DNA from: Spirochaetota bacterium
GTDB lineage: Bacteria > Spirochaetota > UBA4802 > UBA5550
Direction: 5' to 3'
Length of the DNA stretch: 64,000 bases
NCBI GenBank assembly: GCA_963664815.2
Contig: CAXXHB010000003.1
Span: forward strand, 3,648,001-3,712,000
Made by a program: the position numbers and the translations under genes. Numbering within the stretch: the first letter of the stretch is position 1; every line of letters starts with the position of its first letter. The notes under the pieces were generated by a model. The model was not told where the DNA came from. It did no database searches and was given only the letters and a program-made list of their open reading frames with translations. This document shows, one piece after another, positions 1 to 64,000 of this stretch.

Positions 1-509
1 GCATATTTCAATATATCCTCACTACCACCAGGTGAACTGAAATAGAAAACTTCATCTTTATCGTTAAACGATTTAAGGTTATAATTGGTAATAGGCGCTT
101 CAAGATTACAGAAACCTATACCCCTGATCTCTTTCGACACCTTTGAAAAAGGATAGGCCATTGCCTCCTTCCGTCCATACTTTTTTATTCTGTAATCGAG
201 AATCTCTTTCATCGTTGCAAAATTTAAGGCGACATCTCCTACCGCAGTAATTACAGCCGGTTCTTTTTCAGGCCATATTTTTTTAATCGCCTTGCTGTCT
301 TCATACCCATAATCAATTGTATTTCCTGAATTCTCCGTTACAGGTTCATCACCTTTTATTATATCACCTATATCATGCCTGACCATCTTCGGAGCACATG
401 CAAGTATCACCATTAATGCGAAAAGAAACAAAGGTTTCCTGTTTGTTTTTATTCTGTTCATTATGCTCATCCCGGTTATCTTCATTATCTTTATTATCTT
501 TATTGACAT
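1..509 (-). CDS. CapA/PGA_cap family metallophosphatase-like lipoprotein (runs off the window edge)
   Basis: Hand translation (not in the ORF track): lipobox-like VILAC, then ITAVGDV...YPFSKV...GFCNLEAPIT...FYFSS. The start may be a later ATG. Confidence 0.7.
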   Translation of the reverse strand, partial: MSIKIIKIMKITGMSIMNRIKTNRKPLFLFALMVILACAPKMVRHDIGDIIKGDEPVTENSGNTIDYGYEDSKAIKKIWPEKEPAVITAVGDVALNFATMKEILDYRIKKYGRKEAMAYPFSKVSKEIRGIGFCNLEAPITNYNLKSFNDKDEVFYFSSPGGSEDILKY

Positions 510-872
510 AAATGACATAAATACTTTTCTCAGTTCTGTAAATATATAAATTACTGCAAGAACTTTTATTCAGACACGACCACATAAAATCAAGAACAAT
601 TCACACTTCCTTTATCTATGATTTAATAAAACCTCCGGAACATTTCTTTTTTTTTAACTCAGTACTTAAAATATATTATATTATCATCAGAGTGACTATA
701 CATATCAGGTGTATTTCAGTCTTTCCCGGTCAGTTCTATTCAGTTATATTCAGCGGATTATAGACAATGCCGGCAGAAAAATATTCCTGATATCATTGGT
801 TATTTATTAAATGCAACTGGTCCGGATAACAGCGAATATATAACCGGCAGAATTACAGGAATATTAAGCAAG

Positions 873-2411
873 GTGAAAAACATGAAATGTATCAGAATAA
901 TTATAATCGCGTTACTCTTATTCTGCACTGTTAATCCCGCCTTTACGGCAACCGCAGTTGAATTGATGAACGAAGGGAAAATGCTGCTTTACAAAGGTGA
1001 TATCCGTCAGGGAATAAAAATTCTTGAAGAAGCCAACCGTATGGATAATAAAAATCTTTTTATTAAACTGATGCTTGCCAAAGGCTACAGCTGGAATAAT
1101 GAGTGGGATAAAGCGAAATCCGTATATGGAGAAGTGGTAAGTTCATCCTCTACAGATGACCAGATTTACTGGGATGCAAAATTCGGAATTGCGCAGATAA
1201 CATCCTGGGAAAAGAGATACAGTGAAGCGATAAATCTGTACAGAGAGATTCTCACATCAGATAAAAATATCTCAAAAGATTTGAGACTTGATATAAGCCT
1301 GGCTATCGGCGACATATATTCATGGGAGATGAAATATGATGCGGCTATTGAGCAATTTAATAATCTTCTCTCTGAAAATCCGGGTAATCTTCTTATACTT
1401 AACCGCCTGGCCAAAATTTATCTCTGGAAGGGAGAATACGAAAAATCCCGTGAATATACAAATAAGGTATTATCAATAAATAAAACAGACTCCGAATCAG
1501 CCGAAAGAATCAGGGTACTTGACCAGATTCAGACATTCACTGCAACCATCGGTTATGACTACACATGGTATGATTCCAAAAACAATAACGGCGACAATGT
1601 CCGGGTGCATAAATCGCTGCTTGGTTTTGAATGGCAATATTCAGTCCCGTTAAAAGTTTTTTCATATGTAACAGAAGCTACACAGAACTCCATTGAAAGC
1701 GCTGACACAGAAAAATCCGAATTCCGATGTCAACATCAGGGCAGGGGGAAGCTACAGAATAAATACACTTACATATATTTCCGCTGCAGCTGACTATGCT
1801 TCCAAAGCGACTATTTTCCCGGATCCTCTGCGTGGAATTCCGATGTCAACATCAGGGCAGGGGGAAGCTACAGAATAAATACACTTACATATATTTCCGC
1901 TGCAGCTGACTATGCTTCCAAAGCGACTATTTTCCCGGACTTCAGTTCGGAAATATCCATAAGCAGAAAACTGACCCAGAACATAGACATTGAAGGGCTT
2001 TATAAATATACTTATGACAAACTTGACAGCATCCAGACTGTAGATAAAAAACAATACCACCTTATATCCCCCGGCATAATCTTCTATTACAATCCGGAGA
2101 TTTATAACAGGATTCAGTTCTATGTTGAATCCGATACAAAGGATCTCTTTTACTCGGTGCTGATGCAGCAGTACCTCTCCATAAATCCGGAGAATATTGT
2201 ACAATTTTACATGTTTCTAAGCCAGGGGAGAACCTATCTCACTTTTTCAGATACAACTGTTCTGCAGAAGACAACAACCTACAGCGCTACTCTGATTTAT
2301 ACACATTTTTTCAACTCGTCCTGGGGAATCGAATTTGCGACAGGGCTGACGACCAGTGTTAACAGTTATTCCTGTTATCACGGGGGGATAAACATAATTT
2401 ATAAATGGTAA
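873..2411 (+). pseudogene. TPR + YaiO-like outer-membrane beta-barrel protein, interrupted by a 102-bp insertion carrying an in-frame TGA
   Basis: Signal peptide and TPR-like helices (LAKGYSW, IAQITSW, LAKIYLW). ORFs 873-1793 and 2157-2411 share a frame. Removing 1719-1820 gives a continuous protein ending GINIIYKW, a beta-signal-like end. Confidence 0.75.
1719..1939 (+). repeat. 105-bp direct repeat (1719-1823 and 1835-1939)
   Basis: gaattccgatgtc...ttttcccgga occurs twice, with starts 116 bp apart. Confidence 0.95.
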
Positions 2412-2468
2412 CTTTAATTTTTTATCTGATGAAGATTTCACTTTGCAGAATCACAGAGAGGGTATCAA

Positions 2469-3767
2469 TTGGCTGAAAAAAACGGGAATATTGTAAGAAT
2501 ACTGAACGATCTGTTAAGACACTATTACTTATTATTTCCAGCCGAAGAAGTTCTGGAAGTATTCAGAGACAGCGGGATAATGCTGAACAGAGAAACAGGT
2601 TTTATAAAAGAATACAAACCCGATATTCCGGATTTATTTAATTATTTTTTTGAAAAAATATTTTCTGTGAAAGGATTCAGCTGGATTGCGCTGGTGGATA
2701 ACGATTTACGTAAAATAACCACTGAACACAATATCAGATATCCCGATTTATATAATTCTTCGATATACAAACTTCAGCAGAAATGCGGCAGACTTGAAAA
2801 TGAAAAAAACTCACTGCTTGACTATTTACGCAAAATGGAGACAGATTATAAAAACAGATCATTCAAAGATCCTCTCGGGCAGGTTTATAAAGAGGACATG
2901 TTTATAGAAAACCTTTCAACAGACATCTCTGCCTTCAGGGAACTGGGGATAGAGTTCGGTTTTTTCATACTTGAAATAGATAACCTGAATTCACTTAATA
3001 TAAAATACGGGCGCGAGACAGGGGATGAACTTCTGGCCAATGCGGCATATCTGTTAAAGAATTTTAAAAAAACCAGTAAAAACTACGCACATCATCTCAT
3101 ATTCAGAATGAACGGACCGCGTTTTACCTATTACTGCACCGACATAACCAGGGAGGAGATTATAGCCATTGCCGAAGATGTACGCACCGGATTCAGGGAA
3201 TCAAAGTTTTTTATAACAAATATAACAGTATCAATAGGTATTGCACACTCCAGCGAGTTTTCAGATTTTGAAAATGATCCGGCTGATCTGTCAGTAAATA
3301 TAATAGAAGTTGCCAACAGCCGGTTAAGGCTGGCGAAACACAGAGGTACTGATTCAGTCTGCAGCGAATCGGAAACTGCAGCATGCTTTGACCGGGAAAA
3401 ATATATTATGGTTATAGATCCTGACATCGGGACAAGATATATACTGGAAACACATCTTAAAGGATCCGGTTTCAATACCGCAAGCTGTGCAATGGGGGAT
3501 GAGGCGCTGGAGAAAATAGACATAAACAAACCATCAGCTATTATCAGCGCTCTTAAGCTTCCGAAAATGGATGGTTTTTCCTTAAGAAAAAAAATGCTGG
3601 AGGATTCAGCTCTTAAGAGTATTCCGTTCATCCTGACATCAGCGGTTAAAGATGAAAAATCTGTAATCCGTGCACAATCTCTCGGAATTTATCACTACCT
3701 GAAGAAGCCATACTCAATTGTTGAACTGATCGGCATCGTAAAAAAACTTTCAGAAGATGAAGTATAG
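2469..3767 (+). CDS. Degenerate GGDEF domain + C-terminal response-regulator receiver protein
   Basis: DPLG...EIDNLNSLNIKYGRETGDELL; the GGDEF motif is replaced by NGPRF; receiver-like LPKMDGFSL...YLKKP. Confidence 0.8.
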   Translation: MAEKNGNIVRILNDLLRHYYLLFPAEEVLEVFRDSGIMLNRETGFIKEYKPDIPDLFNYFFEKIFSVKGFSWIALVDNDLRKITTEHNIRYPDLYNSSIYKLQQKCGRLENEKNSLLDYLRKMETDYKNRSFKDPLGQVYKEDMFIENLSTDISAFRELGIEFGFFILEIDNLNSLNIKYGRETGDELLANAAYLLKNFKKTSKNYAHHLIFRMNGPRFTYYCTDITREEIIAIAEDVRTGFRESKFFITNITVSIGIAHSSEFSDFENDPADLSVNIIEVANSRLRLAKHRGTDSVCSESETAACFDREKYIMVIDPDIGTRYILETHLKGSGFNTASCAMGDEALEKIDINKPSAIISALKLPKMDGFSLRKKMLEDSALKSIPFILTSAVKDEKSVIRAQSLGIYHYLKKPYSIVELIGIVKKLSEDEV

Positions 3768-3770
3768 CAT

Positions 3771-6611
3771 ATGGGCAACAATACAATACTATTTTTAATT
3801 ATCGGATTACTGACTGCTGCAGATATTGTATTTATAATTATACTGTTTTACTCAAAAACTCTTCATCAAAGAAAAAATAACATATACCTTAAAAATAAAA
3901 AACTGATAATTGATCTGATATCTTCACCGGAAAGTATTGCTGATCTTTCAGCAATGAAAATCAACCCCATGGATATCTTCCGTATCTACAGGGACATATC
4001 TGTTTCTGTTTCACTCCCGGACAGAGTATCAGCTGTATTTATTGATTATTTTGTCAATACAGGAGTTCTGAAGCATTTCTGTAAAAGGATTAAATCAGCA
4101 AGAAAAATCAGACGTTCAGAAGCAGCCCTTAACCTTGCGTTTTTGCCCTGCAAAAAAACTCACAGGGCCCTGGAAGAAGCTCTTGTTAATGAAAAATACT
4201 ATCACATAAAAGTTTATATTGTCAATTCACTTATAGAAACAGAAGATGTATTATCAATTCCCTACATTCTGCAATCGATGATCGGATCACCCCGGTCATA
4301 TAATGAAAAAATATACAGCATACTTGGTGAATTCGGAGAGAAGCTCCATAACTACCTGATTAATTTAAACCCGATCAACTCCCGTGAGCTGAAGATGGTT
4401 ATTGTAACTTTTGCAAAACACTATTTCTCTCCCGTCCTGAAAAATCTTCTCCTCGAATTCCTGACATCCCACGATCAGGAAATAGCCGGTCTGGCAGCAG
4501 ACGCCTGCCTTAAATTCTATCCCGAACTCATGTGTGAAGAATCGTTTTTAAAATCCGCGCAGCTATATATAAAAAAAACAGCAGCAGCGGCAGCCGGTTC
4601 TTTCCCATCTGTCAAAACAGTGAAAACTCTTATCGAAGCCATGCATGACAGCGAAATATACAATGAATGTGTTTCAGCTATATCCGGAATAATAACACAG
4701 AACAATGACCTGTTTAAATATACCATAACGCGCTTCATCGATGAAAAAAATCCGGCAGTAAAAACCGGGCTCGCTGAGATAATATCAATGCGTATAGAAT
4801 ATCTCCTAACTAAACTCAGGTATGACAATTCAGACAAGATGAAAAATCTGATTATCGATATATTTTCAAGCGGCAATATAACCAATACGATAGCTTTTTT
4901 GAATGAGAATAGTGATCAGAAGCTCGAAGAGAGAGTATGCGGTATACTTGAAGATCTTCTGAAACAAAGGAGTGATCTGGCACATGAATTCAGATTATAC
5001 ATGAAAGAAAGTATTTTAGCAAAACTCGGTCTTACCAGACTTGATCCGGCAAAAGGGGAACCACGCCGGGAGGTTGTACGGATCGGGCTGCTGAGAATAT
5101 TTCTGGCAGCTGCACTTCTCTTTTTCCCGGCAGTATACGTTATTAACTATTACGGGACATTCAGCCGGACTGGTTTTAATGAATCAGTCAGAAGTTTTTT
5201 TTATCTGTTCAATTACATGTTTGCCTATTACGGGATCTCCCTGAATTCAATCTACCTGCTGCTTCTTGTCTTTTCCTTTACAGGTTCCAGGTCTCAGATG
5301 CAATACTGGAGTATGAAAAATGAAAAATTTCTGTTCAAACAGGGGGTACTTCCATCAATATCAATTATAGCACCGGCTTACAGGGAGGAGGCGACTATTA
5401 TACAAAGTGTAAACTCACTCCTCAACCTTAATTATCCGGATTACGAGGTAATTGTAGTTAATGACGGATCGACTGACAATACGCTCCAGACACTCATAGA
5501 TTACTTCGCCCTTGAGAGAATCAATAAACATATAGCCGAAAAACTGAAAACAGGCACCGTCCGCGGCCTGTACATGAATAAATACATCCCCGGCCTCCTT
5601 GTAGTAGATAAAGTTAACGGAGGAAAAGCTGATTCTCTCAACGCGGGAATTAACATGTCAACTAAAGATTATTTCTGCGGAATTGATGCAGATTCCCTGC
5701 TTGAAAGAGACTCACTTCTTAAAATGACTTCCCCTTTTCTTGATACAGATAAAAATATTATAGCCACAGGCGGTAATATCGTGCCGGTTAACGGTTGTAC
5801 TGTTGATAAGGGGCACCTCTCACTGATAAAAATACCGGAAAATTTTCTTCCCAGACTCCAGACAATGGAATACATCCGATCTTTTATATCGGGTAGAGTT
5901 GGATGGGCCACTATCCGCTCCCTTCTGATAATTTCCGGGGCTTTCGGGCTGTTCCGCAAATCATCAGTTATAGCCAGCGGAGGATACCTTACAGGGAAAG
6001 AGAAATTCCGCAAGGACACAGTCGGTGAAGATATGGAGCTGGTTGTAAGGCTGATACGCCACTCAAAAAACCGGGGAGAGCAAGGTGTTGTTAATTATAT
6101 CTTTAACGCCAACTGCTGGACTGAGGTTCCTGAGGAATACAGCATTCTGCACAAACAGCGTGACAGGTGGCAGAGGGGGCTGCTTGATATCATGACATTT
6201 CATATCAGAATGTTTTTAAATCCCAGATATGGGGAAGTTGGACTTATTGCTTTTCCCTATTTTATCATTTATGAAGTCATAGGCCCGTGGATTGAAGCAC
6301 AGGGGCTTCTGATGTTTATCATAGCACTTGGACTTGGATTACTCAACTTACATGTAATTCTTATGCTTTTTATCGGAACCATCTTTATGGGTCTTGCAGT
6401 TTCAATTATCTCTTTTTATATTATGGAGAGGGGTAATCAGTATTTTTCCAATAAAGATATAGCAATTTTAATTCTTTACGCTTTCTGTGAAAATTTCGGA
6501 ATCAGGCAGTTTTTCAGTCTGTTAAGGCTTGGAGGCTATATAAACGCACTAAGGAATAAACAGGGATGGGGTAAGATGGTACATAAAGGTTTTCAAAGAG
6601 AGACAGCTTAG
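3771..6611 (+). CDS. HEAT-repeat + GT2 glycosyltransferase fusion (putative polysaccharide synthase)
   Basis: N-terminal helical repeats; IAPAYREE, VNDGSTD, NGGKADSLN, IDADS, VGEDMEL, QRDRW; flanking TM helices. Confidence 0.9.
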   Translation: MGNNTILFLIIGLLTAADIVFIIILFYSKTLHQRKNNIYLKNKKLIIDLISSPESIADLSAMKINPMDIFRIYRDISVSVSLPDRVSAVFIDYFVNTGVLKHFCKRIKSARKIRRSEAALNLAFLPCKKTHRALEEALVNEKYYHIKVYIVNSLIETEDVLSIPYILQSMIGSPRSYNEKIYSILGEFGEKLHNYLINLNPINSRELKMVIVTFAKHYFSPVLKNLLLEFLTSHDQEIAGLAADACLKFYPELMCEESFLKSAQLYIKKTAAAAAGSFPSVKTVKTLIEAMHDSEIYNECVSAISGIITQNNDLFKYTITRFIDEKNPAVKTGLAEIISMRIEYLLTKLRYDNSDKMKNLIIDIFSSGNITNTIAFLNENSDQKLEERVCGILEDLLKQRSDLAHEFRLYMKESILAKLGLTRLDPAKGEPRREVVRIGLLRIFLAAALLFFPAVYVINYYGTFSRTGFNESVRSFFYLFNYMFAYYGISLNSIYLLLLVFSFTGSRSQMQYWSMKNEKFLFKQGVLPSISIIAPAYREEATIIQSVNSLLNLNYPDYEVIVVNDGSTDNTLQTLIDYFALERINKHIAEKLKTGTVRGLYMNKYIPGLLVVDKVNGGKADSLNAGINMSTKDYFCGIDADSLLERDSLLKMTSPFLDTDKNIIATGGNIVPVNGCTVDKGHLSLIKIPENFLPRLQTMEYIRSFISGRVGWATIRSLLIISGAFGLFRKSSVIASGGYLTGKEKFRKDTVGEDMELVVRLIRHSKNRGEQGVVNYIFNANCWTEVPEEYSILHKQRDRWQRGLLDIMTFHIRMFLNPRYGEVGLIAFPYFIIYEVIGPWIEAQGLLMFIIALGLGLLNLHVILMLFIGTIFMGLAVSIISFYIMERGNQYFSNKDIAILILYAFCENFGIRQFFSLLRLGGYINALRNKQGWGKMVHKGFQRETA

Positions 6612-6756
6612 CCTGGATTATTATATGAGTAATACCATCCAGACTTTTATCAGGCTTCAGGCGGATGACTTATTATTGTCAGATTGCATTGCAGCAGGTT
6701 ACTTTTATTAAAAATTTTTTTACGTACTAACTATTAAATATTTACAGGGGTTAACT

Positions 6757-8124
6757 ATGCATATCAGACAAGTGATTTTCGTGCTGATAATTATTATACT
6801 GCCGGTTTTACACATAAGCAGAGCATCAGGAGAGATAATGGATGCATCAATACACGAGGCCAGAGAAAAAGCTCTCATCTGGCTTAAAAACCAGAAAGTA
6901 CCGAATTCAGTTATTCCTGACCCGCAGCCGGAAAGAAGAAACCTTGTAGCAAGCTACGAAATCAATCCCGATGCCCCGGCATATAAATATATATCCGGCC
7001 GTTCGATAATATATGACGATGCACTGGCCGTTATAGCCTTCACAATGAACAAGGATTTTAAAAGCGCATCCCGGATACTTCTTGCACTTAAACGCCTTCA
7101 GCGCAGGGATGGAGGGCTGTGGTTCGGTTACAACCTCAATAACGACTGGCCTTCCGAGAAAGATTACGAAGGTTCAACAGACCGCACCGGAGCAACCGCA
7201 TGGGTCGGGTATTCCGCTGTATATTATCTGCAAACCCGCCTTGCCGGAGACCCCTCACTGCTTAAATCGGACCGTGAAGCTAAAACTATTCTCGAACTCG
7301 CGCAGTCACTCGGGGATTACATTCTTAAAATGCAGGTTCATAAAAGCTCCGACCTGCGTTATGGACTGGTCACAGGGGGGAAAAACTCGTATTCTCTCAA
7401 ATTTGACAAAAACAATGTTACAGAAGTATTTAAGGAAACAGACATCGACTGGATTAGTTCCGAACATAACATCGACGCGTATTTCTTCCTGCGCGATCTT
7501 GGCAACATAACATCCGATGAAAAATATAAAAAATCTGCTTCTCTTATAAAAAAATCGATGTTACACGTCTGGAGCGAAAAGTACAGTCAATACTTCCGCG
7601 GAGTAAAGCCGGAGTTTATTGATGAAGTACTCGCACTTGACTGCGCCAGCTGGGGATCTGTGTTTTCTCTCAGCGCCGGAAAACCTGAGTATGCAGCCCG
7701 GTCACTTGAAACTATAGAAAAATTATATGCAGGCACATCATCACCACTCCAGGGAAAGGGAACTGTTTACGGTTATAAACCTTATACAAACAAGGAAATT
7801 TATGAAGACACCGGAAACGATATTACTAAATTCTATTTTCCTGACTTGAAGGGAAATACATGGGAGGCTATAAACGGGGTATGGGTGGAAGGTTCCATCG
7901 GTGTTGCATTTGCCTGTCTGAAGGCAGGCAACAGGTTAAAAGCGGCTGAAATACTCAAAAACATGCTCCCTCTTCAGGGTAAAAGCGGCGGGTTCATATA
8001 TTTCACACGGGAAATACCCCATGAGTTTTCAACAGATATCAGCGTTGCAAGCACAGCATGGTTTATATTGACAGCATCAGCTCTTGAAGATCCGGCAATT
8101 GCGGACAGTTTCTGGAAGCTGTAA
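6757..8124 (+). CDS. Secreted hypothetical protein, possibly (alpha/alpha)6 glycosidase-like
   Basis: Signal peptide; YDDALAVIA, SSEHNIDAY, WVEGS, SVASTAW motifs; position within the operon. Confidence 0.5.
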   Translation: MHIRQVIFVLIIIILPVLHISRASGEIMDASIHEAREKALIWLKNQKVPNSVIPDPQPERRNLVASYEINPDAPAYKYISGRSIIYDDALAVIAFTMNKDFKSASRILLALKRLQRRDGGLWFGYNLNNDWPSEKDYEGSTDRTGATAWVGYSAVYYLQTRLAGDPSLLKSDREAKTILELAQSLGDYILKMQVHKSSDLRYGLVTGGKNSYSLKFDKNNVTEVFKETDIDWISSEHNIDAYFFLRDLGNITSDEKYKKSASLIKKSMLHVWSEKYSQYFRGVKPEFIDEVLALDCASWGSVFSLSAGKPEYAARSLETIEKLYAGTSSPLQGKGTVYGYKPYTNKEIYEDTGNDITKFYFPDLKGNTWEAINGVWVEGSIGVAFACLKAGNRLKAAEILKNMLPLQGKSGGFIYFTREIPHEFSTDISVASTAWFILTASALEDPAIADSFWKL

Positions 8125-8129
8125 AATCA

Positions 8130-9917
8130 ATGAAGATAATATTTTTCATATTTATAACCGGTTTTCTTATGACTCTGCTTTCATTTTCTGTTTATTCCGC
8201 GGGGAAAAATACCGTAAAAAACAGTCACCGTGCGATGATACTGGACCTCTCGGACAGGAACAAAACAGGGGACACGGAACTAGCCGCCCTGAAACATTTC
8301 TTTGATATTTTTGCCATACAGTTCACTGTCACTGACAATATAGCGACAGCATCCGCAGCCCCTGTAATTTTTACTGCCGGTGATCTCCGGAACACCACAT
8401 TCTCTCCCGTTGAACTTCAGCAGATCTATACATATGTTGAAAACGGAGGGGTACTGGTATCACAGGTTGTAACAGGAAACAGGCTTTTCCCCCTGTTCGG
8501 GATAAGCAGCATGGATGAAAGCAGGAAAAGGTACAGAATCAGCTTCAGAAAACCTTCTGCAGATATTGCTCTTCGTTACCTTGACCGCCCGGAAGAGCAG
8601 ACTGTTTCTCTGGGAAATAAAAAATTATACCGCGAAGTGATATGGACTCATTCGTTTACAGTTACCGACGCAAAAACGCTTGCAACAACCGAAGACAATA
8701 AAACAGTTTTTTCCGTTAACCAGTATGGCGAAGGGTTTGCCTACGCTCTGGGAGTTTCCCTGAGCGATGCAGTTCTGCTTCCTCACGTCGGTAACGATTA
8801 TGAAGCACAGCGCGGCTGGATCAACACATTCGAACCCGGCTCTGACGTATTTATTCTTATTATGAAGTCGATTTACGAGCAGTATACAAACCCCTTTGTC
8901 TACCTCCATACCATACCATACGGTAAAAAAACAGCCCTTATTTTATCACATGATGTTGATGCGCAGTTATCATTTCCCAACATGATAAAATACGCCGAGC
9001 TGGAAAAACGTTTCGGTGTCAGCGGGACCTATTTCATAACGACAAAATATTTTAAAGACGAAATGGATATAGGATATTATGACAGTGAACGGATTGAATA
9101 TATAAAAAAAGTAAAAGAACTGGGTGGAGATATCGGTTCTCACACGGTAACACATTCCATAATTTTTGAAAAATTCCCCGTGGGCAGCAGTAATACCACC
9201 CGGAGCAATTATAAGGTTATCACCGCCCCGACAGTTTTTGGCGAGGTTAAAGTCAGCAAGGAGCTGCTGGATCATGATATCATGTCACAAAACACGATCG
9301 CTTTCAGATCAGGGAACCTGCGATATCCGGAAGCTCTCATCGACATACTGGAAAAATCGGGCTACAGATATGATTCATCTCTCTCTGCAAACGATATCAT
9401 GTGCAACTATGCGTTCAAGGCTTTCAGGTTCAGAAAAACAGGTTCGGAGGTATCCTCCGTAATTGAAATACCTGTAATATTTGATGATTCACAGGGATTG
9501 CTGACACCGGGTAATATGAATGAACTTGTTGCCAAGTGGATTGATATTATCAATGCAAACGGCGACAACGAGGCAATTTCAGTGCTTCTGATTCACCCTT
9601 CAGAAACAGGATATAAACTTAAAGCTGAAGAAACCCTTCTGTCGCAGACAAGCGGCGGAAAAATCTGGACAGGTAACCTTTCTCAATACGGCGATTTCTG
9701 GGCGGCAAGAAACAGATATGAGTATGACACTGAAATAAACGGAACAACCCTGACGATTAAACTGCTGAGCCGGAAAGTTGACAGCAGAATAAGCTTCTGC
9801 ATTAAAAACATGGAGCATATCACCGAGATCCGTGTTACTGATTCCAGGAATAAAACTCTTAAATTCACGCGTACTCAGATAAAAGACAAAATACTGCTTC
9901 ACCTTGATGCAGAATAA
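8130..9917 (+). CDS. Polysaccharide deacetylase family protein
   Basis: LSHDVD, GSHTVTH, FRSGNL, YDSS, LIHP (CE4/NodB-like motifs); signal peptide. Confidence 0.8.
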   Translation: MKIIFFIFITGFLMTLLSFSVYSAGKNTVKNSHRAMILDLSDRNKTGDTELAALKHFFDIFAIQFTVTDNIATASAAPVIFTAGDLRNTTFSPVELQQIYTYVENGGVLVSQVVTGNRLFPLFGISSMDESRKRYRISFRKPSADIALRYLDRPEEQTVSLGNKKLYREVIWTHSFTVTDAKTLATTEDNKTVFSVNQYGEGFAYALGVSLSDAVLLPHVGNDYEAQRGWINTFEPGSDVFILIMKSIYEQYTNPFVYLHTIPYGKKTALILSHDVDAQLSFPNMIKYAELEKRFGVSGTYFITTKYFKDEMDIGYYDSERIEYIKKVKELGGDIGSHTVTHSIIFEKFPVGSSNTTRSNYKVITAPTVFGEVKVSKELLDHDIMSQNTIAFRSGNLRYPEALIDILEKSGYRYDSSLSANDIMCNYAFKAFRFRKTGSEVSSVIEIPVIFDDSQGLLTPGNMNELVAKWIDIINANGDNEAISVLLIHPSETGYKLKAEETLLSQTSGGKIWTGNLSQYGDFWAARNRYEYDTEINGTTLTIKLLSRKVDSRISFCIKNMEHITEIRVTDSRNKTLKFTRTQIKDKILLHLDAE

Positions 9918-10186
9918 AGTCATAAAACCAGTCCGCTGACAGACTTCCCCGGAGTATTGAAAAAAGGATAATTGTACAATAAGAATTCCTTAACTTTTAT
10001 AAGAAAAAATACTCTATTTTCTCCACCCCCGGGGCAGCAGACAAATAATATCGTTTATTTTACAACAAAATATATGTTAAAGAATTAACACTGATAAATT
10101 TTTAATTATTTACTGAAACTTTACATCCTAATAAAATATACCCTTCAGGCCGATAAATATTTCAGGAGAATACTCTTTATAAAACG

Positions 10187-10684
10187 ATGAAAAAGACTGA
10201 AAAAAAAATTATTATTCCGGACCTGAAAGAATTTACCGATGACAGCGGTAAAAAGTGGGTACAGACATCAACTGAGGATTTATTCACAATAAAAGAACTC
10301 AACGAAATTATCACCTCAATTGAGAAAGAGAGGGCAAAGGATGAAGTTGTATTCGCACGAATCGATTTTCAGAAAGTTGACAAAGAATTCTACGATACAG
10401 CCATTGAACTGCAGCAGAGACTGAAAAAACAGGGAAAGCTTCTGCAGAACTACGTCGCTGAAACAAAAAAAGTCATAGATAGAAAAAACCTGAAGCTTAA
10501 AGAGCTTATTGAATATATAAAAAATCTGCACCAGTTTATAGCCCACATGAACGCCCGTCCGGAAGATATAGACAACATGAATATATCGATGGCGCTTGAA
10601 TACCGCGGAGAAGGTACGGATAAAGTAGTCTCTGAATACGAGGAAGTTGAGGAAAAAGTAATGTCTGTCGGCGATGAAGAATAA
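10187..10684 (+). CDS. Hypothetical coiled-coil protein
   Basis: 165-aa ORF, charged and helical. Confidence 0.6.
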   Translation: MKKTEKKIIIPDLKEFTDDSGKKWVQTSTEDLFTIKELNEIITSIEKERAKDEVVFARIDFQKVDKEFYDTAIELQQRLKKQGKLLQNYVAETKKVIDRKNLKLKELIEYIKNLHQFIAHMNARPEDIDNMNISMALEYRGEGTDKVVSEYEEVEEKVMSVGDEE

Positions 10685-10765
10685 ATAGCTGAAAAATGTT
10701 TGACATAAAAATCCTCCAAAGAAGTTATTTTCAGATATAACCCATTTACTGACCCGGAGGATGCT

Positions 10766-12196
10766 GTGCCCCTTAAAATATACAACACGCTGACAAGAAA
10801 AGTCGAGGAGCTGATACCCGGCGGAATAAGGAAAAATACACCCGAAGAGTACCCCCCTGTAACAATCTATTCATGCGGTCCCACAGTCTACAGCTATGCG
10901 CATATAGGCAATTTCAGAACATTTATTTCCAACGATTTTCTCAGGCGTTACCTGAAGTTCAGGGGATTTCGGGTAAACCACGCAATGAACATCACAGATG
11001 TTGATGACAAGACCATAAAGGGATCACAACAGGAGGGTGTTACACTCGCGGAATATACCAAAAAATATACCGGGATATTCTACGAAGATTTGAAGACACT
11101 GAATATTGAACCAGTTGAGCACAATCCGAAAGCGACAGAATCTGTCGATGAGATGATAAATATACTGAAAAGGATTGATGAAAACGGAATCCTCTATGAA
11201 AAGGATGGATCACTCTACTTCAATATATCAAAGTTCCCGGATTATGGGAAACTCTCCCTTCTCGACAAAAGAGAGATAAAGTCGGGTGTGAGCTTTGACG
11301 CTGACGAATACGAGAAAGAGGACGTGCGTGATTTCGCCCTCTGGAAAGCACCTAAGGCGAACGAACCCTTCTGGGAAACACCATACGGACCCGGCAGGCC
11401 GGGATGGCACATTGAATGCTCAGCGATGATAAGAAAAATTTTTGGTACCACAATAGATATTCACACAGGGGGAGTTGACCTGGTTTTCCCTCACCATGAA
11501 AATGAAATAGCACAGAGCGAAGCAGCATACGGAGAGAAATTCGTCCGCCACTGGATTCATACGGAGCACCTCCTTGTTGACGGAGCCAAGATGTCCAAAT
11601 CGGCGGGCAATTTTTACACGCTGAGGGATCTTCTCGCCAGAGGGTACTCTCCCCGTTCAATCAGATACCTCCTTATGTCAGCACACTATAAAAAGCAGCT
11701 GAACTTCACTCTGGAGGGAATAACACAGGCAGACCAGGCACTTGAAAGGATTGATAACTTTATATTACGGCTGAATGACAGAAAAAACACCTCCGGGGAA
11801 AACCCCGGGATTGAAAATATCTGTTCAGCATTAATTCATGAATTCATTGAAACAGTTGATAATGACCTGAACATTTCCGGCGGGCTTGGAGTATTCTTTG
11901 ACTTTATCCATAAAATAAATACATTGATTTCAGAGGATAAAGTCTCAGGCAGAGATTCGGAGATCGTTTTTGAGACGTTAAAAAAAATCGACCATGTTTT
12001 CGGATTTATATTCGCAGTTTCTGATGAAACAGAAGATGCCGACAGGGAGAGAATTGATCTTCTTGTAAATGAAAGAATTGAGGCCAAGAAAAACAAACAG
12101 TTTGCCCGTGCCGACGAAATACGCGAGCTTCTTAAAAGCGAGGGTGTAATTCTTGAAGATACCAAAGACGGAACAAGATGGAAAAGAAAGAAATAA
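10766..12196 (+). CDS. cysS: Cysteine--tRNA ligase
   Basis: CGPTVY, HIGN, PGWHIECSAM, KMSKS. Confidence 0.98.
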   Translation: MPLKIYNTLTRKVEELIPGGIRKNTPEEYPPVTIYSCGPTVYSYAHIGNFRTFISNDFLRRYLKFRGFRVNHAMNITDVDDKTIKGSQQEGVTLAEYTKKYTGIFYEDLKTLNIEPVEHNPKATESVDEMINILKRIDENGILYEKDGSLYFNISKFPDYGKLSLLDKREIKSGVSFDADEYEKEDVRDFALWKAPKANEPFWETPYGPGRPGWHIECSAMIRKIFGTTIDIHTGGVDLVFPHHENEIAQSEAAYGEKFVRHWIHTEHLLVDGAKMSKSAGNFYTLRDLLARGYSPRSIRYLLMSAHYKKQLNFTLEGITQADQALERIDNFILRLNDRKNTSGENPGIENICSALIHEFIETVDNDLNISGGLGVFFDFIHKINTLISEDKVSGRDSEIVFETLKKIDHVFGFIFAVSDETEDADRERIDLLVNERIEAKKNKQFARADEIRELLKSEGVILEDTKDGTRWKRKK

Positions 12197-12915
12197 TAAC
12201 AGGGAGAAATCCCGTAATAGAATACCTTGACAGCATTGAAGACGGCAGCGGACTTGAACTCCATATTTCGTCATCAGCTCACGGCAAAATAATAGCGGAC
12301 ATACAGCAGCTCTGCAGAAGAAAAAAAGTAAAGATTATCACAGAGGACAAATCTTTTTTTAAAGAGGTAAGTCCGGCTTCAACACATCAGGGGGTGGCTC
12401 TGCATATAACCTCAAGAAGAAAAGAGATAAATCCTTTTGAACTTCTGAAGAGAATATCAGATGAAAAAGGATTTGTTATTCTTCTTGACCAGATAACTGA
12501 TCCGCACAACCTCGGTTCAATAATACGTTCCGCAGAAGCTTTAGGCTGCGATGCCGTCATCCTCCCCAAAAACAATTCCGCAGAGGTAAACGAGACTGTA
12601 ATCAAAACCTCCGCGGGAGCTACCGCACATATAGAGATTATCACAATAGTAAACGTTTCACAGATTCTCGACGAGATGAAAGAACTCGGTTTCTGGATTG
12701 TCGGGACAAGCGATCACGGGACACTGCCTGTTACAAAACTTGGCGAAGTGCATCCGGCATGCATCATCATCGGGAGTGAAGGGAAAGGGATGAGGCGGCT
12801 AACTGAAGAGAAGTGTGATTATATCGTATCTATTCCGCTTAAGGGTAAAGTCTCGTCACTTAATGCTTCGGTAGCTGCCGGGATTATCATGTATGAACTG
12901 ACAAGAGTTTCATAA
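12178..12915 (+). CDS. rlmB: 23S rRNA Gm2251 methyltransferase (SpoU family)
   Basis: DPHNLGSIIRSA, GSEGKG, SLNASVAAG; follows cysS. Confidence 0.92.
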   Translation: MEKKEIITGRNPVIEYLDSIEDGSGLELHISSSAHGKIIADIQQLCRRKKVKIITEDKSFFKEVSPASTHQGVALHITSRRKEINPFELLKRISDEKGFVILLDQITDPHNLGSIIRSAEALGCDAVILPKNNSAEVNETVIKTSAGATAHIEIITIVNVSQILDEMKELGFWIVGTSDHGTLPVTKLGEVHPACIIIGSEGKGMRRLTEEKCDYIVSIPLKGKVSSLNASVAAGIIMYELTRVS

Positions 12916-12918
12916 AGA

Positions 12919-14070
12919 TCAGTCGGCCTGCAGCATAATCTCACCCCACATTTCGCGGTTTTCCATGCCAAGCCGCCAGAAACCGATAGAGTCAACAAAA
13001 TCGCGGTAATAGAGAAACTTTTCCATGGTTGCATTGACATCATCGCAGAAAAGAATTTCCTTATCGCTTCCTTTATACATAATTTTAAATCCTGTGTCGG
13101 TAGAGTATTCCTTTACGGAATGTTTTGAAGCCAGAAGATCTGATATATGACTGGATTTTACTGAACGGCTTTTTACCACATGCCTTGTAATTATTACCGG
13201 CTTTGCTTTTTTACTCTTACTGTGCTTTTTGCTGTTCCTGGCGTTTTTCTTTTTATTGGGATAAATCTTTGTTACAATTTTCATATCCTTCCAGGATCTT
13301 CCGTAAAGAGGAATGCCCATTATCAGCTTGTCAGATGGTATTATACTTTTTGAATATACCATGATATCCCTGCACCATGAAAGCGAAGCAACCGGACCCG
13401 GTTTGCTTGTACTCCAGTGCTGATCATAGGCCATAATGAATACCTTGTCGACGACTTCCGATATCGATTTATAATCATAAGCATCTTCAACCTTTACTGT
13501 CTTCGGCGGAAGAGCAATGCTGAATATTTTGCCCGGCTCGAGGCCGGCCTTTATCATCTTTAAAAATTCAAGAAAAACAGCGGAATCCTTCTCTCCAATT
13601 GCTTCGAAATCTATCTGAACTCCATCAAATTTTTTTGAAACCTCAATAATATCTTTAACCATCTGATCTCTGAGTGCGTTTCCGGGATCAAGGATTTTAT
13701 GCATAACTTTTGAATTAGGATAGTCAGTGATCACCATGTGAATTCTTCTTTTATTTCCGTTTATAAAGGGTAATTCCGGGGGGGTGACATTAATATTTAT
13801 CTTCCCCTCAGAGTTTACACCGCAGCTGAAGTAGCAGACATCGGTAACCGGCTCGTCACCCCTGAAGACCTTTTCCTCACCCCTCATGAGGTATCCCCAC
13901 ACCTCCCTGAACTTTACAGGGAACAGAACTTCACTCTTCACGTTCTCACCTGTATCCAGGGATGCACTCTTCTTTTCAATACTTTTACTGCTGGTTTCTG
14001 TGGATGCGTATATCCGGCCTGTAATACAAAGAGTGAAAATGGTTATAACTATATAAATGGTCTTCTTCAT
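12919..14070 (-). CDS. Glycoside hydrolase family 18 protein
   Basis: FDGVQIDFE, IMAYDQHW, MGIPLYGRSW, GFWRLG. Confidence 0.85.
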   Translation of the reverse strand: MKKTIYIVITIFTLCITGRIYASTETSSKSIEKKSASLDTGENVKSEVLFPVKFREVWGYLMRGEEKVFRGDEPVTDVCYFSCGVNSEGKININVTPPELPFINGNKRRIHMVITDYPNSKVMHKILDPGNALRDQMVKDIIEVSKKFDGVQIDFEAIGEKDSAVFLEFLKMIKAGLEPGKIFSIALPPKTVKVEDAYDYKSISEVVDKVFIMAYDQHWSTSKPGPVASLSWCRDIMVYSKSIIPSDKLIMGIPLYGRSWKDMKIVTKIYPNKKKNARNSKKHSKSKKAKPVIITRHVVKSRSVKSSHISDLLASKHSVKEYSTDTGFKIMYKGSDKEILFCDDVNATMEKFLYYRDFVDSIGFWRLGMENREMWGEIMLQAD

Positions 14071-14322
14071 GTCAGCCTTTTCCTTATTATTCCTTTCTTA
14101 ATGCTAACCGTATAATATTATGACTTATATACAATTTCAGTATATAAAATTTTAATAAATCCCCGGTTATGGATTAATTCTGCTCTTAATTATCTTATCG
14201 GGTAATAAACAGCATTGTATTGCTTAAAAATTATTATCCGGCCGGCACAGATAAAAATTTTTTACGATTCTGTAAACGCCTGAAATTGATACTGAGTTTT
14301 AACAGTAAATTCAACACAGCTG

Positions 14323-14844
14323 TCATTGTTGTATAACTTTTGATATTCCAAGTGTAACAAGATCACATAATATTGTAAAAAGCATTACCGTAAAAAGATT
14401 TTTTATTCTGCTGTACTTGATCTCGGCTATTTTTGACAGCACGTATAATTGTACTATAAGATCCTCTTCACGATCTTTGTTAAGATACTGATTTTTAAAA
14501 TCCTCAAAGGTCATCTTTGCAACATCATACCAGAAAATTGCAGAGCGCTCGCTTCCTATAAGATATTTTTCTTTCTTTACCTGCGGAAATACTATGCTGT
14601 AAAACTCGCTGAAGGTACCGAACAACCCGCCGATGCACACGAGGAGAAGTGACGATAGTAAAAAAAAGTTAAATGTACCCGGCTCTCCGATAACTATATA
14701 CCTTACTACACGGGAAAAGCCTTGGTGGCAGAAACCTGTTACTGTGCAGACAACTGCTACGGAAATGTAAGCCTTCTGATCCGCACCTTTAATCTGGTCG
14801 GTAATGTAAAGAAGGTGATACCATGGTCGTATGTCATGATTCAT
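14323..14844 (-). CDS. Pycsar-effector-like (DUF5706-type) membrane protein
   Basis: DQIKGADQKA, TM helices, PQ...SAIFW, LSKIAEIKYSRI. Confidence 0.65.
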   Translation of the reverse strand: MNHDIRPWYHLLYITDQIKGADQKAYISVAVVCTVTGFCHQGFSRVVRYIVIGEPGTFNFFLLSSLLLVCIGGLFGTFSEFYSIVFPQVKKEKYLIGSERSAIFWYDVAKMTFEDFKNQYLNKDREEDLIVQLYVLSKIAEIKYSRIKNLFTVMLFTILCDLVTLGISKVIQQ

Positions 14845-15179
14845 AATTTTCTCTGTTTATAAGATTTAACTGTTATTTTATTTAGAACAGTTGCCGGCAG
14901 CAGTCAATTACAATCTTTACAAAACTTCAAAAACCTGCATTAAAACCCGCATGTTTAAAAAAATATCGTTAAAAAATCAGTAAAACACTATACATGGAAA
15001 TGCCATGATTCAGATGGTTTGTCTGCGATAAAACTATGCAGGTAAAAAACCGCTTATCATTGTTGACATGAGCAGTAAAATAAGTTTTACTTAGTTATGT
15101 TCAGCCCGATTATCAAAATAAGATCTCCGGAAATCATGATTCCATAACAGGCGACGGATGAATTATACAGGGGGTATAT

Positions 15180-15629
15180 ATGGCAATTTATCTTTCACAA
15201 CATGGGAAGTGTCACTCATCTGAAACTGATCCGGACAGAAAGCTTACTGACGACGGGAGAACTGAAAGCGGTATAACCGGAAAAATTCTCAGGGATAAAA
15301 ACGTACATATAAGCAGGATAGTACATAGCGGTAAAACGAGGGCATATGAAACAGCTGCTGTTTTCTCCGGTTATCTGACACCTGAGAAGGGCATCATCGC
15401 TATGGATGGGATGGACCCCAATGACAGCGTTGAGACTTTTGCCGTAAATACATCCTTTGATGACACACTTTACGTAGGTCACCTGCCGTTTATGGAAAAA
15501 CTGGCATCATATCTTGTAACCGGGGATTCCGGAACAGAAACAATAAAGTTTTACAACAGCGGAATTGTCTGCCTGGAGCGGGACAATATCAGTGGAAAGG
15601 TTTGCATCAGCTGGACAATAACACCCTGA
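15180..15629 (+). CDS. sixA: Phosphohistidine phosphatase SixA family
   Basis: QHGK, DRKLT..G, SGKTRAYETA, VGHLP. Confidence 0.85.
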   Translation: MAIYLSQHGKCHSSETDPDRKLTDDGRTESGITGKILRDKNVHISRIVHSGKTRAYETAAVFSGYLTPEKGIIAMDGMDPNDSVETFAVNTSFDDTLYVGHLPFMEKLASYLVTGDSGTETIKFYNSGIVCLERDNISGKVCISWTITP

Positions 15630-15653
15630 ATCAGGACGATAAAAATTAATCTT

Positions 15654-16088
15654 ATGGAGGCAATCATGCTCAGATTTACCATGTCAATACTGTTTATAAT
15701 ATTCATAACAGCCGGGGAACTGGCTATTGAAGGTATTAATCCTGCAGCCTGTCTTGCTGTAACATCTTTTACTCTCGTTTTAATAATAACACTTACAGCA
15801 ACTGCCGGGGTCTGGAAGCTTTCAGAAATTTCAGAGGCATTTCACGACGCATTCACTGAAAACCGGAGTTCAGCCGGCAGATCATTCAGAATCTTCAACT
15901 TCATGGAAAAGATGTTCTATGCCAGCGGTATAATCTGTACACTCCTTGGAATAATAACGGTGTTATCACAGATTAATGATATGGAAAAGATCGGGAAAGG
16001 CGCTGCATTCGGCATCACAGGAATTCTGTACGGTGTTTTCCTCGGAATAATTGCAAGGATGCTGAAAGAAAGGACAATACATGAATAA
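15654..16088 (+). CDS. Small membrane protein, MotA/TolQ-like TM segments
   Basis: GIICTLLGII...IGKGAAFGITGILYG pattern. Confidence 0.5.
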   Translation: MEAIMLRFTMSILFIIFITAGELAIEGINPAACLAVTSFTLVLIITLTATAGVWKLSEISEAFHDAFTENRSSAGRSFRIFNFMEKMFYASGIICTLLGIITVLSQINDMEKIGKGAAFGITGILYGVFLGIIARMLKERTIHE

Positions 16089-16360
16089 AAAACCGTAAAA
16101 AAGACAATACAAAATATTGTGATTTTCGGCAAACAGGATTTTTCCGGGAATACAGTCGGTTTTACTCAAAAAAAATTAACCGCATATATAAAATTTTTAA
16201 AGTAATTGACATCCGTTTATTTAATATAAATAAATAGCATGCTTCTATTCCGGCAGATTCACCAGATACAGAAAGTAAGAAATACAGCTGTTGTCTGGCT
16301 GTTACATTATATAAGACAGGCCGGGAGAGATAACCTTAAACATAACCACAGGAGAGTTTT

Positions 16361-17959
16361 ATGTCTATAACTGCATTATTGCTGACACTCCTGCCTATTG
16401 TTATACTCCTCTGCATGCTTATTGTGTTCAGAAAAGCCGCAGACGTGAGCGGGATTGTAGGCTGGGCAGCAATTTCAATTGTCGCATTTTTCTTTTTCCA
16501 GACAAGCGCGGAAGTAATAGCGCGTTCAACAGTCGCAGGTCTTATCCGTTCATTCTCTGTTTCACTGATTGTGGCTACATCTCTTCTTCAGATGGCCTAT
16601 ATGGAGAAAACCGGCGCACTGAAGCGGATTATTATCTTTGTAAAAACCATCTCAAGCGAAAACCGCGCCGTACAGATAATGATGATCAACATCGGCTTCG
16701 GCACACTGATGGTTGCAGTGGGAGCTACACCGGTTTCATTACTCCCTCCCATACTTCTGGCCATGGGATATTCCACCTATGTTGCAATCGCGCTCCCGGC
16801 GATAGGGTATGATTCTCTCTGCACATATGCGCTTCTTGGCGCACCTATTGTTGTATTCGTAGACATTGCAAACAGTTTTCTCGGAAAAGGAAACGAAATT
16901 GCACTTCACCAGGCCGGTATGGTATTTTTCATGTTCCTGCCGGTAGTATCGACGCTTATAGGATTCTGCATGCTCTGGATCGTCGGAAGATGGGAGGCTA
17001 TAAAGCAGGGATGGCTCCCGTGCCTTATAACAGGGGCTGTAATCGGTGTTGTGGCATTCTTTACCAATCATTATGACAACCTTGTTGTACTTACAGGTGT
17101 ACTCTGCGGGATTGCCGTAATTATAACAATGGCGCTTTACCTAAAAGTAACAGGTAAAAAGATAATCGACAGAAGCGGGCTCACTCATGAGGAAATTGAA
17201 TATGAAAAGACTTTTCCTCTCTGGAAAGCGCTCAGTCCGTGGCTTCTTCTTATCATTCTCATTCTTGCACTTAATATACCACAGGATATGTTTAACTATC
17301 TTTACCGGACTCTTAAACTCCCGGTCACGGGCCTCACTGCCGACGGCAAGCCTCTTGATACACGCGCGCTGTGGCAGGCATATACCTGGATCTTTGTCAG
17401 TATAATTATTTCAATGCCGCTTCTTAAACCCACCGGAACCCAGATAAAAGAGACACTTAAAACATGGTGGAAGAGAGCCCCAAGGCCTGTGTTTGCCGCT
17501 GCGATATTCTTTGCAATCGGCGAGATTATGAATATGTCCGGTTTCAGTATGGCAACAGGTCAGTTTGCAGTCCCCAGTATGGTAAAGGTTCTTGCTGATT
17601 ATTCAGCCCAGTTTTTTCAGGGAGCATACGGCGTTATTGTCGCGTCTATAGGTCTCTTCGGCGGTTTTATAACAGGAAGCGAGGCTTCAACAATCGCTAT
17701 GTTCGCCAAATATACTCTCACAACCGCCAAAAACCTCTCAATGCCGCTGATAGGTATGATTATAGTCACGGCAGGACTTGCATTCGGAGGTGGTCTGGCC
17801 AGCGTTATATCACCGGCAAAACTTCAGAATGCTGCAGCTTCAATTGATAAAATCGGCGAGGAGAACAAAGTAATAAGAATAGCATTTGTGTTCTCCATTA
17901 TACTTACTGCAGTAACATCAATTTTTGTAGTAATACTTCTTAAATTTAACGGAATCTGA
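16361..17959 (+). CDS. L-lactate permease family transporter
   Basis: Polytopic membrane protein; GGFITGSEAST, ASVISPAKLQNAA. Confidence 0.85.
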   Translation: MSITALLLTLLPIVILLCMLIVFRKAADVSGIVGWAAISIVAFFFFQTSAEVIARSTVAGLIRSFSVSLIVATSLLQMAYMEKTGALKRIIIFVKTISSENRAVQIMMINIGFGTLMVAVGATPVSLLPPILLAMGYSTYVAIALPAIGYDSLCTYALLGAPIVVFVDIANSFLGKGNEIALHQAGMVFFMFLPVVSTLIGFCMLWIVGRWEAIKQGWLPCLITGAVIGVVAFFTNHYDNLVVLTGVLCGIAVIITMALYLKVTGKKIIDRSGLTHEEIEYEKTFPLWKALSPWLLLIILILALNIPQDMFNYLYRTLKLPVTGLTADGKPLDTRALWQAYTWIFVSIIISMPLLKPTGTQIKETLKTWWKRAPRPVFAAAIFFAIGEIMNMSGFSMATGQFAVPSMVKVLADYSAQFFQGAYGVIVASIGLFGGFITGSEASTIAMFAKYTLTTAKNLSMPLIGMIIVTAGLAFGGGLASVISPAKLQNAAASIDKIGEENKVIRIAFVFSIILTAVTSIFVVILLKFNGI

Positions 17960-17969
17960 CAGCTTAACC

Positions 17970-18011
17970 TGTAACCGGCCTCATTTATTAATAAATCGGG
18001 GCCGGTTACAG
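17970..18011. terminator. Hairpin downstream of the lactate permease
   Basis: ctgtaaccggcc...ggccggttacag inverted repeat. Confidence 0.6.
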
Positions 18012-18297
18012 AATCGGTATGTCTTCAGGCAGATCTTTCATATTTAATGATTATAGTGTGCCGCACTTGTTTTAAATATGGCTTTCTTCAACTTATTTAA
18101 AAAATAATCTTATAAAGCTTAAAAACCTGCCGGACCTTAAACAGAGAAAAATACCCGACAATTAAAATTATCATCCATATATGATTGTCACGGTTCATCC
18201 CACTTAAAAAAATACTTGCCAATACCGGGCAATAATTATTGTTTTCATAATGAAATTATTAATATATAATAACAATTCAGAAATCAGCAGGTAAAAG

Positions 18298-20094
18298 ATG
18301 GATTTATCTCTCATAAGAAATTTTTCAATTATTGCTCACATAGATCACGGGAAATCAACCCTGGCCGACAGACTCATCGAGAAATGCCGCCTTGTCAATG
18401 ACCGGAACAGAAAAGATCAGATGCTTGACACCATGGATATTGAGCGTGAAAGAGGAATTACCATAAAATCAAACGCCATAACACTCAATTACATTGCTGA
18501 AAACGGCATTGATTATACATTTAATCTTATAGATACTCCCGGTCACGTTGATTTTACATACGAGGTATCCCGGGCGCTTTCCTCCTGCGACGGTGTAATT
18601 CTCATTGTTGATGCATCACAGGGAGTTGAAGCGCAGACAATAGCCAATTTCTACCTCGCTCTTGAAAACGATCTTGAGATACTCCCTGTAATAAATAAAA
18701 TCGATATGCCAAGTGCTGATATTCCATCCACAAAAAACCAGATTGAAAAAATCCTCGGCCTTGATACGGAAGACGCTGTTCTCACTTCTGCAAAACAGGG
18801 TATCGGGATTGACGAGCTTCTTGAAAAAATAGTTGAATATATTCCCGCACCGAAAGGGAAAGAGGATTCCCCGCTTAAGGCGCTTATCTTCGATTCATTC
18901 TACGACCAGTACCTCGGTGCTGTTATAAAGGTGAGAATTTTTGACGGCAGGGTGAAGAAGGATGATGTAATTAAATTCTATGCCACAGGAAAGGAATTTA
19001 CTGTAGTTGAAGTAGGAGTGTTCAGGCTTGATCTTGAGAAGAGAGAGAGCCTTGGGCCCGGAGAGGTGGGATATATCGTTGCCGGCATTAAAAGTGTCGG
19101 AGATACAAAGATTGGCGATACTGTAACACTGGCAAAAAATCCGGCGCCGGAAGCGCTTCAGGGATTTAAAGATGTCAAGTCCATGGTCTTTTCAGGGCTT
19201 TACCCGATGTTCGGCGATGAATATGAAGCGCTGCGCGAAGCCCTTTTCAAACTTCAGCTTAACGATGCCTCTCTCCTGTTTGAGCCGGATAATTCATATG
19301 CCCTCGGTTTCGGGTTCAGATGCGGATACCTTGGACTGCTTCACATGGAGATTGTCCAGGAAAGGCTGGAGAGAGAGTTTGATATCTCTCTTATCACAAC
19401 AGCTCCAAGCGTTGAATATAAAATATACATGCAGAACGGAACAAAGATGACTATAGACAATCCTGTCAATATGCCCGACCCGGGATACATTGAACGCATT
19501 GAGGAACCATACGTTAAAGCGTCAATAGTAACGCCGAATGAATTTGTCGGAAACATAATGCAGCTTGTAACTGACAGCAGGGGAATCCATAAAAACATGG
19601 AGTACATTACAACCGACAGAATTCAGCTTACATATGAACTCCCCCTATCGGAAATTGTCTTTAACTTCTATGACAAATTGAAATCCATCTCGCGCGGATA
19701 TGCCTCGTTTGATTATGACCCGATAGATTTCCGGCCATCCGACATGGTCAAGGTCGATATACTTGTCAATGGCGAGCCCGTTGATGCGCTCTCTTTTATT
19801 GTTCATAAGGATAAGGCAAGAACAAGGGGGAAGGACATTATTGAGAAGCTGAAGGATATAATCCCCAAGCATCAGTTTAAAATACCCCTCCAGGCTGCTA
19901 TCGGGGCAAACATTATTGCAAGAGAGAATATCTCTGCCGTAAGAAAGGATGTTACTGCAAAATGCTACGGCGGCGATATTTCAAGAAAAAGAAAACTTCT
20001 TGATAAGCAGAAAGAGGGGAAGAAGAGAATGAAACTTGTGGGTTCCGTGGAAATTCCCCAGGAGGCTTTCCTTACGATACTTAAAATTGACTGA
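18298..20094 (+). CDS. lepA: Elongation factor 4
   Basis: [31 protein letters not shown]. Confidence 0.98.
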
Positions 20095-20367
20095 AAAAAA
20101 TCCCTCACCGGCGGAATGCCGTTGAGGGTGAACCTCAATGCAAACATCGAATTGAATAATATATCTCTGATAAAAGTTAATCAACAAGCATTTCTTTGAT
20201 GATTCAGTCCATCCTTCGCGGACTTTATGAACTGGTTTAAGAATTATTTTATCTCTTTTATCACTTATTACAAGTTCTATCTGATTCTCAATATTCATCT
20301 CTTTAAGGATCTGATTTGGAATTCTTATTCCTTTTGAATTTCCAATCTGAATTATTTTTGCTATCAT
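19981..20367 (-). pseudogene. AbrB/MazE-type antitoxin with a degenerate 3' end and no partner toxin
   Basis: IQIGNSKGIRIP...IILKP...REGW; the tail runs antisense into lepA. Confidence 0.65.
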
Positions 20368-20622
20368 AAAAAGACCTCATCTATGTAATTACAACTGAAA
20401 TTTTAAATGAAAATCAGGTAATACTACCCGAACTTTTTATAATATTTTTATATCTCCGTAGCATAGCGCATAATGCATATACTTTTAAATATCTCTCATG
20501 CAATCACCCTGAATTTGAAACAACTCAGGCTGCCAAATATCACCTTACAGGAAGCAGAAAAATTAAACTGAATTGACAATTACTGATTTTTATATCAGAA
20601 GTAAATTAATTTTTCACAGGAG

Positions 20623-21519
20623 ATGTTTATGGAAAAGAAAAAACTTGTTTTCGCAGTCATTACTCTGCTTTTTTCCATGTTTACAGGAAGCCTCAATTCC
20701 GGCGAGCTGAAACCCGGCAAAGTAAAGTGCTTCGGTAATATTGAAGCAGTTTTTATCAAAGGCGGAACATTTATTATGGGCAGCCCCGAAAATGAAAAAG
20801 AAAGAGATAATGATGAAAGACAGCATAAAGTTACATTATCATCTTTCTGGATTGGCAAATATGAAATTACACAGAAACAGTATACAGAGATCACAGGAAC
20901 AAATCCTGCTTATATCAAGGGGGGCACACTTCCGGCAGAAGGTGTCAGCTGGTATGATGCAGTTGAATTCTGCAATATACTCAGTAAAAAAAACGGACTT
21001 AAACCCTACTACGCTATTAATAAAATAATAAAAGTTTCTGAGAATAGGAACGGCAACAACAATGCCGGATATATTGTAACTATAACCGGAGGTAACGGGT
21101 TTCGGCTGCCCTCAGAAGCTGAATGGGAATATGCCTGCCGCGCAGGTACTACAACGGCATTCAGTTATGGCAACAGCCTGGACTGTACTATGGCCAATTT
21201 CGATGGCGAGGAATCATACAACGCCGGTAAAGGGACATGCGGGCTAAAAGCAGTGCCTGTTGGCAGCTATAAACCAAATGCTTACGGGCTTTTTGACATG
21301 CATGGCAATATACAGGAGTGGTGCCTGGACTGGTATGGAGAATATGATACTGTTACGAATGATCCCAAAGGGGCCGGCAGTGGCGACTTCAAAGTGATTC
21401 GAAGCGGTGGCTTTGATCTTGCAGGTAAGCATCAGCGTTCTGCATCCCGGAGTTTTGCCGATCCACAAAACAGGTGGGACGGACACATAGGCTTTCGAAT
21501 TGCCTATTCTGCCGAATGA
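20623..21519 (+). CDS. Formylglycine-generating enzyme (SUMF1) family protein
   Basis: GGTFIMGS, RLPSEAEWEYACRAG, GLFDMHGNIQEW, IGFRI. Confidence 0.9.
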   Translation: MFMEKKKLVFAVITLLFSMFTGSLNSGELKPGKVKCFGNIEAVFIKGGTFIMGSPENEKERDNDERQHKVTLSSFWIGKYEITQKQYTEITGTNPAYIKGGTLPAEGVSWYDAVEFCNILSKKNGLKPYYAINKIIKVSENRNGNNNAGYIVTITGGNGFRLPSEAEWEYACRAGTTTAFSYGNSLDCTMANFDGEESYNAGKGTCGLKAVPVGSYKPNAYGLFDMHGNIQEWCLDWYGEYDTVTNDPKGAGSGDFKVIRSGGFDLAGKHQRSASRSFADPQNRWDGHIGFRIAYSAE

Positions 21520-21526
21520 TTTCTCA

Positions 21527-21945
21527 TTTTCTATATTTTCTTTCCAATATAAAACACATACCCGTAATATTCTTTATACTTATGATAAAGTTCAGCTCCA
21601 TGCTTTTCGTATTTTACAAACTCTTCGGCAGATTTATTACCTTTGTATTTATCCAGAAATATTTTTTGCGCCGTCATTTCCGGAACAAAAAAAATTGTCA
21701 ATCCAGCAGATTTCAGGCAATATGAATGATGCCATAACAACATAGCCCCCCTTTTTCAAAACCAATATTATATATTGCTCCCTCACACCAGATAAGGTCT
21801 AATTCATTTAATTGAAAATCGAGTTTATCCATTGAACCGATAACCCCTTTAACTCTGCTGTGAAGATTCAGTTTTTGTGCATTGTCATTCAGTTTGTCGA
21901 TAAAACCTGGGAATAAATCAATGCCTGTAATATTTCCTGGAGTAT
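21527..21945 (-). pseudogene. Internally deleted duplicate of the 3' part of the methyltransferase gene at 23630-24451
   Basis: Near-identical sequence with deletions at caacatagcc and ctttttcaaaa microhomologies. Confidence 0.9.
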
Positions 21946-21976
21946 GGGAATAAGTTCTGACTTTTACAAATAATAA

Positions 21977-22465
21977 TTACGGCTTTCGTTGCTTATCTTT
22001 TGGTATATTTATAATTCCAGCTCCATCAACCAACCATTTATTATTCTGGAAAACAATTTTTACAGTTACTGAATATACTTCCCAATCAATTCCACCGAGC
22101 GTCACATAGCCGGATGCACTATCATATTTTAATATTTTAAATCCTTTATCCGGATAAGCCTGAGCGTCAAAAATTGGATCAAAATCCAATCCGACTTCCG
22201 GTTCTTCCTTATAAGCATCAGTCAAAATCTTTTTATAAGTTGATTTAAATCTATCAGTCAGCAAAGTGTTGTTTTCAATCCATTTATCAACATCAGCTTT
22301 TTCTGTACGCATATCGCAGAACTTTTTATAGCTATCCATAAATTTTAATGCAACATATGCATTTGCTGTCTTCATATTTTGAGATTTTTTATCAGCAGGT
22401 TGTGACATTATTTGTAAATCACAACAAAAAATCATTATTAAACTCAAATAAATAAACTGCTTCAT
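21977..22465 (-). CDS. Secreted DUF3828-like protein (cassette cargo)
   Basis: GLDFDPIFDAQ...WLVDG; signal peptide; next to an attC remnant. Confidence 0.55.
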   Translation of the reverse strand: MKQFIYLSLIMIFCCDLQIMSQPADKKSQNMKTANAYVALKFMDSYKKFCDMRTEKADVDKWIENNTLLTDRFKSTYKKILTDAYKEEPEVGLDFDPIFDAQAYPDKGFKILKYDSASGYVTLGGIDWEVYSVTVKIVFQNNKWLVDGAGIINIPKDKQRKP

Positions 22466-22516
22466 TTCTCAATACTCCTTGGCAAATATTTATGTATGAA
22501 GGCTTTTTCAACATTG

Positions 22517-22620
22517 CCCACAATGATCCTGGCTAAACGACATCGAAACGGTTTTTACCACCATATGGCGAATCCCAAGTGAGGGACTCCGGCGCGGCGG
22601 GTAAGCCTTGAGTCTGTCGC
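22517..22620 (-). other. Degenerate attC-like site (family A)
   Basis: ggcgaatcccaagtgagggactccggcgcggcgggtaagc is homologous to the attC at 49534-49634. Confidence 0.65.
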
Positions 22621-22746
22621 AAAAATAAACATTAATTTACAAACACACAGGATGTGAATAATATCAATCATCTTTTTAAAAAAAGATATGAAGAAAACGG
22701 AATAGATCTGTATCTTCCTGAAGGAAAATATTTAAGGTGATAATAT

Positions 22747-22880
22747 AAAATATTTCAGAAGATACCCGATCTTCGGGATACAGACAGGATTGTAAAAATA
22801 AAAACAGCATTATTCAGCTGATCTTATTTTATGCTGCTGAATTTTGATTTTAAAAAGTTACTTTTACGATATATTCCTTT
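22747..22880. repeat. ~135-bp dispersed repeat, second copy at ~36152-36290
   Basis: Shared gaagatac.cgatcttcgg.atacagaca...gatcttatttt...agttacttttacga. Confidence 0.75.
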
Positions 22881-22904
22881 GCTATACGAAGTTTAGCCTC
22901 TTTT

Positions 22905-23120
22905 TTATTTCCAGTTGAATTTTAGTTTCTTACGGCTTTTGGCACAATCACTCAGATACAAATTCATTAATTTTTGATATGGAATTCCTATTTCTCCAGC
23001 CAACGATTTGAAGTAATCAATAGTATCTTCATCTATTCTTATCGTAATCTGCTTTTTAAGTTTACCTGAATATGGATTCTTAATTGAATTTTCAAAATTA
23101 TATTCTTTTCTCATTTTCAA
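22905..23120 (-). CDS. BrnA-family antitoxin
   Basis: MRKEYNF...NPY...KKQITIRID...IPYQ. Confidence 0.85.
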   Translation of the reverse strand: MKMRKEYNFENSIKNPYSGKLKKQITIRIDEDTIDYFKSLAGEIGIPYQKLMNLYLSDCAKSRKKLKFNWK

Positions 23121-23404
23121 AACTCCTGATATTGCTTTTTCTCATTCTTTGTTGCTTTTCTTGCAGATATGATTCTTATTGCCTCATTCTCTTCACGATA
23201 GCAATGGCAAACAACAAGAATATTCAACATTTCACTTAATCCGAGAATAAGAAATCTCTCCTCATCTTCAGAGTGATCCGGATCATGCATCAATCGTGCA
23301 TTATCATCATAAAATACAGATTTAGCTTCCTCAAAAGATATTCCGTGTTTCTGAATATTGGTGTAATTTTTCTTATTATCCCATGTAAAGGAAATGCTTT
23401 TCAT
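23117..23404 (-). CDS. BrnT-family toxin
   Basis: FTWD..KN..NIQKHGISFEEA...EERF...IRIISARKA. Confidence 0.9.
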   Translation of the reverse strand: MKSISFTWDNKKNYTNIQKHGISFEEAKSVFYDDNARLMHDPDHSEDEERFLILGLSEMLNILVVCHCYREENEAIRIISARKATKNEKKQYQEF

Positions 23405-23629
23405 AATTATATTTTAATTATAAAATAATTATATGTCAAATCAAAATTACCTGCTTAATCTTTTTTAATTTTATTTCAGGTGTTGTTCCTAATGCAAAAG
23501 CAACTTTTCCGGGAAAAGAAAGAGATACATTTTTATAATTTCCTGATTCAAGGCGGGCAATTGCCGGTTGTGATGTCCCAACGTTTAAAGCCAATTCTTT
23601 CTGTGCAAGATGATTAGTTTTTCTCAGTT

Positions 23630-24451
23630 CTATATTTTCTTTCCAATATAAAACACATACCCGTAATATTCTTTATACTTATAATAAAGTTCAGCTCCAT
23701 GCTTTTCGTATTTTACAAACTCTTCGGCAGATTTATTACCTTTGTATTTTTCCAGAAATATTTTTTGCGCCGTCATTTCCGGAACAAAAAAATTGTCAAT
23801 CCAGCAGATTTCAGGCAATATGAACGATGCCATAACAACATAGCCTGCTTTCTGCATTTGAGCAATTTTATTTGGAATGGTGTCTATTTCAGGATATGCT
23901 TCATTCCAGAAATCAAATATTTCCTTTGGCCGATCTTCTGTAAACCATGATGCATCAGTAACAGCAACATAGCCCCCCTTTTTCAAAAACCTGTTCCAGT
24001 AGTTCATACCTTTTTCAAAACCAATATTATATATTGCTCCCTCACACCAGATAAGATCTAATTCATTTAATTGAAAATCGAGTTTATCCATTGAACCGAT
24101 AACCCCTTTAACTCTGCTGTGAAGATTCAGTTTTTGTGCATTGTCATTCAGTTTGTCGATAAAACCGGGGAACAAATCAATGCCTGTAATATTTCCTGGA
24201 GTATTTTGAGCCAGAACTATGGTCTGACCTCCGGTACCGCAACCGAGATCAGCGATGTTTGATTTTTCGTGTATATTATCAATAAAGCTCAATGCTTTTA
24301 TTGTCGCCTCACGGCTTCCCGGGCCCTGACGATCCATAGTGGAAAAAAATTCGCAAATTAATGAAATATCAAAATCGTGAATATTATGCTCTTTATCGCT
24401 CATTTTATGTTCCTCCGGGAACCTGATGATGCTATAGTTTATTTTATACAA
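23630..24451 (-). CDS. Class I SAM-dependent methyltransferase
   Basis: [20 protein letters not shown]; the true start is probably the downstream Met (MSDKEH). Confidence 0.9.
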
Positions 24452-24512
24452 TATACTTTTACGGTGACATGGATGACGCTGTTAAAATTGTCTCCGTCAT
24501 ATAACATTGGCA

Positions 24513-24914
24513 TTATCTATTTTTCACAAATTCAATCAATTCAATTGGTGCTCCATTATGCTCAACCATTGCGACTCTGACCCCATCTGAAGGTATATCC
24601 GGATTTGTTATTATTTTTAAATCACGGTTTTTTAATTCAAAATCCAGGTTTTCTACTTCAAATGCAATATGCGGAACCGTCTGAATTAATTTATCAATCG
24701 GACTATCTTTCTCAAATCTCATCCATTCAATTCCGAAGGGACTGCTGCTGAATCCTGAAACATAGAACTTAAACTGTGGTAAATATTTTTCACCGGACAT
24801 TATCTTATCTGTCGGAATTCCCAGATGATGATATTTCCATCCCCACTTTTCTGTCACTTCAGGTAGTTCATAATCAAGTCTTATTTTTTGCATATTATTC
24901 CCCGTTTTGTACAA
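24513..24914 (-). CDS. VOC/glyoxalase-like protein
   Basis: YHHLGIPT, PHIAFEV, GAPIELIEF. Confidence 0.65.
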   Translation of the reverse strand: MYKTGNNMQKIRLDYELPEVTEKWGWKYHHLGIPTDKIMSGEKYLPQFKFYVSGFSSSPFGIEWMRFEKDSPIDKLIQTVPHIAFEVENLDFELKNRDLKIITNPDIPSDGVRVAMVEHNGAPIELIEFVKNR

Positions 24915-25093
24915 CCAGACGACATCGGTAACAAACTACAATGCTTTCTGTACCCTTGTACCATCTGTTTTATAAATAATCAACACATCTTCCGGCTCTT
25001 AAACCCTGCATGGCTTACATATATATCGGCATGTCTTTTTATATCTTTTTTTACGCTTACTATACGCTGATTTTCCTGACTATTCTTTATTCA

Positions 25094-25531
25094 TCATAAT
25101 TTTAAATTGTCATTTTGATCAAATTCCCAATACGGGTTAAATGCCACTTCAAATATATGTCCGTCAAAATCTTTAAAATAACCGCTGTAACCACCCCAGA
25201 AAACCTTCTGTGCCGGCTTAATAATTTCAGCGCCATATTTTTCAACTTCGATCAATACTTCATCAACTTCTGCTTCAGATTTTGCATTGTATGATATTGT
25301 TATTCCGGAAAATTCAGATTTGACATTCTTTAACATCGCATCCTCGGCAAGTTTCTGACGCGGATATAAGGCCAGTGTTATGCCTCCCAAAGGGAATAAT
25401 GCAAGATGATCCATGCTCAGTTTTGATTTTTTCCAGCCCAACCCTTTTTCATAAAAGTTCAATGACTTTTCAAAATTATCAACTCCCAACGTTATCAAAT
25501 TCATTTTTTGCCGCATAAATATATCCCTCAA
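25094..25531 (-). CDS. VOC family protein
   Basis: LITLGV...FYEKGLGW, FWGGYSGYFKDFDGH. Confidence 0.88.
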   Translation of the reverse strand: MRDIFMRQKMNLITLGVDNFEKSLNFYEKGLGWKKSKLSMDHLALFPLGGITLALYPRQKLAEDAMLKNVKSEFSGITISYNAKSEAEVDEVLIEVEKYGAEIIKPAQKVFWGGYSGYFKDFDGHIFEVAFNPYWEFDQNDNLKL

Positions 25532-25605
25532 TATATATTATTTTTAATCCCATCCGCGCATGAATGCGTGGTCATTCCTTAAATTGTCATACCATGACTC
25601 CGGCA

Positions 25606-25715
25606 TACCAACGCTTTGCTTATGCGGCGTTTCGCGGCCTTTTACGGGATGCGGCGCAGCCCGAACGACCGGCAGTGAGTGAAGCACATAAGCTTTGCAG
25701 CTGTATCGTTGTTTG
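25606..25715 (-). other. attC-like site (family A), partly degenerate
   Basis: gcttatg...gcccgaacgacc...gagtgaagc.cataagc is homologous to the attC at 45762-45861; lies just after the stop of the upstream gene. Confidence 0.75.
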
Positions 25716-25720
25716 CGATT

Positions 25721-26134
25721 TTAAGAATATGACTGAATTATTTTTTCTGACCAGAATGTATCAAAAATATTGGCTGCGCCTCCATGTTCAACAATTTTAT
25801 TATCAATGACTTTGTCAATGTTCACTCCAGTAAACAGTAATTTTTTTCCTGATGGTTTTATTCCCAGCCATTCACCAAGATGTGTTCCCTCAGTAATTAT
25901 TTCTGAAATGACAAAATCTCTATCTATATGCTGCCGAACAATTTTAATCTTAAGATCAGGATAAGTTATCCTGACATCGATCAGATGCTGCTTCATACCT
26001 TCCAATCCTATTGGTATTATGGTTTCACCACTTCTTGCGGTGCAGTCAACTGATACATAATTTTCAACTTCATTTATGAGATTATTGGAAACAATATTCT
26101 CATAAAACTCCTTTATCATCTGTTTTTTGTCCAT
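25721..26134 (-). CDS. SnoaL-like ester cyclase
   Basis: YPDL, GTHLGEWLGIKPSGK, KIVEH. Confidence 0.85.
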   Translation of the reverse strand: MDKKQMIKEFYENIVSNNLINEVENYVSVDCTARSGETIIPIGLEGMKQHLIDVRITYPDLKIKIVRQHIDRDFVISEIITEGTHLGEWLGIKPSGKKLLFTGVNIDKVIDNKIVEHGGAANIFDTFWSEKIIQSYS

Positions 26135-26173
26135 ATATTACCTCCTTAAATTAGTTTGGCATTTGTTATTTAT

Positions 26174-27142
26174 CTAAATGTTTACAACGACATTACCTTT
26201 TTCGAGCCCTCTTTCAATATATCGGTGAGCTTCAACCATTTGTTCCAATGGAAAACTCTGGTCTATTATTGTTTTTAACTTTCCTTCCTTAAAAAGCTTA
26301 ATAATTTCTTTGAGAAAGGTTAAACGTTCAGAAACCGGCCTGAGCCCTGTTGCCGAAAACACAACTTTTTTACTATTGAATCTTGAAGTTAAAAAGGTTT
26401 GAAAAAGAATTGAAATCGTCGGGTAAGTCGTCAGGTAAAACCCTCTTTTACCAAGTGAGTTTTTGAACTTTAAAGCTGAAGGTTTGCCTGACGCATCTAA
26501 TATGATATCATAAGTCAGACCATTTTTTGTAAAATCCTCTATGGTATTATCAATTACGTTATCAGCTCCCAGATTTTTCACCATTTCAAAACTGGATGAA
26601 CTGCACACTCCCGTAACTTCCGCCCCAAACACTTTGGCTATTTGTACAGCAGCCAAACCTATATTACCGGAAGCTCCATAGATGAGAACTCTTTGCCCAC
26701 TCTGAATATTTGCTATTGCTTTCAAAAGGTTCCATGCTGCCAATGCCCCGCATACAGGTGCCGCTTCATTGTCGGACAGTTCGGGAGGCTTTATTGACAA
26801 TAAACCAGCTTCATGCATACACATATACTCGGCATAACAACCAAAACCTGAACCAGTGACGCCGAAAACCCTGTCACCTTTTTTAAACAGCGTTACACCT
26901 TTGCCAACTTCTTCAATTTCTCCACAAAATTCAGTACCAAATATCGGTTTTCTGGGTTTAGTTAAACCAATAAAAACTCTTGCAAAATAAGGTTTACCAT
27001 TTCGTTGCATAATATCCTCTATGCCTGTAAAAACAGTATATACCCTTATTAACAGTTCGTTGTTTTTCGGGACAGGTTTTTCCACCTCTTTGAGTTGAAG
27101 AACTTCCGATGGCCCGTATTTTTCACAGACAATGGCTTTCAT
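26174..27142 (-). CDS. NAD(P)-dependent alcohol dehydrogenase, MDR family
   Basis: MKAIV..KYGP, GASGNIG, GNVVV. Confidence 0.9.
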   Translation of the reverse strand: MKAIVCEKYGPSEVLQLKEVEKPVPKNNELLIRVYTVFTGIEDIMQRNGKPYFARVFIGLTKPRKPIFGTEFCGEIEEVGKGVTLFKKGDRVFGVTGSGFGCYAEYMCMHEAGLLSIKPPELSDNEAAPVCGALAAWNLLKAIANIQSGQRVLIYGASGNIGLAAVQIAKVFGAEVTGVCSSSSFEMVKNLGADNVIDNTIEDFTKNGLTYDIILDASGKPSALKFKNSLGKRGFYLTTYPTISILFQTFLTSRFNSKKVVFSATGLRPVSERLTFLKEIIKLFKEGKLKTIIDQSFPLEQMVEAHRYIERGLEKGNVVVNI

Positions 27143-27194
27143 TTTTTCCTCATTTCAAATTTATTTTCATTGTAATTCAACATCATGCGGTTTT

Positions 27195-27306
27195 ATTAAA
27201 CGTAAGGTTGTAACCGACATTCGCAGCAGGCGGATGCGGCTAAGCCCAGGCAATGCAAGTACAATGAATTGAGCACTGAGCGGAGCGATTACAGGCATTT
27301 GTTCAC
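27195..27306 (-). other. Possible degenerate attC-like site
   Basis: aacg..tgtaaccgac...gcgg.taagccc...gagcggagcgattaca...tgtt resembles family A. Confidence 0.4.
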
Positions 27307-27356
27307 AATAATGCTATCCACTCAACATGCATCATTTTTCTTTCCTGAGCGGCTGA

Positions 27357-27791
27357 TTAATCATCCAGTGCGATGGATGATTCTGCGGCCAATTTCAGAA
27401 GCCGTTTAAATTCTGCCCGTTCGGCATCCGTCATTTGCTGAGTCATGCGCCGGGAACACTCATCCATTTGATTTTTCACAAACGGATATACATTCCAGGC
27501 TTTTTCGGTTGGGCGGATGTCATATGTTCGTTTGTCCTTTTCACTGGCAGTACGAACCATAAATCCCATTTCCTCCAGTTTTGTCACGGTCTTTGCAATT
27601 ACACTTTTGTCAAGGCTGAGCCGCTTTGTTATACCATCCTGTGTCAGCACCTTAAAATCGCAAACGATCAAAATCACAACAGCCTGCGCGGCCGTAAGGG
27701 AATATTGTGCACAACCGTCGTTGAGCCAGAGGTGTGATTTCCTGTACAAAATAGAAATGGATTTAAATGTACTATCTATAGCGTTAAGCAT
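27357..27791 (-). CDS. MarR family transcriptional regulator
   Basis: wHTH: LDKSVIAKTVTKLEEMG...DKR. Confidence 0.9.
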   Translation of the reverse strand: MLNAIDSTFKSISILYRKSHLWLNDGCAQYSLTAAQAVVILIVCDFKVLTQDGITKRLSLDKSVIAKTVTKLEEMGFMVRTASEKDKRTYDIRPTEKAWNVYPFVKNQMDECSRRMTQQMTDAERAEFKRLLKLAAESSIALDD

Positions 27792-27879
27792 ACTTTGACC
27801 CTCTTTTATACGGAATTACTCCCGCTTGCCGGACAGGAAAAATTTCCTATGTGATTCGTTTCAGGCTACATTCCTATTT

Positions 27880-28330
27880 TTAAAGGGGGACTGCAGCCGA
27901 TTGTTGAACGGAACCTGATTCAGTTAAAACAGTTCGATGTATTTAAAAAATTACCTGTTTTGCCTCTGCATGAATTCTGAGTTATTTATCATTGAGCAAT
28001 TCGGTTTTAAGCTTTCACCTTAAGAATTACACAGGGCATTATCCCAACAGTTCCCTTTTCGACTCATTCTGCAACTAAATCTTCTGCGCGCAATTTCTTT
28101 TTAATATTCTTCACAGCAATATTAAACCAATCGATCAGAATTGAAAAAGTCCGGCATCAGGATGCATTCCAGGGAAAGCATCCGTTAACGCGTTTGTCAC
28201 ATGTTCTTCCTGCATTCAACCGTACACAATCCCGAGCCGTCTTTTAATGAACGCCTGATTCTTTTACGGTTCTCCTGATAGTGTAACCATTCAGAATTCA
28301 AGGAACGGATAGTTTCCTTAATCCCCGTGA
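27880..28330 (-). pseudogene. Decayed IS3-family transposase remnant (boundaries approximate)
   Basis: Reverse strand reads MSRKGNCWDNA (~28035-28070) and FKYIELF (~27930-27950). Confidence 0.65.
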
Positions 28331-28408
28331 TTATTTATTATCTCAGGGCGATTCCAGCCTGCTGTTTTAAATATAGTTCAATATTATAAGATTATTTTAA
28401 TTCATTAT

Positions 28409-28480
28409 GGTGGCATTTGCAACTATTTATTGACACACAGTAATTCGTCCGCTATATGGATAAAAGTGGCACATGCCACC
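28409..28480. promoter_or_regulatory. Two palindromic boxes upstream of the MFS gene, candidate MarR operators
   Basis: gtggcatttgcaac and gtggcacatgccac flank a TTGACA. Confidence 0.45.
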
Positions 28481-28517
28481 ATATTTTATACTTTATGCAT
28501 ATAAAGGAGCACTTTAC

Positions 28518-30194
28518 ATGGAAAAAACAGAAAAAATATGGAACAGAGAATTTGTTCTTCTCTTTATCACAAATCTGCTGGTGCTGGCAGCATTTTATGC
28601 ATCTATTCCAATTATCCCGGTTTACTGTCAGCAGATTGGAATCACCGGATCCAAAATAGGAATTGTACTGACGGCAATGTCCATTTCAACCATTCTGTTT
28701 CGTCCTGTTGCCGGATACTTACTGGATAATTTTAATCGATATCGTGTGTACTTGCTGTTTTTAGGCTTGTTTTGTTTTGCATTTCCAGGCTTTATCGCAT
28801 TCCCTGTATTTGGTGCGTTAATCATAATACGCCTGTACATGGGGGCCGTGTATTCAGTATGCGGCTCTGCGACAATGACACTGGCCAGTGATGTTCTACC
28901 CCGTACTAAAATCACACAGGGCATCAGCCGGTTTGCCTTTACGATATCAATCGGTATGGCAGTTGGTCCTTATGTGGGCATTCAGGTACAGAACCACATG
29001 AGCAGCAAAGCATCTTTCCTTACGATTTTTGCAATTACGCTGGCAGCCTTGATTTGCGTATCCCGCTGCAAAATCAGTTATCCAAAGGTTGAGCGGAAGA
29101 ATTTCGCGCTCAGGGATGCTGTATACAATCCTGCACTTCCGTTCATGTTCAATATGATGTTTCTTATGATCCCTTACGGCGCTGTAATCGCATATTCTTC
29201 CATGTTGGCACAGGAAAAGCAGTTAACATCTGTTATCCCATACTTCTATATCTGTCTTGTCGCCGGTATGCTGGCATCAAAATTCACAACACAAAAAATG
29301 ATTGATGCCGGCAGGCACCGCATTCTGGTCTATGCCAGTTTAGCGGTTTTGACTGCAACAATGGCCAGCTATGCATTTCTGACAACCGGAATACATTTGC
29401 TTATTGCCGCATTACTTTTTGGATTTGGTTACGGTATTTTGCAGCCGCTGTTTCAAGCATTTGTTACGGGAACAACCTCCGCCCCAAAACGAGGGGTTGC
29501 AAATGCCACCTATTTGCTGTCTTATGATATTGGCATCGGAATCGGCGCCCTCCTGATGGGCTGCCTGCAGGAAACCACCGGGTTGTCGATCGGATTTGCT
29601 TTGACAGCCGTTGCATATGTAATCGGAGGGCTCATTTACGCAGCATATGTGGACCGTTATTATCTTAAGCTGAAAATCAATTCCGGGGTTCATATTGTTC
29701 GTTCTGATGCGTTGTCACAGCATATGCAGCATGAGGTATATGCATTGCAGGAAGACGCAACTGTGCATGATGCCCTTTTCTATTTTTCGGACAAGCATAT
29801 CAGCGGAGCACCCATTGTTTCCGCAAACGACGCGGCTGTCGGATTTATCAGTGATGGTGATATTATGCGGTATTTGCGAGAGGATGAACATCCACCATTT
29901 GCAATTGACAGTTCGGCATCATTCATGGCTTTCCGGAACCCTGATGCTGAATTCGAACAAAAGCTGGATTCTGTAATGAATCTGAATGTGCTTGAAATTG
30001 GCACCAACAAGCCTATCACAATATCAGCAAACGCCTCCATTGAAGATGTCTGCAATTTGCTGAGTGAAGCAGGAGTCAAGAAGGTGCCGGTGGTTGACGG
30101 AGATAAAGTAGTCGGCATCATTACACGTTCGACCATAACACATTATTTGACAAGACGTCATCTTGAACATGCACAAAAAAGTATTTCCGATTAA
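28518..30194 (+). CDS. MFS transporter fused to a C-terminal CBS pair
   Basis: MFS-type TM region, then ISGAPIV/GFISDGDI and KKVPVVDG..VGIITR. Start placed after AAGGAG; the ORF track gives 28473. Confidence 0.88.
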   Translation: MEKTEKIWNREFVLLFITNLLVLAAFYASIPIIPVYCQQIGITGSKIGIVLTAMSISTILFRPVAGYLLDNFNRYRVYLLFLGLFCFAFPGFIAFPVFGALIIIRLYMGAVYSVCGSATMTLASDVLPRTKITQGISRFAFTISIGMAVGPYVGIQVQNHMSSKASFLTIFAITLAALICVSRCKISYPKVERKNFALRDAVYNPALPFMFNMMFLMIPYGAVIAYSSMLAQEKQLTSVIPYFYICLVAGMLASKFTTQKMIDAGRHRILVYASLAVLTATMASYAFLTTGIHLLIAALLFGFGYGILQPLFQAFVTGTTSAPKRGVANATYLLSYDIGIGIGALLMGCLQETTGLSIGFALTAVAYVIGGLIYAAYVDRYYLKLKINSGVHIVRSDALSQHMQHEVYALQEDATVHDALFYFSDKHISGAPIVSANDAAVGFISDGDIMRYLREDEHPPFAIDSSASFMAFRNPDAEFEQKLDSVMNLNVLEIGTNKPITISANASIEDVCNLLSEAGVKKVPVVDGDKVVGIITRSTITHYLTRRHLEHAQKSISD

Positions 30195-30339
30195 AAAATA
30201 ATGATATTCTCTATTTCATTTATTTTTTGTTTCAGGTTGTTATGATAAACTTGCAGTTTATTACCTGTTCATAAATTACGGATTTCATGGGATTGTATAA
30301 GTATTTCATTTATAATTATTATCAGATACTCTGATGATC

Positions 30340-30443
30340 GTCTGAACCCTGATTTACCTGATTACAGGATGGGCAGGATTCATCTGCCAGTTCCGGAGAC
30401 TGTCGTCATGATAATCTTTTAATCCTTAAATCGCGGTTCAGAC
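30340..30443. repeat. Small palindromic (MITE/REP-like) element
   Basis: gtctgaaccctgattta ... taaatcgcggttcagac imperfect terminal inverted repeat. Confidence 0.55.
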
Positions 30444-30519
30444 AGCAGCGGTATCCAGTTGAGTATAAAGTTCATATATTCAATAAAAATCATTTTTTCA
30501 GGAAGCCCTAAATGTAAAT

Positions 30520-31104
30520 TTAATTGTCATTTATTATTGAAAGGAGTACTTTTTTTATATTTTTCCTATACTTTTCCGACTCAGCTTTGCTTATGAAAAA
30601 GTGTTTAAAATATCTGAAACCCTGGATAACGGATATAATAAGCTCAGCCTTTTCCTGGGGATCTTTTATTTTCACTTTACCTGAAGCATTAGCTTGTTCA
30701 AGTTCACATCTTATGAGTTTAATGAATTCATTATACAACATTTCAAGGTGAGCAAAGACCTTTTTATCTCTAAAGCTCACGGATATTATAGAAATATCAC
30801 CGGATATATCGGTGTTCTTATACCACGTCTCACTGATAAGGAGATCGCAGAGCTTGTCCAGGCGTTTTACAGTATCATTTGTCTCAATATCAAGTTCCGT
30901 AAACAATTTATTATATTTGTGACTAATATACTTAACAAGTTCAACAATCAAGTTGTCTTTTGTATCAAAGTAATGTATTAGCAAACTAGGGTTAACCTTC
31001 ATCCGTTTGGCGACTTTAGCGATAGATGCACCCTCAACACCCTCTCTCAATATTATATAGTAATAATTTTTCAGTATATCCTGTTTACGTAGTTCTGCTT
31101 TCAT
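30520..31104 (-). CDS. TetR family regulator
   Basis: EGASIAKVAKRMKVNPSLLIHYFDTKD. Confidence 0.9.
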   Translation of the reverse strand: MKAELRKQDILKNYYYIILREGVEGASIAKVAKRMKVNPSLLIHYFDTKDNLIVELVKYISHKYNKLFTELDIETNDTVKRLDKLCDLLISETWYKNTDISGDISIISVSFRDKKVFAHLEMLYNEFIKLIRCELEQANASGKVKIKDPQEKAELIISVIQGFRYFKHFFISKAESEKYRKNIKKVLLSIINDN

Positions 31105-31360
31105 AATTAATTTCTTTTGTTAATACCGGTATATTTTTTTACATATGCTTTGATAATTAATGAATGTAATATTAATATTTATTATATGTGTTCAGGACGA
31201 TTTTGTCAGACATTATAAGATGTTTATAACGAATACGTTTTTACATTGACATTTCGGTTTAATACCGGTCAAGTATAAATTATAAGCAATCATTCTGATC
31301 TTCCCCTGATATAGTGGACATTAAGTTAAGCCGAAAATATAATAAATTTGGAGGCTTACA

Positions 31361-31651
31361 ATGTCAGAGAGAAGTAAATACAGCCCGGAATTTAAGAAAG
31401 AGGCTGTAGAATTATTAAGAACCAGCGGAAAGACATCACTTGAAATAGCGAATGATCTTGGGATTAAAAGAGATAATCTATTGCGCTGGAATAGGGAAAT
31501 TGAAACAGAGGAAAGGAATTCCGGGACAATAACAATAAATCCTCAGGATAGTGAAGAAATTAAACGACTCAAGAAGGAAATGTTGATTCTTAAGCAGGAG
31601 CGTGACATTCTAAAAAAGGCTCTGGGCATATTCTCGAAACCACAAGAATGA
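31361..31651 (+). CDS. IS3 OrfA (HTH)
   Basis: YSPEFKKEAV...ERDILKKA; A6G slippery site near 31612. Confidence 0.93.
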   Translation: MSERSKYSPEFKKEAVELLRTSGKTSLEIANDLGIKRDNLLRWNREIETEERNSGTITINPQDSEEIKRLKKEMLILKQERDILKKALGIFSKPQE

Positions 31652-32517
31652 AATATGAATTCATCAAGGAACAGAGTACTGAATTTCCAGTATCGAGGAT
31701 ATGCCAGATTATGGATGTGAGTAAAAGCGGTTATTATGCCTGGCTGAAAGCTCCAAAGAGTATAAGAGGGCTTGAAAATGAAATACTATTGGAGAGGATA
31801 AAATCATCACATGAATCAAGCGGAGAGAGCTATGGCAGCCCCAGAATTCATCAGGATTTACTTGAAGAAGGTATTTTCTGCGGAATACATAGGGTTGAGA
31901 GGCTGATGAATGTGAATGGGATTCATGCAAAGACAAAGAAAAAATTTAAGGCAACCACTGATTCGGGTCATTCTTTGCCAGTGTCTGAGAATATACTAGA
32001 CAGGAATTTTACTGTTGAAGAGAAAGATAAAGTATATGTGTCAGATATAACCTATATCTGGACATTAGAAGGCTGGCTGTATTTATGTATAGTAATGGAT
32101 TTATTTTCCAGAATGATAGTCGGATGGTCAATGGCAAATCATATGAGAGCTGAACTTGTTGAAGATGCTTTTAACATGGCCTGTATGAGAAGAAATCCGG
32201 GCCCTGGCCTGATATTCCATTCTGATAGAGGTAAACAATATGCCAGCAAATCCTTCAGGGAATTACTTGAATCAAAGAAATGTATTCAGAGTATGAGCAG
32301 GAATGGCAATTGCTGGGATAATGCCTGTGCTGAATCTTTATTTCATTCGATGAAAACAGAAGAATTTTATTTTAATATTTACAAAACAAGGAATGAGGCT
32401 AAGAGAAGTATCTTTAGATATATTGAAATATTTTATAACCGTAAAAGAAGGCATTCACATCTGGGTTATAAAAGTCCGGAGATTTTTGAAAGATTAAATC
32501 TTAAAATAATGGCTTAA
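31648..32517 (+). CDS. IS3 OrfB (DDE integrase domain)
   Basis: SDITYI, FHSDRGKQY, GNCWDNACAES. Confidence 0.95.
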   Translation: MKYEFIKEQSTEFPVSRICQIMDVSKSGYYAWLKAPKSIRGLENEILLERIKSSHESSGESYGSPRIHQDLLEEGIFCGIHRVERLMNVNGIHAKTKKKFKATTDSGHSLPVSENILDRNFTVEEKDKVYVSDITYIWTLEGWLYLCIVMDLFSRMIVGWSMANHMRAELVEDAFNMACMRRNPGPGLIFHSDRGKQYASKSFRELLESKKCIQSMSRNGNCWDNACAESLFHSMKTEEFYFNIYKTRNEAKRSIFRYIEIFYNRKRRHSHLGYKSPEIFERLNLKIMA

Positions 32518-32976
32518 CAAAGTGTCCATTTTTTCGGGGGAACATCATTCCTTTAGGATAAATATACAGAATTTATAATATTAATCTTCAAAGAGATCAG
32601 TTGCCATCATTCTTTTCAATCTATCCACAATTACAAACGATACAGCAATTCCCTGAATATCATGCAGTTTGGAATAAACCCGGTATTGTTTAAGCATTTG
32701 ACACCCATTAATTCGAATAGAACGAATTATACGTCTTTTGCATCGACTAATGAATTATAAACTCTTTCCTTCTTAATAATTTTATAAATTTAGCTTCACC
32801 CGTTTCCATTTTTTAATTTCAGTCGTTCTGAGCGATTAAACGCCAAGATCTATCTCTCGCTGATTTCACTCCAACATCGCATAAAGAATCCCGATTACAC
32901 CAACTTAATAATTAATTGAATGTTCATTGAATTTTTTTGTCATATATATATGTTTTTTAGTTGACAATAATTATTT

Positions 32977-33018
32977 TTAACTAAACATTCAATTAATTTT
33001 CATTGAATGTTTAGTTAA
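32977..33018. promoter_or_regulatory. 17-bp perfect inverted repeat next to TTGACA (32961), candidate TetR-type operator
   Basis: ttaactaaacattcaat-N8-attgaatgtttagttaa. Confidence 0.6.
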
Positions 33019-33151
33019 TTTTTTTATTAAAATAATTATTTTAATACCAAGAATCATAATGGTTATATAAAACACATTTTTTATCTTAAATCCACAGTTG
33101 AACTACAGCTAAGTTTATTATTTTATCAAATATAATATATGAGGTGATGAG

Positions 33152-35326
33152 ATGAATGGTACTACAGGAGTTATAACTAATGATCTTGAGAAGACAGTTG
33201 ATAAGGTTATCGAGCATGTCGGAAAAGACATCACGTTAGGAATGACCATCGGATTGGGGAAACCAAACTTATTTGCAAATGCGATGTATAGGAGAGCGAA
33301 GAATGACCCATCAATAAGTCTTAAATTAATATCTTCGCTAACGCCTGAACGCCCATCAATGAAATCTGAACTTGAGAAAAGATTGGCCGGTCCCATTGTG
33401 GAGAGAATTTTCTCGGGCACACCGGAATTTGAATATATGATTGACCTGCGTGCAGGTAAACTTCCTCAAAATATTGAATTATATGAATTTTACAGCCAGG
33501 CGGGTACTTACCTTAATGTATCACATGCGCAGCAGAATCACGTGTGTTCGAATTTTACCAATATAGTCCGCGATTGTAATCTAAGAGGCATGAATGTTTT
33601 TGCTCAGGTAATTACAAGCAAGGAAGAAAACGGCATTAAAGAATATTCAATGGGTTCTAACGCAGATATCTGCATAGGCGGCATTGAATCTCTGGATCTG
33701 GCCAGGTCTCAGGGGTATAATGTAGCAAAGATTGCAGAAGTTAACGAAAATATGCCATTCATGTACGGTGATGCCGTCCGTAAAGCTGACGATTATGATT
33801 TCCTGCTGTGCGGCCCGCAATTCAATTATCCCCTTTTCGCACCACCGAAAGAGTCCGTTGATTCAACAGATTATATGATCGGTCTGAATGTAAGCACCCT
33901 TGTTAAAGATGGGGGAACACTTCAGGTTGGCATAGGAGCGCTTGGTGATTCTATTGTTGCCGCACTCGAAATGAGACATTTAAATAACGATATCTATAAA
34001 AACGTTATAAATGAAATGGGAGTTTCTCAAAGATATGGACATCTGATAAACAAATTTGGCGGTATAGATCCTTTTGAACTAGGGCTCTATGGAGAATCAG
34101 AAATGTTTGTCGATGCATTTATGCATCTATATCAAAAAAAGATCATTAAGCGCAAAGTTTTTGACAACGTCGCAATTATGAAATTAATAAATGAAGGGAA
34201 ACTTTCTGCAGATACAATTCCGGAGAATATACTGGAACTTCTTCAAGAAAAAAAAGCCATCCATAAAAAGCTTAGATTAAAAGACTTTCTCATGCTGACT
34301 GAGTTCGGAATACTAAAGGACGGACTTAGATATAGTGATTATTCTATATACGATGGTAATACTAATTACTCAACAAATCTGAATGATAAAAACAATCTTG
34401 ATCAAATTAAGAATATTCTAGGAACGAAACTGAAAAACGGGAAGTTGGTACTTGCGGCATTTTATCTTGGCCCAAAATCATTTTATGATGCACTGAATAA
34501 CATGGATGAAGAAGAAAGATCCCAGTTTGCCATGTCTGGAGTTGAAAAAGTTAATCAGCTATATGGTGATGAAGAACTGAGAACCCTTCAAAGAAAAGAT
34601 GGACGCTTTATTAACACGGGTATGATAGCTACTGTTTTAGGTTCCGTTGCTTCTGACCAGCTTGAAGATGGCAGAGTTATCAGCGGTATTGGTGGACAAT
34701 ATAACTTTGTAACAATGGCTCATGCACTGCCTGATGCAAAATCCATCTTAATGATAAAAAGCACTAAAGGTTTCGGCAAATCACTAAGATCAAACATTGT
34801 GTATAATTATGGGCATTGTTCAATTCCTAAACATTTAAGGGATATTATTGTAACCGAGTATGGGATTGCCGATCTAAGGGGTAAATCGGATAAAGAAACT
34901 ATCATGGAGATGATAAATATTGCTGATTCAAGATTCCAGAAGCAACTCGTCGAACAGGCCAAGAAGATGGGCAAACTGCCCACTGATTATCAGATACCCA
35001 ATCAATATCGAAATAATACACCGGAAAAAATTAACAACCTCGTTAAAAAATATCAGCCGCAGGGTTTATTTAATCCTTTCCCATTTGGCTCGGATTTATC
35101 ACCTGTTGAGCTCATGTTAGGTAATTCCCTTAATAAACTGAAAAACGCCATGGCGGACAGCCCTTTAAAAATGCTGGGGAAATTGTTGATTGAGTTTTTC
35201 AGGTCAGATTCAGATAAAGCATTACCATTTCTTAAGAGAATGAAGCTTGATCATGTATCTGGATTAAAGTTAAAAAGTTTACAGAAAATGGTTATGCTTG
35301 CCCTGAGAAATAGCAAATATATATAG
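33152..35326 (+). CDS. Acetyl-CoA hydrolase/transferase family protein
   Basis: GLGKPN, DGGTLQVGIG, SGIGGQYNF, DIIVTEYGIADLRG. Confidence 0.9.
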   Translation: MNGTTGVITNDLEKTVDKVIEHVGKDITLGMTIGLGKPNLFANAMYRRAKNDPSISLKLISSLTPERPSMKSELEKRLAGPIVERIFSGTPEFEYMIDLRAGKLPQNIELYEFYSQAGTYLNVSHAQQNHVCSNFTNIVRDCNLRGMNVFAQVITSKEENGIKEYSMGSNADICIGGIESLDLARSQGYNVAKIAEVNENMPFMYGDAVRKADDYDFLLCGPQFNYPLFAPPKESVDSTDYMIGLNVSTLVKDGGTLQVGIGALGDSIVAALEMRHLNNDIYKNVINEMGVSQRYGHLINKFGGIDPFELGLYGESEMFVDAFMHLYQKKIIKRKVFDNVAIMKLINEGKLSADTIPENILELLQEKKAIHKKLRLKDFLMLTEFGILKDGLRYSDYSIYDGNTNYSTNLNDKNNLDQIKNILGTKLKNGKLVLAAFYLGPKSFYDALNNMDEEERSQFAMSGVEKVNQLYGDEELRTLQRKDGRFINTGMIATVLGSVASDQLEDGRVISGIGGQYNFVTMAHALPDAKSILMIKSTKGFGKSLRSNIVYNYGHCSIPKHLRDIIVTEYGIADLRGKSDKETIMEMINIADSRFQKQLVEQAKKMGKLPTDYQIPNQYRNNTPEKINNLVKKYQPQGLFNPFPFGSDLSPVELMLGNSLNKLKNAMADSPLKMLGKLLIEFFRSDSDKALPFLKRMKLDHVSGLKLKSLQKMVMLALRNSKYI

Positions 35327-35425
35327 AAGATGATGAATTTCGGGAAAACAATGAGTATCTGGCGGATATAATTAAATATTCTCCAGATACCAGAAATAAG
35401 CAGCTAGCGAGTACAGAATATACGA

Positions 35426-35709
35426 GCTAATCTTTGTAATAATTATTATTTTTTTTCCAATACCACCACTTTGACTTATTAACATCATGTTCTGATTTCG
35501 ATATTGTTGCATAATATACAGCACAACGAAAAACATATAAAAGACATCTATTCAGGACAGGGCCATAATATTTACTCGATAGATTTTCCGGGTTATGATT
35601 CTTTATTTCCTCAATGTTTCCAATACTAATGTTCCATAAATCGTTTACAATTGATTTACCAACGCCCGGAACTGTCGATAATTCTTTTATTGACTATTCT
35701 TTATTCACC
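35426..35709 (-). pseudogene. Helix-hairpin-helix (Cdd1-like) protein with an early TAG
   Basis: Hand translation: VPGVGKSI...RCLLYVFRCAVYYA...KWWYWK. Confidence 0.55.
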
Positions 35710-35875
35710 ATAATTTTAAATTGTCATTTTGATCAAATTCCCAATATGGGTTAAATGCTACTTCAAATATATGCCCGTCAAAATCTTTAAAATAACCGCT
35801 ATAACCACCCTGTGCAACCCGACGACATCGGTAACACTCTACTGTGCCTTTGTACCATATGTTTTATAAATAATC
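35691..35875 (-). repeat. Mosaic duplicate of the VOC gene 3' end (~25076-25196) and ~24912-24982
   Basis: Near-identical blocks, e.g. taattttaaattgtcattttgatcaaattcccaata and gacgacatcggtaaca. Confidence 0.8.
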
Positions 35876-36346
35876 AAGCCGGTTATTTTATCCAGTATGT
35901 CTATCAAGAAAATCATCAAACCGGATTTCCAGTTCACCCTTGTTTTTTTATGCCCACATTATAACCGGCAAAGGGATTGCCTGCGAATAACTTCTAACTC
36001 ATGTTCAGCAAGATAAAGGAGTATAAACATTTCCAGAGATTCTATCACCGTGGGAACCGGAAAAGGTTAACACAATCCGGGCTCTTATCTGTATTGCTCA
36101 TAATTTCCGTAATCTCGCCCGGCTGGAGTACGGATTATAATTGTATAAGTTAAAATATTCCGAAGATACACGATCTTCGGAATACAGACAGTGATGTAAA
36201 AATAAAATCAGAGGATATTCAGTCGATCTTATTTTAGACTACTCATTTTTTTTAATAAGTTACTTTTACGACAGACTCCTTTCTTGTACGCCGTTTTATA
36301 AAATAATGAGTTTTTTCTAAAGAATATAAAAATGCTGCATTATCAC

Positions 36347-36955
36347 CTACAAACCCATACTCAATGATTGGCTAACATTTTGAGCAAGGAACAATAATTC
36401 TTTATTTTCACTAGCTGGAGTACTCCGTGTTCCTGCAGCAATCAGCAGATCGATTACATTGAATTCCAATTTCTGAAACATAGCTTTTGTATAATCGTAG
36501 TAGAGTTTAAAAAGAGTTTTGTCGGGATTTCCCTGGGTAAAAACGATAGCTAGCTTTTTGCCAGCATTTTCTTCTTTAAAATTTGGAGCGAATCGGGGAT
36601 GAAATTCTGCATACAATCTATCTACGAAAATTTTTGTCTGTCCGCTCATCTGTCCCATATAGACAGGTGATCCTACAACCATAGCATCTGAGATTGAAAT
36701 GGAGGAATACAGTTTCTGCATGTCATCATTGACAATACAGTGTTCATCTCCCTTTTGGCATGCATTGCAGCCTCTGCAAGGATTGATTGTTAAATCGCTG
36801 GAATGCCATATTTCTGTTTCGGCGCCATGTTTTTTTGCCTCTTCCAGTATTTTACTGATCAGCCAGGCTGTATTACCATTCTTGTGAGGACTACCGTTAA
36901 ATCCTATAATCTTCATTATTTCTCCTTGGGTATAGTATAATTCACATACCTTCAT
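36347..36955 (-). CDS. Flavodoxin/NADPH-dependent FMN reductase family protein
   Basis: NGSPHKNGNT, CRGCNAC, GSPVY; the start is likely MKIIG. Confidence 0.88.
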   Translation of the reverse strand: MKVCELYYTQGEIMKIIGFNGSPHKNGNTAWLISKILEEAKKHGAETEIWHSSDLTINPCRGCNACQKGDEHCIVNDDMQKLYSSISISDAMVVGSPVYMGQMSGQTKIFVDRLYAEFHPRFAPNFKEENAGKKLAIVFTQGNPDKTLFKLYYDYTKAMFQKLEFNVIDLLIAAGTRSTPASENKELLFLAQNVSQSLSMGL

Positions 36956-37273
36956 AATTAAGTATTAGGAAATGTTCTGGTTTTTCGAGAAGAATAGGAA
37001 AGAATTTCTCTGCACACGTTTTTGAAGTGAAACGGTGGTATCTGCCATTGGTGGGTAACCACCAGATTTCCGACTTTTATAGTCTCCTATTTTTGAAGAT
37101 GAACTTGTCAACATTTTTTTAGAAAACATACTTTATGTCTTCTAGATTTGTCAGGTATATAGCACGTATTTTTATCTAATATGACCGTTTCAATCAATCT
37201 GATTGGCAGTCGTTATACTATAAGTGTTTTACCTTTGAGGCATGGATGCCATAAAGGTCACAAATAATTCACA

Positions 37274-38260
37274 TTATATTAAATCTAATTTTTTTAACAT
37301 AAATAACGGTGCAAGCAATGAATAAAAAATATATACTAAACCCACAAATGTTTCTGGGAAATCATAAAAATTTATTCTTCTTAACCATGAAATCTTTTTT
37401 TTCTTTTCATTATTAAAACTCTGCATTGACAAATGAGTTTGTTGATAAAGAATAAAAGCTTTAATTTTTCCATAATTTGAATAAGATGAATTAATAATTA
37501 CAGGGAGCCAACGTCTTCTATATAATTTTAAAATTGAAACTTTACTTCCAGGAACGGGTTTACAATGTCTTATCTCTGTAATTTTTTCCCATTCTATTTT
37601 TCTTTTGATTAACAAGCGCCATTGTATGCAGTACTTTGAAGTGATAGTTATCTTTTCATAAAAAATGACTCTGGCTAGAAAAAAATATAATATAACAGGA
37701 TGTATCATAATTAAAATTGGTTTTATTTGAAATGAATAGTTTTCCCATCCAACATTTTTCGTGTATACTATAAGCATAATTATTACAATAGAAATATAGG
37801 TCGAAAAAAACGGCATAAGTCTTTTTCCTGTATAATTCCCAGTAATACCATAGCGTAGAATATTCTGTATGTCATCTTTGAAAGGTTCATCCGGATATTT
37901 ATTTTCAACATTTCCCCAGATATCATATCCGGGAACTGGTCCATTCCATAAATTATATGGTAATTGAAAAATTTTATTCACTCTTTTTGATTTTTTAAAA
38001 AATAAGATTACAATTCCAATAGAAATAATCATTACAATTATTTTACTATATATCTCAAATGAACCGAAACCGATATATTCTTGAATCTGCTTATCGATCC
38101 TGTATTCAATACTTCCGCTATAAAATACCAGCTCAAGAAAATCATATATACAATAATAAGTAATAATTATTGCCATCAAGAATGGAATACATATTAAACA
38201 AATAGAAATCAATTTAAAACTAAAATTTTTTATTACCTGTTTCAGACCCCACCTCTGCAA
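37274..38260 (-). CDS. Hypothetical membrane protein
   Basis: 328-aa AT-rich ORF with several TM segments. Confidence 0.6.
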   Translation of the reverse strand: MQRWGLKQVIKNFSFKLISICLICIPFLMAIIITYYCIYDFLELVFYSGSIEYRIDKQIQEYIGFGSFEIYSKIIVMIISIGIVILFFKKSKRVNKIFQLPYNLWNGPVPGYDIWGNVENKYPDEPFKDDIQNILRYGITGNYTGKRLMPFFSTYISIVIIMLIVYTKNVGWENYSFQIKPILIMIHPVILYFFLARVIFYEKITITSKYCIQWRLLIKRKIEWEKITEIRHCKPVPGSKVSILKLYRRRWLPVIINSSYSNYGKIKAFILYQQTHLSMQSFNNEKKKKISWLRRINFYDFPETFVGLVYIFYSLLAPLFMLKKLDLI

Positions 38261-38343
38261 TTTTTTACATACTTAAAAATATTTCACATCATCATATTTT
38301 GCTTTTCTTCCGGCATGAATGCCGGATTTCTTAATTTTGCTTT

Positions 38344-38745
38344 GTCTGGCAGGTCCGGGAGCTCGCAACCCCCTTTCCCCCATAAGAACCTTACGTGAAA
38401 GTTTCTACAACGGGTACTTACTGCGTCCGCCTTCAAACGGCTCAATCCGTCTGAAGCTGATTATACTACCAGCCGCTGTTATCTGCTTTATTCCCATTTT
38501 TCTATAATAGAAATAATCAGAATCTTCTTTTAAAAATGGGTTCCTGTCAAGACTTATCATTCTGTGCCGTACAATTTTAATGTGTCCCGCAGTAATGAGA
38601 ATCTCCTCATCAGAGCAGAAAGTTTAAGTACCGGTTTTTAAGCCATAAAGAATTTTTCATCGGGTGTCTGAATCTGCCCCATCTCCATAGAGCCTGAAAA
38701 AGAACAGTATCGAGTTTTTTAAAGGCTTCTTTTAAAACCATTCCA
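38344..38745 (-). mobile_element. Group II intron 3' remnant, copy 2 (decayed maturase tail + DV/DVI)
   Basis: Homologous to 43791-44215; minus strand has gagccg...ctttcacgtaaggttc and ends cctgccagac. Confidence 0.8.
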
Positions 38746-38994
38746 CGGAGTTTTTGAAATTTTGCATAAAATCGCCATTCACAGTCTATCAGATAACTGT
38801 AGAAATAATTATTTTACGGGATTATTATTTTTTCCGGTAAGATCATCGGATTATTATTGAATGTTATTACAAAGACCGGGAGAAAATGGGATTCAATTCC
38901 TATATATACTGTTCGATCTTAATAGCCCCTTCAAGTATTACCGGATCTGAATCTGATTCAATTCCTATATATACTGTTCGATCCCAGTGGTTTC

Positions 38995-39119
38995 GTCCAA
39001 CAGAGTCTTAACATAGTTGTTGTCTGAAGATTGAAATTATCTGTTCAATGTTTTTATACCGCTAATAAAGATTAGCGGTTTTTTTGAGGCAACTACGTTA
39101 AGACTTCTATAAGTTATGC
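38995..39119 (-). other. attC-like site (family B, 125 bp)
   Basis: Minus strand GCATAAC...GTTGGAC; imperfect arms agagtcttaacatagttg / caactacgttaagacttct. Confidence 0.85.
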
Positions 39120-39146
39120 GAAGGTCTGCCCCCGGTTTTCAATAGC

Positions 39147-39479
39147 TTAATTTCTGATTAATCTTTTTAAGATTATATCTTCGAAATTTCTTCTAGAGTC
39201 AATCATTGAAAGAATATATACTTTTTGTTCTTCTATTCTATAAACTATTCGCCATGGAGTTATAATCAGTTCTCGATAATTACTAATATTATGAAAATCA
39301 AGCTCAGGAACAGTTCTTCCTCGTTCAGGAAAATTTTCTAATTTGATTGTTTGCTTTTTGATTTTTTCAAATATTTCTGCGGCTGTATTCAGACTATCTA
39401 ATGAAATATATTCAATTATTTCAATAAGATCATCTTGTGCAATTTTTGTCCAATATACTGTATATTTTTTTGATGTCAT
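39147..39479 (-). CDS. RelE/ParE family toxin (copy 1)
   Basis: VYWTKIAQDDL...FPERGR.VPE...YRELI..PWRIVYR. Confidence 0.9.
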   Translation of the reverse strand: MTSKKYTVYWTKIAQDDLIEIIEYISLDSLNTAAEIFEKIKKQTIKLENFPERGRTVPELDFHNISNYRELIITPWRIVYRIEEQKVYILSMIDSRRNFEDIILKRLIRN

Positions 39480-39483
39480 ATTC

Positions 39484-39762
39484 TTATCTTTTTTTTAGAA
39501 TTTTATCTTCGATTGCAGAAAAGAATGAATTCTGCTCTGTGAATTTTCCATTTTTTACATCGTTTTCTCCCATGGAAATTAGTTTTAAAATCCCTATCGC
39601 GTTTTGCATTGAATCATAACTTTCTGTATCCATTAATACAGCTTTTGCTTCCCCATTTTGAGTTATGATAATTGGACGATGAGTTTCGTTAACTTGATCA
39701 AGCATGTTTGCAGCATTTGCTTTTACGAAAGAAATGGGGCGTATATCTTGTTTGGTATTCAT
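39484..39762 (-). CDS. Phd/YefM family antitoxin (copy 1)
   Basis: IRPISFVKANAA...PIIITQNGEAKAVL. Confidence 0.9.
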   Translation of the reverse strand: MNTKQDIRPISFVKANAANMLDQVNETHRPIIITQNGEAKAVLMDTESYDSMQNAIGILKLISMGENDVKNGKFTEQNSFFSAIEDKILKKR

Positions 39763-39861
39763 TTTTTTATCCTCTATGGTGTTTCTATTGATCTAAATAT
39801 GGTACTAAATTAAGTTTTAAAGGTCAAGAATAATTTTCTAAAACGACGGGGGCAGACTTTC

Positions 39862-39924
39862 GCATAACGTTAAGAAGAGTATCTTAATCAATCTTCTCCG
39901 ATTGAGATACTCTTCAAGTTGGCC
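39862..39924 (-). other. attC-like site (family C, 63 bp)
   Basis: Minus strand GGCCAAC...GTTATGC; arms gaagagtatctt..atc / gattgagatactcttc. Confidence 0.85.
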
Positions 39925-40068
39925 GGCTTTTTTATAACATCACTTCGACGCCGCTCATTTCGACATACTCAATACAAGCAGTGCATCGCCTGTTATATGC
40001 CGGCAGGTGGTCACTGAGCCTGCCGTCTATGATGAAAATCAACACTTTTTAAAAATATTTATAAAAAA

Positions 40069-41154
40069 TCATGCAGCTAATGCTGACTCATATTGTTTCA
40101 GCTTTGCAGCATGGTTTTTTTCATCAGTATAGTAATACATTTTATTCTCTTTCAGCATATTATAAATGATAACGATGATCTTGCGCATTACTGCAACACG
40201 AACCTTTCCGGCATTCTTACCTTTCCTTTTTTCAAAATAAAACTTATGAAGCCTGTCACTTGAATCAATGAAATGCTTTATACTCTCTGTCATTAAACTG
40301 GCAGTCAATGTCCTTGACTGTTTATTCACCTTACCGACATGTGCTGTGTTCCCTGATGCATCTATTCGGGGAGCCGTTCTTAAATACGAGCATAGTTTTT
40401 TAGCACTGGGAAATCTGTTAATATCTGCAATATCTGACATTATTGCAATAGCAAGAAAAGGGCTTATCCCGCGAATACTTGTCAGAATCCGTATCTCTCT
40501 GTAAAATATCTTCCCTTTCTTCAGAATTGCTTTCTTTATATTCTCTTTTTCATTTTCAAGAGAATTGAGCGTTGATAGCAGAATATTGATTTGAACTGAA
40601 AATACCTCACTGACAGGCAGACTCCTGATCCTGTCCTGTATGTGGTTGTATGAAAGATTTTCCTTTGAAAATCCGAAAATACCATTCTGACGGAAAAGTG
40701 ACCTGATACGATTCTTTGTCATACATGCCTGTTTCTTGAGCATCTCATACGTTACAAACATGCTTCTCAACTCGCTAACTTCTTTTGACGGAATGTAGAT
40801 TGTCGGAAATTCATCCGATGATTTATCATAGCATACATAATATTTCAATTTCTTTGCCAGTTTAATGGCATCAATCTTATCAGTCTTCTTCCTGGAATTC
40901 GATATTATTGAAAACTTGTAAGGATCTACAACATAGACCTCCTTTACATATTCTTTAACCTGTTCCACAAACCAGAATGTATTGGTTGATGCCTCAACGA
41001 CTATATAATCCTCAATCATCAGTTTACTTAAAAATCTCTTAAATGCTTCTGTTTTTAAACTGACTGTTTCCATTGTCAGTTCGTCCGTTTTTTCCCCTAA
41101 AACTGCTGCTTTAAAACTATCTGTGTGAAGATCTATCCCATAAAACATTGACAA
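40069..41154 (-). CDS. IS110-family transposase/recombinase
   Basis: GIDLH, VVEAS, KTDKIDA (DEDD); RGIS...RF.SAKKL.SY...P...ASG. Confidence 0.93.
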   Translation of the reverse strand: MSMFYGIDLHTDSFKAAVLGEKTDELTMETVSLKTEAFKRFLSKLMIEDYIVVEASTNTFWFVEQVKEYVKEVYVVDPYKFSIISNSRKKTDKIDAIKLAKKLKYYVCYDKSSDEFPTIYIPSKEVSELRSMFVTYEMLKKQACMTKNRIRSLFRQNGIFGFSKENLSYNHIQDRIRSLPVSEVFSVQINILLSTLNSLENEKENIKKAILKKGKIFYREIRILTSIRGISPFLAIAIMSDIADINRFPSAKKLCSYLRTAPRIDASGNTAHVGKVNKQSRTLTASLMTESIKHFIDSSDRLHKFYFEKRKGKNAGKVRVAVMRKIIVIIYNMLKENKMYYYTDEKNHAAKLKQYESALAA

Positions 41155-41164
41155 TCAATCCCCC

Positions 41165-41400
41165 TTATGATATTTTTGATACTCAAGACCAACTTGACGG
41201 GTTAAATGAATGGTCCACTCGTCTATTCGGGTTTCAGGGAGAATATCCCGTTCCCATTCTTTTGGTCAGGAAGGAGGCTGGACTAAACGAAGCAACGGGC
41301 TTTTTGTAATGTCACTTACAGATATCCCAGGCAAGCTCTCAGCCTCCTTCTCTTCTTGAATATCTAAGAAGAGAATTTACCTCATTCCTGCAACCGTCAA
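41165..41400 (-). ncRNA. Putative bridge/seek RNA region of the IS110 element
   Basis: Stem aaggaggctg/cagcctcctt encloses cgaag and ggcaagctc, which match the target; cgtctat matches the donor end. Confidence 0.65.
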
Positions 41401-41450
41401 GATTTTGTTGATTGTCATCATAAAAACGAAGTGCAAACGTCATGTTTGCT

Positions 41451-41957
41451 CGACAGAACCGCCTGAGCAACAGCCCGATATAATATTAATGGATTTTAAA
41501 TTACCGGATTTATAATTGCAAGAATAATTCGTATGTAGAAATTTGAATAAATAAACAATTGCATCTTTATAACAACCAATATATCTGCTTTTAAAACACT
41601 GTTAAACGGCATTCCCAAGAATAAATTATCATTATTTCTCAGTTATCAGAATAAAAGTATCCCTTCATGGTCTTTTTATCGTTACCATAATCATAAGATA
41701 TTAATATGCAGATAATAATCTACAACCGCTCTGGTTCGCCGGAGGTGAACGATACCTCACCGGTTCAGGAATCTCTTTTACAATAAGCCTTCCGGTTTTG
41801 CATGTAGGGCAGCATGAAAGATTTTTACCTGTGACGCGCAGATAGATTTCACTCCATGTCTGCGGTATACTTTCATTATTCTTTTGAATTTCGTAAAACT
41901 CGCGGCATGCCTCAACAGCCTTCTTTTTATTCCGGTGAGAGAGAATTCCGAAGTACC
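41451..41957 (-). pseudogene. Truncated copy of the 3' end of the IS91-like transposase cassette (47141-47640)
   Basis: Near-identical sequence including gacagaaccgcctgag and YFGILSHRNKK...RSPP. Confidence 0.9.
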
Positions 41958-41959
41958 AA

Positions 41960-42152
41960 CAGGGCAAACAGTCCTACCCTTTGCCTGATGTTTCCCGGTC
42001 AGCCCCTGGCGGAGCAGGATGAGCTGAGCAAAGAGCTTCCTGAGGATACAGCTTCCCTGTTCTGGAAATATTTCAGGATTGATATAACTCTCTGCAGGGA
42101 GTGCGAAAAGGGACACATTCATTATATCCATGGCCAGTCGACTTACGGTTAG
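41960..42152 (+). pseudogene. Possible C-terminal fragment of a different IS91-type transposase
   Basis: FRIDITLCRECEKGHI resembles the terminal CxxCxxG motif of these transposases. Confidence 0.4.
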
Positions 42153-42405
42153 CTGTTATAAAGAGTATAGCTGTACTTCACAGATTTAAAAAACTGTTTC
42201 ATAGAGAGGATAAGTATGCCCGGAGCTTTTAAAATTTTGCATAAAATCGCCATTCACAGTCTATCAGATAACTGTAGAAATAATTATTTTACGAGTTTAT
42301 TATTTTTTCCGGTAAAATCACCGGATTTTTACTGTATGTTATTTCAAAGATCGGGATAAAACGGTATTCAAATTCCTATATATACTGTTCGATCCCAGTG
42401 GTTTC

Positions 42406-42530
42406 GTCCAACAGAGTCTTAACATAGCTGCTGTCTGAAGATTGAAATTATCTGTTTAATGTTTTTATACCGCTAATAAAGATTAGCGGTTTTTTTAAGG
42501 CAACTACGTTAAGACTTCTATAAGTTATGC
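42406..42530 (-). other. attC-like site (family B)
   Basis: Near-identical to 38995-39119; begins 9 bp after the stop of the 409-aa ORF. Confidence 0.85.
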
Positions 42531-42539
42531 GTAGTGCCA

Positions 42540-43769
42540 TTATCTATGAAAATGACAATAATCTCTATAAGTTAATATTTCACAGGGTTTGCCTTCTATT
42601 TCTCTACTTCTGCAAGGTGCCCCACATTCATGAGGTTGACGGTCAAGAAACCTATTATATAAAGATAATCTGTGTTTGACTTCTTCCTCTGTGAAAATTT
42701 CCTCAATTTGATCATCCTTTGATTTAAATGCTTTAACAATTAAAACCCCGGCTGTAGTCACTGATTGAATTAAATTATCATTTTCATTGTATATAGGTTC
42801 GCATTTATATTCATGCAATTTCGAATAATCTTTTGAATTAATCAATTCAATAATTTCTTTATCGATACCAATAAAATATTTATATTTACCAACATTGCTT
42901 GTAAGTTTTGAAAACAATTGATCAATGTCTTTACTTGAATCTTTAAATTTTATAATATTATCAACGATTAATCTTCTATCAAAGTATTCACCTAAATAAA
43001 CTTTTCCATTTAGTTTATATTTCCCAAAAAATTTATTTGCTTCAATTTTAATTTTTTTCTTTTCACCATTTAATATAGGTTTAATTATTTTATTAAAATT
43101 TCTTGAATCGAGAATATAACTTAATGTTGAAGCGTAATTTTCTAATATTGTAATAGATGGATCACCCTCATCACTATTTATATCTTCAGGTGGATCGTCA
43201 CAGATAAGACAATATGATTTTTTATTATCATTTTGATTTAAAAGATGAAAAATAGTACCATATCTTAAATGAATATTTTTTTTATTTTGCTTTTTACTTA
43301 AGATATCATTTCTCATTGTAGAATTATTTGAACCAACTGTTCCTTTTGTTTCAATTTCATATTTTTTAGAATTAATAGTAACGCTATAGTCTAGATATTT
43401 TCCATCAGTTATTGGGGCAATTTTTTTAATGCGATTTGGATTAATTTTTAATAATTCTATTGAATAGAGTAAACCTACCGCAACTCCGGAACCTTCCGAA
43501 ATCAATTTTTTAACACGATCATCATTCGATAGGTTTATGAGTGAGTTATTTTCAAATTTAATAAAAGTTGAAAATAACGATTCAAATGCTGGCACTTGAC
43601 TTTGAAGATAATCAAAATCAGATTCTTTAATGTGTTTTGGTACTTCCCACATCATCACAGCATAGCGGAATAAATCAATTTTATTTAGTTCAATAGTTGA
43701 TATTGTTTTAAATATCTGAACTTGTTTTGCACTATCATCAATTTTTATTGGTATATTTATTTTATTCAT
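42540..43769 (-). CDS. Cassette protein with a putative PD-(D/E)XK nuclease motif and a C-terminal Cys/His cluster
   Basis: SEGSG...LDY...EIETKG; CGAPC...GKPC...YCHFH. Confidence 0.6.
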   Translation of the reverse strand: MNKINIPIKIDDSAKQVQIFKTISTIELNKIDLFRYAVMMWEVPKHIKESDFDYLQSQVPAFESLFSTFIKFENNSLINLSNDDRVKKLISEGSGVAVGLLYSIELLKINPNRIKKIAPITDGKYLDYSVTINSKKYEIETKGTVGSNNSTMRNDILSKKQNKKNIHLRYGTIFHLLNQNDNKKSYCLICDDPPEDINSDEGDPSITILENYASTLSYILDSRNFNKIIKPILNGEKKKIKIEANKFFGKYKLNGKVYLGEYFDRRLIVDNIIKFKDSSKDIDQLFSKLTSNVGKYKYFIGIDKEIIELINSKDYSKLHEYKCEPIYNENDNLIQSVTTAGVLIVKAFKSKDDQIEEIFTEEEVKHRLSLYNRFLDRQPHECGAPCRSREIEGKPCEILTYRDYCHFHR

Positions 43770-43790
43770 TGGAACCTCGTTTTAATGGCA

Positions 43791-44215
43791 GTCTGGTAGG
43801 TCAGGGAGTTTGCACCCCCTTCCCCCCATAAGAACCGTACGTGAAAGTTTTACCACAGGCACTTCCTACGGTCGCCCTTCATACGACTCAAGCCGCCTAA
43901 AGCTGATTATACAACCAGCCGCTGTTATCTGTTTGTATTCCCATTTTTCTATAGTAGAAATAATCAGAATCTTCTTTTAAAAATGGGTTCCTGTCAAGAC
44001 TTATCATTCTGTGCCGTACAATTTTAATGTGTCCTGCAGTAATAAGAATCTCCTCATCAGAGCAGAAAGTCCAATCCCTGTTTCCTATGCGTTTCCAGTA
44101 CCGGTTTTTAAGCCATAAAGAATTTTTCATCGGGTGTCTGAATCTACCCCATCTCCATAGAGCCTGAAAAAGAACAGCATCGGGATTTTTAAAGGCTTCT
44201 TTTAAAACCATTACA
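43791..44215 (-). mobile_element. Group II intron 3' remnant, copy 1 (maturase tail + DV/DVI)
   Basis: FQALWRWGRFRHPMKNSLWLKNRYW...RH...NPF; gagtcgtatga...ctttcacgtacggttc; ends cctaccagac. Confidence 0.85.
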
Positions 44216-44401
44216 CGGAGCTTTTGAGACTTTGCATAAAATCGCCATTCACAGTCTATCAGATAACTGTAGAAATAATTATTTTACTGGATTATTATTT
44301 TTACCGGTAAAAATCACCGGATTATTACTGTATGCTATTTCAAAGATCGGGATAAAACGGTATTCAAATTCCTATATATACTGTTCGATCCCAGTGGTTT
44401 C

Positions 44402-44526
44402 GTCCAACAGAGTCTTAACATAGCTGTTGTCTGAAGATTGAAATTATCTGTTCAATGTTTTTATACCGCTAATAAAGATTAGCGGTTTTTTTGAGGCAAC
44501 TACGTTAAGACTTCTATAAGTTATGC
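44402..44526 (-). other. attC-like site (family B)
   Basis: Near-identical to 38995-39119. Confidence 0.85.
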
Positions 44527-44553
44527 GAAGGTCTGCCCCCGGTTTTCAATAGC

Positions 44554-44886
44554 TTAATTTCTGATTAATCTTTTTAAGATTATATCTTCGAAATTTCTTC
44601 TAGAGTCAATCATTGAAAGAATATATACTTTTTGTTCTTCTATTCTATAAACTATTCGCCATGGAGTTATAATCAGTTCTCGATAATTACTAATATTATG
44701 AAAATCAAGCTCAGGAACAGTTCTTCCTCGTTCAGGAAAATTTTCTAATTTGATTGTTTGCTTTTTGATTTTTTCAAATATTTCTGCGGCTGTATTCAGA
44801 CTATCTAATGAAATATATTCAATTATTTCAATAAGATCATCTTGTGCAATTTTTGTCCAATATACTGTATATTTTTTTGATGTCAT
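44554..44886 (-). CDS. RelE/ParE family toxin (copy 2)
   Basis: Protein identical to 39147-39479. Confidence 0.9.
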   Translation of the reverse strand: MTSKKYTVYWTKIAQDDLIEIIEYISLDSLNTAAEIFEKIKKQTIKLENFPERGRTVPELDFHNISNYRELIITPWRIVYRIEEQKVYILSMIDSRRNFEDIILKRLIRN

Positions 44887-44890
44887 ATTC

Positions 44891-45169
44891 TTATCTTTTT
44901 TTTAGAATTTTATCTTCGATTGCAGAAAAGAATGAATTCTGCTCTGTGAATTTTCCATTTTTTACATCGTTTTCTCCCATGGAAATTAGTTTTAAAATCC
45001 CTATCGCGTTTTGCATTGAATCATAACTTTCTGTATCCATTAATACAGCTTTTGCTTCCCCATTTTGAGTTATGATAATTGGACGATGAGTTTCGTTAAC
45101 TTGATCAAGCATGTTTGCAGCATTTGCTTTTACGAAAGAAATGGGGCGTATATCTTGTTTGGTATTCAT
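44891..45169 (-). CDS. Phd/YefM family antitoxin (copy 2)
   Basis: Protein identical to 39484-39762. Confidence 0.9.
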   Translation of the reverse strand: MNTKQDIRPISFVKANAANMLDQVNETHRPIIITQNGEAKAVLMDTESYDSMQNAIGILKLISMGENDVKNGKFTEQNSFFSAIEDKILKKR

Positions 45170-45268
45170 TTTTTTATCCTCTATGGTGTTTCTATTGATC
45201 TAAATATGGTACTAAATTAAGTTTTAAAGGTCAAGAATAATTTTCTAAAACGACGGGGGCAGACTTTC

Positions 45269-45331
45269 GCATAACGTTAAGAAGAGTATCTTAATCAATC
45301 TTCTCCGATTGAGATACTCTTCAAGTTGGCC
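45269..45331 (-). other. attC-like site (family C)
   Basis: Identical to 39862-39924. Confidence 0.85.
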
Positions 45332-45511
45332 GGCTTTTTTATAACATCCTGTTATATGCCGGCAGGTGGTCACATAGGGGGTAGAGAGTGCTAAAGCTAA
45401 CAGTCTTGAGCCGTATGCATACCTGCGATTTTTATTCTCTGAGTTTCCATTGGTGTCGACCAGAGAGGAAATGTTGAAGCTTCTGCCATGTTTTGTCACA
45501 AATGATATGAT

Positions 45512-45726
45512 TTACGGACATAATACCGGGCTACCATTTTCAACCATCTTTTTCCAGTTGTATATCGTTTGATCCGATATCCCCATTTCCCTGGCTATTT
45601 CCGGAATGCTTCTATTTTCCGGTGGTAATACCTTCTTGAGCACTGATTCTTTAAACCTTTTACTGTATTTCATAATCATCTCCTGATTTATTTCAGGCGA
45701 CAACTATCTTGGCACATAGGGTACAC
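45512..45726 (-). pseudogene. Truncated IS3-family left end + OrfA fragment
   Basis: KYSKRFKESVL...IAREMGISDQTIYNWKK; TG-starting end tgtacccctatgtgcc. Confidence 0.7.
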
Positions 45727-45761
45727 GGTGAATTTGACGCTTACAATTAATGCAGCATTTC

Positions 45762-45861
45762 GGCTAACGTTTTGCTTATGGAAATCGCGGCAGTTTTTTC
45801 GCCGCGATTTGGCGTAGCCCGAACGACCGCCAGGGAGTGAAGCGCATAAGCTTTGTTAGAC
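45762..45861 (-). other. attC-like site (family A, 100 bp)
   Basis: Minus strand GTCTAAC...GTTAGCC; arms gcttatg / cataagc. Confidence 0.88.
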
Positions 45862-45871
45862 GACGTATATA

Positions 45872-46315
45872 TTAGAATGTATTATTGTGATTATTGATAT
45901 TATTAATAGTATCTTTTATAAAATTCAATTTTCTTTTTTCAACAATAGATTTTGGTATATCTAGACCTTTATTAATATCCAATGATACTCGTGTAATAAT
46001 ATTATTAATATTAGTTGTTACTTTCATTTTAATTGATTTAATATTGTGTCGTTTGAAATCTAATATTTGTATTGCAACGAGTATTCCATTAGTTGATTCA
46101 ATAAAACAAATATATTCAGTTTTGCGAACAACAGTTTTTTTAATATTATATTCGAATAATATTTCAAATATATCCTTATTTTCATCATAACCATACTTTT
46201 GAATCTTGGGAATGTTATCTAAAGATGGCAGTACATTATAATTACATCCATTTATTTTTTCATTAGAATAATTATTGAAATATGAATTATACAAATTATT
46301 AATTTCTTTATTCAT
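45872..46315 (-). CDS. Hypothetical cassette protein, possibly DUF2283-like
   Basis: YDENKDIFEI...GILVAIQILDF; overlaps the upstream gene (ATGA). Confidence 0.5.
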   Translation of the reverse strand: MNKEINNLYNSYFNNYSNEKINGCNYNVLPSLDNIPKIQKYGYDENKDIFEILFEYNIKKTVVRKTEYICFIESTNGILVAIQILDFKRHNIKSIKMKVTTNINNIITRVSLDINKGLDIPKSIVEKRKLNFIKDTINNINNHNNTF

Positions 46316-47049
46316 ATATTACCTCTTTCAAATAAAAACGATATTGAATTTATCATTTCTTCAATTTTTCTAGACTTTTTAACATCGAGCGACATATTAA
46401 TTTCATTATCAATTACTACAACACCCCATGTCATAGATTTTGTAAATGATTTTAAAGGAAGACAAAAAAACCAAGATGATTTTGAATTTACCTTGCGAGC
46501 AATTTTTTTATTTAAAGACAATTCTTTTTCGCATTGATTGAAATAAATGTCTGGGTTTTCTGGATCATAATCGTTAATGCTTTTTTGGATAATGTTTTGT
46601 GTTGCAAAACACACTCCAGCACAACCTTCTCCATGTTTAAATTTTATTTTTGTATTTATAATTGGAATTCGCGTTTGATATCTGGCTATTTGTTTTAGAT
46701 ACGCTTTTGAACTGTTCATTTTGTAGGCTTTAAAAATTGTAACCCTTAAATGATGTTTATGCTCATCTTTTAAATCAACAGTCATTTTATCAAATATTAA
46801 GTGAGCCATATTTTTGAACATTGATTTGTCTTTTGTTAGTTTATTATAAACAATGTTTAAAACATGTACAATAATATAAATAATAAAAAGTACTAAAAAT
46901 ATTTTTACAGAATTTTTCGAAATCGTTTCATAAGATCCAGGTTTGAGGTAGTCATCAAAAATAAGTATTTTGCTTTCCGAAATGCAATTGTAAAAATAGC
47001 CAATAATTGCCACTATAATAATTTTTATAATTTCAAATACTATTTTCAT
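46312..47049 (-). CDS. Hypothetical cassette protein, 2 TM + GAF-like domain
   Basis: Two N-terminal hydrophobic segments; GEGCAGVCF, CLPL, WGVVVID. Confidence 0.55.
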   Translation of the reverse strand: MKIVFEIIKIIIVAIIGYFYNCISESKILIFDDYLKPGSYETISKNSVKIFLVLFIIYIIVHVLNIVYNKLTKDKSMFKNMAHLIFDKMTVDLKDEHKHHLRVTIFKAYKMNSSKAYLKQIARYQTRIPIINTKIKFKHGEGCAGVCFATQNIIQKSINDYDPENPDIYFNQCEKELSLNKKIARKVNSKSSWFFCLPLKSFTKSMTWGVVVIDNEINMSLDVKKSRKIEEMINSISFLFERGNI

Positions 47050-47080
47050 AATACACTACCTTATTAAGTTTATATATGTC

Positions 47081-47143
47081 GTCTAACGTTAAGAAGAGTA
47101 TCTTAATCAATCTTCTCCGATTGAGATACTCTTCAAGTTGGAC
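47081..47143 (-). other. attC-like site (family C) closing the recombinase/transposase cassette
   Basis: Minus strand GTCCAAC...GTTAGAC; interior identical to 39862-39924. Confidence 0.88.
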
Positions 47144-47385
47144 AGAACCGCCTGAGCAACAGCCCGACACAATATTAATGGATTTTAAATTACCGGATTT
47201 ATAATTGCAAGAATAATTCGTATGTAGAAATTTGAATAAATAAACAATTGCATCTTTATAACAACCAATATATCTGCTTTTAAATTATTGTTAAACGATA
47301 CTTTCCGGAATAAATTATCATTATTTCTCAGTTATCAGAATGAAAGTATCCCTTCATGGTTTTTTATAGTTCCATAATCATAGTA

Positions 47386-48642
47386 TTAATATATAGATAA
47401 TAATCTACAACTGCTCTGGTTCGCCGGAGGTGAACGGTACCGTACCGGTTCAAGAATCTCTTTTACAATAAGCCTTCCGGTTTTGCATGCAGGGCAGCAT
47501 GAAAGATTTTTACCTGTAATACGCAGATAGATTTCACTCCATGTCTGCGGTATACTTTCATTCTTCTTTTGAATTTCGTAAAACTCGCGACATGCCTCAA
47601 CAGCCTTCTTTTTGTTTCTGTGTGATAGAATTCCAAAGTATCTGATGCGGACAAACCTTCTCGGTACAACATGCATTATGAAGCGGCGAATAAAAGACTC
47701 TGCCGGGAGTTCCATGAGCTTTTCCCTGTTCCCGTCAGCGTAATCCCTGTATCTGAATCTTATTATATCATCTTTAACAGAAACTATCCGGTGATTGCTG
47801 ATGGCTATGCGATGAGTATACCTCGCAAGATATTCAATTACACTCTCTTTGCCCTGGAAGGATTCTTTGAGATATACAACCCACTCCGCGGCGAAGAGTG
47901 AATCAATCATTGTCTGAAAATTTATGGCATCAGTGACATGCGTACCTTTAAGATATAATTTTTCTGTTCTATAAAGTTCCTTCAATCCCTGCAGAAAGAG
48001 GCTTCTGAACCGCAGCTTCAGAACCTGCACAGGTACAAAATAGTTATTCGGAGCATGAATCCATCTCTGCTTTTTCTCCGAATAACCTCCGCCCGGAACC
48101 ACACAATGAAGATGGGGATGTAAATTAATCTTCTGCCCCCATGTATGTAGGATGGAAAAGAATCCTATATCAGCGCCGAAGTATTTTTCATCACCGCTGA
48201 CAGAGAGTAGTGTCATTCTGCATACATCAAACATAAGGTCGTAGATAACTCTTTTGTTTCTGATAACAACCGGGTTAAGCATATCTGGAAGTGTGAATAC
48301 AACATGAAAGTAAGTGAACGGGAGAACTTCATTTTTTCTTTCCATAATCCACTTCTCTTTTTTCATCGACTGGCACTGTGGACAATGCCTGTTTCTGCAT
48401 GAGTTGTAGAGAATCACTTTATGGCCGCAGATGCTGCATTCCTCAACTCTTCCGCCGAGGGCTTCTGTCCTGCAGATCTCAATTGAACGCATCACCTTTC
48501 TTTCATGCAAAGAGACTTCGGGATGTTTCAGAAGATAAGACTCATCGTAATTCCGGAATATTTCATTAACGGTTGGCTGATTCATTTTTAAATCTGTCTG
48601 CATAGACATCAAGAGGACTTCGGGCCACGGTCTTCTCTTCAT
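47386..48642 (-). CDS. IS91-family (Y2 HUH) transposase
   Basis: CRT..LGG, YNSCRNRHCPQCQ, YFHVVFTLP, LHTWG...HPHLH, YLARY, RIRYFG; the true start is probably MNQP (~48583). Confidence 0.95.
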   Translation of the reverse strand: MKRRPWPEVLLMSMQTDLKMNQPTVNEIFRNYDESYLLKHPEVSLHERKVMRSIEICRTEALGGRVEECSICGHKVILYNSCRNRHCPQCQSMKKEKWIMERKNEVLPFTYFHVVFTLPDMLNPVVIRNKRVIYDLMFDVCRMTLLSVSGDEKYFGADIGFFSILHTWGQKINLHPHLHCVVPGGGYSEKKQRWIHAPNNYFVPVQVLKLRFRSLFLQGLKELYRTEKLYLKGTHVTDAINFQTMIDSLFAAEWVVYLKESFQGKESVIEYLARYTHRIAISNHRIVSVKDDIIRFRYRDYADGNREKLMELPAESFIRRFIMHVVPRRFVRIRYFGILSHRNKKKAVEACREFYEIQKKNESIPQTWSEIYLRITGKNLSCCPACKTGRLIVKEILEPVRYRSPPANQSSCRLLSIY

Positions 48643-49429
48643 TCAGATGCACATAAACCAGAGTCGTAGTCAGATGTCTGTGTCCCAGAAACTTCTGAAG
48701 TTGAAACACTCCGCTCCCTGTCTCTATCATATGTGTCGCAAAGGAGTGACGCAGTGTATGAATACCGCACTGTTTTGTTATACCGGCTCTCTTCTTCGCG
48801 CGATGATACGCATGCTGTACTGCCCTGATTGACATCTGTTCACCTGGGTATCTTCCGCAAAACAGCCAGTTGTCCGGCCTGTAGGTTTTCCAGTATTGCT
48901 CAAGCTGGATTAAACATATTTCTGAAAGCAGGGTATACCTGTCCCTGCCCCCTTTGGCATCCCGTACTTTAAGACGCATTGAATCCCGTGAGATATCGTC
49001 TACCTTCAGATTTACAAGTTCACCCACTCGGAGACCTGAGGAATACGTGAGCATCAGTATTGTTTTATGTTTCAGATTATCAGCGCTGTGAATAATCCGA
49101 AACACCTCTTCTACCGTAAATACTTCCGGAAGTTTTCTTTTCTTTTTCTGAATGGGAATGTTTTCAACTTCAACGTCTCTGCCGATTGTCTGGATAAAAA
49201 AATAGCATATTGCGCTTCTTGCCTGACGGAATGATGATTCTGATAGTTTCCGGTCTTTGATTAAGTAATACAGGTAGTCTTTTATGGTTTCTTTTGTGAT
49301 CTCCTCCGGCGGTTCCTTGCAGTATTCAAGAAAACTGCTCAAGCTCCGGTAATAGGTGATCTGTGTCCTCAGGCTGTATCCGCGAAGGGCAAGGTCTCTT
49401 TTGTAGCTTTGTAAAATCTGTTCTGACAT
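48566..49429 (-). CDS. Tyrosine recombinase (IntI-related, without the integron-specific insertion)
   Basis: LRGYS.RT..Y SAM-like N-terminus; YSSGLRVGE, AKGGRDR, HTLRHSFATH, LGH...TTLVY. Confidence 0.95.
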   Translation of the reverse strand: MSEQILQSYKRDLALRGYSLRTQITYYRSLSSFLEYCKEPPEEITKETIKDYLYYLIKDRKLSESSFRQARSAICYFFIQTIGRDVEVENIPIQKKKRKLPEVFTVEEVFRIIHSADNLKHKTILMLTYSSGLRVGELVNLKVDDISRDSMRLKVRDAKGGRDRYTLLSEICLIQLEQYWKTYRPDNWLFCGRYPGEQMSIRAVQHAYHRAKKRAGITKQCGIHTLRHSFATHMIETGSGVFQLQKFLGHRHLTTTLVYVHLNEEKTVARSPLDVYADRFKNESANR

Positions 49430-49533
49430 GAAGATTTCCTCCGTTAATTTTGGTTAACGGAAGTTTATCATGGATTGTAATAAAAGTGAAATCTTTCATA
49501 TGGGATAGAAAGCCGCCGCCTTCAGGCGGTTTT

Positions 49534-49634
49534 GTTCAACGCCTTGCTTACACGACGTCGCGGCGTCTTTTTGCCGCGATGTGGCGAAGCCCAAGCGAGG
49601 TACTCCGAGCGCAGCGTTGTAAGCTTTGTTGTGC
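49534..49634 (-). other. attC-like site (family A, 101 bp)
   Basis: Minus strand GCACAAC...GTTGAAC; arms gcttac / gtaagc. Confidence 0.88.
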
Positions 49635-49652
49635 GCAGTTGATAATTCACAT

Positions 49653-51344
49653 TCAAGTTAATGACCACCGAGTATTTCTTGTATTACCTTTTTTTTGAAT
49701 GAATTTTATCTGTGAAAGGAAACTACTTAAACTAGATTTGTTTGAAAATGTTAATATGTCTGATAGTTCATCACTTGAAGCTATATTATATTTTTTTAAA
49801 TATGTATATAGCGAAACATATTTACTTGAGTTTGGTGCGATTTTAGGCTTTTTTGAAATTTTAAAATAATCAAGAAATTCATTACTTACAGAAATAAAAA
49901 TGTCATTCTTATCACCATGTATTACGAAATAATGCTTTAAAATACCTTCTTCTATTGAAGATTTTATGTCTTCCCATGGATTTAACGAAATTTTCATCAT
50001 TTCTTTTTCCAGGTCTTTACATGAAATAGTACCTTTAAGTGAGACTTTATTTAATATGAATAATTCACTCAATTTAAACTTATCAATATTATTTGTTGTT
50101 ATTACAAAGATTTGTGGGATACAATATTCAGTAACCATTGAGACTTCTATTGAATCATTATTTTCACAAAAAATCGGAAAACTTCGTCCATAGATCAATG
50201 ATCCAATTCCCATTCTTAAAACACCCATTCCTGCTCTATCAACAAGATTAAAGAGCATTAAACATTTTGCTAATTCTTTATTTCTATGACGTGGATCATG
50301 AAATGCAATATTAGATTCATTTACACCACCATAAAAATTCCCTGGATTTGTTATTTTTATACCATTTGATGTGAAAATAATTGATATTAATCCATTGATT
50401 GAATAATCTCGATGAACAATAGCATTTAATAATGCTTCATGAAAAGCTTTTTCATCTAACGCAGGGCAATTATATTTATTGTCATTGAATTCTATTTGTA
50501 ATATTTTATTATATTCGCTAAATTTATTTTTAATAATTTTTATTGAATTCCAAATATTATCGCTCCAAATATAGTTTTGAAGTAACTCACCTTGATTGGA
50601 TTTATAACTAAAACGAAATTCATAATCACCTAGGTGTTGTTTTATTTGATCTTTATGGCCGAACATCAACACTGCTGTTTTTGTAACAACACCATTTTTC
50701 GTTGCATTAATTGCTTCCAAAAAGTCAATATTACTAATATCCGTATTAAGATTTCTTCTAAATATAAAATCTTTTTTTGCTTCAATTAATGTTTCCTGAT
50801 TTAATTCTTCAATTTTTATATGATCAATCTCATCAGCACTCCAATCATATGTCTGAAGATTCTTTACAGCAGATTCTATTTCGTATGGCTCCATAGGTCT
50901 GCTGCTTTTACCATCTCTAATGTATACTTTACCACTTGTAGTTGTTACTAGTACGTGGTTTATTTTAGGAACATCAATAACCACATAACGGATAAGTTTA
51001 TGAAAATGATAATAAATTTTAAAATCAATTTTCGGCTTTATTCTTCCTCTTAATCTTTCGGATGTAACGTCAAAATCAATTTCTTGAAATCCATTTAATT
51101 GCTTTTCTATTAAAGCTAAATCATTTTTATCGTTATCGATTACTCCAATGATTATTTTACCACCAAATTTATTAGCAAGAGCTACAAATTCGTTTGCTAA
51201 TTCCTTGTCATTATTCAAGGCATTAATATCTTTATAATTTTTGAATTCAATAGTTTCCGATTCAACAGATTGACTTGGTTCTTTTTCAAGTTTTAAAAAT
51301 ATTTGATCAATTGTTTTTATACTCATAATATCCTCAATTATCAA
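49653..51344 (-). CDS. AlbA_2 (Schlafen-like) + HATPase_c_4 domain protein
   Basis: ESETIEFK, VALANKFGG.IIIGV.D, HEALLNAIVHRDY, NPG, RNKELA, VDRAGMG. Confidence 0.88.
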   Translation of the reverse strand: MIIEDIMSIKTIDQIFLKLEKEPSQSVESETIEFKNYKDINALNNDKELANEFVALANKFGGKIIIGVIDNDKNDLALIEKQLNGFQEIDFDVTSERLRGRIKPKIDFKIYYHFHKLIRYVVIDVPKINHVLVTTTSGKVYIRDGKSSRPMEPYEIESAVKNLQTYDWSADEIDHIKIEELNQETLIEAKKDFIFRRNLNTDISNIDFLEAINATKNGVVTKTAVLMFGHKDQIKQHLGDYEFRFSYKSNQGELLQNYIWSDNIWNSIKIIKNKFSEYNKILQIEFNDNKYNCPALDEKAFHEALLNAIVHRDYSINGLISIIFTSNGIKITNPGNFYGGVNESNIAFHDPRHRNKELAKCLMLFNLVDRAGMGVLRMGIGSLIYGRSFPIFCENNDSIEVSMVTEYCIPQIFVITTNNIDKFKLSELFILNKVSLKGTISCKDLEKEMMKISLNPWEDIKSSIEEGILKHYFVIHGDKNDIFISVSNEFLDYFKISKKPKIAPNSSKYVSLYTYLKKYNIASSDELSDILTFSNKSSLSSFLSQIKFIQKKGNTRNTRWSLT

Positions 51345-51430
51345 TTGCGCACAACTTGTACTATCCGAATAATCTTTCGCATAACACAGGAAAAATCCGG
51401 AAAAATGCGAAAGAAGTTACGTACAGTAAC
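51336..51430 (-). other. Candidate attI-like primary site at the head of the array
   Basis: The first cassette starts GTTGTGC at 51355 with no attC palindrome upstream; related boxes tatccgaata / tttcgcata / atgcgaaag. Confidence 0.5.
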
Positions 51431-52114
51431 CCCTATATCTCCAGTGGACTCTTAATATTCCCGGATTTCCCCGTACATACATGTGTATAAATCATAATTG
51501 TATCAGGACTTTACCGTCCTGATAGTTCCTGTATTCTTCGTTACTCTGTTCAGGCAGTTGTGTAGTAAATTTATCCCTTGATGAGTTATCTTTAACCGTT
51601 TTCCATTCCGTCATTTACAACATTCCGTTGAAACCAGTCCGCACAAATATCCCCCGTTGCTACTCCCCTTCTCCTGATCTTTTAATAAACGGTTTCCATG
51701 ATGATCCCTGCAGGATGGGGCTGTATGCATTTAATTTATTCACTCATTAAACAGCAGTTATTTCAATACTTTTTTTCAAATATTCAAATAAATATCCGGC
51801 TTGTTTCAAGATTGGCATTTGCAGCCCTCAGGAAACCTTGAGTGTGTTTTATTAAGGGGCTTCGCCCCTTATACCCTGTAAAAAAGTTGTCTCTTTTTTA
51901 TAAAGAACGTTAATTACTTTGTTGAATTGGCTGCTTTGCAATAAAAACATATGATGTGTTATATGCACAAATTGTGCCGAAAACTGCTGTACACTGCAGT
52001 GATTATACCCAATCTGTCGCCATGTATATGCCGTTTATCCGCCACGAATCCGCCATCTATCCGGCGAAGTAACATCAGAATTTTTTTGCTTTTTCAGTAA
52101 ATTTTTTAAATTCC

Positions 52115-52560
52115 CCGGTTTCTTAAACCACACCGCTCCCCGGGTGTTTCCAGTGAAACTGGAAATGTATCAAGGGGACCACTATAGGAAAACTGTTTTC
52201 TTAAAACTTATTAATATTATCAATATACCAGGATTAATTCATGGACAGCTCCTCCCGGTTTCTTAAACCACACCGCTCCCCGAGTGTTTCCAGTGAAACT
52301 GGAAATGTATTGAGGGGATCACTACAGGATTAAAAGTCCTGCAGGATTTCCTGCAGAGTGAACAGACATTGGTTCATGTGCTCTTTGTTGATCTCTTTGA
52401 TGCTGTCCGTAATGTAATATTATCGATATGCCAGTGTCAGCTCCGGAACCACCTTTTCCGGTTTCTTAAACCACACCGTTCCCCGAGTGTTTCCAGTAAA
52501 ACTGGAAATGTATCGAGGGGACCACTATAGGATTAAGATCTCTGCAGGATTTTCTGCAGA
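52115..52560. repeat. Three ~75-bp hairpin-containing direct repeats (52115, 52255, 52458)
   Basis: ccggtttcttaaaccacaccg.tccccg.gtgtttccagt.aaactggaaatgtat..agggga.cacta.agga; copies 2 and 3 share ~28 bp more. Confidence 0.9.
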
Positions 52561-52708
52561 CAAGTGTATCGTACACGAACATACTTAAATCGTGCATCAT
52601 CTGGTTCAGATTCAAATTCACTGCAGATTTATGACAAAATCCCGACTCTGTTTACAGAGTATTCAGTTTCGCTTACATTTCGCTTCAATTACGCCTCAAA
52701 CACGCTAC

Positions 52709-53254
52709 TTACAGCTTTAAAAGCGCGTTTTTCTCTGTCGGTAACGGAGTTGAAACGGTATTGAAACGGTTTTTAACAGGGTCTGCATACTGCTTAAGTC
52801 CTGTTTTAACAGCTTCACCTCTGTCTTTTACTGCATTAATATTACTATGTCCATCTGCTGATCTGCTGTTTTCTGAACAGTAAAAGGTATATTCTGTAAT
52901 ATCACCAGAGGCAGATACACCCACTGCATCCCCTGTACCGCCGCTTCCCGATGGAGTAACAGGTGAACCTGGAGCAATGCCGCGAAGGTATTCCGACATA
53001 AAAAGATTATACCCTGACTTTTTCTTCCTCTTTGCCCTGTTTCTGTAGAGAGCTTTCTCCTCTTCCGGAAGAACCTGCCAGGCCTTTACGCCGCCGCCGA
53101 AATTACCCCTGCACTTCACCTGCGGTTCAGTACGCGGATTGGAGGGAATTGTGCGTGCTTTAATGTAGATTTTACCATAGCGTCTGTAAAACACAAGATC
53201 GCCCATACCTCCATGCGCAGTTCTTAAATAAGGATGAAGCTTTACTTTTGCCAT
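52709..53254 (-). CDS. Basic putative DNA-binding protein with an HMG-box-like segment
   Basis: GGMGDLVFYRRYGK...PSNPRT..Q...WQVLPEEEKALYRNRAK...GYNLFMSEY. Confidence 0.6.
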   Translation of the reverse strand: MAKVKLHPYLRTAHGGMGDLVFYRRYGKIYIKARTIPSNPRTEPQVKCRGNFGGGVKAWQVLPEEEKALYRNRAKRKKKSGYNLFMSEYLRGIAPGSPVTPSGSGGTGDAVGVSASGDITEYTFYCSENSRSADGHSNINAVKDRGEAVKTGLKQYADPVKNRFNTVSTPLPTEKNALLKL

Positions 53255-53606
53255 AGATATACACTCCTTTATTGCTGTTATATTTTATCGTTATTTATAT
53301 AGAAACTTATGTCTCCTATAACCAGTGCGGAAAAACAAATGACATGGGGCAAGCATATTTTTAAAAATTTTATATGTTAATAAAACAGGTTTATCAAATT
53401 TGCATACTGCTTTGCCACCTCCGGGGGTGCGGGGGCTGATAAGTCCAGGTTGCTGAAGGTATACTATACCTGCGAACAGCCCCCATAAACCTTCAAATCC
53501 CCCCTGCATTTAATTAAAACAAATTTTTTATTGAAAATAACATGGCACTTCTGATGCTATGGTTAAGAAATAAAAAGTTTAAATTTTTCAGCAAGAGAAA
53601 ACCGCA

Positions 53607-55451
53607 ATGATAAAAGTAATTAACCTGAACAAATCCTTCGGAAAACAGGTGATTTTTGATGATATCAGCTTTAATGTAAACCCCGGTGAAAAGATCGGCT
53701 TAACAGGCAGAAACGGGCATGGGAAAACCACGCTTTTAAAAATGATCATCGGTGAGGAACATGCCGATTCCGGGGAGATAGTAATACCTAAAAGCTATAC
53801 CATAGGACATGTAACACAGCATATAAGCTTTAAAGAGAACAGTGTAATTGCCGAGGGCTGCCGGGGGCTGCCGGAGGACCATAAAGATGATAAATGGAAG
53901 GTTGAAAAGATACTTTCCGGCCTGGGGTTTTCTGCGGGGGATATGCTGCGCAATCCAGCAGAATTCTCAGGGGGTTATCAGGTTAGGCTCAACCTCACGA
54001 AGGTGCTGGTTTCGGAACCGGGAATGCTGCTTCTTGACGAGCCGACCAACTATCTCGACATCATCTCCATCAGGTGGCTTGAATCTTTCCTTAAGCAGTG
54101 GAGCGGCGAGCTTATTCTCATCACGCACGACAGGTCATTTATGGACAGCGTGACCACACACACAATAGGCATTCACAGGCAGAAGGTGCGAAAGATCGAG
54201 GGATCAACCGACAAGCTGTATGACCAGATTCTGAAAGAAGAGGAGATCTACGAAAAGACAAGGATCAATGACGAGAAGAAGAGGAAGGAGGTGGAGCTCT
54301 TTGTCTCCAGGTTCAGGGCCAAGGCGCGTCTGGCGGGGATGGTGCAGTCGAGGGTGAAAGCCCTTGAAAAGCAGCAGACTCTCGACAAGCTTGAAAAAAT
54401 AAAGGACCTTGAGTTTTCATTCAACTACAAACCGTTCAATGCAAAAATGCTGATGTCCGCCGAAGAGTTATCCTTCTCATACAACAGCGAAACACCAATA
54501 GTAAAAAATTTCGACCTCAATGTCCGGAGCGATGACAGAATATGCGTTATCGGAAAAAACGGACGCGGGAAAACCACACTGCTCCGCCTTCTTTCCGGCA
54601 ATCTTGCTCCTGACAGCGGAAAAGTAAGCATGCACACAAATACAAAGACCGGATACTTCGCCCAGACCAACGTAATCAATTTAAATAATAACCTTACGGT
54701 TGAAGAAGAGATAGGAAACTGCGGATGCGAAAAACAGGCTGCAAGGAATATCGCCGGCGCCATGATGTTTGAAGGGGACGACGCTCTTAAAAAAATCGGA
54801 GTACTCTCCGGCGGTGAGAAAAACAGGGTTCTTTTGGGGAAGATTCTTGCAACACCGGCAAACCTTATATTTCTCGACGAACCGACAAACCACCTTGACA
54901 TGGAATCATGTGACGCCCTTCTTGCGGCAATAGATGCATTTCCCGGCGCCGTGATTATGGTAACGCACAACGAGATGTTTCTTCATTCCCTTGCAAACAG
55001 GTTTATTGTTTTTCAGAGCAGCGGTATTATTCATTACGAGGGGACATACAGCGGGTTCCTTGAAAAGATAGGCTGGGATGAAGAGAAGAGTGATGAACGC
55101 AGCGCTGCTGACGAGACAAAAAAAGAGACATCATTCAATAAAAAAGATATAAGAAAACTCCGTTCCGACATAATAACAAAACGTTCAAAAGAGATTAAGC
55201 CCCTGGAGGATAAAATCACAAAAACCGAGAATTCAATATCTGAAAAAGAGAAGCTTCTTGAAAATAAAAACCGTGAAATAATTGAAGCATCGGGTACCGG
55301 CAAAAGCCGTGAAATAGAAACACTCTCAAAGGAGATACATATGCTTCAGAAAGAGATAGATTCTCTCTTCGGAGAATATGAAAAGCTGAGTGTAACTCTT
55401 GATGAGAGAAAAGATTTCTTTGAGTCAGAACTTAAGAAGCTTGAGGATTAA
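53607..55451 (+). CDS. ABC-F family ATP-binding protein
   Basis: Two ABC domains (GRNGHGKT, GKNGRGKT, DEPTN) and no TM. Confidence 0.93.
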   Translation: MIKVINLNKSFGKQVIFDDISFNVNPGEKIGLTGRNGHGKTTLLKMIIGEEHADSGEIVIPKSYTIGHVTQHISFKENSVIAEGCRGLPEDHKDDKWKVEKILSGLGFSAGDMLRNPAEFSGGYQVRLNLTKVLVSEPGMLLLDEPTNYLDIISIRWLESFLKQWSGELILITHDRSFMDSVTTHTIGIHRQKVRKIEGSTDKLYDQILKEEEIYEKTRINDEKKRKEVELFVSRFRAKARLAGMVQSRVKALEKQQTLDKLEKIKDLEFSFNYKPFNAKMLMSAEELSFSYNSETPIVKNFDLNVRSDDRICVIGKNGRGKTTLLRLLSGNLAPDSGKVSMHTNTKTGYFAQTNVINLNNNLTVEEEIGNCGCEKQAARNIAGAMMFEGDDALKKIGVLSGGEKNRVLLGKILATPANLIFLDEPTNHLDMESCDALLAAIDAFPGAVIMVTHNEMFLHSLANRFIVFQSSGIIHYEGTYSGFLEKIGWDEEKSDERSAADETKKETSFNKKDIRKLRSDIITKRSKEIKPLEDKITKTENSISEKEKLLENKNREIIEASGTGKSREIETLSKEIHMLQKEIDSLFGEYEKLSVTLDERKDFFESELKKLED

Positions 55452-55553
55452 TTAAATGTTGACTTTAACAGCTATATGGATCTTCTGTTTGTGATTGATT
55501 TTTTCTGTTGAAATTCTGATAATACCGGTATTATAATATAACGAAAATATGCC

Positions 55554-57374
55554 ATGAAAATAATCTATTCTAAAGATGACTGGAAAGAGATAATCAAAGC
55601 CATGGGGCTTGTCTTCGGAGATATAGGGACAAGCCCTATATACACCCTTTCGGTAATTATACTCTTTATCAAGCCTACTGAAGCAAACATTACAGGAATT
55701 CTTTCACTCATCATATGGACTCTTATTGTACTTGTCAGCGTTGAGTATGCATGGCTTGCCATGCGGCTTGAAGACCACGGCGAGGGTGGCACAATCATAT
55801 TAAAAAAAATACTTGAAAAGAATATGAAGAAGGGGAGAAAAGCGGCTATAGTAACTATCCTCGCCTATGCAGGGGTCTCGCTTCTTATGGGTGACGGAGT
55901 TATTACACCTGCCATAAGTATACTTTCGGCAGTTGAAGGTCTCGCTCTCATCCCTGCTTTCAACAGCATACATCAGTCGCACATAATAATAATATCCATA
56001 ATAATAACAATAGGCCTCTTCTTCTTTCAGCCGAGGGGAACAGACCAGGTATCTGCCATCTTCGGCCCTGTAATGCTTGTCTGGTTTATAACACTGGCAG
56101 CGAGCGGAGCTGTTTCGCTGTTTCACTATCCTGCAGTTTTAAAGGCTGTTAATCCGATCCACTTTATAATCTTTTTTAAAAATAACGGATTTGCCGGTTT
56201 CCTCATTCTGTCAGAGGTAATACTCTGTGCCACAGGGGCGGAAGCGCTCTACGCCGATATGGGACATCTTGGTAAAAAACCTATAATCAGCGCGTGGCGT
56301 ATAATATTCTTCGCGCTTGTCCTTACGTATCTGGGGCAGGGTGCATTTATTTTAAGCCATGGCCCCGTAAAGAACGTGCTATTTTCAATGGTTCAGAGCG
56401 AATCAACATTATTATATATCCCTTTTCTCATAATAGCCATATTCGCAACAATTATAGCCTCCCAGGCTCTTATAAGCGGTGTTTTTTCAATCGTATACCA
56501 GGGTATAACAACCAGAATATTCCCGCGTGTAAAGGTTGATTTTACCTCCACAAAACTTAAATCACAGATTTATATCGGCGGAGTCAACTGGATTCTTATG
56601 GTTGCCGTTATTTTTATAATGCTCTTCTTCGAAAAATCTGAAAAGCTCGCTGCAGCTTACGGGCTCGCTGTAACAGGAACCATGTGTATAACCGCAATGA
56701 TGATGATAATGATATATTACATAAGGAAGGAGAGACTGAGCTACATCGCCGCATCTCTAATCTTTCTTGTAAACCTCTCATTCCTCATCGCCAATTTCAG
56801 CAAGTTTTCACATGGAGGATACTGGTCTATAATTCTCGCTTCCATACCCTTTACAATCATCATCATCTGGCGGAGAGGACATAAAAGGATGTACAAGCAG
56901 CTTATGCCTACAGATCTCGAGACATTCCTGGTCAGTTATGAGCAGATATATAAAAAGGGCAACACCATCCCCGGAACCTGTCTCTTCTTCGTCGGGAACT
57001 ATAATGTAATCTCCCCCTACATTACTCACTGTATAATAAGCGCGAACATAATTTATGAAACGAATATTTTCATCATAGTAAATATAACCGATGATCCTGT
57101 AGGCATTCAGACCCGTTTTATACACGATATAGGTACCGGGCTTCACGCCTTTGAAATACGTGCCGGCTACAAGGTTGAGATTGACATTACAAACGAGATC
57201 GCAAAAGCCGGGATACAACCGAAGGTAATTTTCTACGGCACAGAGGAGATCACTACAAAAAACATATTCTGGAAAATATATGCCCTTATAAAAAAGCTTA
57301 CACCGCATTTTGTCCAGTTCTACAGGCTGCCGGTGACAAAACTGCATGGAATCATTACACGGGTAGAGATGTAA
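55554..57374 (+). CDS. kup: KUP/HAK/KT potassium transporter
   Basis: VFGDIGTSPIY, GEGG, GDGVITPAIS, TGAEALYADMGH. Confidence 0.95.
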   Translation: MKIIYSKDDWKEIIKAMGLVFGDIGTSPIYTLSVIILFIKPTEANITGILSLIIWTLIVLVSVEYAWLAMRLEDHGEGGTIILKKILEKNMKKGRKAAIVTILAYAGVSLLMGDGVITPAISILSAVEGLALIPAFNSIHQSHIIIISIIITIGLFFFQPRGTDQVSAIFGPVMLVWFITLAASGAVSLFHYPAVLKAVNPIHFIIFFKNNGFAGFLILSEVILCATGAEALYADMGHLGKKPIISAWRIIFFALVLTYLGQGAFILSHGPVKNVLFSMVQSESTLLYIPFLIIAIFATIIASQALISGVFSIVYQGITTRIFPRVKVDFTSTKLKSQIYIGGVNWILMVAVIFIMLFFEKSEKLAAAYGLAVTGTMCITAMMMIMIYYIRKERLSYIAASLIFLVNLSFLIANFSKFSHGGYWSIILASIPFTIIIIWRRGHKRMYKQLMPTDLETFLVSYEQIYKKGNTIPGTCLFFVGNYNVISPYITHCIISANIIYETNIFIIVNITDDPVGIQTRFIHDIGTGLHAFEIRAGYKVEIDITNEIAKAGIQPKVIFYGTEEITTKNIFWKIYALIKKLTPHFVQFYRLPVTKLHGIITRVEM

Positions 57375-57444
57375 AACTTATATCTTCATTATCGCCTTTG
57401 TCATGAAATCCGTACTTTACGGACTGCATGGATAACTATAATGA

Positions 57445-57687
57445 TCATGCCACAATCTTATACTTAATCCGACCCGTTAGACCGTATGATCCGCGTCTTT
57501 CCACGCCGTCATACATCCCGCCCGAGCCCCTGATAGGATTTATTCCAACCATTGCCCATCCTGCTGACCTCATAAACATCTTTATTCTGTCAGCTGAAAT
57601 CATCTGGTCGAGAAGAGCGGCATCAATAAGTCCCTCCTTGTTATCCTGAAAAACTACACGCATATTCATATCATACCTCCTTTTCAC
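57445..57687 (-). CDS. GSU3473-like small protein
   Basis: LDQMI...F.RS.GW..VG.NPIR...YDG.ERR. Confidence 0.65.
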   Translation of the reverse strand: MKRRYDMNMRVVFQDNKEGLIDAALLDQMISADRIKMFMRSAGWAMVGINPIRGSGGMYDGVERRGSYGLTGRIKYKIVA

Positions 57688-57943
57688 CGTATGATATCAA
57701 CAGGAATATCCTGTACTGTACGTAATATATGTAACTATAAACTGCGGAGGAATCTAATTTTTTTCCATTATAATTATAAAAAATACCCTTAACCTCCGTG
57801 TATAATTATAGACAAAACAGGGCTCGAATCTACATTCATGCATAAAAAAAATTATCTGCCGCCGGCAACGGCGGGTGGTTAAATATTTTTATTTAAAAAA
57901 TATAAAAAATGATACTAAAAATACTATTTAACAGGGATGAAAG

Positions 57944-59056
57944 ATGAAACAGCTTTTTGAAAAAACAGATATCAACGGTCTGGAAATGAAAAACAGATTT
58001 ATACGCTCCGCCACGTGGGAAAGAATGGCTGACGATGAAGGGCACCTGACCGACAGGCTTATTAAAGTTTATGAAAATCTTGCAGATGGCGGCGCTGCCG
58101 CAATAATTACCGGATACGCATACGTTTTAAAGGATGAACAGCCGAACCCGAAGATGATGGGTATATATGACGATTCTTTTATTGAAGAGTATAAAAAACT
58201 GACTGATGCTGTTCATAAAAGAGGGAGCCGGATAATTCTCCAGATAGTTTACGGAGGTCCATTTTCATGGTTTAAAGCCTCAGAACGCGTCATATGGGGG
58301 CCATCGGCTGTCACCAATAAACTATCCGGCGTTACTCCGAAAGAGATGACCAAGGATGAAATAAAAATACTGGTTGAAGCCTTCGGAGACGCTGCACTCA
58401 GAGCGAAAAAAAGCGGTTTTGACGGCGTTGAGATTCATGGTGCGCACAGCTACCTGCTGAATATGTTTCTCACTCCGATGTTTAACACAAGGGGGGATGA
58501 ATACGGCGGAAACAGGGATAACAGGGCAAGAATAATATACGAGGTATATGACAATGTACGGGCTAAAACAGGGAAAGACTACCCGGTGCTTATAAAGCTT
58601 AACTGTTCCGACTTCAGCGGTGATAAAGGATTTACATTTAATGAATGTAAAACTCTGTGCAGTAACCTTGGAACTATGGGAATTGATGCTATAGAGATAA
58701 GCGGAGGGACTGTTTTCAAAGCCCCTAAACCTGAAAAAGATCCCTCAAACTTCAGCGCTGAAGCCATTGGAAAAGAATCGTACTTTGCAGAGTATGCGAA
58801 GGAGATTGCAGAAACAGTTAACGTTCCGGTAATCCTTGTCGGAGGGAACAGATCATTCGAAAAAATGGAGAATCTGCTGTCCGATTCGGGTATTGAATAC
58901 TTTTCACTATCAAGGCCGCTCTTAAGCGAACCGGATCTTATCAGCAGATGGATGACAGACAGAAGCGTTAAACCAAGATGCATCTCATGCGGGAAATGCT
59001 TTAACAATGACGGAAATCACTGTTCCCTTGATGATGAGAAGAAAGAGGCTATATAG
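57944..59056 (+). CDS. NADH:flavin oxidoreductase (Old Yellow Enzyme family)
   Basis: KNRFIRSAT, GFDGVEIHGAHSYL, RGDEYGG, SRPL..EP, CISCGKC. Confidence 0.93.
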   Translation: MKQLFEKTDINGLEMKNRFIRSATWERMADDEGHLTDRLIKVYENLADGGAAAIITGYAYVLKDEQPNPKMMGIYDDSFIEEYKKLTDAVHKRGSRIILQIVYGGPFSWFKASERVIWGPSAVTNKLSGVTPKEMTKDEIKILVEAFGDAALRAKKSGFDGVEIHGAHSYLLNMFLTPMFNTRGDEYGGNRDNRARIIYEVYDNVRAKTGKDYPVLIKLNCSDFSGDKGFTFNECKTLCSNLGTMGIDAIEISGGTVFKAPKPEKDPSNFSAEAIGKESYFAEYAKEIAETVNVPVILVGGNRSFEKMENLLSDSGIEYFSLSRPLLSEPDLISRWMTDRSVKPRCISCGKCFNNDGNHCSLDDEKKEAI

Positions 59057-59203
59057 GCAAAATTTATTGCGGTTTACATAATCCGGGAATTACGGATCCT
59101 GTAAACCGCATCTGTTTTATTGTTCAACCTGCTGTAAAACAGGCAGAACCGGAGAGAATATGATTCCAGATGAAAATCACTATGCAGGTGCAGTTATTAA
59201 TGA

Positions 59204-60169
59204 TTAATAAAGAAAATTCCCGCAGATTTTATAACACTCGGATTTTTTAAATACTTCGGGTATCTCCGAACCGCTCAGCAGCAGGTAAGGGATAACCTCA
59301 TCTGCAAGATATGCCGGCAGCGTATTCAGTTTGACAAGCCTTTCCGTCTCATGTATGAGCGCGGTCAGTGTTGAATAATATTTACTCTCCTCAAAAACAA
59401 AATCTCCGGCACTGTTGTATATCTCCATATCCCTTGACAGGATTACATTTACCCCCCCATGCCTTACATAGACATGAATGGAATTTCCGTAACCGTCGGC
59501 ATCAATTATCTCAAGTATCTGAACCCTGTTTTCCTCTATGTTCGCGTTCTTTATAATAAACTCCTTCTCGCGTGCAGCCATATCCATATTCATCTTTGCC
59601 ATCAGTATCCTCACACCCTCAATCCCGGCATCATCGGAATTGAAAAGATTTCCGCACTTCTTCGGTTCTGCGGGATATATCCTCGACTCGGCAATTCCCC
59701 CGCCGGATCCGTAAAACCCGAAACGCTTGAGGTTGAGGCTGGCATAATGGCCGGTACTTTCAAGAAATCCGAAAAGCGACTCCTTCAGGAATGTTGTCGG
59801 GCAGGAAAGATGACTATGGGTAACACCTGTGTAATTGATAACAGAACGGAAGTCATTATAAAAAAGTGAGGGGAGCAGAAAGAGTTCTATCTCTGATATA
59901 GGTGAATACTTATCCGTCCCGAAATTATATGTTCCGGCGGGAATACCTTCCGGGGTGAAAATAATATCCCCTCCGGACCCGGTCAGCATACCGGACCCGG
60001 TTTCAAAGACAAACCTTTTAAGATCATTAAAAAGCGGCATCAGATCATAATTCTTTTCAATGAACTCAAATCCGTTTTTTACGGCAACCGGCTCCTTTTT
60101 AAAAAGAGCAAGTGAGAGCGCCATCCGTATATGCCGCCAGTTAAATGTATTTAATTCGATTATCATCAT
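59204..60169 (-). CDS. RNA 3'-phosphate cyclase-like protein (degenerate)
   Basis: RMALSLAL, GVTH...CPT, RFGFYGSGGG, YLADEVIP. Confidence 0.7.
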   Translation of the reverse strand: MMIIELNTFNWRHIRMALSLALFKKEPVAVKNGFEFIEKNYDLMPLFNDLKRFVFETGSGMLTGSGGDIIFTPEGIPAGTYNFGTDKYSPISEIELFLLPSLFYNDFRSVINYTGVTHSHLSCPTTFLKESLFGFLESTGHYASLNLKRFGFYGSGGGIAESRIYPAEPKKCGNLFNSDDAGIEGVRILMAKMNMDMAAREKEFIIKNANIEENRVQILEIIDADGYGNSIHVYVRHGGVNVILSRDMEIYNSAGDFVFEESKYYSTLTALIHETERLVKLNTLPAYLADEVIPYLLLSGSEIPEVFKKSECYKICGNFLY

Positions 60170-60207
60170 GATTATATACGGGTTTTCACTAATGATTTAC
60201 AGCGGAA

Positions 60208-61461
60208 TTACATGTATTTCTTCAGAACTTCCGGGATTTCAAAGTTCCCGTCTGCTGTCTGATAGTTTTCAATTATCGCGGCCATTGTTCTCCCCGCTGC
60301 GAGTCCTGAACCGTTCAGCGTATGCAGATAAGCCGGCTTTTCCCCCTTTTTCCTGTATCTTATCATTGCCCTTCTTGCCTGGTATTCGAGAAAATTTGAG
60401 CATGATGATATCTCCATGTACCTGTTAAGTCCCGGCATCCAGACCTCCAGGTCGTATGTCTTTGTCGATGATGCAGAGGTATCTCCTCCGCATAACAGGA
60501 CGGTTCTGTAATGAAGATTAAGTCTTTTCAGAACCTCTTCAGCGTTAAGTGTCAGTTTTTCAAGTTCGTCAAAAGAGTTTTCAGGCTCAACAAACTTGAC
60601 AAGCTCAACCTTCTGGAACTGGTGAACCCTCACAAGTCCCCTTGTGTCTCTCCCCGCGGCGCCTGCCTCGCGCCTGAAGCACGATGACTGCATGGTGAGA
60701 TATATCGGCAGATTATCAGCTTCGAGAATCTCGTCCCTGTAAATATTGGTAAGGGTTACCTCCGCAGTGGGTATAAGTGAGAGACCATCCCTCTCCATTT
60801 TATAATATTCATCCTTGAATTTCGGATACTGCCCTGTCCCGGTCATGCTCTCGTCATTAACTATAAACGGCCCGAAAGTCTCCTCGTAACCATGTTCCTT
60901 TGTGTGAAGATCAAGCATAAAGTTTATGATTGCCCTTTCAAGTCTAGCAGCCAGTCCATGATATACATAGAACCTTGCACCGGCAAGTTTTACACCTCTC
61001 TCAAAATCAAGTATGCCGAGCTTTGTTCCTATTTCATAGTGGGGCTGCGGCTCAAAATTAAATTCCGGTTTTTTACCCCACTCTCTCACTACAACATTGT
61101 CCTTCTCGTCTTTCCCTTCAGGAACTGACGCATCAAGTATATTGGGAACTGAAAGATGAAGGTCCGCAAACATCCCGTTAAGCTCCTCAAGCCTGTCGGA
61201 AAAGGTTTTCAGTTCGTCGGAGATTGTCTGGACTTCTTTCATTGCATCTGCGGCATCTTTTCCCTGTGATTTAAGCTGCCCGATTGTTTTAGAGAGCCTG
61301 TTTCTCTTCTCTCTCAGGTCGTCAGATTTAAGTGAGAGTTCACGTCTCTCATCATCAATACTTTTAAGTTTATCAACATCAACTGCGCTTTGCATGTTTC
61401 TTTTAACAAGAAGCGTTCTGATCGAATTTATATCATCTCTTATTATTTTTGGATCTATCAT
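60208..61461 (-). CDS. serS: Serine--tRNA ligase
   Basis: [37 protein letters not shown]. Confidence 0.98.
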
Positions 61462-61618
61462 AAATTTACCTCAAATTCCTGAAACTATGATTAATTGCGG
61501 AAACAGATAATTTTTTGTCAAGAGGTAAAAAGTATATGCACTTACTCATGTTATATTTGTCTTGACCATTTTTAACTATATATTTGATTTAATATCATAA
61601 TAACGGGACGATGTTTCA

Positions 61619-62638
61619 ATGCTTAAAGACAGCAAAGTAAAATATTACTCGATTCTTTTCATCTGTCTGATTGTATACCTTACAGCAGTAATTTCATATG
61701 TGGTATGGTCCAACCATGAACGCAAACAATTAATAATTGCAGAAATAGACAACAAACTCTCAACTGCCGCTAAAGGTATAAAATATATGCTTGCCCCCGA
61801 TTTCCATGACAGGGCTTTAAATAAAAACAGTATTTCTTTTAATGAAGAAATGAAGAACCGGAAAGCAATTAATGGTTTTGTCAAAGAGACAGAATTCACA
61901 TGGATTTATACCCTTGTCGAGTATGATGGAAAATTTTATTTTTCAGCCCCCACCGTTACTTCTCAGGAGGCGATTGACAGGAAATCATGGTATTTTTATC
62001 CCTACAAAGATATTCCGGATGAATTTGTTAAGGCTTTCAACGGCAGAAAGCCCTGTTTTGTAAATTATACAGACCAATGGGGTGCTTACAGATCTGTGGC
62101 GATCCCTCAGGTTTCTCCGGGGGGCCGTCTTTATCTTTCATGTGCAGATTTTGACATCAGTTATATCGATGTCATCCTTAAGGATAACCTGATAAAATCA
62201 GTTTTCAGCGCATTATACTTTATGCTTTTTTCTCTTCCGTTTATATTCGTATTCAGACGTTTTTTCAGATCATACACCATCACTCTTAAAAATATGAACG
62301 ATGAACTTGTTTCCCACAGGGAAAATCTAGAATTACAGATTAACAAACGCACCTCAGAGTTAAAAATGGCCTATGACAGGCTGAGTGATGAACTCCTTGA
62401 AAAAGAAGCTATAGAAAAAAATCTTACTGAAGAGCGGAACAGACTTATTGAGGCTATAACTGAAGTTAAAACACTGAGCGGGCTTCTCCCCATATGTGCT
62501 TCATGTAAAAAAATCAGGGATGACAGCGGGTACTGGTACCAGATAGAAAAATATATACAGGAACATTCCGAAGCAACATTCAGTCATGGGATATGTCCCG
62601 ATTGCGCCGGGAAGTTATACCCGGGATTAAGCAGTTAA
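61619..62638 (+). CDS. Membrane sensor-like protein with a C-terminal Cys/His domain
   Basis: 2 TM around a Cache-like region (YTDQWG); LSGLLPICASCKKIRDD...SHGICPDC. Confidence 0.75.
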   Translation: MLKDSKVKYYSILFICLIVYLTAVISYVVWSNHERKQLIIAEIDNKLSTAAKGIKYMLAPDFHDRALNKNSISFNEEMKNRKAINGFVKETEFTWIYTLVEYDGKFYFSAPTVTSQEAIDRKSWYFYPYKDIPDEFVKAFNGRKPCFVNYTDQWGAYRSVAIPQVSPGGRLYLSCADFDISYIDVILKDNLIKSVFSALYFMLFSLPFIFVFRRFFRSYTITLKNMNDELVSHRENLELQINKRTSELKMAYDRLSDELLEKEAIEKNLTEERNRLIEAITEVKTLSGLLPICASCKKIRDDSGYWYQIEKYIQEHSEATFSHGICPDCAGKLYPGLSS

Positions 62639-62668
62639 CAGATACAATGGAGTTTTAAATTACCGGAT

Positions 62669-62704
62669 AAAAAAATATACCGGTGGAATCACCGGTATAT
62701 TTTT
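62669..62704. terminator. Bidirectional intrinsic terminator
   Basis: aaaaatataccggtg gaat caccggtatattttt between convergent genes. Confidence 0.85.
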
Positions 62705-62723
62705 CAACGTGACGGGAGGATGA

Positions 62724-62924
62724 TTATTTAGCTGCTTCTTCTTTTTTAGCTTTTTTTGCTTTTTTAGTTTTTGCAGGTTTTTTTGCTGTATCTGATTTAG
62801 CAGCTTCTTTTTTTACTTCAGCAGCTTTAGGATCAGCAACTTTTGTATCAGCAGCAAAAACCATGGAACCGGAAACAAGCGCGATAGCTACGAATGCAAC
62901 AACAACTTTAACGAGTCTTTTCAT
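62724..62924 (-). CDS. Small secreted Lys/Ala-rich protein
   Basis: Signal peptide (VFA); AAGGAG RBS. Confidence 0.7.
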   Translation of the reverse strand: MKRLVKVVVAFVAIALVSGSMVFAADTKVADPKAAEVKKEAAKSDTAKKPAKTKKAKKAKKEEAAK

Positions 62925-63004
62925 GAAAAAATCTCCTTTCTTTTTATAATTACCGGTTAAACCGGAATTTGCAGTTTTAACAAAACAGGAAGCGCTACAC
63001 TTCT

Positions 63005-63370
63005 CTATTTATTCATTTTACCCTTTGGCACAGATTTATATTTAACTTCCATGCCCGCTGATTCATTCTTCTGTTCAGAAACTGTAATTGTAATTATCTG
63101 AAGAGTTTTATTATTACAAACTTTATATGCAATGTCAACTTCAAAATTAATCTTATCTTTAAACTTTTCACAAATATCTGACGAAGCGTGAAATTTTACA
63201 ATCCTTGAATTCTCTTTAATATAAATTGATTTTTTCTTTACCTCAACTCTTACCAATATGCCGGTAATTGTTTTATTATTATCGTTTTCAATTTCTGATG
63301 AGAAAACCGGAGAGCCAGAAAAGATTGCAATATACAGAATCACAATAACCGAGTTTAAAAATCTGCTCAA
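63005..63370 (-). CDS. Secreted hypothetical protein
   Basis: Signal-peptide-like N-terminus; 121 aa. Confidence 0.55.
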   Translation of the reverse strand: MSRFLNSVIVILYIAIFSGSPVFSSEIENDNNKTITGILVRVEVKKKSIYIKENSRIVKFHASSDICEKFKDKINFEVDIAYKVCNNKTLQIITITVSEQKNESAGMEVKYKSVPKGKMNK

Positions 63371-63454
63371 TCCGGCTCTCCTTCAGATTATATCATTTAT
63401 CATTTTTCACAGAACATTAACCAATGTTCATGCTGCCATGTTACATATTATATA

Positions 63455-63470
63455 CGCACATTACGTGCCA
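63455..63470 (-). promoter_or_regulatory. Candidate sigma-54 promoter
   Basis: TGGCAC-N5-GTGC on the minus strand, next to a sigma-54 activator gene. Confidence 0.5.
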
Positions 63471-63596
63471 GATATTTCAGTCCAGGAATTAACGCAAAAA
63501 GGGTTATTTTAATTAGAAAAAGAGGTTTTAATGGACAAAATAAATTATTTGTCGTGGTAAATTATTTTTTATGTATGGTAAATAGACCATCTTTAA

Positions 63597-64000
63597 TCAG
63601 TTCTTTTTATAGTTTTCAGGATCTATATTATACTTCTGCACCAGTTGCCAGAAGTTCTTCCTGTCAATTTCAGCTTCCCTGGCTGCTGCGGCAATGTTCC
63701 CGTTGTTCTTTTCAAGCATTCCTGAAAGATACTTCTTTTCAAACTCCTCCACTACCCGGGCTTTTGTATCCCTGAAATTCATATTTATTTCATCAAATGA
63801 TTCATCCGGTTCCGTTATAAATGACGCTATATCCCCTCTCCTGATAATATTATTTTCGCAGAGGGCCGATGCACTCTCTATACAATTTTTCAGTTCCCGC
63901 ACATTTCCGGGCCAGTCATATTTCATAAGAATGTTAACAGATTCATTTTCGATTTCAACCGGTTCATTTCTGTGAATATTGATTTCATCGAGAAAACTGT
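63597..64000 (-). CDS. Sigma-54-dependent activator, C-terminal part (partial)
   Basis: YDWPGNVRELKN; Fis-type HTH GNIAAAAREAEIDRKNF. Confidence 0.92.
   Translation of the reverse strand, partial: SFLDEINIHRNEPVEIENESVNILMKYDWPGNVRELKNCIESASALCENNIIRRGDIASFITEPDESFDEINMNFRDTKARVVEEFEKKYLSGMLEKNNGNIAAAAREAEIDRKNFWQLVQKYNIDPENYKKN

Follow-up and report, generated by a model that had tools for sequence, protein, structure and literature searches.

The stretch at 38995–51430 of the window, by which we mean the whole 64,000-nt piece of DNA that was analysed, is probably the integrase-proximal part of one of six integron-type arrays in this Spirochaetota genome, built by an IntI relative of 357 residues that lacks the IntI insertion and would act on the window in trans. 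A first-pass annotation had already proposed a non-canonical integron-type platform, and this stands as the best reading, given the failure to find a canonical IntI in the genome, the cassettes' own ends and the attI-like junction; what changes is the enzyme, which would be the 357-aa gene, present here as a stump, and not the recombinase lying inside the array. The array looks like a member of a widespread and so far undescribed type of integron with an integrase devoid of the IntI insertion, a type that could reveal the origin of integrons.

Sites and cassettes in the window

The features of the region are listed from the head of the array to its far end.

52709–53254, minus: 181-aa gene with a weak DUF6266 match, from a paralogue family of roughly 30 members
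52072–52560: 146-nt repeat in three copies, between the 181-aa gene and the recombinase stump
51433–51705, minus: 3' stump of the putative platform recombinase gene (stop codon 51433–51435)
51356–51432, minus: attI-like region, conserved among array heads up to ...GGATAGTACAA|GTT
49635–51355, minus: cassette 1, own ends 19/20, A opposite C at position 11
49653–51344, minus: 563-aa protein of cassette 1, Schlafen AlbA_2 and HATPase_c_4 domains
49534–49634, minus: attC-like site, 100-nt family (scan match 49538–49630), pattern GCACAAC-AAA-GCTTACA...TGTAAGC-AAGGC-GTTGAAC
47144–49533, minus: IS91-family unit in cassette position, ends ACA(G/A)AACCGCCTGA
48566–49429, minus: tyrosine recombinase of the IS91 unit
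47386–48642, minus: IS91 Y2 transposase
47081–47143, minus: attC-like site, 63-nt family (scan match 47085–47139)
45862–47080, minus: two-ORF cassette, own ends 16/17, A opposite C at position 11; ORFs of 245 aa (46312–47049) and 147 aa (45872–46315, weak NUC match)
45763–45861, minus: attC-like site, 100-nt family (scan match 45766–45857)
45332–45762: insertion-sequence debris with an HTH_Tnp_1 ORF (45512–45703, minus); an IS66-like C-terminal fragment on the plus strand was seen by eye only
45269–45331, minus: attC-like site, 63-nt family (scan match 45273–45327)
44528–45268, minus: toxin–antitoxin cassette, copy 2, own ends 19/20; Phd/YefM 44891–45169, ParE 44554–44886
44401–44527, minus: attC-like site, 125-nt family (scan match 44406–44522), spacer asymmetry reversed (7 vs 2 nt), enclosing a terminator-like hairpin on the plus strand
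42532–44400, minus: cassette with a 409-aa ORF (42540–43769), preceded by a 185-nt conserved leader and a group II intron truncated at its 5' end
within this cassette, minus: group II intron remnant (RT C-terminus 43897–44211; domains V–VI 43791–43891)
42405–42531, minus: attC-like site, 125-nt family (scan match 42410–42526)
39925–42404, minus: scrambled interval of leader fragment, IS91 and IS110 pieces, with an incomplete duplicate of the IS91 unit's end (41452–41955) and an IS110-family insertion (about 40024–41289; transposase 40069–41154)
39862–39924, minus: attC-like site, 63-nt family (scan match 39866–39920)
39121–39861, minus: toxin–antitoxin cassette, copy 1, 100% identical to copy 2, own ends 19/20; Phd/YefM 39484–39762, ParE 39147–39479
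38994–39120, minus: attC-like site, 125-nt family (scan match 38999–39115), the last intact site at the far end
37274–38993, minus: leader, degenerate intron remnant (weak domain V match at 38344–38445) and 328-aa ORF (37274–38260), after which no recognisable site follows

Scanning the whole window for AAC...GTT hairpins gave 16 matches, of which eight lie within 38995–51430 and are the very palindromes singled out in the first-pass annotation, while the eight outside it are unrelated sequences. These calls come from our own hairpin scanner (background about 1.6 hits per 10 kb) and not from the IntegronFinder covariance model. The eight sites fall into three families of 63, ~100 and ~125 nt (site lengths 63–127 nt), and all of them possess the AAC and GTT boxes (consensus ATATAAC...GTTATAT), having the R''/R' boxes (RYYYAAC / GTTRRRY) and the imperfect palindrome of ~57–141 bp expected of attC. 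Each cassette runs from GTT and the R' arm through its ORF(s) to the R'' arm and AAC, followed in turn by a short spacer, a perfect L stem of 7–9 bp, a variable loop with branches, the L' half and, after a longer spacer, G. The 125-nt family goes against this spacer rule and has a conserved block extending 10–16 nt beyond GTT, which speaks against the integron-type reading.

The inverted-end counts given earlier were recomputed and came out exactly as reported: 19/20 for 49628/51355, 17/19 for 47137/49540, 16/17 for 45855/47087 and 19/20 for 39113/39868. Inside its GTTG/CAAC boxes, the 47137/49540 pair has a 14-nt repeat, which is also found at the end of the partial second IS91 copy at 41452; the pair is therefore an IS terminal repeat, at least in part. 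In 7/7 inter-site intervals the minus strand carries the longest ORF, in agreement with the single orientation claimed for the cargo, and the integron-type grammar proposed at the outset is borne out by the inverted ends belonging to each cassette, the co-oriented genes and the attI-like junction. As for the nature of the cargo, the toxin–antitoxin assignment held, with adjacent ParE_toxin (4.9e-17) and PhdYeFM_antitox (3.2e-17) matches of a type II system in two identical copies, but the defence-like part of the claim met with weak matches only.

Array heads and the attI-like junction

The window had been described as containing a single tyrosine recombinase, placed in a cassette and without the IntI insertion; it is indeed the sole intact one (48566–49429) and has no IntI-specific segment, but the stump of a second recombinase gene, missed in that description, lies just beyond the end of the stretch at 51433–51705. 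The window sequence 51361–51705 shares 74% DNA identity with the 3' end of an intact 357-aa gene (G000:C3:1972136-1973209) that heads a sister array elsewhere in the genome, and the last 36 codons of the stump are 72% identical to it. The attI-like junction, ...ACAA|GTT, is found 77 nt past the stump's stop codon, and six heads can be aligned as far as ...A|GTT, beyond which they diverge at once (the window GTT being at 51355–51353). This fits attI, which lies beside the integrase gene and has its crossover at G|TT, although the attI-like region follows the 3' end of the gene, unlike the classical layout.

The heads share one gene order, namely a 181-aa paralogue, the recombinase gene or its remnant, the attI-like junction and then the co-oriented cassettes, with each of the six arrays having one member of the 181-aa family outside its head, and 146-nt repeats after this gene in the heads compared. 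The 146-nt repeat is also dispersed and in tandem elsewhere in the genome. Remnants of the 357-aa gene can be recognised at protein level at the head of the window array and at those near 2.569, 1.364 and 3.590 Mb, and N-terminal remnants of this recombinase near 3.212 and 1.596 Mb. Genome-wide, the three site families comprise 56 distinct sites, 49 of them in six co-oriented clusters, which, together with the compensatory changes in the stems given below, sets the pattern apart from coincidence.

The recombinase of the IS91 unit

The in-array recombinase belongs with an IS91 transposase, in a combination already known, and is not the platform integrase. Its gene overlaps, in the same orientation, that of an IS91-family transposase (NF033538, 429.5 bits, cut-off 125); the latter also matches Pfam Y2_Tnp and Zn_Tnp_IS91, that is, the Y2 HUH transposase with zinc-binding N-terminus typical of this family, and the idea of the recombinase as the platform enzyme was accordingly dropped. 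Its standing as the only intact recombinase in the window and its place within the IntI-related clade would speak for such a role, but the unit has its own terminal repeats, the gene exists in single copy mid-array and at none of the heads, its nearest tree relative (L127) is free of hairpins for 10 kb to both sides, and recombinases of this sort, carried by IS91, have been recorded before in 10.1101/542381, part of which describes them as the closest insertion-less relatives of IntI. All of this leaves very little credence for the in-array gene as platform integrase.

The 357-residue recombinase

The best solved relative of the 357-aa recombinase is VchIntIA (2a3v, E 1e-44), followed by XerA. 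A 37-row tree unites IntI and these recombinases in one clade, from which the Xer-like proteins of the genome itself are separate (92/93), and, with weak support (80/93 and 81/93), places IntI inside the insertion-less family. Alignment shows that ~41 residues of the IntI-specific segment are absent; the head recombinase scores 220.7 bits against TIGR02249 in two stretches, below the cut-off of 265 and with model positions 180–234 unmatched, and hence does not carry the ~35-residue insertion near patch III (intI_Cterm / I2) that characterises canonical IntI.

The additional N-terminal domain is possibly HARP-like, as far as its model and profile matches suggest. Pfam HARP (PF07443) matches 11 of 13 members below the gathering score (best E 1.2e-5; 20.3 bits for the first member against a 25-bit cut-off). 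The predicted structure has five strands and two helices (pLDDT 90); Foldseek returned nothing at E <= 0.001, with the SMARCAL1 HARP domain at rank 3, and VIA-align put the T4 UvsW N-terminus on top at a middling Z of 6.8, tied with unrelated folds. One array-bearing relative, L128, is without this domain.

Site architecture and proposed mechanism

Aligning 18 sites from four genomes revealed compensatory double changes in 12 of 23 predicted pairs. The start of a cassette is complementary to its own end (the 6 nt after the upstream GTT against the 6 nt before its own AAC) at five or more positions in 35 of 61 cassettes, compared with 17 of 71 for at least 5/6 pairing between the two sides of one and the same physical site and 9% when pairs are drawn at random; the window cassettes, at 19/20, 16/17 and twice 19/20, show the same complementarity to their own R'' box. 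In all 20 qualifying cassettes, from 7 loci, an A stands opposite a C at position 11.

For the folded bottom strand of attC, a rule of two extrahelical bases is given in the passages available from PMC3053210. The predicted fold of the present sites has no extrahelical bases on the R''–L'' arm, the L stem being a perfect duplex of 7–9 bp, and an R arm of ~10 bp. In real attC sites of class 3 the two extra bases are on the other arm, and one cassette of that class shows no mismatch there; the spacers are 3 vs 5–6 nt here and 5 vs 6 nt in the two class-3 sites compared.

The mechanism we propose is that the 357-aa recombinase, an IntI relative without the I2 insertion and with a possibly HARP-like N-terminal domain, builds and shuffles the arrays from its intact locus, and would join folded attC-like hairpins to the attI-like site, with G|TT as the crossover point and the window array served in trans. 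The strand may be chosen through the A opposite C at position 11 of the extended R stem, the bottom strand presenting a G.T wobble instead, and this A.C / G.T asymmetry may replace the extrahelical bases of classical attC.

Recombinase and arrays in other genomes

Of the 63 other genomes of the family, 25 have an orthologue (41–66% identity), as do 6 of the 7 in the genus. Three of these genomes (G006, G007 and G028) have arrays downstream of the recombinase gene and on its strand; in the complete genome G006 the first site is ~320 nt from the recombinase stop codon, and 27 of 40 site matches fall in the 96 kb adjoining the single gene copy, 26 of them on the gene's strand. Among wider relatives, where 80 of 590 loci found were kept, hairpin density is 3.4 per 10 kb downstream vs 1.6 upstream, and contig ends come within 500 bp downstream at 27/80 loci and upstream at 5/80. 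Among downstream hairpins the longer spacer lies 3' in 64 and 5' in 18, and the two are of equal length in 10; the corresponding upstream figures are 32, 38 and 10. At 11 loci the longest inter-site ORF is on the recombinase strand in 49 intervals and on the opposite strand in 6, with one ORF per interval in clean arrays. Hairpins are sparser downstream than upstream at 4 of the 23 distant loci that offer 4 kb or more on each flank, and equally dense at another 3; several short relatives lacking the N-terminal domain show none. Distant relatives placed immediately upstream of co-oriented arrays occur in Bacillota, Bacteroidota and Ignavibacteriota.

A canonical intI elsewhere in the genome would have made this an ordinary attC cluster, as the first-pass annotation had pointed out, and none matches TIGR02249 over the 265-bit cut-off in this genome, which is 96% complete. 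It could still be argued that the cluster derives from a canonical integron whose classical IntI was lost or sits on another replicon or in another organism, with the head recombinase as a bystander or later insertion. Canonical IntI does exceed the TIGR02249 cut-off in 5 of 61 genomes of the same order (2 of 36 in the same family), the arrays here are in decay, and what is available of Cury et al. (2016, PMC4889954) reports attC clusters as common in genomes without intI and concludes that insertion-less recombinases beside attC sites are not IntI. But canonical IntI was found in 0 of 7 congeners and 0 of 5 distant array-bearing genomes, the order of recombinase and then array on one strand recurs in the three family genomes and at loci of three other phyla, the attI-like junction holds its position 3' of the stop codon in six of six aligned heads, the site architecture is unlike that of real attC sites, and the fetched flanks of four canonical intI genes in three related genomes contain no such sites. 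We therefore regard this alternative as rather unlikely, and prefer the insertion-less recombinase as builder.

Decay and invading elements

The window array is decaying and has been invaded by the IS91 unit, an IS110 element and 5'-truncated group II introns. The intron in 42532–44400 is a truncated remnant, as its 5' part is absent: RF00029 matches 43791–43891 at 40.2 bits (gathering score 40), and of the RT only a GIIM-like C-terminal fragment is left. The same truncated remnant with its fixed leader recurs about a dozen times. In this genome, matched ends are kept by only 4 of 30 adjacent site pairs, and the arrays are thus mostly fossil. A search for excised or joined cassettes in contigs of public runs yielded only two joints, with a short side of 22–23 nt. 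As the head recombinase of the window is reduced to its last ~90 codons, the locus is by definition an attC cluster without integrase, with eight sites by our own scanner where CALIN asks for at least two attC sites and no integron integrase nearby.

Another reading has no cassette system at all and takes the palindromes as dispersed repeats (MITE- or REP-like, IS91-end or intron-target hairpins) gathered in a plastic region. Copies of the 63-nt family adjoin IS91-end remnants at most locations of such remnants; the 125-nt family travels with the fixed 185-nt leader and intron remnants; and one full-length intron lies inside a 100-nt site. Against this, the matched ends are specific to each cassette with the A opposite C invariant, clean arrays hold a single ORF per interval, the heads diverge exactly at GTT, and neither the 125-nt site nor its leader is intron 5' sequence, all of which makes dispersed repeats a most improbable explanation beside integron-type arrays.

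In general terms, we see about an even chance that Spirochaetota, Bacillota, Bacteroidota and Ignavibacteriota share a second, widespread integron class operated by IntI-related insertion-less recombinases, most of them bearing an N-terminal domain that senses structure, and that its sites have a Xer-sized R arm of ~10 bp and strand choice by A.C (top) or G.T (bottom). If true, these enzymes would be living intermediates, or a sister line, between Xer recombinases and IntI, and many "integrase-less" attC clusters, as well as the supposed absence of integrons in Firmicutes, would be artefacts of integrase recognition.

Comparison with known systems

Sedentary chromosomal integrons, such as the Vibrio superintegron, and mobile class 1–3 integrons likewise have an integrase of the IntI/Xer lineage beside attI, and the present arrays resemble these classical integrons in their mostly single-ORF co-oriented cassettes that start with GTT and end with AAC plus hairpin, in the pairing of the cassette start with its own R'' box, in toxin–antitoxin cassettes and in the high similarity of sites within one genome. 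They differ in an integrase without the I2 / intI_Cterm segment and with an extra N-terminal domain, in a gene that points to the cassettes with attI after its stop codon, and in sites with no extrahelical bases in the L stem and an R arm of ~10 bp with A opposite C, not 7 bp. In the Spirochaete precedent, integrase and cassettes are co-directional as here. These co-directional Spirochaete integrases carry the IntI insertion, which is absent here.

Taken alone, the window fits a CALIN as defined in the available portions of Cury et al. (2016) and IntegronFinder 2.0 (PMC9024848), with eight or more sites and no IntI nearby or in the genome; in contrast to a CALIN, the stump of a dedicated non-canonical integrase stands at its head and an intact copy heads a sister array. 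The Halorhodospira halochloris CALIN, according to the accessible part of PMC7923331, similarly has intron remnants of RT C-terminus and domains V–VI only, on the cassette strand, in a genome without intI and with toxin–antitoxin cassettes, whereas here one remnant with a fixed leader is repeated and the arrays have a candidate integrase. The unit at 47144–49533 is like the IS91 elements with tyrosine recombinase in the consulted sections of 10.1101/542381, its recombinase belonging to the insertion-less "integron-like" subgroup, but it sits in cassette position between two attC-like sites and is not the head enzyme. Lastly, the action of Xer on folded ssDNA hairpins of CTX phage, as presented in the portion available of PMC7790495, is alike in that an insertion-less Xer-type enzyme uses a hairpin mimicking a two-arm core with unpaired centre; CTX, however, concerns the integration of a single phage genome at dif, whereas the present case consists of many-cassette arrays with a dedicated enzyme next to them.

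The attC-like sites and their spread

Sites were called with a home-made scanner for AAC...GTT hairpins, and 16 such hairpins were found in the 64-kb window, which spans C3:3648001-3712000; eight lie within 38999-49630 and form three sequence families of 63, ~100 and ~125 nt, the other eight being unrelated sequences. With nhmmer and the three families, 56 distinct sites were found in the genome under study (G000; 5.2 Mb, ~38% G+C, three contigs, 96% complete), with 49 of them in six co-oriented clusters on contig C3 and seven scattered.

Site clusters on contig C3 of G000 (nhmmer)
C3:1367560-1400382, plus strand, 16 sites
C3:1964088-1970199, minus strand, 4 sites
C3:2541064-2567724, minus strand, 10 sites
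C3:3188001-3210156, minus strand, 7 sites
C3:3587206-3589612, minus strand, 2 sites
C3:3670529-3697640, minus strand, 10 sites, two of them decayed relics (cluster of the window)

The 100-nt family, aligned from 18 sites of four genomes, has the consensus ATATAAC-AAA-GCTTACCCG...CnGGTAAGC-AAGAC-GTTATAT, and in 12 of its 23 predicted pairs both sides have changed with the pairing kept. The relics belong to this family (22529-22610 and 25608-25697); both have lost the AAC box and one also the GTT box. Around them lie small minus-strand genes:

21977-27142, minus strand: 162-aa ORF, BrnT, methyltransferase, glyoxalase, SnoaL, Zn-dehydrogenase

This region looks like an older, fossil part of the array, and plus-strand genes and an IS3 split it from the remainder. 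A short ORF downstream of BrnT may encode the antitoxin to it.

The 63-nt family is tied to remnants of IS91 ends. The 125-nt family has spacers of 7 vs. 2 nt, an asymmetry opposite to that of the other sites, and its conserved block extends 10-16 nt past the GTT; a constant 185-nt leader and truncated intron usually come next, ahead of differing ORFs.

125-nt sites in the window; the leader, found behind nearly all copies of the site, starts TTGGACGAAACCACTG
38994-39120
42405-42531
44401-44527

The idea that the 125-nt site and leader form the 5' portion of a group II intron was ruled out, given that Rfam gave no match to domains D1-D4 and that a full-length relative in another genome (G061) has only the C-terminus of the reverse transcriptase (RT) and domains V-VI in common with it. 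The 125-nt site also contains a terminator-like hairpin on the plus strand (ACCGCTAAT...ATTAGCGGT, then a T run), and two copies of it, at C3:1373987 and C3:1375382, directly adjoin a 63-nt site truncated at its 5' end, with zero cassette between.

Pairing of the cassette ends

The four inverted-end pairs claimed in the first-pass annotation were rescored at 19/20, 17/19, 16/17 and 19/20, exactly as stated there. More generally, at least five of the six box-adjacent positions match between the two ends of the same cassette in 35 of 61 cassettes, compared with 17 of 71 for the two arms of the same physical site and 9% for random pairs. The R' arm reads GTT-R-K-N-Y-G-M-M-A. When we selected cassettes with positions 1-10 all paired and at least four of the six positions 12-17 paired, all 20 had an A at position 11 of their start and a C opposite it at their end (window 4, related genomes G006 8 and G007 2, and the distant loci L109 2, L104 1, L088 1 and L128 2). 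This position forms a G.T wobble on the bottom strand and an A.C mismatch on the top strand, an asymmetry that may bias which strand folds or gets bound.

The array head and the attI-like junction

At the recombinase-side end of the array, the head, 51356-52122 (767 nt) is 91-93% identical to the same-end flanks of the arrays near 2.569 Mb and 1.364 Mb, and 51361-51705 is 74% identical to the 3' end of an intact gene for a 357-aa tyrosine recombinase (C3:1972136-1973209), which lies upstream of the 1.964-1.970 Mb array on the same strand. Besides this intact copy, tblastn found remnants of the 357-aa protein at five array heads. In an alignment of five heads from G000, that of the window included, and one from G006, all six are conserved through the stop codon up to ...GGATAGTACAA|GTT, 77 nt past the stop in the window, and diverge directly after it (GTTGTGC, GTTATAT, GTTAGGT or GTTATCT). 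A conserved stretch giving way to divergence at GTT looks like an attI x attC junction. In the same alignment the first cassette has no preceding hairpin, and therefore the gene strand is the "top" strand and the cassettes stand in the classical order of GTT, ORF, and AAC plus hairpin. Because of the arm asymmetry we also considered the plus strand as the top strand of the sites, with inverted cargo; this was ruled out since the heads join cassettes at GTT without a prior hairpin, and the A/C rule likewise fits the gene strand. A promoter and terminator scan of the head gave no hits above shuffled sequences.

Beyond the head of each array there is a copy of a 181-aa gene (52709-53254 in the window), and 146-nt repeats lie between it and the recombinase in the window (52072-52560) and in similar heads. 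The 181-aa protein has a weak DUF6266 match, a basic N-terminus and ~30 full-length paralogues in G000 at 70-92% identity, ~9 at array heads and ~20 elsewhere, and several of these are followed by one to many 146-nt repeats (e.g., C3:1360346-1360891, with tandem repeats at C3:1361060-1362090). The gene may be where the platform lands, or a multi-copy element unrelated to it. Behind the intact recombinase, the first cassette (L016:12281-13977; G000:C3:1970281-1971977) encodes a ParA-like ATPase (AAA_31) and a 223-aa protein, which is unusual cargo for a first cassette.

Cargo and condition of the window array

The single orientation of the cargo, already noted in the first-pass annotation, was borne out, with the longest ORF on the minus strand in all seven intervals between window sites.

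Cargo of the window array
Cassette: 563-aa Schlafen/AlbA_2 + HATPase_c_4 protein
IS91 transposase + tyrosine recombinase
Cassette: 245-aa + 147-aa gene pair
Two identical cassettes: Phd/ParE
409-aa ORF
IS110 transposase

The toxin-antitoxin (TA) half of the earlier description, "TA and defence-like cargo", holds for the two Phd/ParE cassettes, but its defence half comes down to partial, weak PADLOC matches, which concern the 563-aa protein only. The 563-aa gene, the 245/147-aa pair and both toxin-antitoxin copies make up the four intact cassettes; elsewhere the array is broken up by intron remnants, IS debris, the IS91 unit and an IS110 copy that shares 98% identity with C3:2542329-2543594. 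Matched ends are kept in only 4 of 30 adjacent site pairs of G000, whose arrays are far untidier than those of G006.

The intron remnants consist of the RT C-terminus and domains V-VI only, on the gene strand, and the same kind of remnant is reported, in PMC7923331, from an integrase-less cluster of Halorhodospira halochloris. One truncated intron ends at window 43780-43800 (...CCTACCAGAC|TGCCATTAAAA); judged from the R'' arm, this end is ~11 nt inside what was once the R' arm of the 409-aa cassette, and it coincides with the position of the conserved A/C mismatch. There is also one full-length intron:

G000:C3:3194618-3196447 (L019:2618-4447), minus strand: group II intron, 413-aa open frame with RT, 5' GTGTG

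It interrupts a 100-nt-family site within the variable loop, on the cassette strand, whereas group IIC-attC introns sit in the R'' box in antisense.

Public runs were searched as Logan contigs, which break at repeated sites. The joints 49630->51353 and 44523->45271 have a short side of 22-23 nt with the hairpin kept, and the joints 45371/45373->47141/47142 match the IS110-free form of the interval ~40020-41450. IS110 (window 40024-41289) is absent from this interval in contigs of runs X1, X3 and X5, which stem from paralogous loci or else from strains that lack the insertion.

The head recombinase and the in-array recombinase

The head recombinase scores 235.3 bits against the XerA/integron-integrase model NF040815 (cut-off 220) and 220.7 bits against TIGR02249 (cut-off 265), the latter in two stretches with model positions 180-234 unmatched. 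It is 34-39% identical to four canonical IntI from related genomes and keeps conserved catalytic-domain motifs such as HSLRHSFATH; in the same alignment, ~41 residues of the IntI-specific segment are absent and ~85 extra residues stand at the N-terminus. By sequence, VchIntIA (2a3v, E 1e-44) is its best solved relative, ahead of archaeal XerA, with XerD third, and Foldseek on its AlphaFold model (pLDDT 79.7) returned the same order. In a 37-row tree, the insertion-less recombinases, the IS91 one and six canonical IntI form one clade (92/93), separate from the two Xer-like proteins of G000, and IntI, itself monophyletic (100/100), is weakly nested among the insertion-less rows (80/93, 81/93).

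The N-terminal domain is modelled as five strands and two helices (pLDDT 90), the fold that PMC4666394 describes for HARP, the fork-recognition module of SMARCAL1 and UvsW. Pfam HARP matched 11 of 13 family members below the gathering score, and the top VIA-align row was the T4 UvsW N-terminal domain (Z 6.8, rmsd 3.5, 64 residues), tied with unrelated small folds; Foldseek with this domain gave zero matches at E <= 0.001. The predicted HARP-like identity is a lead, not a result. A profile of the domain gave 3800 matches (E <= 0.001) among 1.84 billion representatives, many of them with tandem copies in proteins of all sizes, and it is a general domain, no marker of the head-recombinase family.

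The only tyrosine recombinase that the first-pass annotation pointed to, at 48566-49429, is the wrong enzyme for the platform: the 287-aa protein overlaps a 418-aa IS91 transposase (429.5 bits, cut-off 125) and lies in the middle of one array, at no head. The ends of the IS91 unit read ACA(G/A)AACCGCCTGA, and partial copies of its transposase-distal 100-500 nt occur at ~12 other places, mostly beside a 63-nt site. An "integron-like" subgroup of tyrosine recombinases, described in 10.1101/542381, includes recombinases of IS91 and IS3 elements, and these lack the IntI insertion; since IS91-borne insertion-less recombinases are on record there, the in-array enzyme is of a known kind, an IS91 passenger.

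Canonical IntI and the order of recombinase and array in other genomes

The main rival explanation is that the window holds an ordinary integrase-less cluster left behind by a canonical integron, and canonical IntI do occur among the relatives: TIGR02249 is above cut-off in 5 of 61, two of which are among 36 members of the family and three among four genomes of one other family in the order. The genome-wide intI search that the first-pass annotation had proposed found TIGR02249 nowhere above cut-off in G000, and the count was also zero in the seven genomes of the genus and in five distant array-bearing genomes, in which the best matches are the insertion-less genes themselves. The two family members with canonical IntI (G015 and G019) have no match to the head recombinase; no comparable arrays were found in the intI flanks of G040, G051 and G056 (nhmmer with the three families, plus the scanner), nor, with nhmmer alone, on two short contigs of G019 and G015 that carry intI. 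We regard this rival as unlikely.

Of 63 other genomes in the family, 25 have a full-length orthologue of the head recombinase (41-66% identity), as do six of seven in the genus; all but three of these genomes give a single match, and it often lies close to a contig end. Downstream of the orthologue and on its strand, G006, G007 and G028 have co-oriented arrays made up of the 100-nt family and a variant of 148 nt. In G006, a single contig, the first site comes ~320 nt after the recombinase stop codon, and 27 of 40 site matches fall in the 96 kb adjoining the sole gene copy, 26 of these on the gene strand, with the remaining 13 in smaller clusters elsewhere. The same genome has a run of seven near-identical 146-150-nt sites ~400 nt apart (L055, G006:C1:4413688-4416647; L056:1467-1614), with mostly short open frames between them (the longest 192 aa), which looks like a series of largely "empty" cassettes.

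A wider scan that took a single genome for each species turned up 590 relatives, and 80 loci were retained; among those with a name, Spirochaetota assemblies rank best, at up to 58% identity, and it is on this ground that G000 is assigned to the phylum. Others belong to Nitrospirota, Bacteroidota, Bacillota, Ignavibacteriota, Thermodesulfobacteriota and some Archaea. Over the 80 loci, 93 hairpins lie in 581.5 kb of upstream sequence, a density of 1.6 per 10 kb, and 98 lie in 287.5 kb of downstream sequence, or 3.4 per 10 kb, with a contig end within 500 bp of the gene in 27 cases downstream and 5 upstream. At the 23 loci flanked by 4 kb or more on either side, downstream density was higher in 16, lower in 4 and equal in 3. 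The longer spacer is on the 3' side in 64 downstream hairpins, on the 5' side in 18 and equal in 10, compared with 32, 38 and 10 upstream. Clear repeated families lie downstream at L109, L104 and L088 (Bacillota), L129, L136 and L096 (Bacteroidota) and L128 (Ignavibacteriota), and in 11 loci the longest inter-site ORF shares the strand of the recombinase in 49 intervals and lies on the other strand in 6. The link between recombinase and arrays is a comparative one.

Comparison with known integrons

The earlier reading of an integron-type grammar without a canonical IntI stands, given that the heads diverge at GTT, the cassettes' own ends pair and TIGR02249 is missing above cut-off from G000. 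We compared the sites with two real attC sites and one cassette start of a class-3 integron plasmid. In the two class-3 sites the spacers measure 5 and 6 nt, and the R''-L'' arm carries two extra bases, whereas here the spacers are 3 vs. 5-6 nt, the L stem pairs perfectly over 7-9 bp and the inner part branches; cassette ends pair over 12-20 nt instead of the classical 7, and the sole class-3 cassette compared has, by eye, a normal pair at position 11. By sequence, then, these sites are attC-like, yet not identical to attC.

In integron biology, the IntI-specific insertion, I2, is regarded as the invention that enabled cassette capture. It is probable, in our judgment, that the window holds an array in decay that belongs to a variant integron, with an IntI relative lacking I2 as its enzyme. 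We found no description of such a system in the literature searched, with most subscription journals outside it, and an earlier description is possible. IntegronFinder defines the integron by the I2 insertion, and in PMC4889954 insertion-less neighbours of attC are judged unrelated; missing intermediates are named in PMC7790495 as the obstacle to reconstructing the I2 step. If our reading is true, an enzyme without I2 can maintain cassette arrays, the origin of integrons is open to testing with natural proteins, and part of the unexplained excess of integrase-less attC clusters is accounted for, as is, in part, the near-absence of integrons from Firmicutes and Bacteroidota stated in PMC9024848.

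Follow-up and report, generated by a model that had tools for sequence, protein, structure and literature searches.

An IS110-family insertion sequence with a putative guide RNA gene upstream of its recombinase in an intergenic repeat of a Spirochaetota bacterium

Introduction

Bridge and seek RNAs are under development as programmable recombinases. To our knowledge, the design rules for matching loop strands to half-sites and for the order of strand exchange have been drawn from very few elements, namely IS621, IS622, ISEc21 and a handful of IS1111 members. The window analysed here, the whole stretch of 64,000 nucleotides from a Spirochaetota contig, carries on its minus strand an IS110-family element with a long leader in front of the recombinase gene. 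This raises the question whether the leader encodes a guide RNA and which half-sites its guides would read. A preliminary description of the locus had proposed guides matching the element's own target and donor; six of its seven items turned out right, and one, a donor match of the sequence CGTT, was wrong.

We conclude, at a probability of about 0.88, that the locus is an intact IS110-family insertion sequence moving by RNA-guided site-specific recombination, and the recombinase may be programmable, as the preliminary description suggested. In our judgement it is a real and largely ordinary bridge-RNA element in a little-described architectural variant. For annotation it is ordinary, an active-looking IS110-family element in an intergenic repeat. 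Together with about 45 relatives the locus provides a clean set of natural examples whose guides can all be read; relatives from metagenomes were gathered by a scan using an alignment of five protein sequences.

Boundaries of the element and its target repeat

The element spans 1401 bp (40026–41426, minus strand), and its relatives measure 1304–1547 bp. A copy of a CG core flanks it on each side, at 41427–41428 (left-end junction) and at 40024–40025 (right-end junction), exactly where the preliminary description had placed them. The host site is one copy of a repeat of about 290 bp of which empty copies exist in the same genome. These empty copies read GAGCC[A/T]GC-CG-AAGTG across the join, which confirms the target that had been rebuilt from the flanks. 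They join the two flanks with an overlap of exactly 2 nt, the CG, and comparison of empty sites with the flanks gave no target duplication beyond this shared core. Beyond the left junction lies AAGTG (41429–41433 on the plus strand), the left target half, in the sense orientation CACTT-CG; beyond the right junction the flank at 40016–40023 (GAGCCTGC on the plus strand) forms the right target half. The target sequence of the element is written GAGCTTGC-CG-AAGTG, and close relatives occupy homologous GAGCYTGY-CG sites. The left end, which holds the RNA gene, is long, with 272 nt or, counted as far as the ATG, 278 nt; the right end has 43 nt.

We also considered what kind of repeat serves as the target. 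A strong palindrome or REP element was rejected, with a DNA fold z-score of -1.0 and 30 of 200 shuffles folding equally well; only the 7-bp arms CACTTCG/CGAAGTG stand out. An integron attC site was likewise rejected, the nearby tyrosine recombinase reaching 164.6 bits with the integron-integrase model against a cut-off of 265 bits.

Recombinase gene

The recombinase gene (40069–41148, minus strand) encodes 359 aa from an ATG at 41148, with an in-frame TTG at 41154. The earlier assignment to the IS110 family is supported. The protein carries both Pfam domains, PF01548 (3.2e-11) and PF02371 (7.6e-13), and scores 179.2 bits with the NCBIfam model NF033542, 'IS110 family RNA-guided transposase', for which the cut-off is 140. 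Residues D6, E52, D90, D93 and S265 are unchanged across nine aligned relatives. BLASTP was run against three named reference elements, IS4321 of plasmid R751 being the sole one of IS1111 type. ISLin1 and ISMch4 each aligned with 112 bits over about 355 residues, IS4321 with 25 bits over 106 residues only. Judged by these alignments, the recombinase appears to belong with a deep-branching ISLin1/ISMch4-like lineage and to be less like IS4321.

Fold of the leader RNA

Upstream of the gene, the 272-nt leader has a predicted fold (z-score -3.2) in three parts, a 5' hairpin followed by the target-binding and the donor-binding loop. In the minimum-free-energy fold the 5' stem-loop, with a stem of 10 bp, lies at 41348–41375. 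The target-binding loop lies at 41270–41350 (both minus strand) and is closed by an outer stem of 41340–41350 with 41270–41280. Within this outer stem the 10-bp stem reported before, 41271–41280 with 41340–41349, is indeed a perfect inverted repeat.

Folding and covariation across homologues had been named by the preliminary description as a check; the fold is conserved among the relatives, and the guides track flanks and ends. We built a covariance model from 43 relatives, leaving out the element of the window and its three closest relatives. Applied to the 64-kb window it returned a single match at 41208–41371 on the minus strand (92.6 bits, E 1.8e-26), and the two matches in the whole genome are the two copies of the element. 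Of the cells 85.3% are paired, in comparison to 32–54% with the partners slid. The outer stem of the target loop consists of 10 pairs with 87% of cells paired, and both sides have changed in 8 of the 10, while the outer stem of the donor loop is poorly supported, with 62% of cells paired. A search of positions 39000–42500 against Rfam gave eight weak chance matches, every one below the gathering score, and an intact copy of the target repeat gave no match; therefore no curated Rfam family covers the leader or the target repeat.

Guides of the target-binding loop

Leader and flanks might resemble each other by accident, or because the leader has captured part of the target repeat, and the protein would then pick the site. 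We shuffled the 272-nt leader 5000 times and found the 9-mer with at most one mismatch in 2.4% and the 7-mer donor match in 3.6% of shuffles, CTTCG in 35% and AACG in 86%. Because of these frequencies the two longer matches are suggestive by themselves and the two shorter ones are not. The relatives speak against coincidence: guide columns track unrelated flanks in 31–35 non-redundant relatives in one fixed register, and both shifted registers and permuted pairings drop to background. We regard coincidence as hardly credible.

The 5' target guide GAGCUUGCC (41330–41338, minus strand) is complementary to RT1-8, the right target half, and to one base of the core on the sense strand; one of these pairs is a U·G wobble. 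The preliminary description had picked out this segment, given as GGCAAGCTC, as a target guide, and its columns covary with the right flanks of relatives. In the 33 of 47 loci usable for this test, cognate guide and flank match at 6.0 of 8 positions on average, non-cognate pairs at 2.06; the score is at least 6 in 24 of the 33, and registers shifted by one base give about 2. On the other strand of the loop the 3' target guide GCUUCG (41288–41293, within 41285–41293, minus strand) contains the CTT of the left target half and the core CG, and is followed by UUU (41285–41287), a handshake-like match to the first bases of the left end. The CGAAG at 41288–41292, named earlier as a target guide, is thus real by the comparative data despite its chance-level match: over LT1-4 the cognate score is 3.51 of 4 versus 1.05, with the left-end boundary fixed by an independent motif. 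The handshake bases score 2.10 of 3 versus 1.45. An exact 8-mer search for the left boundary proved too strict, since among 34 non-redundant cognate pairs there were 0 mismatches in 2 and 1 mismatch in 11. For the 5' guide and the 3' guide alike, 0 of 20000 permutations scored as high, although the relatives are kin and such permutation figures, here and below, overstate independence.

Individual loci show the same correspondence. The guide of the window, ..UGC-C, goes with the target ..TGC-CG, and in two relatives (L025 and L045) and a metagenome copy (X6) a guide ..UGU-C goes with ..TGT-CG, a compensating change. A relative that is 81% identical carries the same guides as the element of the window, and its insertion site AACACTT-CG-ACAAGCTCAGTG reads GAGCTTGT-CG-AAGTG on the opposite strand. 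This bears out the idea that the element is aimed at a GAGCTTGCCGAAG-type target.

Guides of the donor-binding loop and the core

The 3' donor guide AAUAGACG (41220–41227, minus strand) is the same as the right end ATAGA plus the core CG in the sense orientation. It includes the CGTCTAT at 41220–41226 already recognised as a donor match, which lies in columns covarying with the ends across relatives. Of 47 relatives, 37 have an exact 7-mer match downstream of the gene, in some cases as one of the variants ATAGTCG, ATAACTG and ATAGATG; the match is partly circular since the guide itself located the right-end boundary in the relatives. The two bases after the core in this segment covary with the first bases of the target (0.94 vs 0.48; 0 of 20000 permutations).

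For the other strand of the donor loop the preliminary description had pointed to CGTT at 41249–41252. This match is due to chance; it lies in a variable inner hairpin and is not kept even in a 75%-identical relative. The real 5' donor guide is instead AAAAG (41259–41263) within the region CCAAAAGAA (41257–41265, minus strand); its partner is TTTTT, bases 1-5 of the left end, where base 1 forms a wobble pair. In this copy the guide is short, with four Watson-Crick pairs plus the wobble and the core unpaired. It is the weakest of the four guides, with a cognate score over left-end bases 1-6 of 3.86 versus 2.79 (0 of 20000 permutations). As regards the core, both junctions and both 3' guides agree in 32 of the 33 relatives with both ends defined, 30 having CG and 3 TG, so that DNA and guides switch between CG and TG together. 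For the core and for each of the four guide segments, covariation with an element's own flanks and ends, in relatives from genomes and metagenomes alike, was matched by 0 of 20000 permutations.

The weakness of the 5' donor guide could also mean that the target loop alone guides as a short seekRNA. The donor-like segment would then bind the recombinase or control translation, and would resemble the ends through conserved sequence common to both. Across the clade AAUAGACG and the right end hardly vary, so their agreement could be mostly conservation; the donor region pairs with the translation start (see below); and for ISEc21 short seekRNAs covering the target matches only are enough (PMC11187229). 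This reading is nevertheless improbable. The 3' donor segment varies together with the right end, in the three variants given above and in ISLin1 (ATAGGAG), and its post-core bases covary with the target as those of a handshake guide would and a mere binding site would not. We retain two-loop guidance, with a donor loop that reads the element's own ends, as the preferred reading.

Subterminal repeats, junction promoter and start-codon helix

The sub-terminal inverted repeats noticed earlier are present and measure 17 bp. The left one, TATGATGACAATCAACA (41406–41422), and the right one (40028–40044), both given on the minus strand, match at 16 of 17 positions and lie 4 and 2 nt inside the ends. 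The first six bases of the left repeat, TATGAT (41417–41422), are a predicted -10 box, and TTGATT (40037–40042) in the right repeat is a predicted -35 box. Abutting the ends gives the predicted circle junction ...CATAGA-CG-TTTTTATG... with a predicted promoter TTGATT-N17-TATGAT. A box N4-TATGA/TAATGA occurs in 41 of 47 aligned relatives, and TTGA[CT]N is found 15–19 nt upstream of the left-end box in 29 of the 33 relatives with both ends defined, 17 nt being the commonest spacing. The combination of such repeats with a long upstream non-coding region had been singled out as notable; the combination exists as described, but it has published precedent as rare exceptions (PMC11187229).

Adjoining the start codon, UUGAUUGUCA (41149–41158, minus strand) is complementary to the leader at 41408–41417. 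A second long-range helix is formed by 41394–41401 with 41193–41200 on the same strand, and both helices together enclose the whole guide RNA. Cognate leader-trailer duplexes have a mean of -21.2 kcal/mol, non-cognate ones of -16.3 kcal/mol (0 of 5000 permutations). As modelled, the leader helix may mask the start codon of the recombinase, which would be a side feature of this biology.

Other copies, free sites and mobility

The genome contains one intact and one truncated copy. The right end of the second copy is joined to the CG of CACTT-CG-ACGCCGCTC, the other arm of the same repeat, a site with the same half-site that the 3' guide reads. This copy ends exactly at a CG inside the DNA encoding the 3' target guide, and given this truncation point the guide-coding DNA may itself be a pseudo-site. 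Three near-perfect sites (GAGCCAGC-CG-AAGTG) stand empty, as do at least seven further sites that pair 8/8 when wobbles are allowed. Since well-paired sites are free, occupancy is not predicted by pairing alone, or else the element has hardly any activity.

These counts bear on the possibility that the guides are genuine and the copy is now an immobile relic, a reading that we hold to be possible and do not favour. It would fit the small number of copies, the unoccupied good sites and a genome in which the circle-junction sequence was not found. Contig assemblies of four runs were compared, and both junctions recur in contigs of three runs under two organism labels, suggesting old, fixed insertions. 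On the other hand the open reading frame is unbroken with its catalytic residues kept, no damage is seen in either end, in the promoter boxes of the junction or in any guide segment, and the match of the guide is better at the occupied site than at the empty sites.

Proposed mechanism

In the mechanism that we propose, transcription, the RNA ends, catalysis and present-day activity are presumed from the features above. Excision would abut both ends around one CG core, and the junction would form the promoter TTGATT-N17-TATGAT, which would transcribe the 272-nt leader and probably also the recombinase gene behind it. The leader RNA would fold into the 5' hairpin, target-binding loop and donor-binding loop. 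In the target loop the 5' strand GAGCUUGCC would pair with the sense strand of the flank destined for the right end; the 3' strand GCUUCG would pair with the antisense strand of the left-end flank, core included, with the following UUU matching the left end. In the donor loop AAAAG would read the start of the left end and AUAGACG the right end plus core. The DEDD/Ser recombinase would then exchange strands at the CG cores, so that the circle enters GAGCYTGY-CG-AAGTG sites of the genomic repeat.

Comparison with known systems

The element resembles IS621 in several respects: a DEDD-plus-Ser recombinase with the same two Pfam domains, an RNA gene that precedes the recombinase gene in a long left end, a promoter split over the circle junction, and an RNA running from 5' hairpin to target loop to donor loop. 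The 5' guide has 8–9 nt, the shorter 3' guide leads into handshake bases, and the 2-nt core is read by guides. The polarity differs. The 5' guides of IS621 have the sense sequence and recognise the left target half and the right end (PMC11208160, PMC11208158), whereas those of our element are antisense and recognise the right target half and the left end, and it is the 3' guides that have the sense sequence. This comparison, like that with ISEc21 below, relies on published text for the polarity of the known element. The core is a palindromic CG instead of CT, the subterminal repeats have 17 bp instead of 2–3 bp, and the proteins are presumably only distantly related. ISEc21, an IS110-type element, likewise has an upstream non-coding region and a promoter formed at the circle junction, but its guides run the other way round from those of our element, with the bottom-strand match in front, and no long subterminal repeats are reported for it in the available text (PMC11187229).

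With the IS1111 group (ISEc11, ISPa11, ISKpn4; IS4321) the element shares subterminal inverted repeats with short terminal extensions (PMC11187229), its 17 bp falling in the group's range of 7–17 bp, and site-specific insertion into repeats. As in ISEc11, ISPa11 and ISKpn4, the guide pairing with the top strand precedes, in the 5' to 3' direction, the one pairing with the bottom strand (PMC11187229). In that group, however, the recombinase gene is followed by the RNA gene; in our element the RNA gene comes first, and the right end has just 43 nt. From the sequences, then, the RNA appears to have the loop geometry of IS621 with each guide reading the opposite half-site relative to gene orientation, which is the IS1111-type seekRNA order, and with the RNA gene upstream as in IS110-type elements.

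The shared repeats and guide order might indicate that the element is a genuine member of the IS1111 group, with no separate lineage, and that its RNA gene was relocated from the right to the left end. ISMtsp17, of the IS1111 family, would be a parallel: it too has subterminal repeats and an upstream non-coding region, and a few IS1111 members with such a region have been published (PMC11187229). We think this unlikely on account of the proteins. IS4321, the one IS1111-type reference, gives only the partial alignment of 25 bits, against 112 bits for ISLin1 and ISMch4; ISLin1 is labelled IS110 and is 16–25% identical to the 203 ISfinder transposases shown (source data of PMC11187229); and the transposase of ISMtsp17 is of typical IS1111 type, clustering with IS4321 (supplement of PMC11208160). 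The available sources gave no description of the RNA of ISMtsp17 or its guide order.

ISLin1 of Leptospira interrogans ties with ISMch4 as the best of the three references (26% identity, 359 aa, 112 bits). Inspected by eye in one copy (locus L130), it shares the layout of our element: the leader precedes the gene, the left flank and the right end recur in sense orientation as the 3' guides, and a TATGAT box lies 4 nt in from the left end. Its core is GA where ours is CG, and its guide and stem sequences are unrelated; we found no literature analysing its RNA. Nor did the literature available to us describe an upstream RNA gene whose guides follow the IS1111-type order, although a 2026 preprint with 32,190 bridge RNAs in 86 models (10.64898/2026.10.21.760802) may already contain the class.

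Tentatively, the element could therefore stand for a third, so far undescribed architecture: an ISLin1-like lineage, widespread in Spirochaetota and metagenomes, with the RNA upstream as in IS621, target and donor engagement rotated by 180 degrees relative to the genes (the IS1111 polarity), long subterminal repeats and a palindromic CG core. Were this true, the rule that an upstream RNA means the bottom-strand guide first would rest on too few examples, the strand exchanged first would be the element's antisense strand, and the position of the RNA gene and guide polarity would have evolved independently. In any case, two of the characterised elements have their RNA gene upstream, and compared with these the guide order seems flipped. 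If this holds at the bench, it would advise caution in extending the IS621 orientation rule to all upstream-RNA elements, and would put on offer a compact recombinase of 359 aa with a palindromic CG core, at which orientation comes from the guides alone.

Element boundaries and insertion site

The element is located on the minus strand, with a recombinase open frame at 40069–41154 encoding 361 aa (359 aa counted from the ATG at 41148). Both IS110 domains are present in the protein (PF01548 at 3.2e-11 and PF02371 at 7.6e-13), and it scores 179.2 bits against the NCBIfam model NF033542, "IS110 family RNA-guided transposase", which has a cut-off of 140 bits. The catalytic residues D6, E52, D90 and D93 as well as the serine S265 show no variation in an alignment of the recombinase with eight relatives. 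The element is a bona fide member of the RNA-guided IS110 family.

We searched the region 39900–41550 against its own genome (5.2 Mb, three contigs) and obtained 22 matches. Both flanks of the element are parts of a repeat of about 290 bp; elsewhere in the genome these parts are found uninterrupted, with an overlap of exactly two bases. The empty site reads GAGCC[A/T]GC-CG-AAGTGCAAAC, the occupied site GAGCCTGC-CG-[element]-CG-AAGTGCAAAC. The two-base overlap at the empty sites therefore defines the element as 40026–41426 (1401 bp, minus strand) plus one CG core. The same element with a single CG core had been reconstructed in a preliminary description of the sequence, and the empty repeat copies of the genome bear it out. 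In sense orientation the left end is 272 nt long and the right end 43 nt. The element has subterminal inverted repeats (41406–41422 and 40028–40044) that match at 16 of 17 positions and lie 4 and 2 nt inside the ends. No Rfam match was found for the target repeat and, regarded as a hairpin, its fold is not significantly stable.

The target repeat sits in an array of repeated modules between small cassettes. These intergenic modules form a dense array at 38344–39120, 41958–42535 and 43790–44530, and many copies are found in six regions of contig C3 of this genome. An example of a cassette is the ParE/Phd pair at 39147–39762, duplicated at 44554–45169; a 987-bp unit with this toxin-antitoxin pair occurs at 38956–39941 and 44362–45348 with 99.8% identity. 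A short ORF within a repeat module (43897–44211, minus strand) gave a weak match to GIIM, group II intron maturase (E 4.7e-4, below the cut-off), and the modules may include intron debris. At 47386–49429 (minus strand) a Y2 transposase of the IS91 family (NF033538, 429 bits) shares an overlap with the end of a tyrosine recombinase of 287 aa, and this recombinase scored below the cut-offs of the XerA-like and integron-integrase models. The mobile-element cluster is adjoined by a 563-aa protein with Schlafen AlbA_2 and RecG-C-terminal-like HATPase domains (49653–51344, minus strand).

Guide segments in the leader

Upstream of the gene the leader carries a predicted guide RNA with a target loop and a donor loop. 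The 5' target guide GAGCUUGCC (41330–41338) pairs with G-GCAGGCTC including one U·G wobble, the 3' target guide GCUUCG (41288–41293) equals the left flank CTT-CG, and UUU at 41285–41287 equals the start of the left end. In the donor loop the 5' guide AAAAG (41259–41263) pairs with left-end TTTTT, and the 3' guide AAUAGACG (41220–41227) is identical to the right end plus the core. When the leader was shuffled 5000 times, the 9-mer with at most one mismatch was obtained in 2.4% and the 7-mer donor match in 3.6% of cases; the short matches CTTCG and AACG arose in 35% and 86%, respectively. At the single locus alone the leader matches are suggestive, and the case therefore rests on relatives.

A search of genome contigs gave the 75%-identical relative, named Spirochaetota, as the sole match; at E ≤ 1e-20, matches were present in 18 of 201 genomes (the window's own and 200 relatives). 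A metagenome scan with a five-protein alignment yielded 582 pattern matches, 232 of which encode a relative, and the best 80 of these 232 were used (34–89% identity). From a total of 90 loci including the window, 82 have at least 150 nt upstream of the gene, and the donor-loop motif C[CT][CT][GT]NATA[AG]NNN is found in 69 of the 82. The leader alignment comprises 47 of 60 non-identical 159-nt segments. Left out were nine segments with the anchor at the wrong place (L065, L072, L075, L076, L089, L095, L097, L110 and L123), three near-duplicates (L047, L053 and L085) and L049, which has no target-loop interior. In L049 (positions 165–323), a metagenome relative with 51% identity, a short hairpin takes the place of the inner hairpin and the two guides, with outer stem and donor loop preserved; this may represent a natural target-loop deletion.

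Conserved fold of the predicted guide RNA

RNAalifold and pair counts support a 10-pair outer stem that closes the target loop; 8 of its pairs differ at both partners among the relatives, and 87% of cells pair. Two short conserved inner stems (UGGG/CCCG and GGG/CCC) are supported as well. In the donor loop the outer stem is weak, with 62% paired. Over the whole structure 85.3% of cells pair, compared to 32–54% when partners are slid by 1–3 columns, and the covariation score is 0.326 vs 0.189 in shuffles (0/500). The window leader folds at -68 kcal/mol (z = -3.2). A covariance model built from 43 relatives, excluding the window and its three closest relatives, found a single match in the 64-kb window (41208–41371, minus strand; 92.6 bits, E 1.8e-26) and two in the whole genome, the intact copy and a truncated one (49.6 bits).

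Guides covary with the DNA they are predicted to read

The four guide segments were read from fixed alignment columns. For the 5' target guide the right-end boundary was taken from the donor motif, and 33 of the 47 loci could be used. Over the 8 nt that precede the last guide base, agreement with the first 8 flank bases, taken as reverse complement, was 6.0 of 8 positions in cognate pairs and 2.06 (sd 1.36) in non-cognate pairs, scores of at least 6 being reached by 24/33 and 1.5%, respectively. Registers off by one base gave 2.1–2.6, and none of 20000 permutations (31 non-redundant guides) reached the observed mean. For the 3' target guide an independent motif, N4-TATGA/TAATGA, present in 41/47 loci, served to place the left-end boundary; across 35 non-redundant guides the score for the four bases ahead of the core was 3.51/4 vs 1.05 (permutation 0/20000). 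Where both ends are defined (33 loci) the core is CG in 30 and TG in 3, and both junctions and both 3' guides agree on it in 32.

Handshake-like bases were scored as well: the 2–3 bases following the core in the 3' target guide gave 2.10/3 vs 1.45 against the first left-end bases, and in the 3' donor guide the bases following the core gave 0.94/2 vs 0.48 against the first right-flank bases (0/20000 for the donor guide). The weakest of the signals is that of the 5' donor guide with left-end bases 1–6 (3.86 vs 2.79; 0/20000). Since the loci are kin, all permutation counts overstate independence. On these alignments, the fixed register together with compensating changes in close relatives is the stronger argument. 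The window guide ..UGC-C faces the target ..TGC-CG, and in L025 and L045 the guide is ..UGU-C and the target ..TGT-CG. The copy on metagenome contig X6 carries the identical guide change at 41331 and the flank ..TGT-CG. Between the relatives L060 and L070, a difference at one guide position is accompanied by a difference at the matching target position.

The folding and covariation analysis across homologues had been suggested in the preliminary description, and both a conserved fold and covarying guides were found. All seven of its sequence items are present at their coordinates, so that its observation is confirmed. The guides it proposed are real as judged by covariation in relatives, but the donor match of CGTT (41249–41252) is spurious: this motif is part of the donor loop's variable inner hairpin and is missing from the 75%-identical relative. 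With this match removed, its interpretation is supported.

Other insertions and unoccupied sites

L047, which is 81% identical and has identical guides, occupies AACACTT-CG-ACAAGCTCAGTG, a perfect GAGCTTG match to the 5' guide; the ideal target deduced in the preliminary description is therefore correct. A second genomic copy (G000:C3:2542327–2543594) is 98% identical to the window copy and retains an intact 361-aa frame. Its right end is joined to the CG of CACTT-CG-ACGCCGCTC, the other arm of the same repeat; the two sites have in common only the core and the half-site that the 3' guide reads. Half-match off-target insertion is mentioned in the title and abstract of a preprint (10.64898/2026.08.31.748434). 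The second copy is without the first 137 nt of the left end. Homology to the window copy sets in precisely at the CG of ...GCTT-CG-TTTAG, where the 3' target guide is encoded; this CG is one of 31 internal CG dinucleotides within the 1401 bp. The upstream flank is unique in the genome, and the circle-junction sequence was not found in the genome. Three near-perfect empty target sites and at least seven other sites pairing 8/8 (wobbles allowed) are all unoccupied. Outside the window, at G000:C3:3563057–3563355, lies a partial transposase gene of the IS110 family that differs from the one described here (PF01548, 29 bits) and has an internal stop codon.

Predicted junction promoter and leader pairing

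Abutting the ends creates TTGATT-N17-TATGAT, a predicted junction promoter. A TTGA[CT]N box is located 15–19 nt before the left-end box in 29/33 relatives, most commonly at 17 nt. Pairing between the first 45 nt past the -10 box and the segment between donor loop and start codon was more favorable in cognate (-21.2 kcal/mol) than in non-cognate combinations (-16.3 kcal/mol; 0/5000). In the window two long-range helices are predicted, 41408–41417 with 41149–41158, reaching the start codon, and 41394–41401 with 41193–41200. They enclose the entire guide RNA and may couple its folding to translation or control translation.

Comparison with known systems

In the published accounts of IS621 (PMC11208160, PMC11208158) the locus order is LT-core-[left end ... 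right end]-core-RT (LT and RT, left and right target halves), with the RNA encoded in the left end. According to PMC11187229, the bottom-strand match comes first in ISEc21 as in IS621; in seekRNAs of the IS1111 type it is the top-strand match that comes first, and these elements have subterminal repeats and an RNA gene located downstream. The window element shares with IS621 its loop geometry, in which the 5' guide is long and the 3' guide is short and followed by handshake bases. Unlike in IS621 and ISEc21, it is the top (sense) strand with which its 5' guides pair, both at the right target half and at the left-end start, and its 3' guides are identical to the sense strand at the left target half and at the right end. 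The guide order is that of the IS1111 type, and long subterminal repeats are present, but in this element the RNA gene lies upstream of the recombinase gene.

The recombinase aligns with IS4321 (plasmid R751) with 25 bits over 106 aa and with ISLin1 and ISMch4 with 112 bits over about 355 aa; judged by protein sequence against this one IS1111-type reference, IS4321, it is not IS1111-like. ISLin1, as read by eye from one copy, has the same layout with a GA core; the PMC11187229 source data label it IS110, at 16–25% identity to the 203 ISfinder transposases in its row. An upstream non-coding region is noted for a few members of IS1111, ISMtsp17 among them (PMC11187229), and in the supplement of PMC11208160 the ISMtsp17 protein clusters with IS4321.

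In the literature accessible to us, partly as excerpts, no published description of a mirrored guide order with an upstream RNA gene was found; a 2026 preprint (10.64898/2026.10.21.760802) sorts 32,190 bridge RNAs into 86 models and gives strand-signed covariation maps, and these models may already include the class. Catalogues of bridge RNAs now run to tens of thousands, and the flipped guide order is a matter for specialists. The element matches neither of the described groups, IS110 and IS1111, on all defining features.

Follow-up and report, generated by a model that had tools for sequence, protein, structure and literature searches.

A tyrosine recombinase-carrying IS91-family element that ends in its own attC-like hairpin within a spirochaetal cassette array

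Results

Two overlapping genes for a tyrosine recombinase and an IS91-family transposase

The window, a 64,000-nucleotide stretch of a Spirochaetota genome, had been described in a first-pass annotation as holding a two-gene module with complementary ends and its own 63-bp attC-like hairpin. Direct reading of the sequence located all of these features at their coordinates, on the minus strand. A tyrosine recombinase (YR; 287 aa) and an IS91-family HUH transposase (418 aa) are enclosed by G|TTGAAC (49540) upstream and by a 63-nt hairpin ending in G|TTAGAC (47087) downstream. The YR gene (48566..49429, minus strand) lies directly upstream of the co-oriented transposase gene (47386..48642, minus strand), and the two ORFs overlap by 77 nt. 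The transposase is matched by NF033538, Y2_Tnp and Zn_Tnp_IS91 (429.5 bits for NF033538 against a cut-off of 125; PF14319 and PF04986 both matched), and its H177/H179 and Y271/Y275 are invariant among 12 sequences of relatives. Judged from these matches, the protein is an HUH Y2 enzyme with the N-terminal zinc-binding domain, HUH motif and two catalytic tyrosines by which the IS91 family is defined.

The YR matches Phage_integrase and SAM_4, is Xer/IntI-like and retains all catalytic residues (R134, K159, H224, R227, H250 and Y259), the RKHRHY set being invariant among the compared sequences. Such proteins are named 'site-specific tyrosine recombinase/integron integrase' by PGAP. A true IntI was considered for this gene and rejected, as three defining features all fail. 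First, the match to TIGR02249 is confined to profile positions 1–179 and 237–313, with ~16 aa between, and the match to IntI4 (2a3v) is likewise split into two stretches, indicating that the IntI-specific additional domain is absent. Second, the TIGR02249 score of 164.6 bits lies below the curated cut-off of 265. Third, 27 YRs of insertion sequences (IS) form their own clade in the YR tree (97/97), apart from 11 IntI (100/99); the same tree gives no order of branching among IntI, the IS YRs and the array YRs described below. By sequence, then, the YR is not IntI. The relationship to IntI that had been put up for checking holds as kinship, the YRs of IS91 being grouped with IntI as its closest relatives in the part of bioRxiv 10.1101/542381 drawn on here, and stops short of membership of the IntI clade.

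Ends of the element

The reverse complement of 49522–49540 at the upstream end reads GTTGAACAAAACCGCCTGA, and that of 47137–47155 at the downstream end reads TCAGGCGGTTCTGTCCAAC; the two form an inverted repeat, with 13 of 14 positions matching inside the 7-mers. The left 7-mer G|TTGAAC (49534..49540, minus strand) fits GTTRRRY and belongs both to the left inverted repeat of the element and to the R' box of the host hairpin upstream; we propose a crossover between 49540 and 49539. Inside the left inverted repeat, AAAACCGCCTGA, lies a terIS-like subterminal palindrome, CCGCC-TGAA-GGCGG (49512..49533, minus strand), which in relatives reads AAACCGC-TTCG-GCGGT. At the other side, an oriIS-side non-coding region (47144..47385, minus strand), which has truncated copies elsewhere in the genome and a conserved CCATAG-type motif in relatives, ends in the right inverted repeat, TCAGGCGGTTCT. 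The right 7-mer GTCCAAC (47137..47143, minus strand) fits RYYYAAC and is at once the tip of this repeat and the hairpin's 5' foot.

The hairpin itself (47081..47143, minus strand) is imperfect, runs in gene sense from GTCCAAC to GTTAGAC and folds as DNA at -12.8 kcal/mol. It consists of the 7-mer, 2 nt, an 11-bp stem, the loop, the returning stem, a TTAAC spacer and G|TTAGAC, the unit ending at G 47087. A transposase-gene terminator was rejected for it, as no T-run follows and it lies 245 nt past the stop codon. By anatomy, both IS91-type end features are present, the element having a palindrome upstream and a hairpin downstream. On the plus strand, the inverted-repeat tips carry GTTC (49534–49537), which had been singled out as an IS91-like tetranucleotide, and GTTG (47137–47140). 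The upstream neighbour is a Schlafen/AlbA_2 cassette with a resident 'long-type' attC-like hairpin (49534..49634, minus strand) that has R''/R'-type boxes, and the element sits at its R' box.

When the two ends are joined, a 15–19 bp duplex encloses the hairpin, a 5–7 nt unpaired spacer is left beside the N|TT boundary, and the whole folds as one long hairpin (-28.4 kcal/mol, bottom strand). The 7-mers match the integron core consensus, GTTGAAC forming once the ends are joined. In this folding model, the joined ends would mimic the core site of a recombinase.

A layout shared by relatives

A metagenome scan returned at least 588 relatives among at least 599 matched stretches. In 71 of the best 80 of these relatives a YR gene immediately precedes that of the transposase, the other nine being six loci without room for a YR, two with YR remnants and one with none; among phylum loci, the same order is found in 15 of 21. 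By sequence, the layout is the family-wide design of a widespread YR-carrying IS91 clade.

At the right end of relatives the order is GTnCAAn, an own hairpin of variable sequence, a spacer and N|TT, the hairpin being followed by NTT and then A, G, C or T. The left end, which begins N|TTGnAC, complements the right one, and the variable base of TTGnAC/GTnCAA is complementary in 30 of 34 loci. A hairpin is carried by 29 of the 34 loci with a definable inverted-repeat pair (four are cut by contig ends and one is unclear), in hosts that are very different organisms with very different GC contents; stem sequences differ widely between relatives, and the pairing is kept. Among 37 IS hairpins, the 5' spacer is 0–3 nt in all 37 and the 3' spacer 5–8 nt in 27 and 3–4 nt in the other 10, and the distal box has TT at positions 2–3 in 37/37, by construction of the search. 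These hairpins fold far better than shuffled sequences, with a mean z of -5.0 that is biased because the set was selected by energy. Since the end architecture recurs in relatives from other genomes and the folds beat the shuffles, it is more than chance.

Comparison of copies locates the outer limit of the element. L037, the single relative found in a search of genome contigs for related loci, is homologous to the window's element (82% nt identity) from 49541 to 47084, hairpin included. Copies L041 and L058 of genome G095 part ways right after ...GTTA, and L097 and L098 right after ...CTT. At the level of sequence, these comparisons show that the hairpin travels with the element and that copies diverge only past the distal GTT. 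Similarity of the hairpins does not always follow that of the transposases: L040 (55% aa identity) resembles the window's hairpin, and L039 (72%) differs. Members of the clade are found away from arrays as well, one of them on a Clostridium plasmid. Two copies from plasmids of the E. coli group (24–27% aa identity), one IS1294-like and one IS91, compared by eye, have no hairpin module after the CCTATAC ori motif; we count it for the explanation favoured below that the module appears specific to the YR clade. Our literature searches, with supplements and ISfinder/TnPedia outside their scope, returned no description of a hairpin at the terminus, of 7-mers that complement each other, of an N|TT boundary or of palindromic targets.

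Taken as one, we regard it as very probable that the module is this genome's only intact member of a YR-carrying IS91 clade, that the '63-bp attC' is its own ori-side terminal hairpin with 7-mers complementary family-wide, that the mobile unit spans 2453 bp between G|TTGAAC (49539) and ...hairpin-TTAAC-G| (47087), with a boundary located to within 1–3 nt, and that within the attC-like hairpin of the resident cassette it occupies exactly the G|TT of the R' box. The cassette-like bounding reported earlier, G|TT at both ends plus an own attC-like hairpin, is present. That the module had been 'packaged' as a cassette at this place is another matter: the hairpin and the complementary 7-mers are an intrinsic end design of the clade, found outside arrays too. 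The earlier question of whether homologues are attC-bounded at both ends is answered in favour for the downstream side, where the hairpin is kept in 29/34 loci, and not for the upstream flanks, which are not generally attC-like hairpins; because they keep the hairpin, the homologues remain mostly attC-associated.

Targets and junctions

The reconstructed targets are dif-like palindromes, with inverted arms about a 5–8 nt centre, for example GTCGTGAAA-ACAGAC-TTTCACGAC on the Clostridium plasmid and CCGCATAA-AACGGA-TTATGC at L114. Their arms match at a mean of 5.14 of 8 positions against 4.45 in mismatched pairs (permutation p = 0.0008; 21 loci), a signal carried by ~6 of the 21, and matches of at least 7/8 occur in 4/21 targets against 1.9% of mismatched pairs. 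IS91 insertion next to its target tetranucleotide leaves no target duplication; by eye, 2–9 nt are identical at both junctions here, and these may represent a common core instead of a duplication. In the upstream flanks of relatives, a hairpin foot is no more frequent than in controls (mean best stem, 6.0 against 6.08; a stem of at least 8 bp, 2/16 against 12.7%). Logan contigs of four of six sequencing runs (X1, X3, X5 and X6) contained no circle junction or empty site, and their loose ends at 47141 and 47640 correspond to other genomic copies. Genomes of the genus yielded no empty site or orthologous cassettes, the downstream cassette finding no real match and the upstream query matching via its hairpin only.

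Copies, remnants and the resident array

Solo 63-nt hairpins without the IS lie at 39860..39922 (minus strand) and, as a twin, at 45267–45329; they are 100% identical to each other and 97% to the element's hairpin. A truncated second ori-side copy (41452..41955, minus strand) comprises the transposase C-terminus, the non-coding region and the right repeat, 92–94% identical, and borders on a different flank. Another YR-IS91 type is represented by an ori-end remnant at 38940..39112 (plus strand), with the TTCCTATA motif, the right repeat AGTGGTTTCGTCCAAC and a 98-nt hairpin (aligned with L056, 79% mean column identity), and further ones at 42351–42523 and 44347–44519. The genome as a whole holds nine partial copies of the oriIS-side region. 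Truncated copies and solo hairpins break at GT(C)|(C)AAC. Seven of ten genomic right-repeat copies abut a different flank at GTC|, and the other three adjoin, at that same nucleotide, a member of the 63-nt family. Of 11 hairpin copies, 8 have no IS beside them. The right repeats with other flanks and the solo hairpins therefore show that cutting occurs at the proximal 7-mer as well, which the YR model set out below does not predict.

An IS110-family transposase and a group II intron domain are also housed in the array, the latter being the only match in a scan of Rfam, which has no attC family. Two home-made attC scans were discarded: one gave 188 hits against 149–192 in shuffles, and the other gave many false hits and missed known copies.

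No IntI over the cut-off was found in the host genome (completeness 96.2%), and the same is true of 17 of 20 host genomes in the phylum sample, this one included, which supports the earlier annotation on the point of whether hosts lack intI. A 356–357-aa YR lies within ~2 kb of arrays, co-oriented with the hairpins, in G000, G057, G061, G062 and G063; in the tree it belongs to a clade separate from the IS YRs, and by sequence it appears the more obvious array recombinase. The long-type hairpin family of the upstream cassette is repeated 41 times in G061, a genome of the genus. By eye, resident long-type hairpins and IS hairpins have the same geometry, a short 5' and a long 3' spacer. Three attCs of the IntI-linked integron in a related genome (G030) have, again by eye, a 5' arm longer by 1–2 nt, and the unpaired bases of the IS hairpins are on the opposite arm from theirs.

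Discussion

Bottom strands of attC sites and CTX-phage ssDNA act as folded core-site mimics. We propose that the YR-IS91 element, with its own hairpin, moves by a comparable route, and as a whole this statement seems to us probable, if only by a little. The HUH transposase would excise one strand by rolling-circle replication, as IS91 does, and the circle junction, once folded, would imitate the core site of a tyrosine recombinase with an R-box duplex, a 6–8 nt 'central' strand and an L-box duplex. The element's IntI-related YR would then exchange one strand, at AA|N of the bottom strand, with a double-stranded dif-like or attC-R' target, in this case the resident attC at G|TT, and integration would be completed by replication. 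Because the YR would target attC-R' or dif-like sites, an array of attC-like sites would be a natural landing pad, on which the element ends up cassette-like. For IS91, insertion is reported only for a bottom-strand single-stranded circle in the portion of PMC13181058 available to us.

Several observations count against the YR mechanism. The anatomy also fits a reading in which the HUH enzyme acts alone, the hairpin being followed by NTT and both inverted-repeat tips containing GTnC, the IS91-type tetranucleotide. Cutting at the proximal 7-mer is not predicted by it, the boundary is located to within 1–3 nt only, and neither the Logan contigs of four runs nor the genus genomes gave an empty site, nor those contigs a circle junction. 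The unpaired bases stand on the arm opposite to that of IntI-linked attCs. The upstream flanks of relatives have no excess of hairpin foot, and the palindrome signal is found in few loci.

The HUH-only reading is a possibility of some weight, though we hold it unlikely. On this reading the element would be a plain IS91, with the hairpin as the oriIS subterminal palindrome and NTTR as the target tetranucleotide; the HUH enzyme alone would cut, circularise and insert, and the YR would be accessory, for example in regulation, in precise termination as with IS91 Orf121, or in dimer or cointegrate resolution. As far as the consulted sections of PMC13181058 go, the IS91 family has one or two ori palindromes and one ter palindrome adjoining the cleavage site, a 5'-GTTC/CTTG target that adjoins oriIS and whose second position is T, and, upstream, an accessory ORF that overlaps tnpA. 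The present element may be read in these terms: the YR occupies the position of the upstream overlapping ORF, the distal boxes have their TT (by construction of the search), the plus-strand GTTC and GTTG flank the core exactly like a ter site and a target, and truncated copies break at GTTG|GAC. However, were the right repeat nicked at its tip, the hairpin would be left behind, whereas it accompanies the element in all comparisons available; the palindromes of the targets cover ~20 bp, not 4 bp; the 7-mers agree with the core consensus of integrons and continue into 15–19 bp complementary ends; and the IS91 and IS1294 copies compared have no hairpin module. Were the HUH-only reading true, the present data would, more modestly, define ends and target for an IS91 clade that has been little described, and whose oriIS hairpins attC finders will call.

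A wider and distinctly doubtful reading joins the element to its surroundings, with YR-IS91 elements as self-mobilising 'proto-cassettes' and the genus arrays as an IntI-independent platform. The HUH enzyme would make the single strand and the IntI-sister YR would integrate the folded attC-like junction at G|TT; the arrays would be run by a third sister YR (~357 aa, with an N-terminal extension) on hairpins of the same geometry; and when IS91-type read-through continued beyond terIS and the IS core was later lost, 'gene plus hairpin' would remain. If true, this would give new cassettes and attC sites a concrete path of origin.

The first-pass annotation had instead suggested a travelling integron engine, in which the YR acts on the array's attCs while the HUH protein supplies ssDNA or mobilises adjacent cassettes of an IntI-less array. 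We consider this improbable. The genome does lack an IntI over the cut-off, the 63-nt hairpin serves eight other sites without the IS, a second YR-IS91 type left three ori-end remnants in the same array, and long-type hairpins share, by eye, the spacer geometry of the IS hairpins. Nevertheless, only one copy is intact and the rest are decayed, the clade also lives outside arrays, and nothing shows the two enzymes serving neighbouring cassettes, the genus arrays being syntenic with the other, resident YR clade (356–357 aa).

IS1111-attC elements and group IIC introns are known to target attC sites specifically. That the present element does likewise, the hairpin being attC DNA of the host into whose R'' box (GTT|CAAC) the IS has inserted, is very hard to uphold: three of ten right-repeat copies abut the 63-nt family at the same nucleotide, the array houses the IS110-family transposase and intron domain, and hairpin type and transposase similarity disagree for L040 and L039, but the empty site would, by reasoning, need a zero-length 'cassette' with the long hairpin fused to the 63-nt one, hairpins accompany 29/34 relatives in diverse hosts, the Clostridium plasmid included, and copies are alike through the whole hairpin. 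Of the earlier alternative, an IS91 that 'targets or mimics attC', mimicry thus comes closest to the data, and specific targeting is very unlikely, as the hairpin travels with the element.

Returning to the YR-IS91 element with its own hairpin, it may shed light on the rise of integron gene cassettes. Two questions are of long standing in integron biology, namely the origin of attC sites and cassettes, and how IntI gained its taste for folded ssDNA. By our reading, a large and widespread IS91 clade unites ssDNA production by design, the recombinase group closest to IntI, and ends that rebuild the integron core-site consensus round a hairpin; with these three properties, the question of integron ancestry becomes testable by simple genetics. 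The same gene pair is found beside tetX and catB in Flavobacteriia in the part of PMC11194056 consulted, so resistance contexts could be annotated better if it were known which of the two enzymes sets the limits of the mobile unit.

Comparison with known systems

The element resembles the IS91 family (IS91, IS801, IS1294, ISCR) in its NF033538/Y2_Tnp/Zn_Tnp_IS91 transposase with HUH and two tyrosines, in two different ends with subterminal palindromes, in an accessory ORF overlapping the transposase start, in GTnC-type tetranucleotides at the tips and in decayed ori-end fragments. It differs in that its transposase shares only 24–27% aa identity with the E. coli-group plasmid copies, a YR gene stands in place of Orf121, 15–19 bp inverted repeats end in integron-type 7-mers, and the clade adds a 45–130 nt hairpin and a 5–7 nt spacer beyond the right repeat. 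Some IS91 members in ISfinder have an upstream 'phage integrase' ORF. Known YR-carrying IS91 elements share the same gene pair in the same order, as in the 'tetX-catB11-IS91-XerD' cluster of Chryseobacterium in the available text of PMC11194056. A reported IS91-like element with an attC-like site in or next to its ori side is also similar, as compared by description, with no YR reported there.

With integron cassettes and attC sites, the element shares RYYYAAC/GTTRRRY boxes round an imperfect hairpin of conserved structure and variable sequence, G|TT boundaries (at a resolution of 1–3 nt), a place in a cassette array and the IntI-related recombinase group. Unlike them, it has a YR without the IntI insertion (164.6 versus 265 bits) in a separate clade, IS hairpins with their unpaired bases on the other arm and an R box extended to 15–19 bp, and a 'cassette' that encodes its own mobility genes.

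Lastly, in CTX-phage, folded ssDNA mimics dif and Xer integrates it by single-strand exchange. By analogy with that phage (compare PMC3442271), the logic proposed for the element would be alike: a rolling-circle strand, a folded core mimic, a dif-like double-stranded target and resolution by replication. The present element differs in being no phage and in bringing its own YR and its own HUH enzyme.

Anatomy of the element

The element occupies the minus strand of the window (G000:C3:3648001-3712000 in the source genome, G000). It begins with the left 7-mer G|TTGAAC (49540-49534), followed by the 12-nt arm AAAACCGCCTGA, which belongs to a small palindrome. An ORF of 287 aa (49429-48566) then overlaps by 77 nt one of 418 aa (48642-47386), and 242 nt of non-coding DNA lead to the arm TCAGGCGGTTCT, the right 7-mer GTCCAAC (47143-47137) and an imperfect 63-nt hairpin with the 3' end TTAAC-G|TTAGAC, whose G is 47087. 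Phage_integrase and SAM_4 domains identify the 287-aa product as a tyrosine recombinase (YR). Its top NCBIfam match is the XerA/'integron integrase' model (206 bits, below the cut-off of 220). Against TIGR02249 it scores 164.6 bits (cut-off 265) in two separate pieces, and thus lacks the insertion typical of the integron integrase IntI. By sequence, the closest solved structures are XerA (4a8e, 120.8 bits; 5hxy, 105.5), then IntI4 (2a3v, 96.1 bits, in two stretches) and XerD (71.5). The 418-aa product is an IS91-family HUH transposase (429.5 bits; cut-off 125). Relatives keep the catalytic residues of both enzymes, H177/H179 and Y271/Y275 in the transposase and R134, K159, H224, R227, H250 and Y259 in the YR. 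With the ends, ORFs and domains re-read and these residues in place, the first-pass annotation of a two-gene module with its own hairpin was right in every detail.

The gene pair as such is already known: it is visible in annotation names, and an ISfinder note reportedly mentions it. It also appears in a resistance-cluster paper (PMC11194056), and another report mentions, without data, an attC call beside ISCR28 (PMC12772301). In the full texts searched, we found no description of the family-wide hairpin, of the complementary integron-type 7-mers, of the N|TT boundary or of the palindromic targets.

The hairpin and the mobile unit

Relatives at E <= 1e-40 were present in 20 of 401 genomes of the phylum sample, and a metagenome scan gave at least 588 among at least 599 matched stretches, the best 80 of which were analysed. 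A YR lies directly upstream of the transposase at 15 of 21 phylum loci; the other six are two contig-end cuts, three transposase fragments and L051, where the 505 nt upstream gave no match. The same holds for 71 of the best 80 metagenome loci, the remaining nine comprising six without room, two with a YR remnant and one without a YR.

In every readable relative, the transposase-distal end reads ...GCGGyTyn-GTnCAAn, 0-3 nt, stem, variable-length loop, stem, spacer and N|TT. A strict regular expression matched the right arm in 25 of the best 80 of at least 588 metagenome relatives, and by eye a hairpin follows in all 25; an automatic fold-based search recovered the terminal hairpin in 37 of 98 loci. 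Within a set of 34 loci for which an inverted-repeat pair was the sole selection criterion, the hairpin was found automatically in 23 and from the MFE structure in six more, with four contig-end cuts and one ambiguous case. The stems are unrelated in sequence across sub-lineages, with complementarity kept. Left ends read N|TTGnAC, then AAACCGC-TTCG-GCGGT; in 30 of the 34 loci their variable base is complementary to its counterpart in the right 7-mer, and in 27 their first N is complementary to the final base of that 7-mer.

The outer limit is set by pairwise comparisons. With L037, a contig from a different organism that is 83% identical at the aa and 82% at the nt level, homology runs from 49541 to 47084, taking in the left 7-mer and the whole hairpin up to GTTA, and then stops. 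Divergence likewise sets in directly after the distal GTTA or CTT between L041 and L058, which share one genome, and between L097 and L098, a near-identical pair from metagenomes. Because relatives share this end architecture and copies diverge past that point, the hairpin is part of the mobile unit, which is bounded N|TT ... N|TT to a precision of 1-3 nt. The check that had been suggested, whether homologues are attC-bounded at both ends, came out positive for N|TT at both and for the distal hairpin. It came out negative for a hairpin foot directly upstream of the left junction in relatives, which counts against recombinase-type targets. In the sub-lineage with A as the last base of the right 7-mer (L160, L124, L139, L145, L141 and L159), both junctions carry an identical CGT|TT; these 3-5 nt of identity may represent a crossover core common to both or a short duplicated stretch.

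A BLAST search of the source genome with the module turned up a single intact copy, along with nine fragments derived from its transposase-distal end. Three of these ten copies adjoin the 63-nt hairpin, all at the same nucleotide, and seven adjoin a different conserved sequence, the break being GTC|; four distal-end copies share an internal endpoint. The hairpin itself has 11 copies, with the IS arm in three, a common different 5' flank (..AAAAAAGCC-GGCCAAC) in five and another 5' arm in three. The break points suggest two kinds of cut, one defining an inner HUH core (49537-47141) and one an outer unit with the hairpin. No excision was seen in reads or contigs (Logan contigs of four sequencing runs).

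Two further remnants were observed. A chimeric ORF of 117 aa (41778-42131, minus) couples an unrelated 59-aa N-terminus, in the same reading frame, to the C-terminal 58 aa of the IS91 transposase, and its fusion point recurs in four genomic copies. Three ori-end (transposase-distal) remnants of a second YR-IS91 type (38940-39112, 42351-42523 and 44347-44519), homologous to the element end in L056, carry the TTCCTATA motif, a right arm and a 98-nt hairpin on the plus strand, opposite to the module.

Target sites

Pre-insertion sites were rebuilt for the 21 loci having both flanks. Their 8-nt arms around a 3-8 nt centre averaged 5.14 matches, against 4.45 in mismatched left/right pairs (permutation p = 0.0008), and at least 7/8 arm matches occurred in four of 21 against 1.9% of mismatched pairs. 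The clean targets look like dif as sequences: GTCGTGAAA-ACAGAC-TTTCACGAC for a Clostridium plasmid copy, CCGCATAA-AACGGA-TTATGC for L114 and CGGCATAA-TACCGG-TTATGTCG for L046. Rebuilt in the same way, the site in the window is a cassette junction of the ordinary kind, long hairpin ...AAGGC-G|TTAGAC..., with an arm score of 7/8.

The surrounding array and its recombinase

Between ~22 and ~53 kb, the window holds mostly minus-strand ORFs separated by hairpins with RYYYAAC/GTTRRRY-type boxes, and the surroundings of the module are a cassette-like array without IntI. A host lacking intI had been named as a check, and nothing in the source genome (96.2% complete, three contigs) scored above the cut-off of the IntI model. 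Array genes include two ParE/Phd pairs, a Schlafen/AlbA_2 protein, an IS110-family transposase and a group II intron domain, a content typical of chromosomal arrays.

Several of these deserve description. Immediately upstream of the module, the neighbouring cassette codes for a 563-aa protein (49653-51344, minus) that combines Schlafen AlbA_2 and HATPase_c_4, a defence-like domain pair. Each ParE/Phd pair (39104-39877 and 44511-45284) is flanked by 31-nt inverted repeats of the TTATGCGAAgGTCTGCCCCCG type, each of which starts where a hairpin has its distal G|TT; the two hairpins face each other, and the entire block is present twice. The IS110-family transposase (DEDD_Tnp_IS110 + Transposase_20; 40069-41154, minus) adjoins a 63-nt hairpin that stands alone; attC is a known target of some IS110/IS1111 relatives. 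The group II intron domain (RF00029; 43791-43891, minus; 40.2 bits, at the 40-bit gathering cut-off) adjoins a 409-aa ORF (42540-43769) without a Pfam match, and its flanking repeat has a second copy at 38425-38501. Three tandem units of ~146 nt, 61-100% identical and with an internal hairpin, border the array region on its upstream side (52072-52560).

The 'long' hairpin type, represented directly upstream of the element (49534-49634, minus), has 41 repeats in another genome of the genus, G061. There, 32 lie within one ~96 kb stretch, 30 of them on one strand, with a co-oriented 356-aa YR at its upstream end (L021 1108-2178). This YR shares 57% identity with one of 357 aa that the source genome encodes outside the window (G000:C3:1972136-1973209). 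Full-length orthologues are present in six of seven genus genomes, and co-oriented 'long'-type hairpins lie within ~2 kb downstream in five (G000, G057, G061, G062 and G063). The ~357-aa array YR exceeds the NF040815 cut-off (235 vs 220) and falls below that of TIGR02249 (220.7 vs 265). It carries ~85 additional aa at its N-terminus and no IntI insertion. Together with its hairpin arrays, it seems to form an integron-like platform independent of IntI.

In a tree of 51 YRs, with one long-branch Xer as outgroup, the IS-linked YRs (n=27; 97/97), the array-linked ~357-aa YRs (n=12; 98/97) and IntI from the phylum (n=11; 100/99) each form a supported clade, and no branching order among the three is supported. 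The phylogenetic comparison with IntI that had been called for thus sets the element's YR in a clade apart. This fits the placement, in a preprint, of IS91 YRs in an 'integron-like' subgroup without the IntI insertion (bioRxiv 10.1101/542381).

Proposed mechanism and comparison with known systems

We lean, by a modest margin of confidence, towards transposition by both enzymes. The HUH enzyme would produce a single-stranded circle, the circle junction would fold, the YR would carry out a single-strand exchange with a site of the dif-like or attC-R' type, and replication would complete integration. For IS91, one study gives the bottom-strand circle as the sole inserting form (PMC13181058). In silico joining of the element ends gives a bottom strand that folds as a single long hairpin (-28.4 kcal/mol), in which a 19-bp duplex of the two arms and 7-mers is followed by a few unpaired bases and the 63-nt stem-loop. 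The spacer plus N, 6-8 nt on one strand beside the N|TT boundary, equals a recombinase central region in size.

The main rival, which we consider less likely, is transposition by the HUH enzyme alone, the hairpin serving as an oriIS palindrome and NTTR as the target tetranucleotide. It would account for the GTnC tetranucleotides at the tips of both arms and for decayed copies that break at GTTG|GAC, but leaves unexplained the palindromic targets and the constant co-travel of the hairpin beyond that nick. The stronger idea of the first-pass annotation, that the pair services the array, found no direct support, and the array has its own YR.

The hairpin module, present in the YR-carrying copy of a plasmid from Clostridium estertheticum, is by eye absent from an IS1294-like tandem and from one IS91 copy on enterobacterial plasmids; unlike the YR-carrying clade, these end directly after a CCTATAC-type ori motif. 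On the bottom strand, the boundary of the element is AA|N within an RYYYAAC box, and AA|N within this box on the bottom strand is where IntI cuts attC. The unpaired bases of the element's hairpin, however, by eye lie on the arm opposite to that in three attCs of an IntI-linked integron from a related genome (G030).
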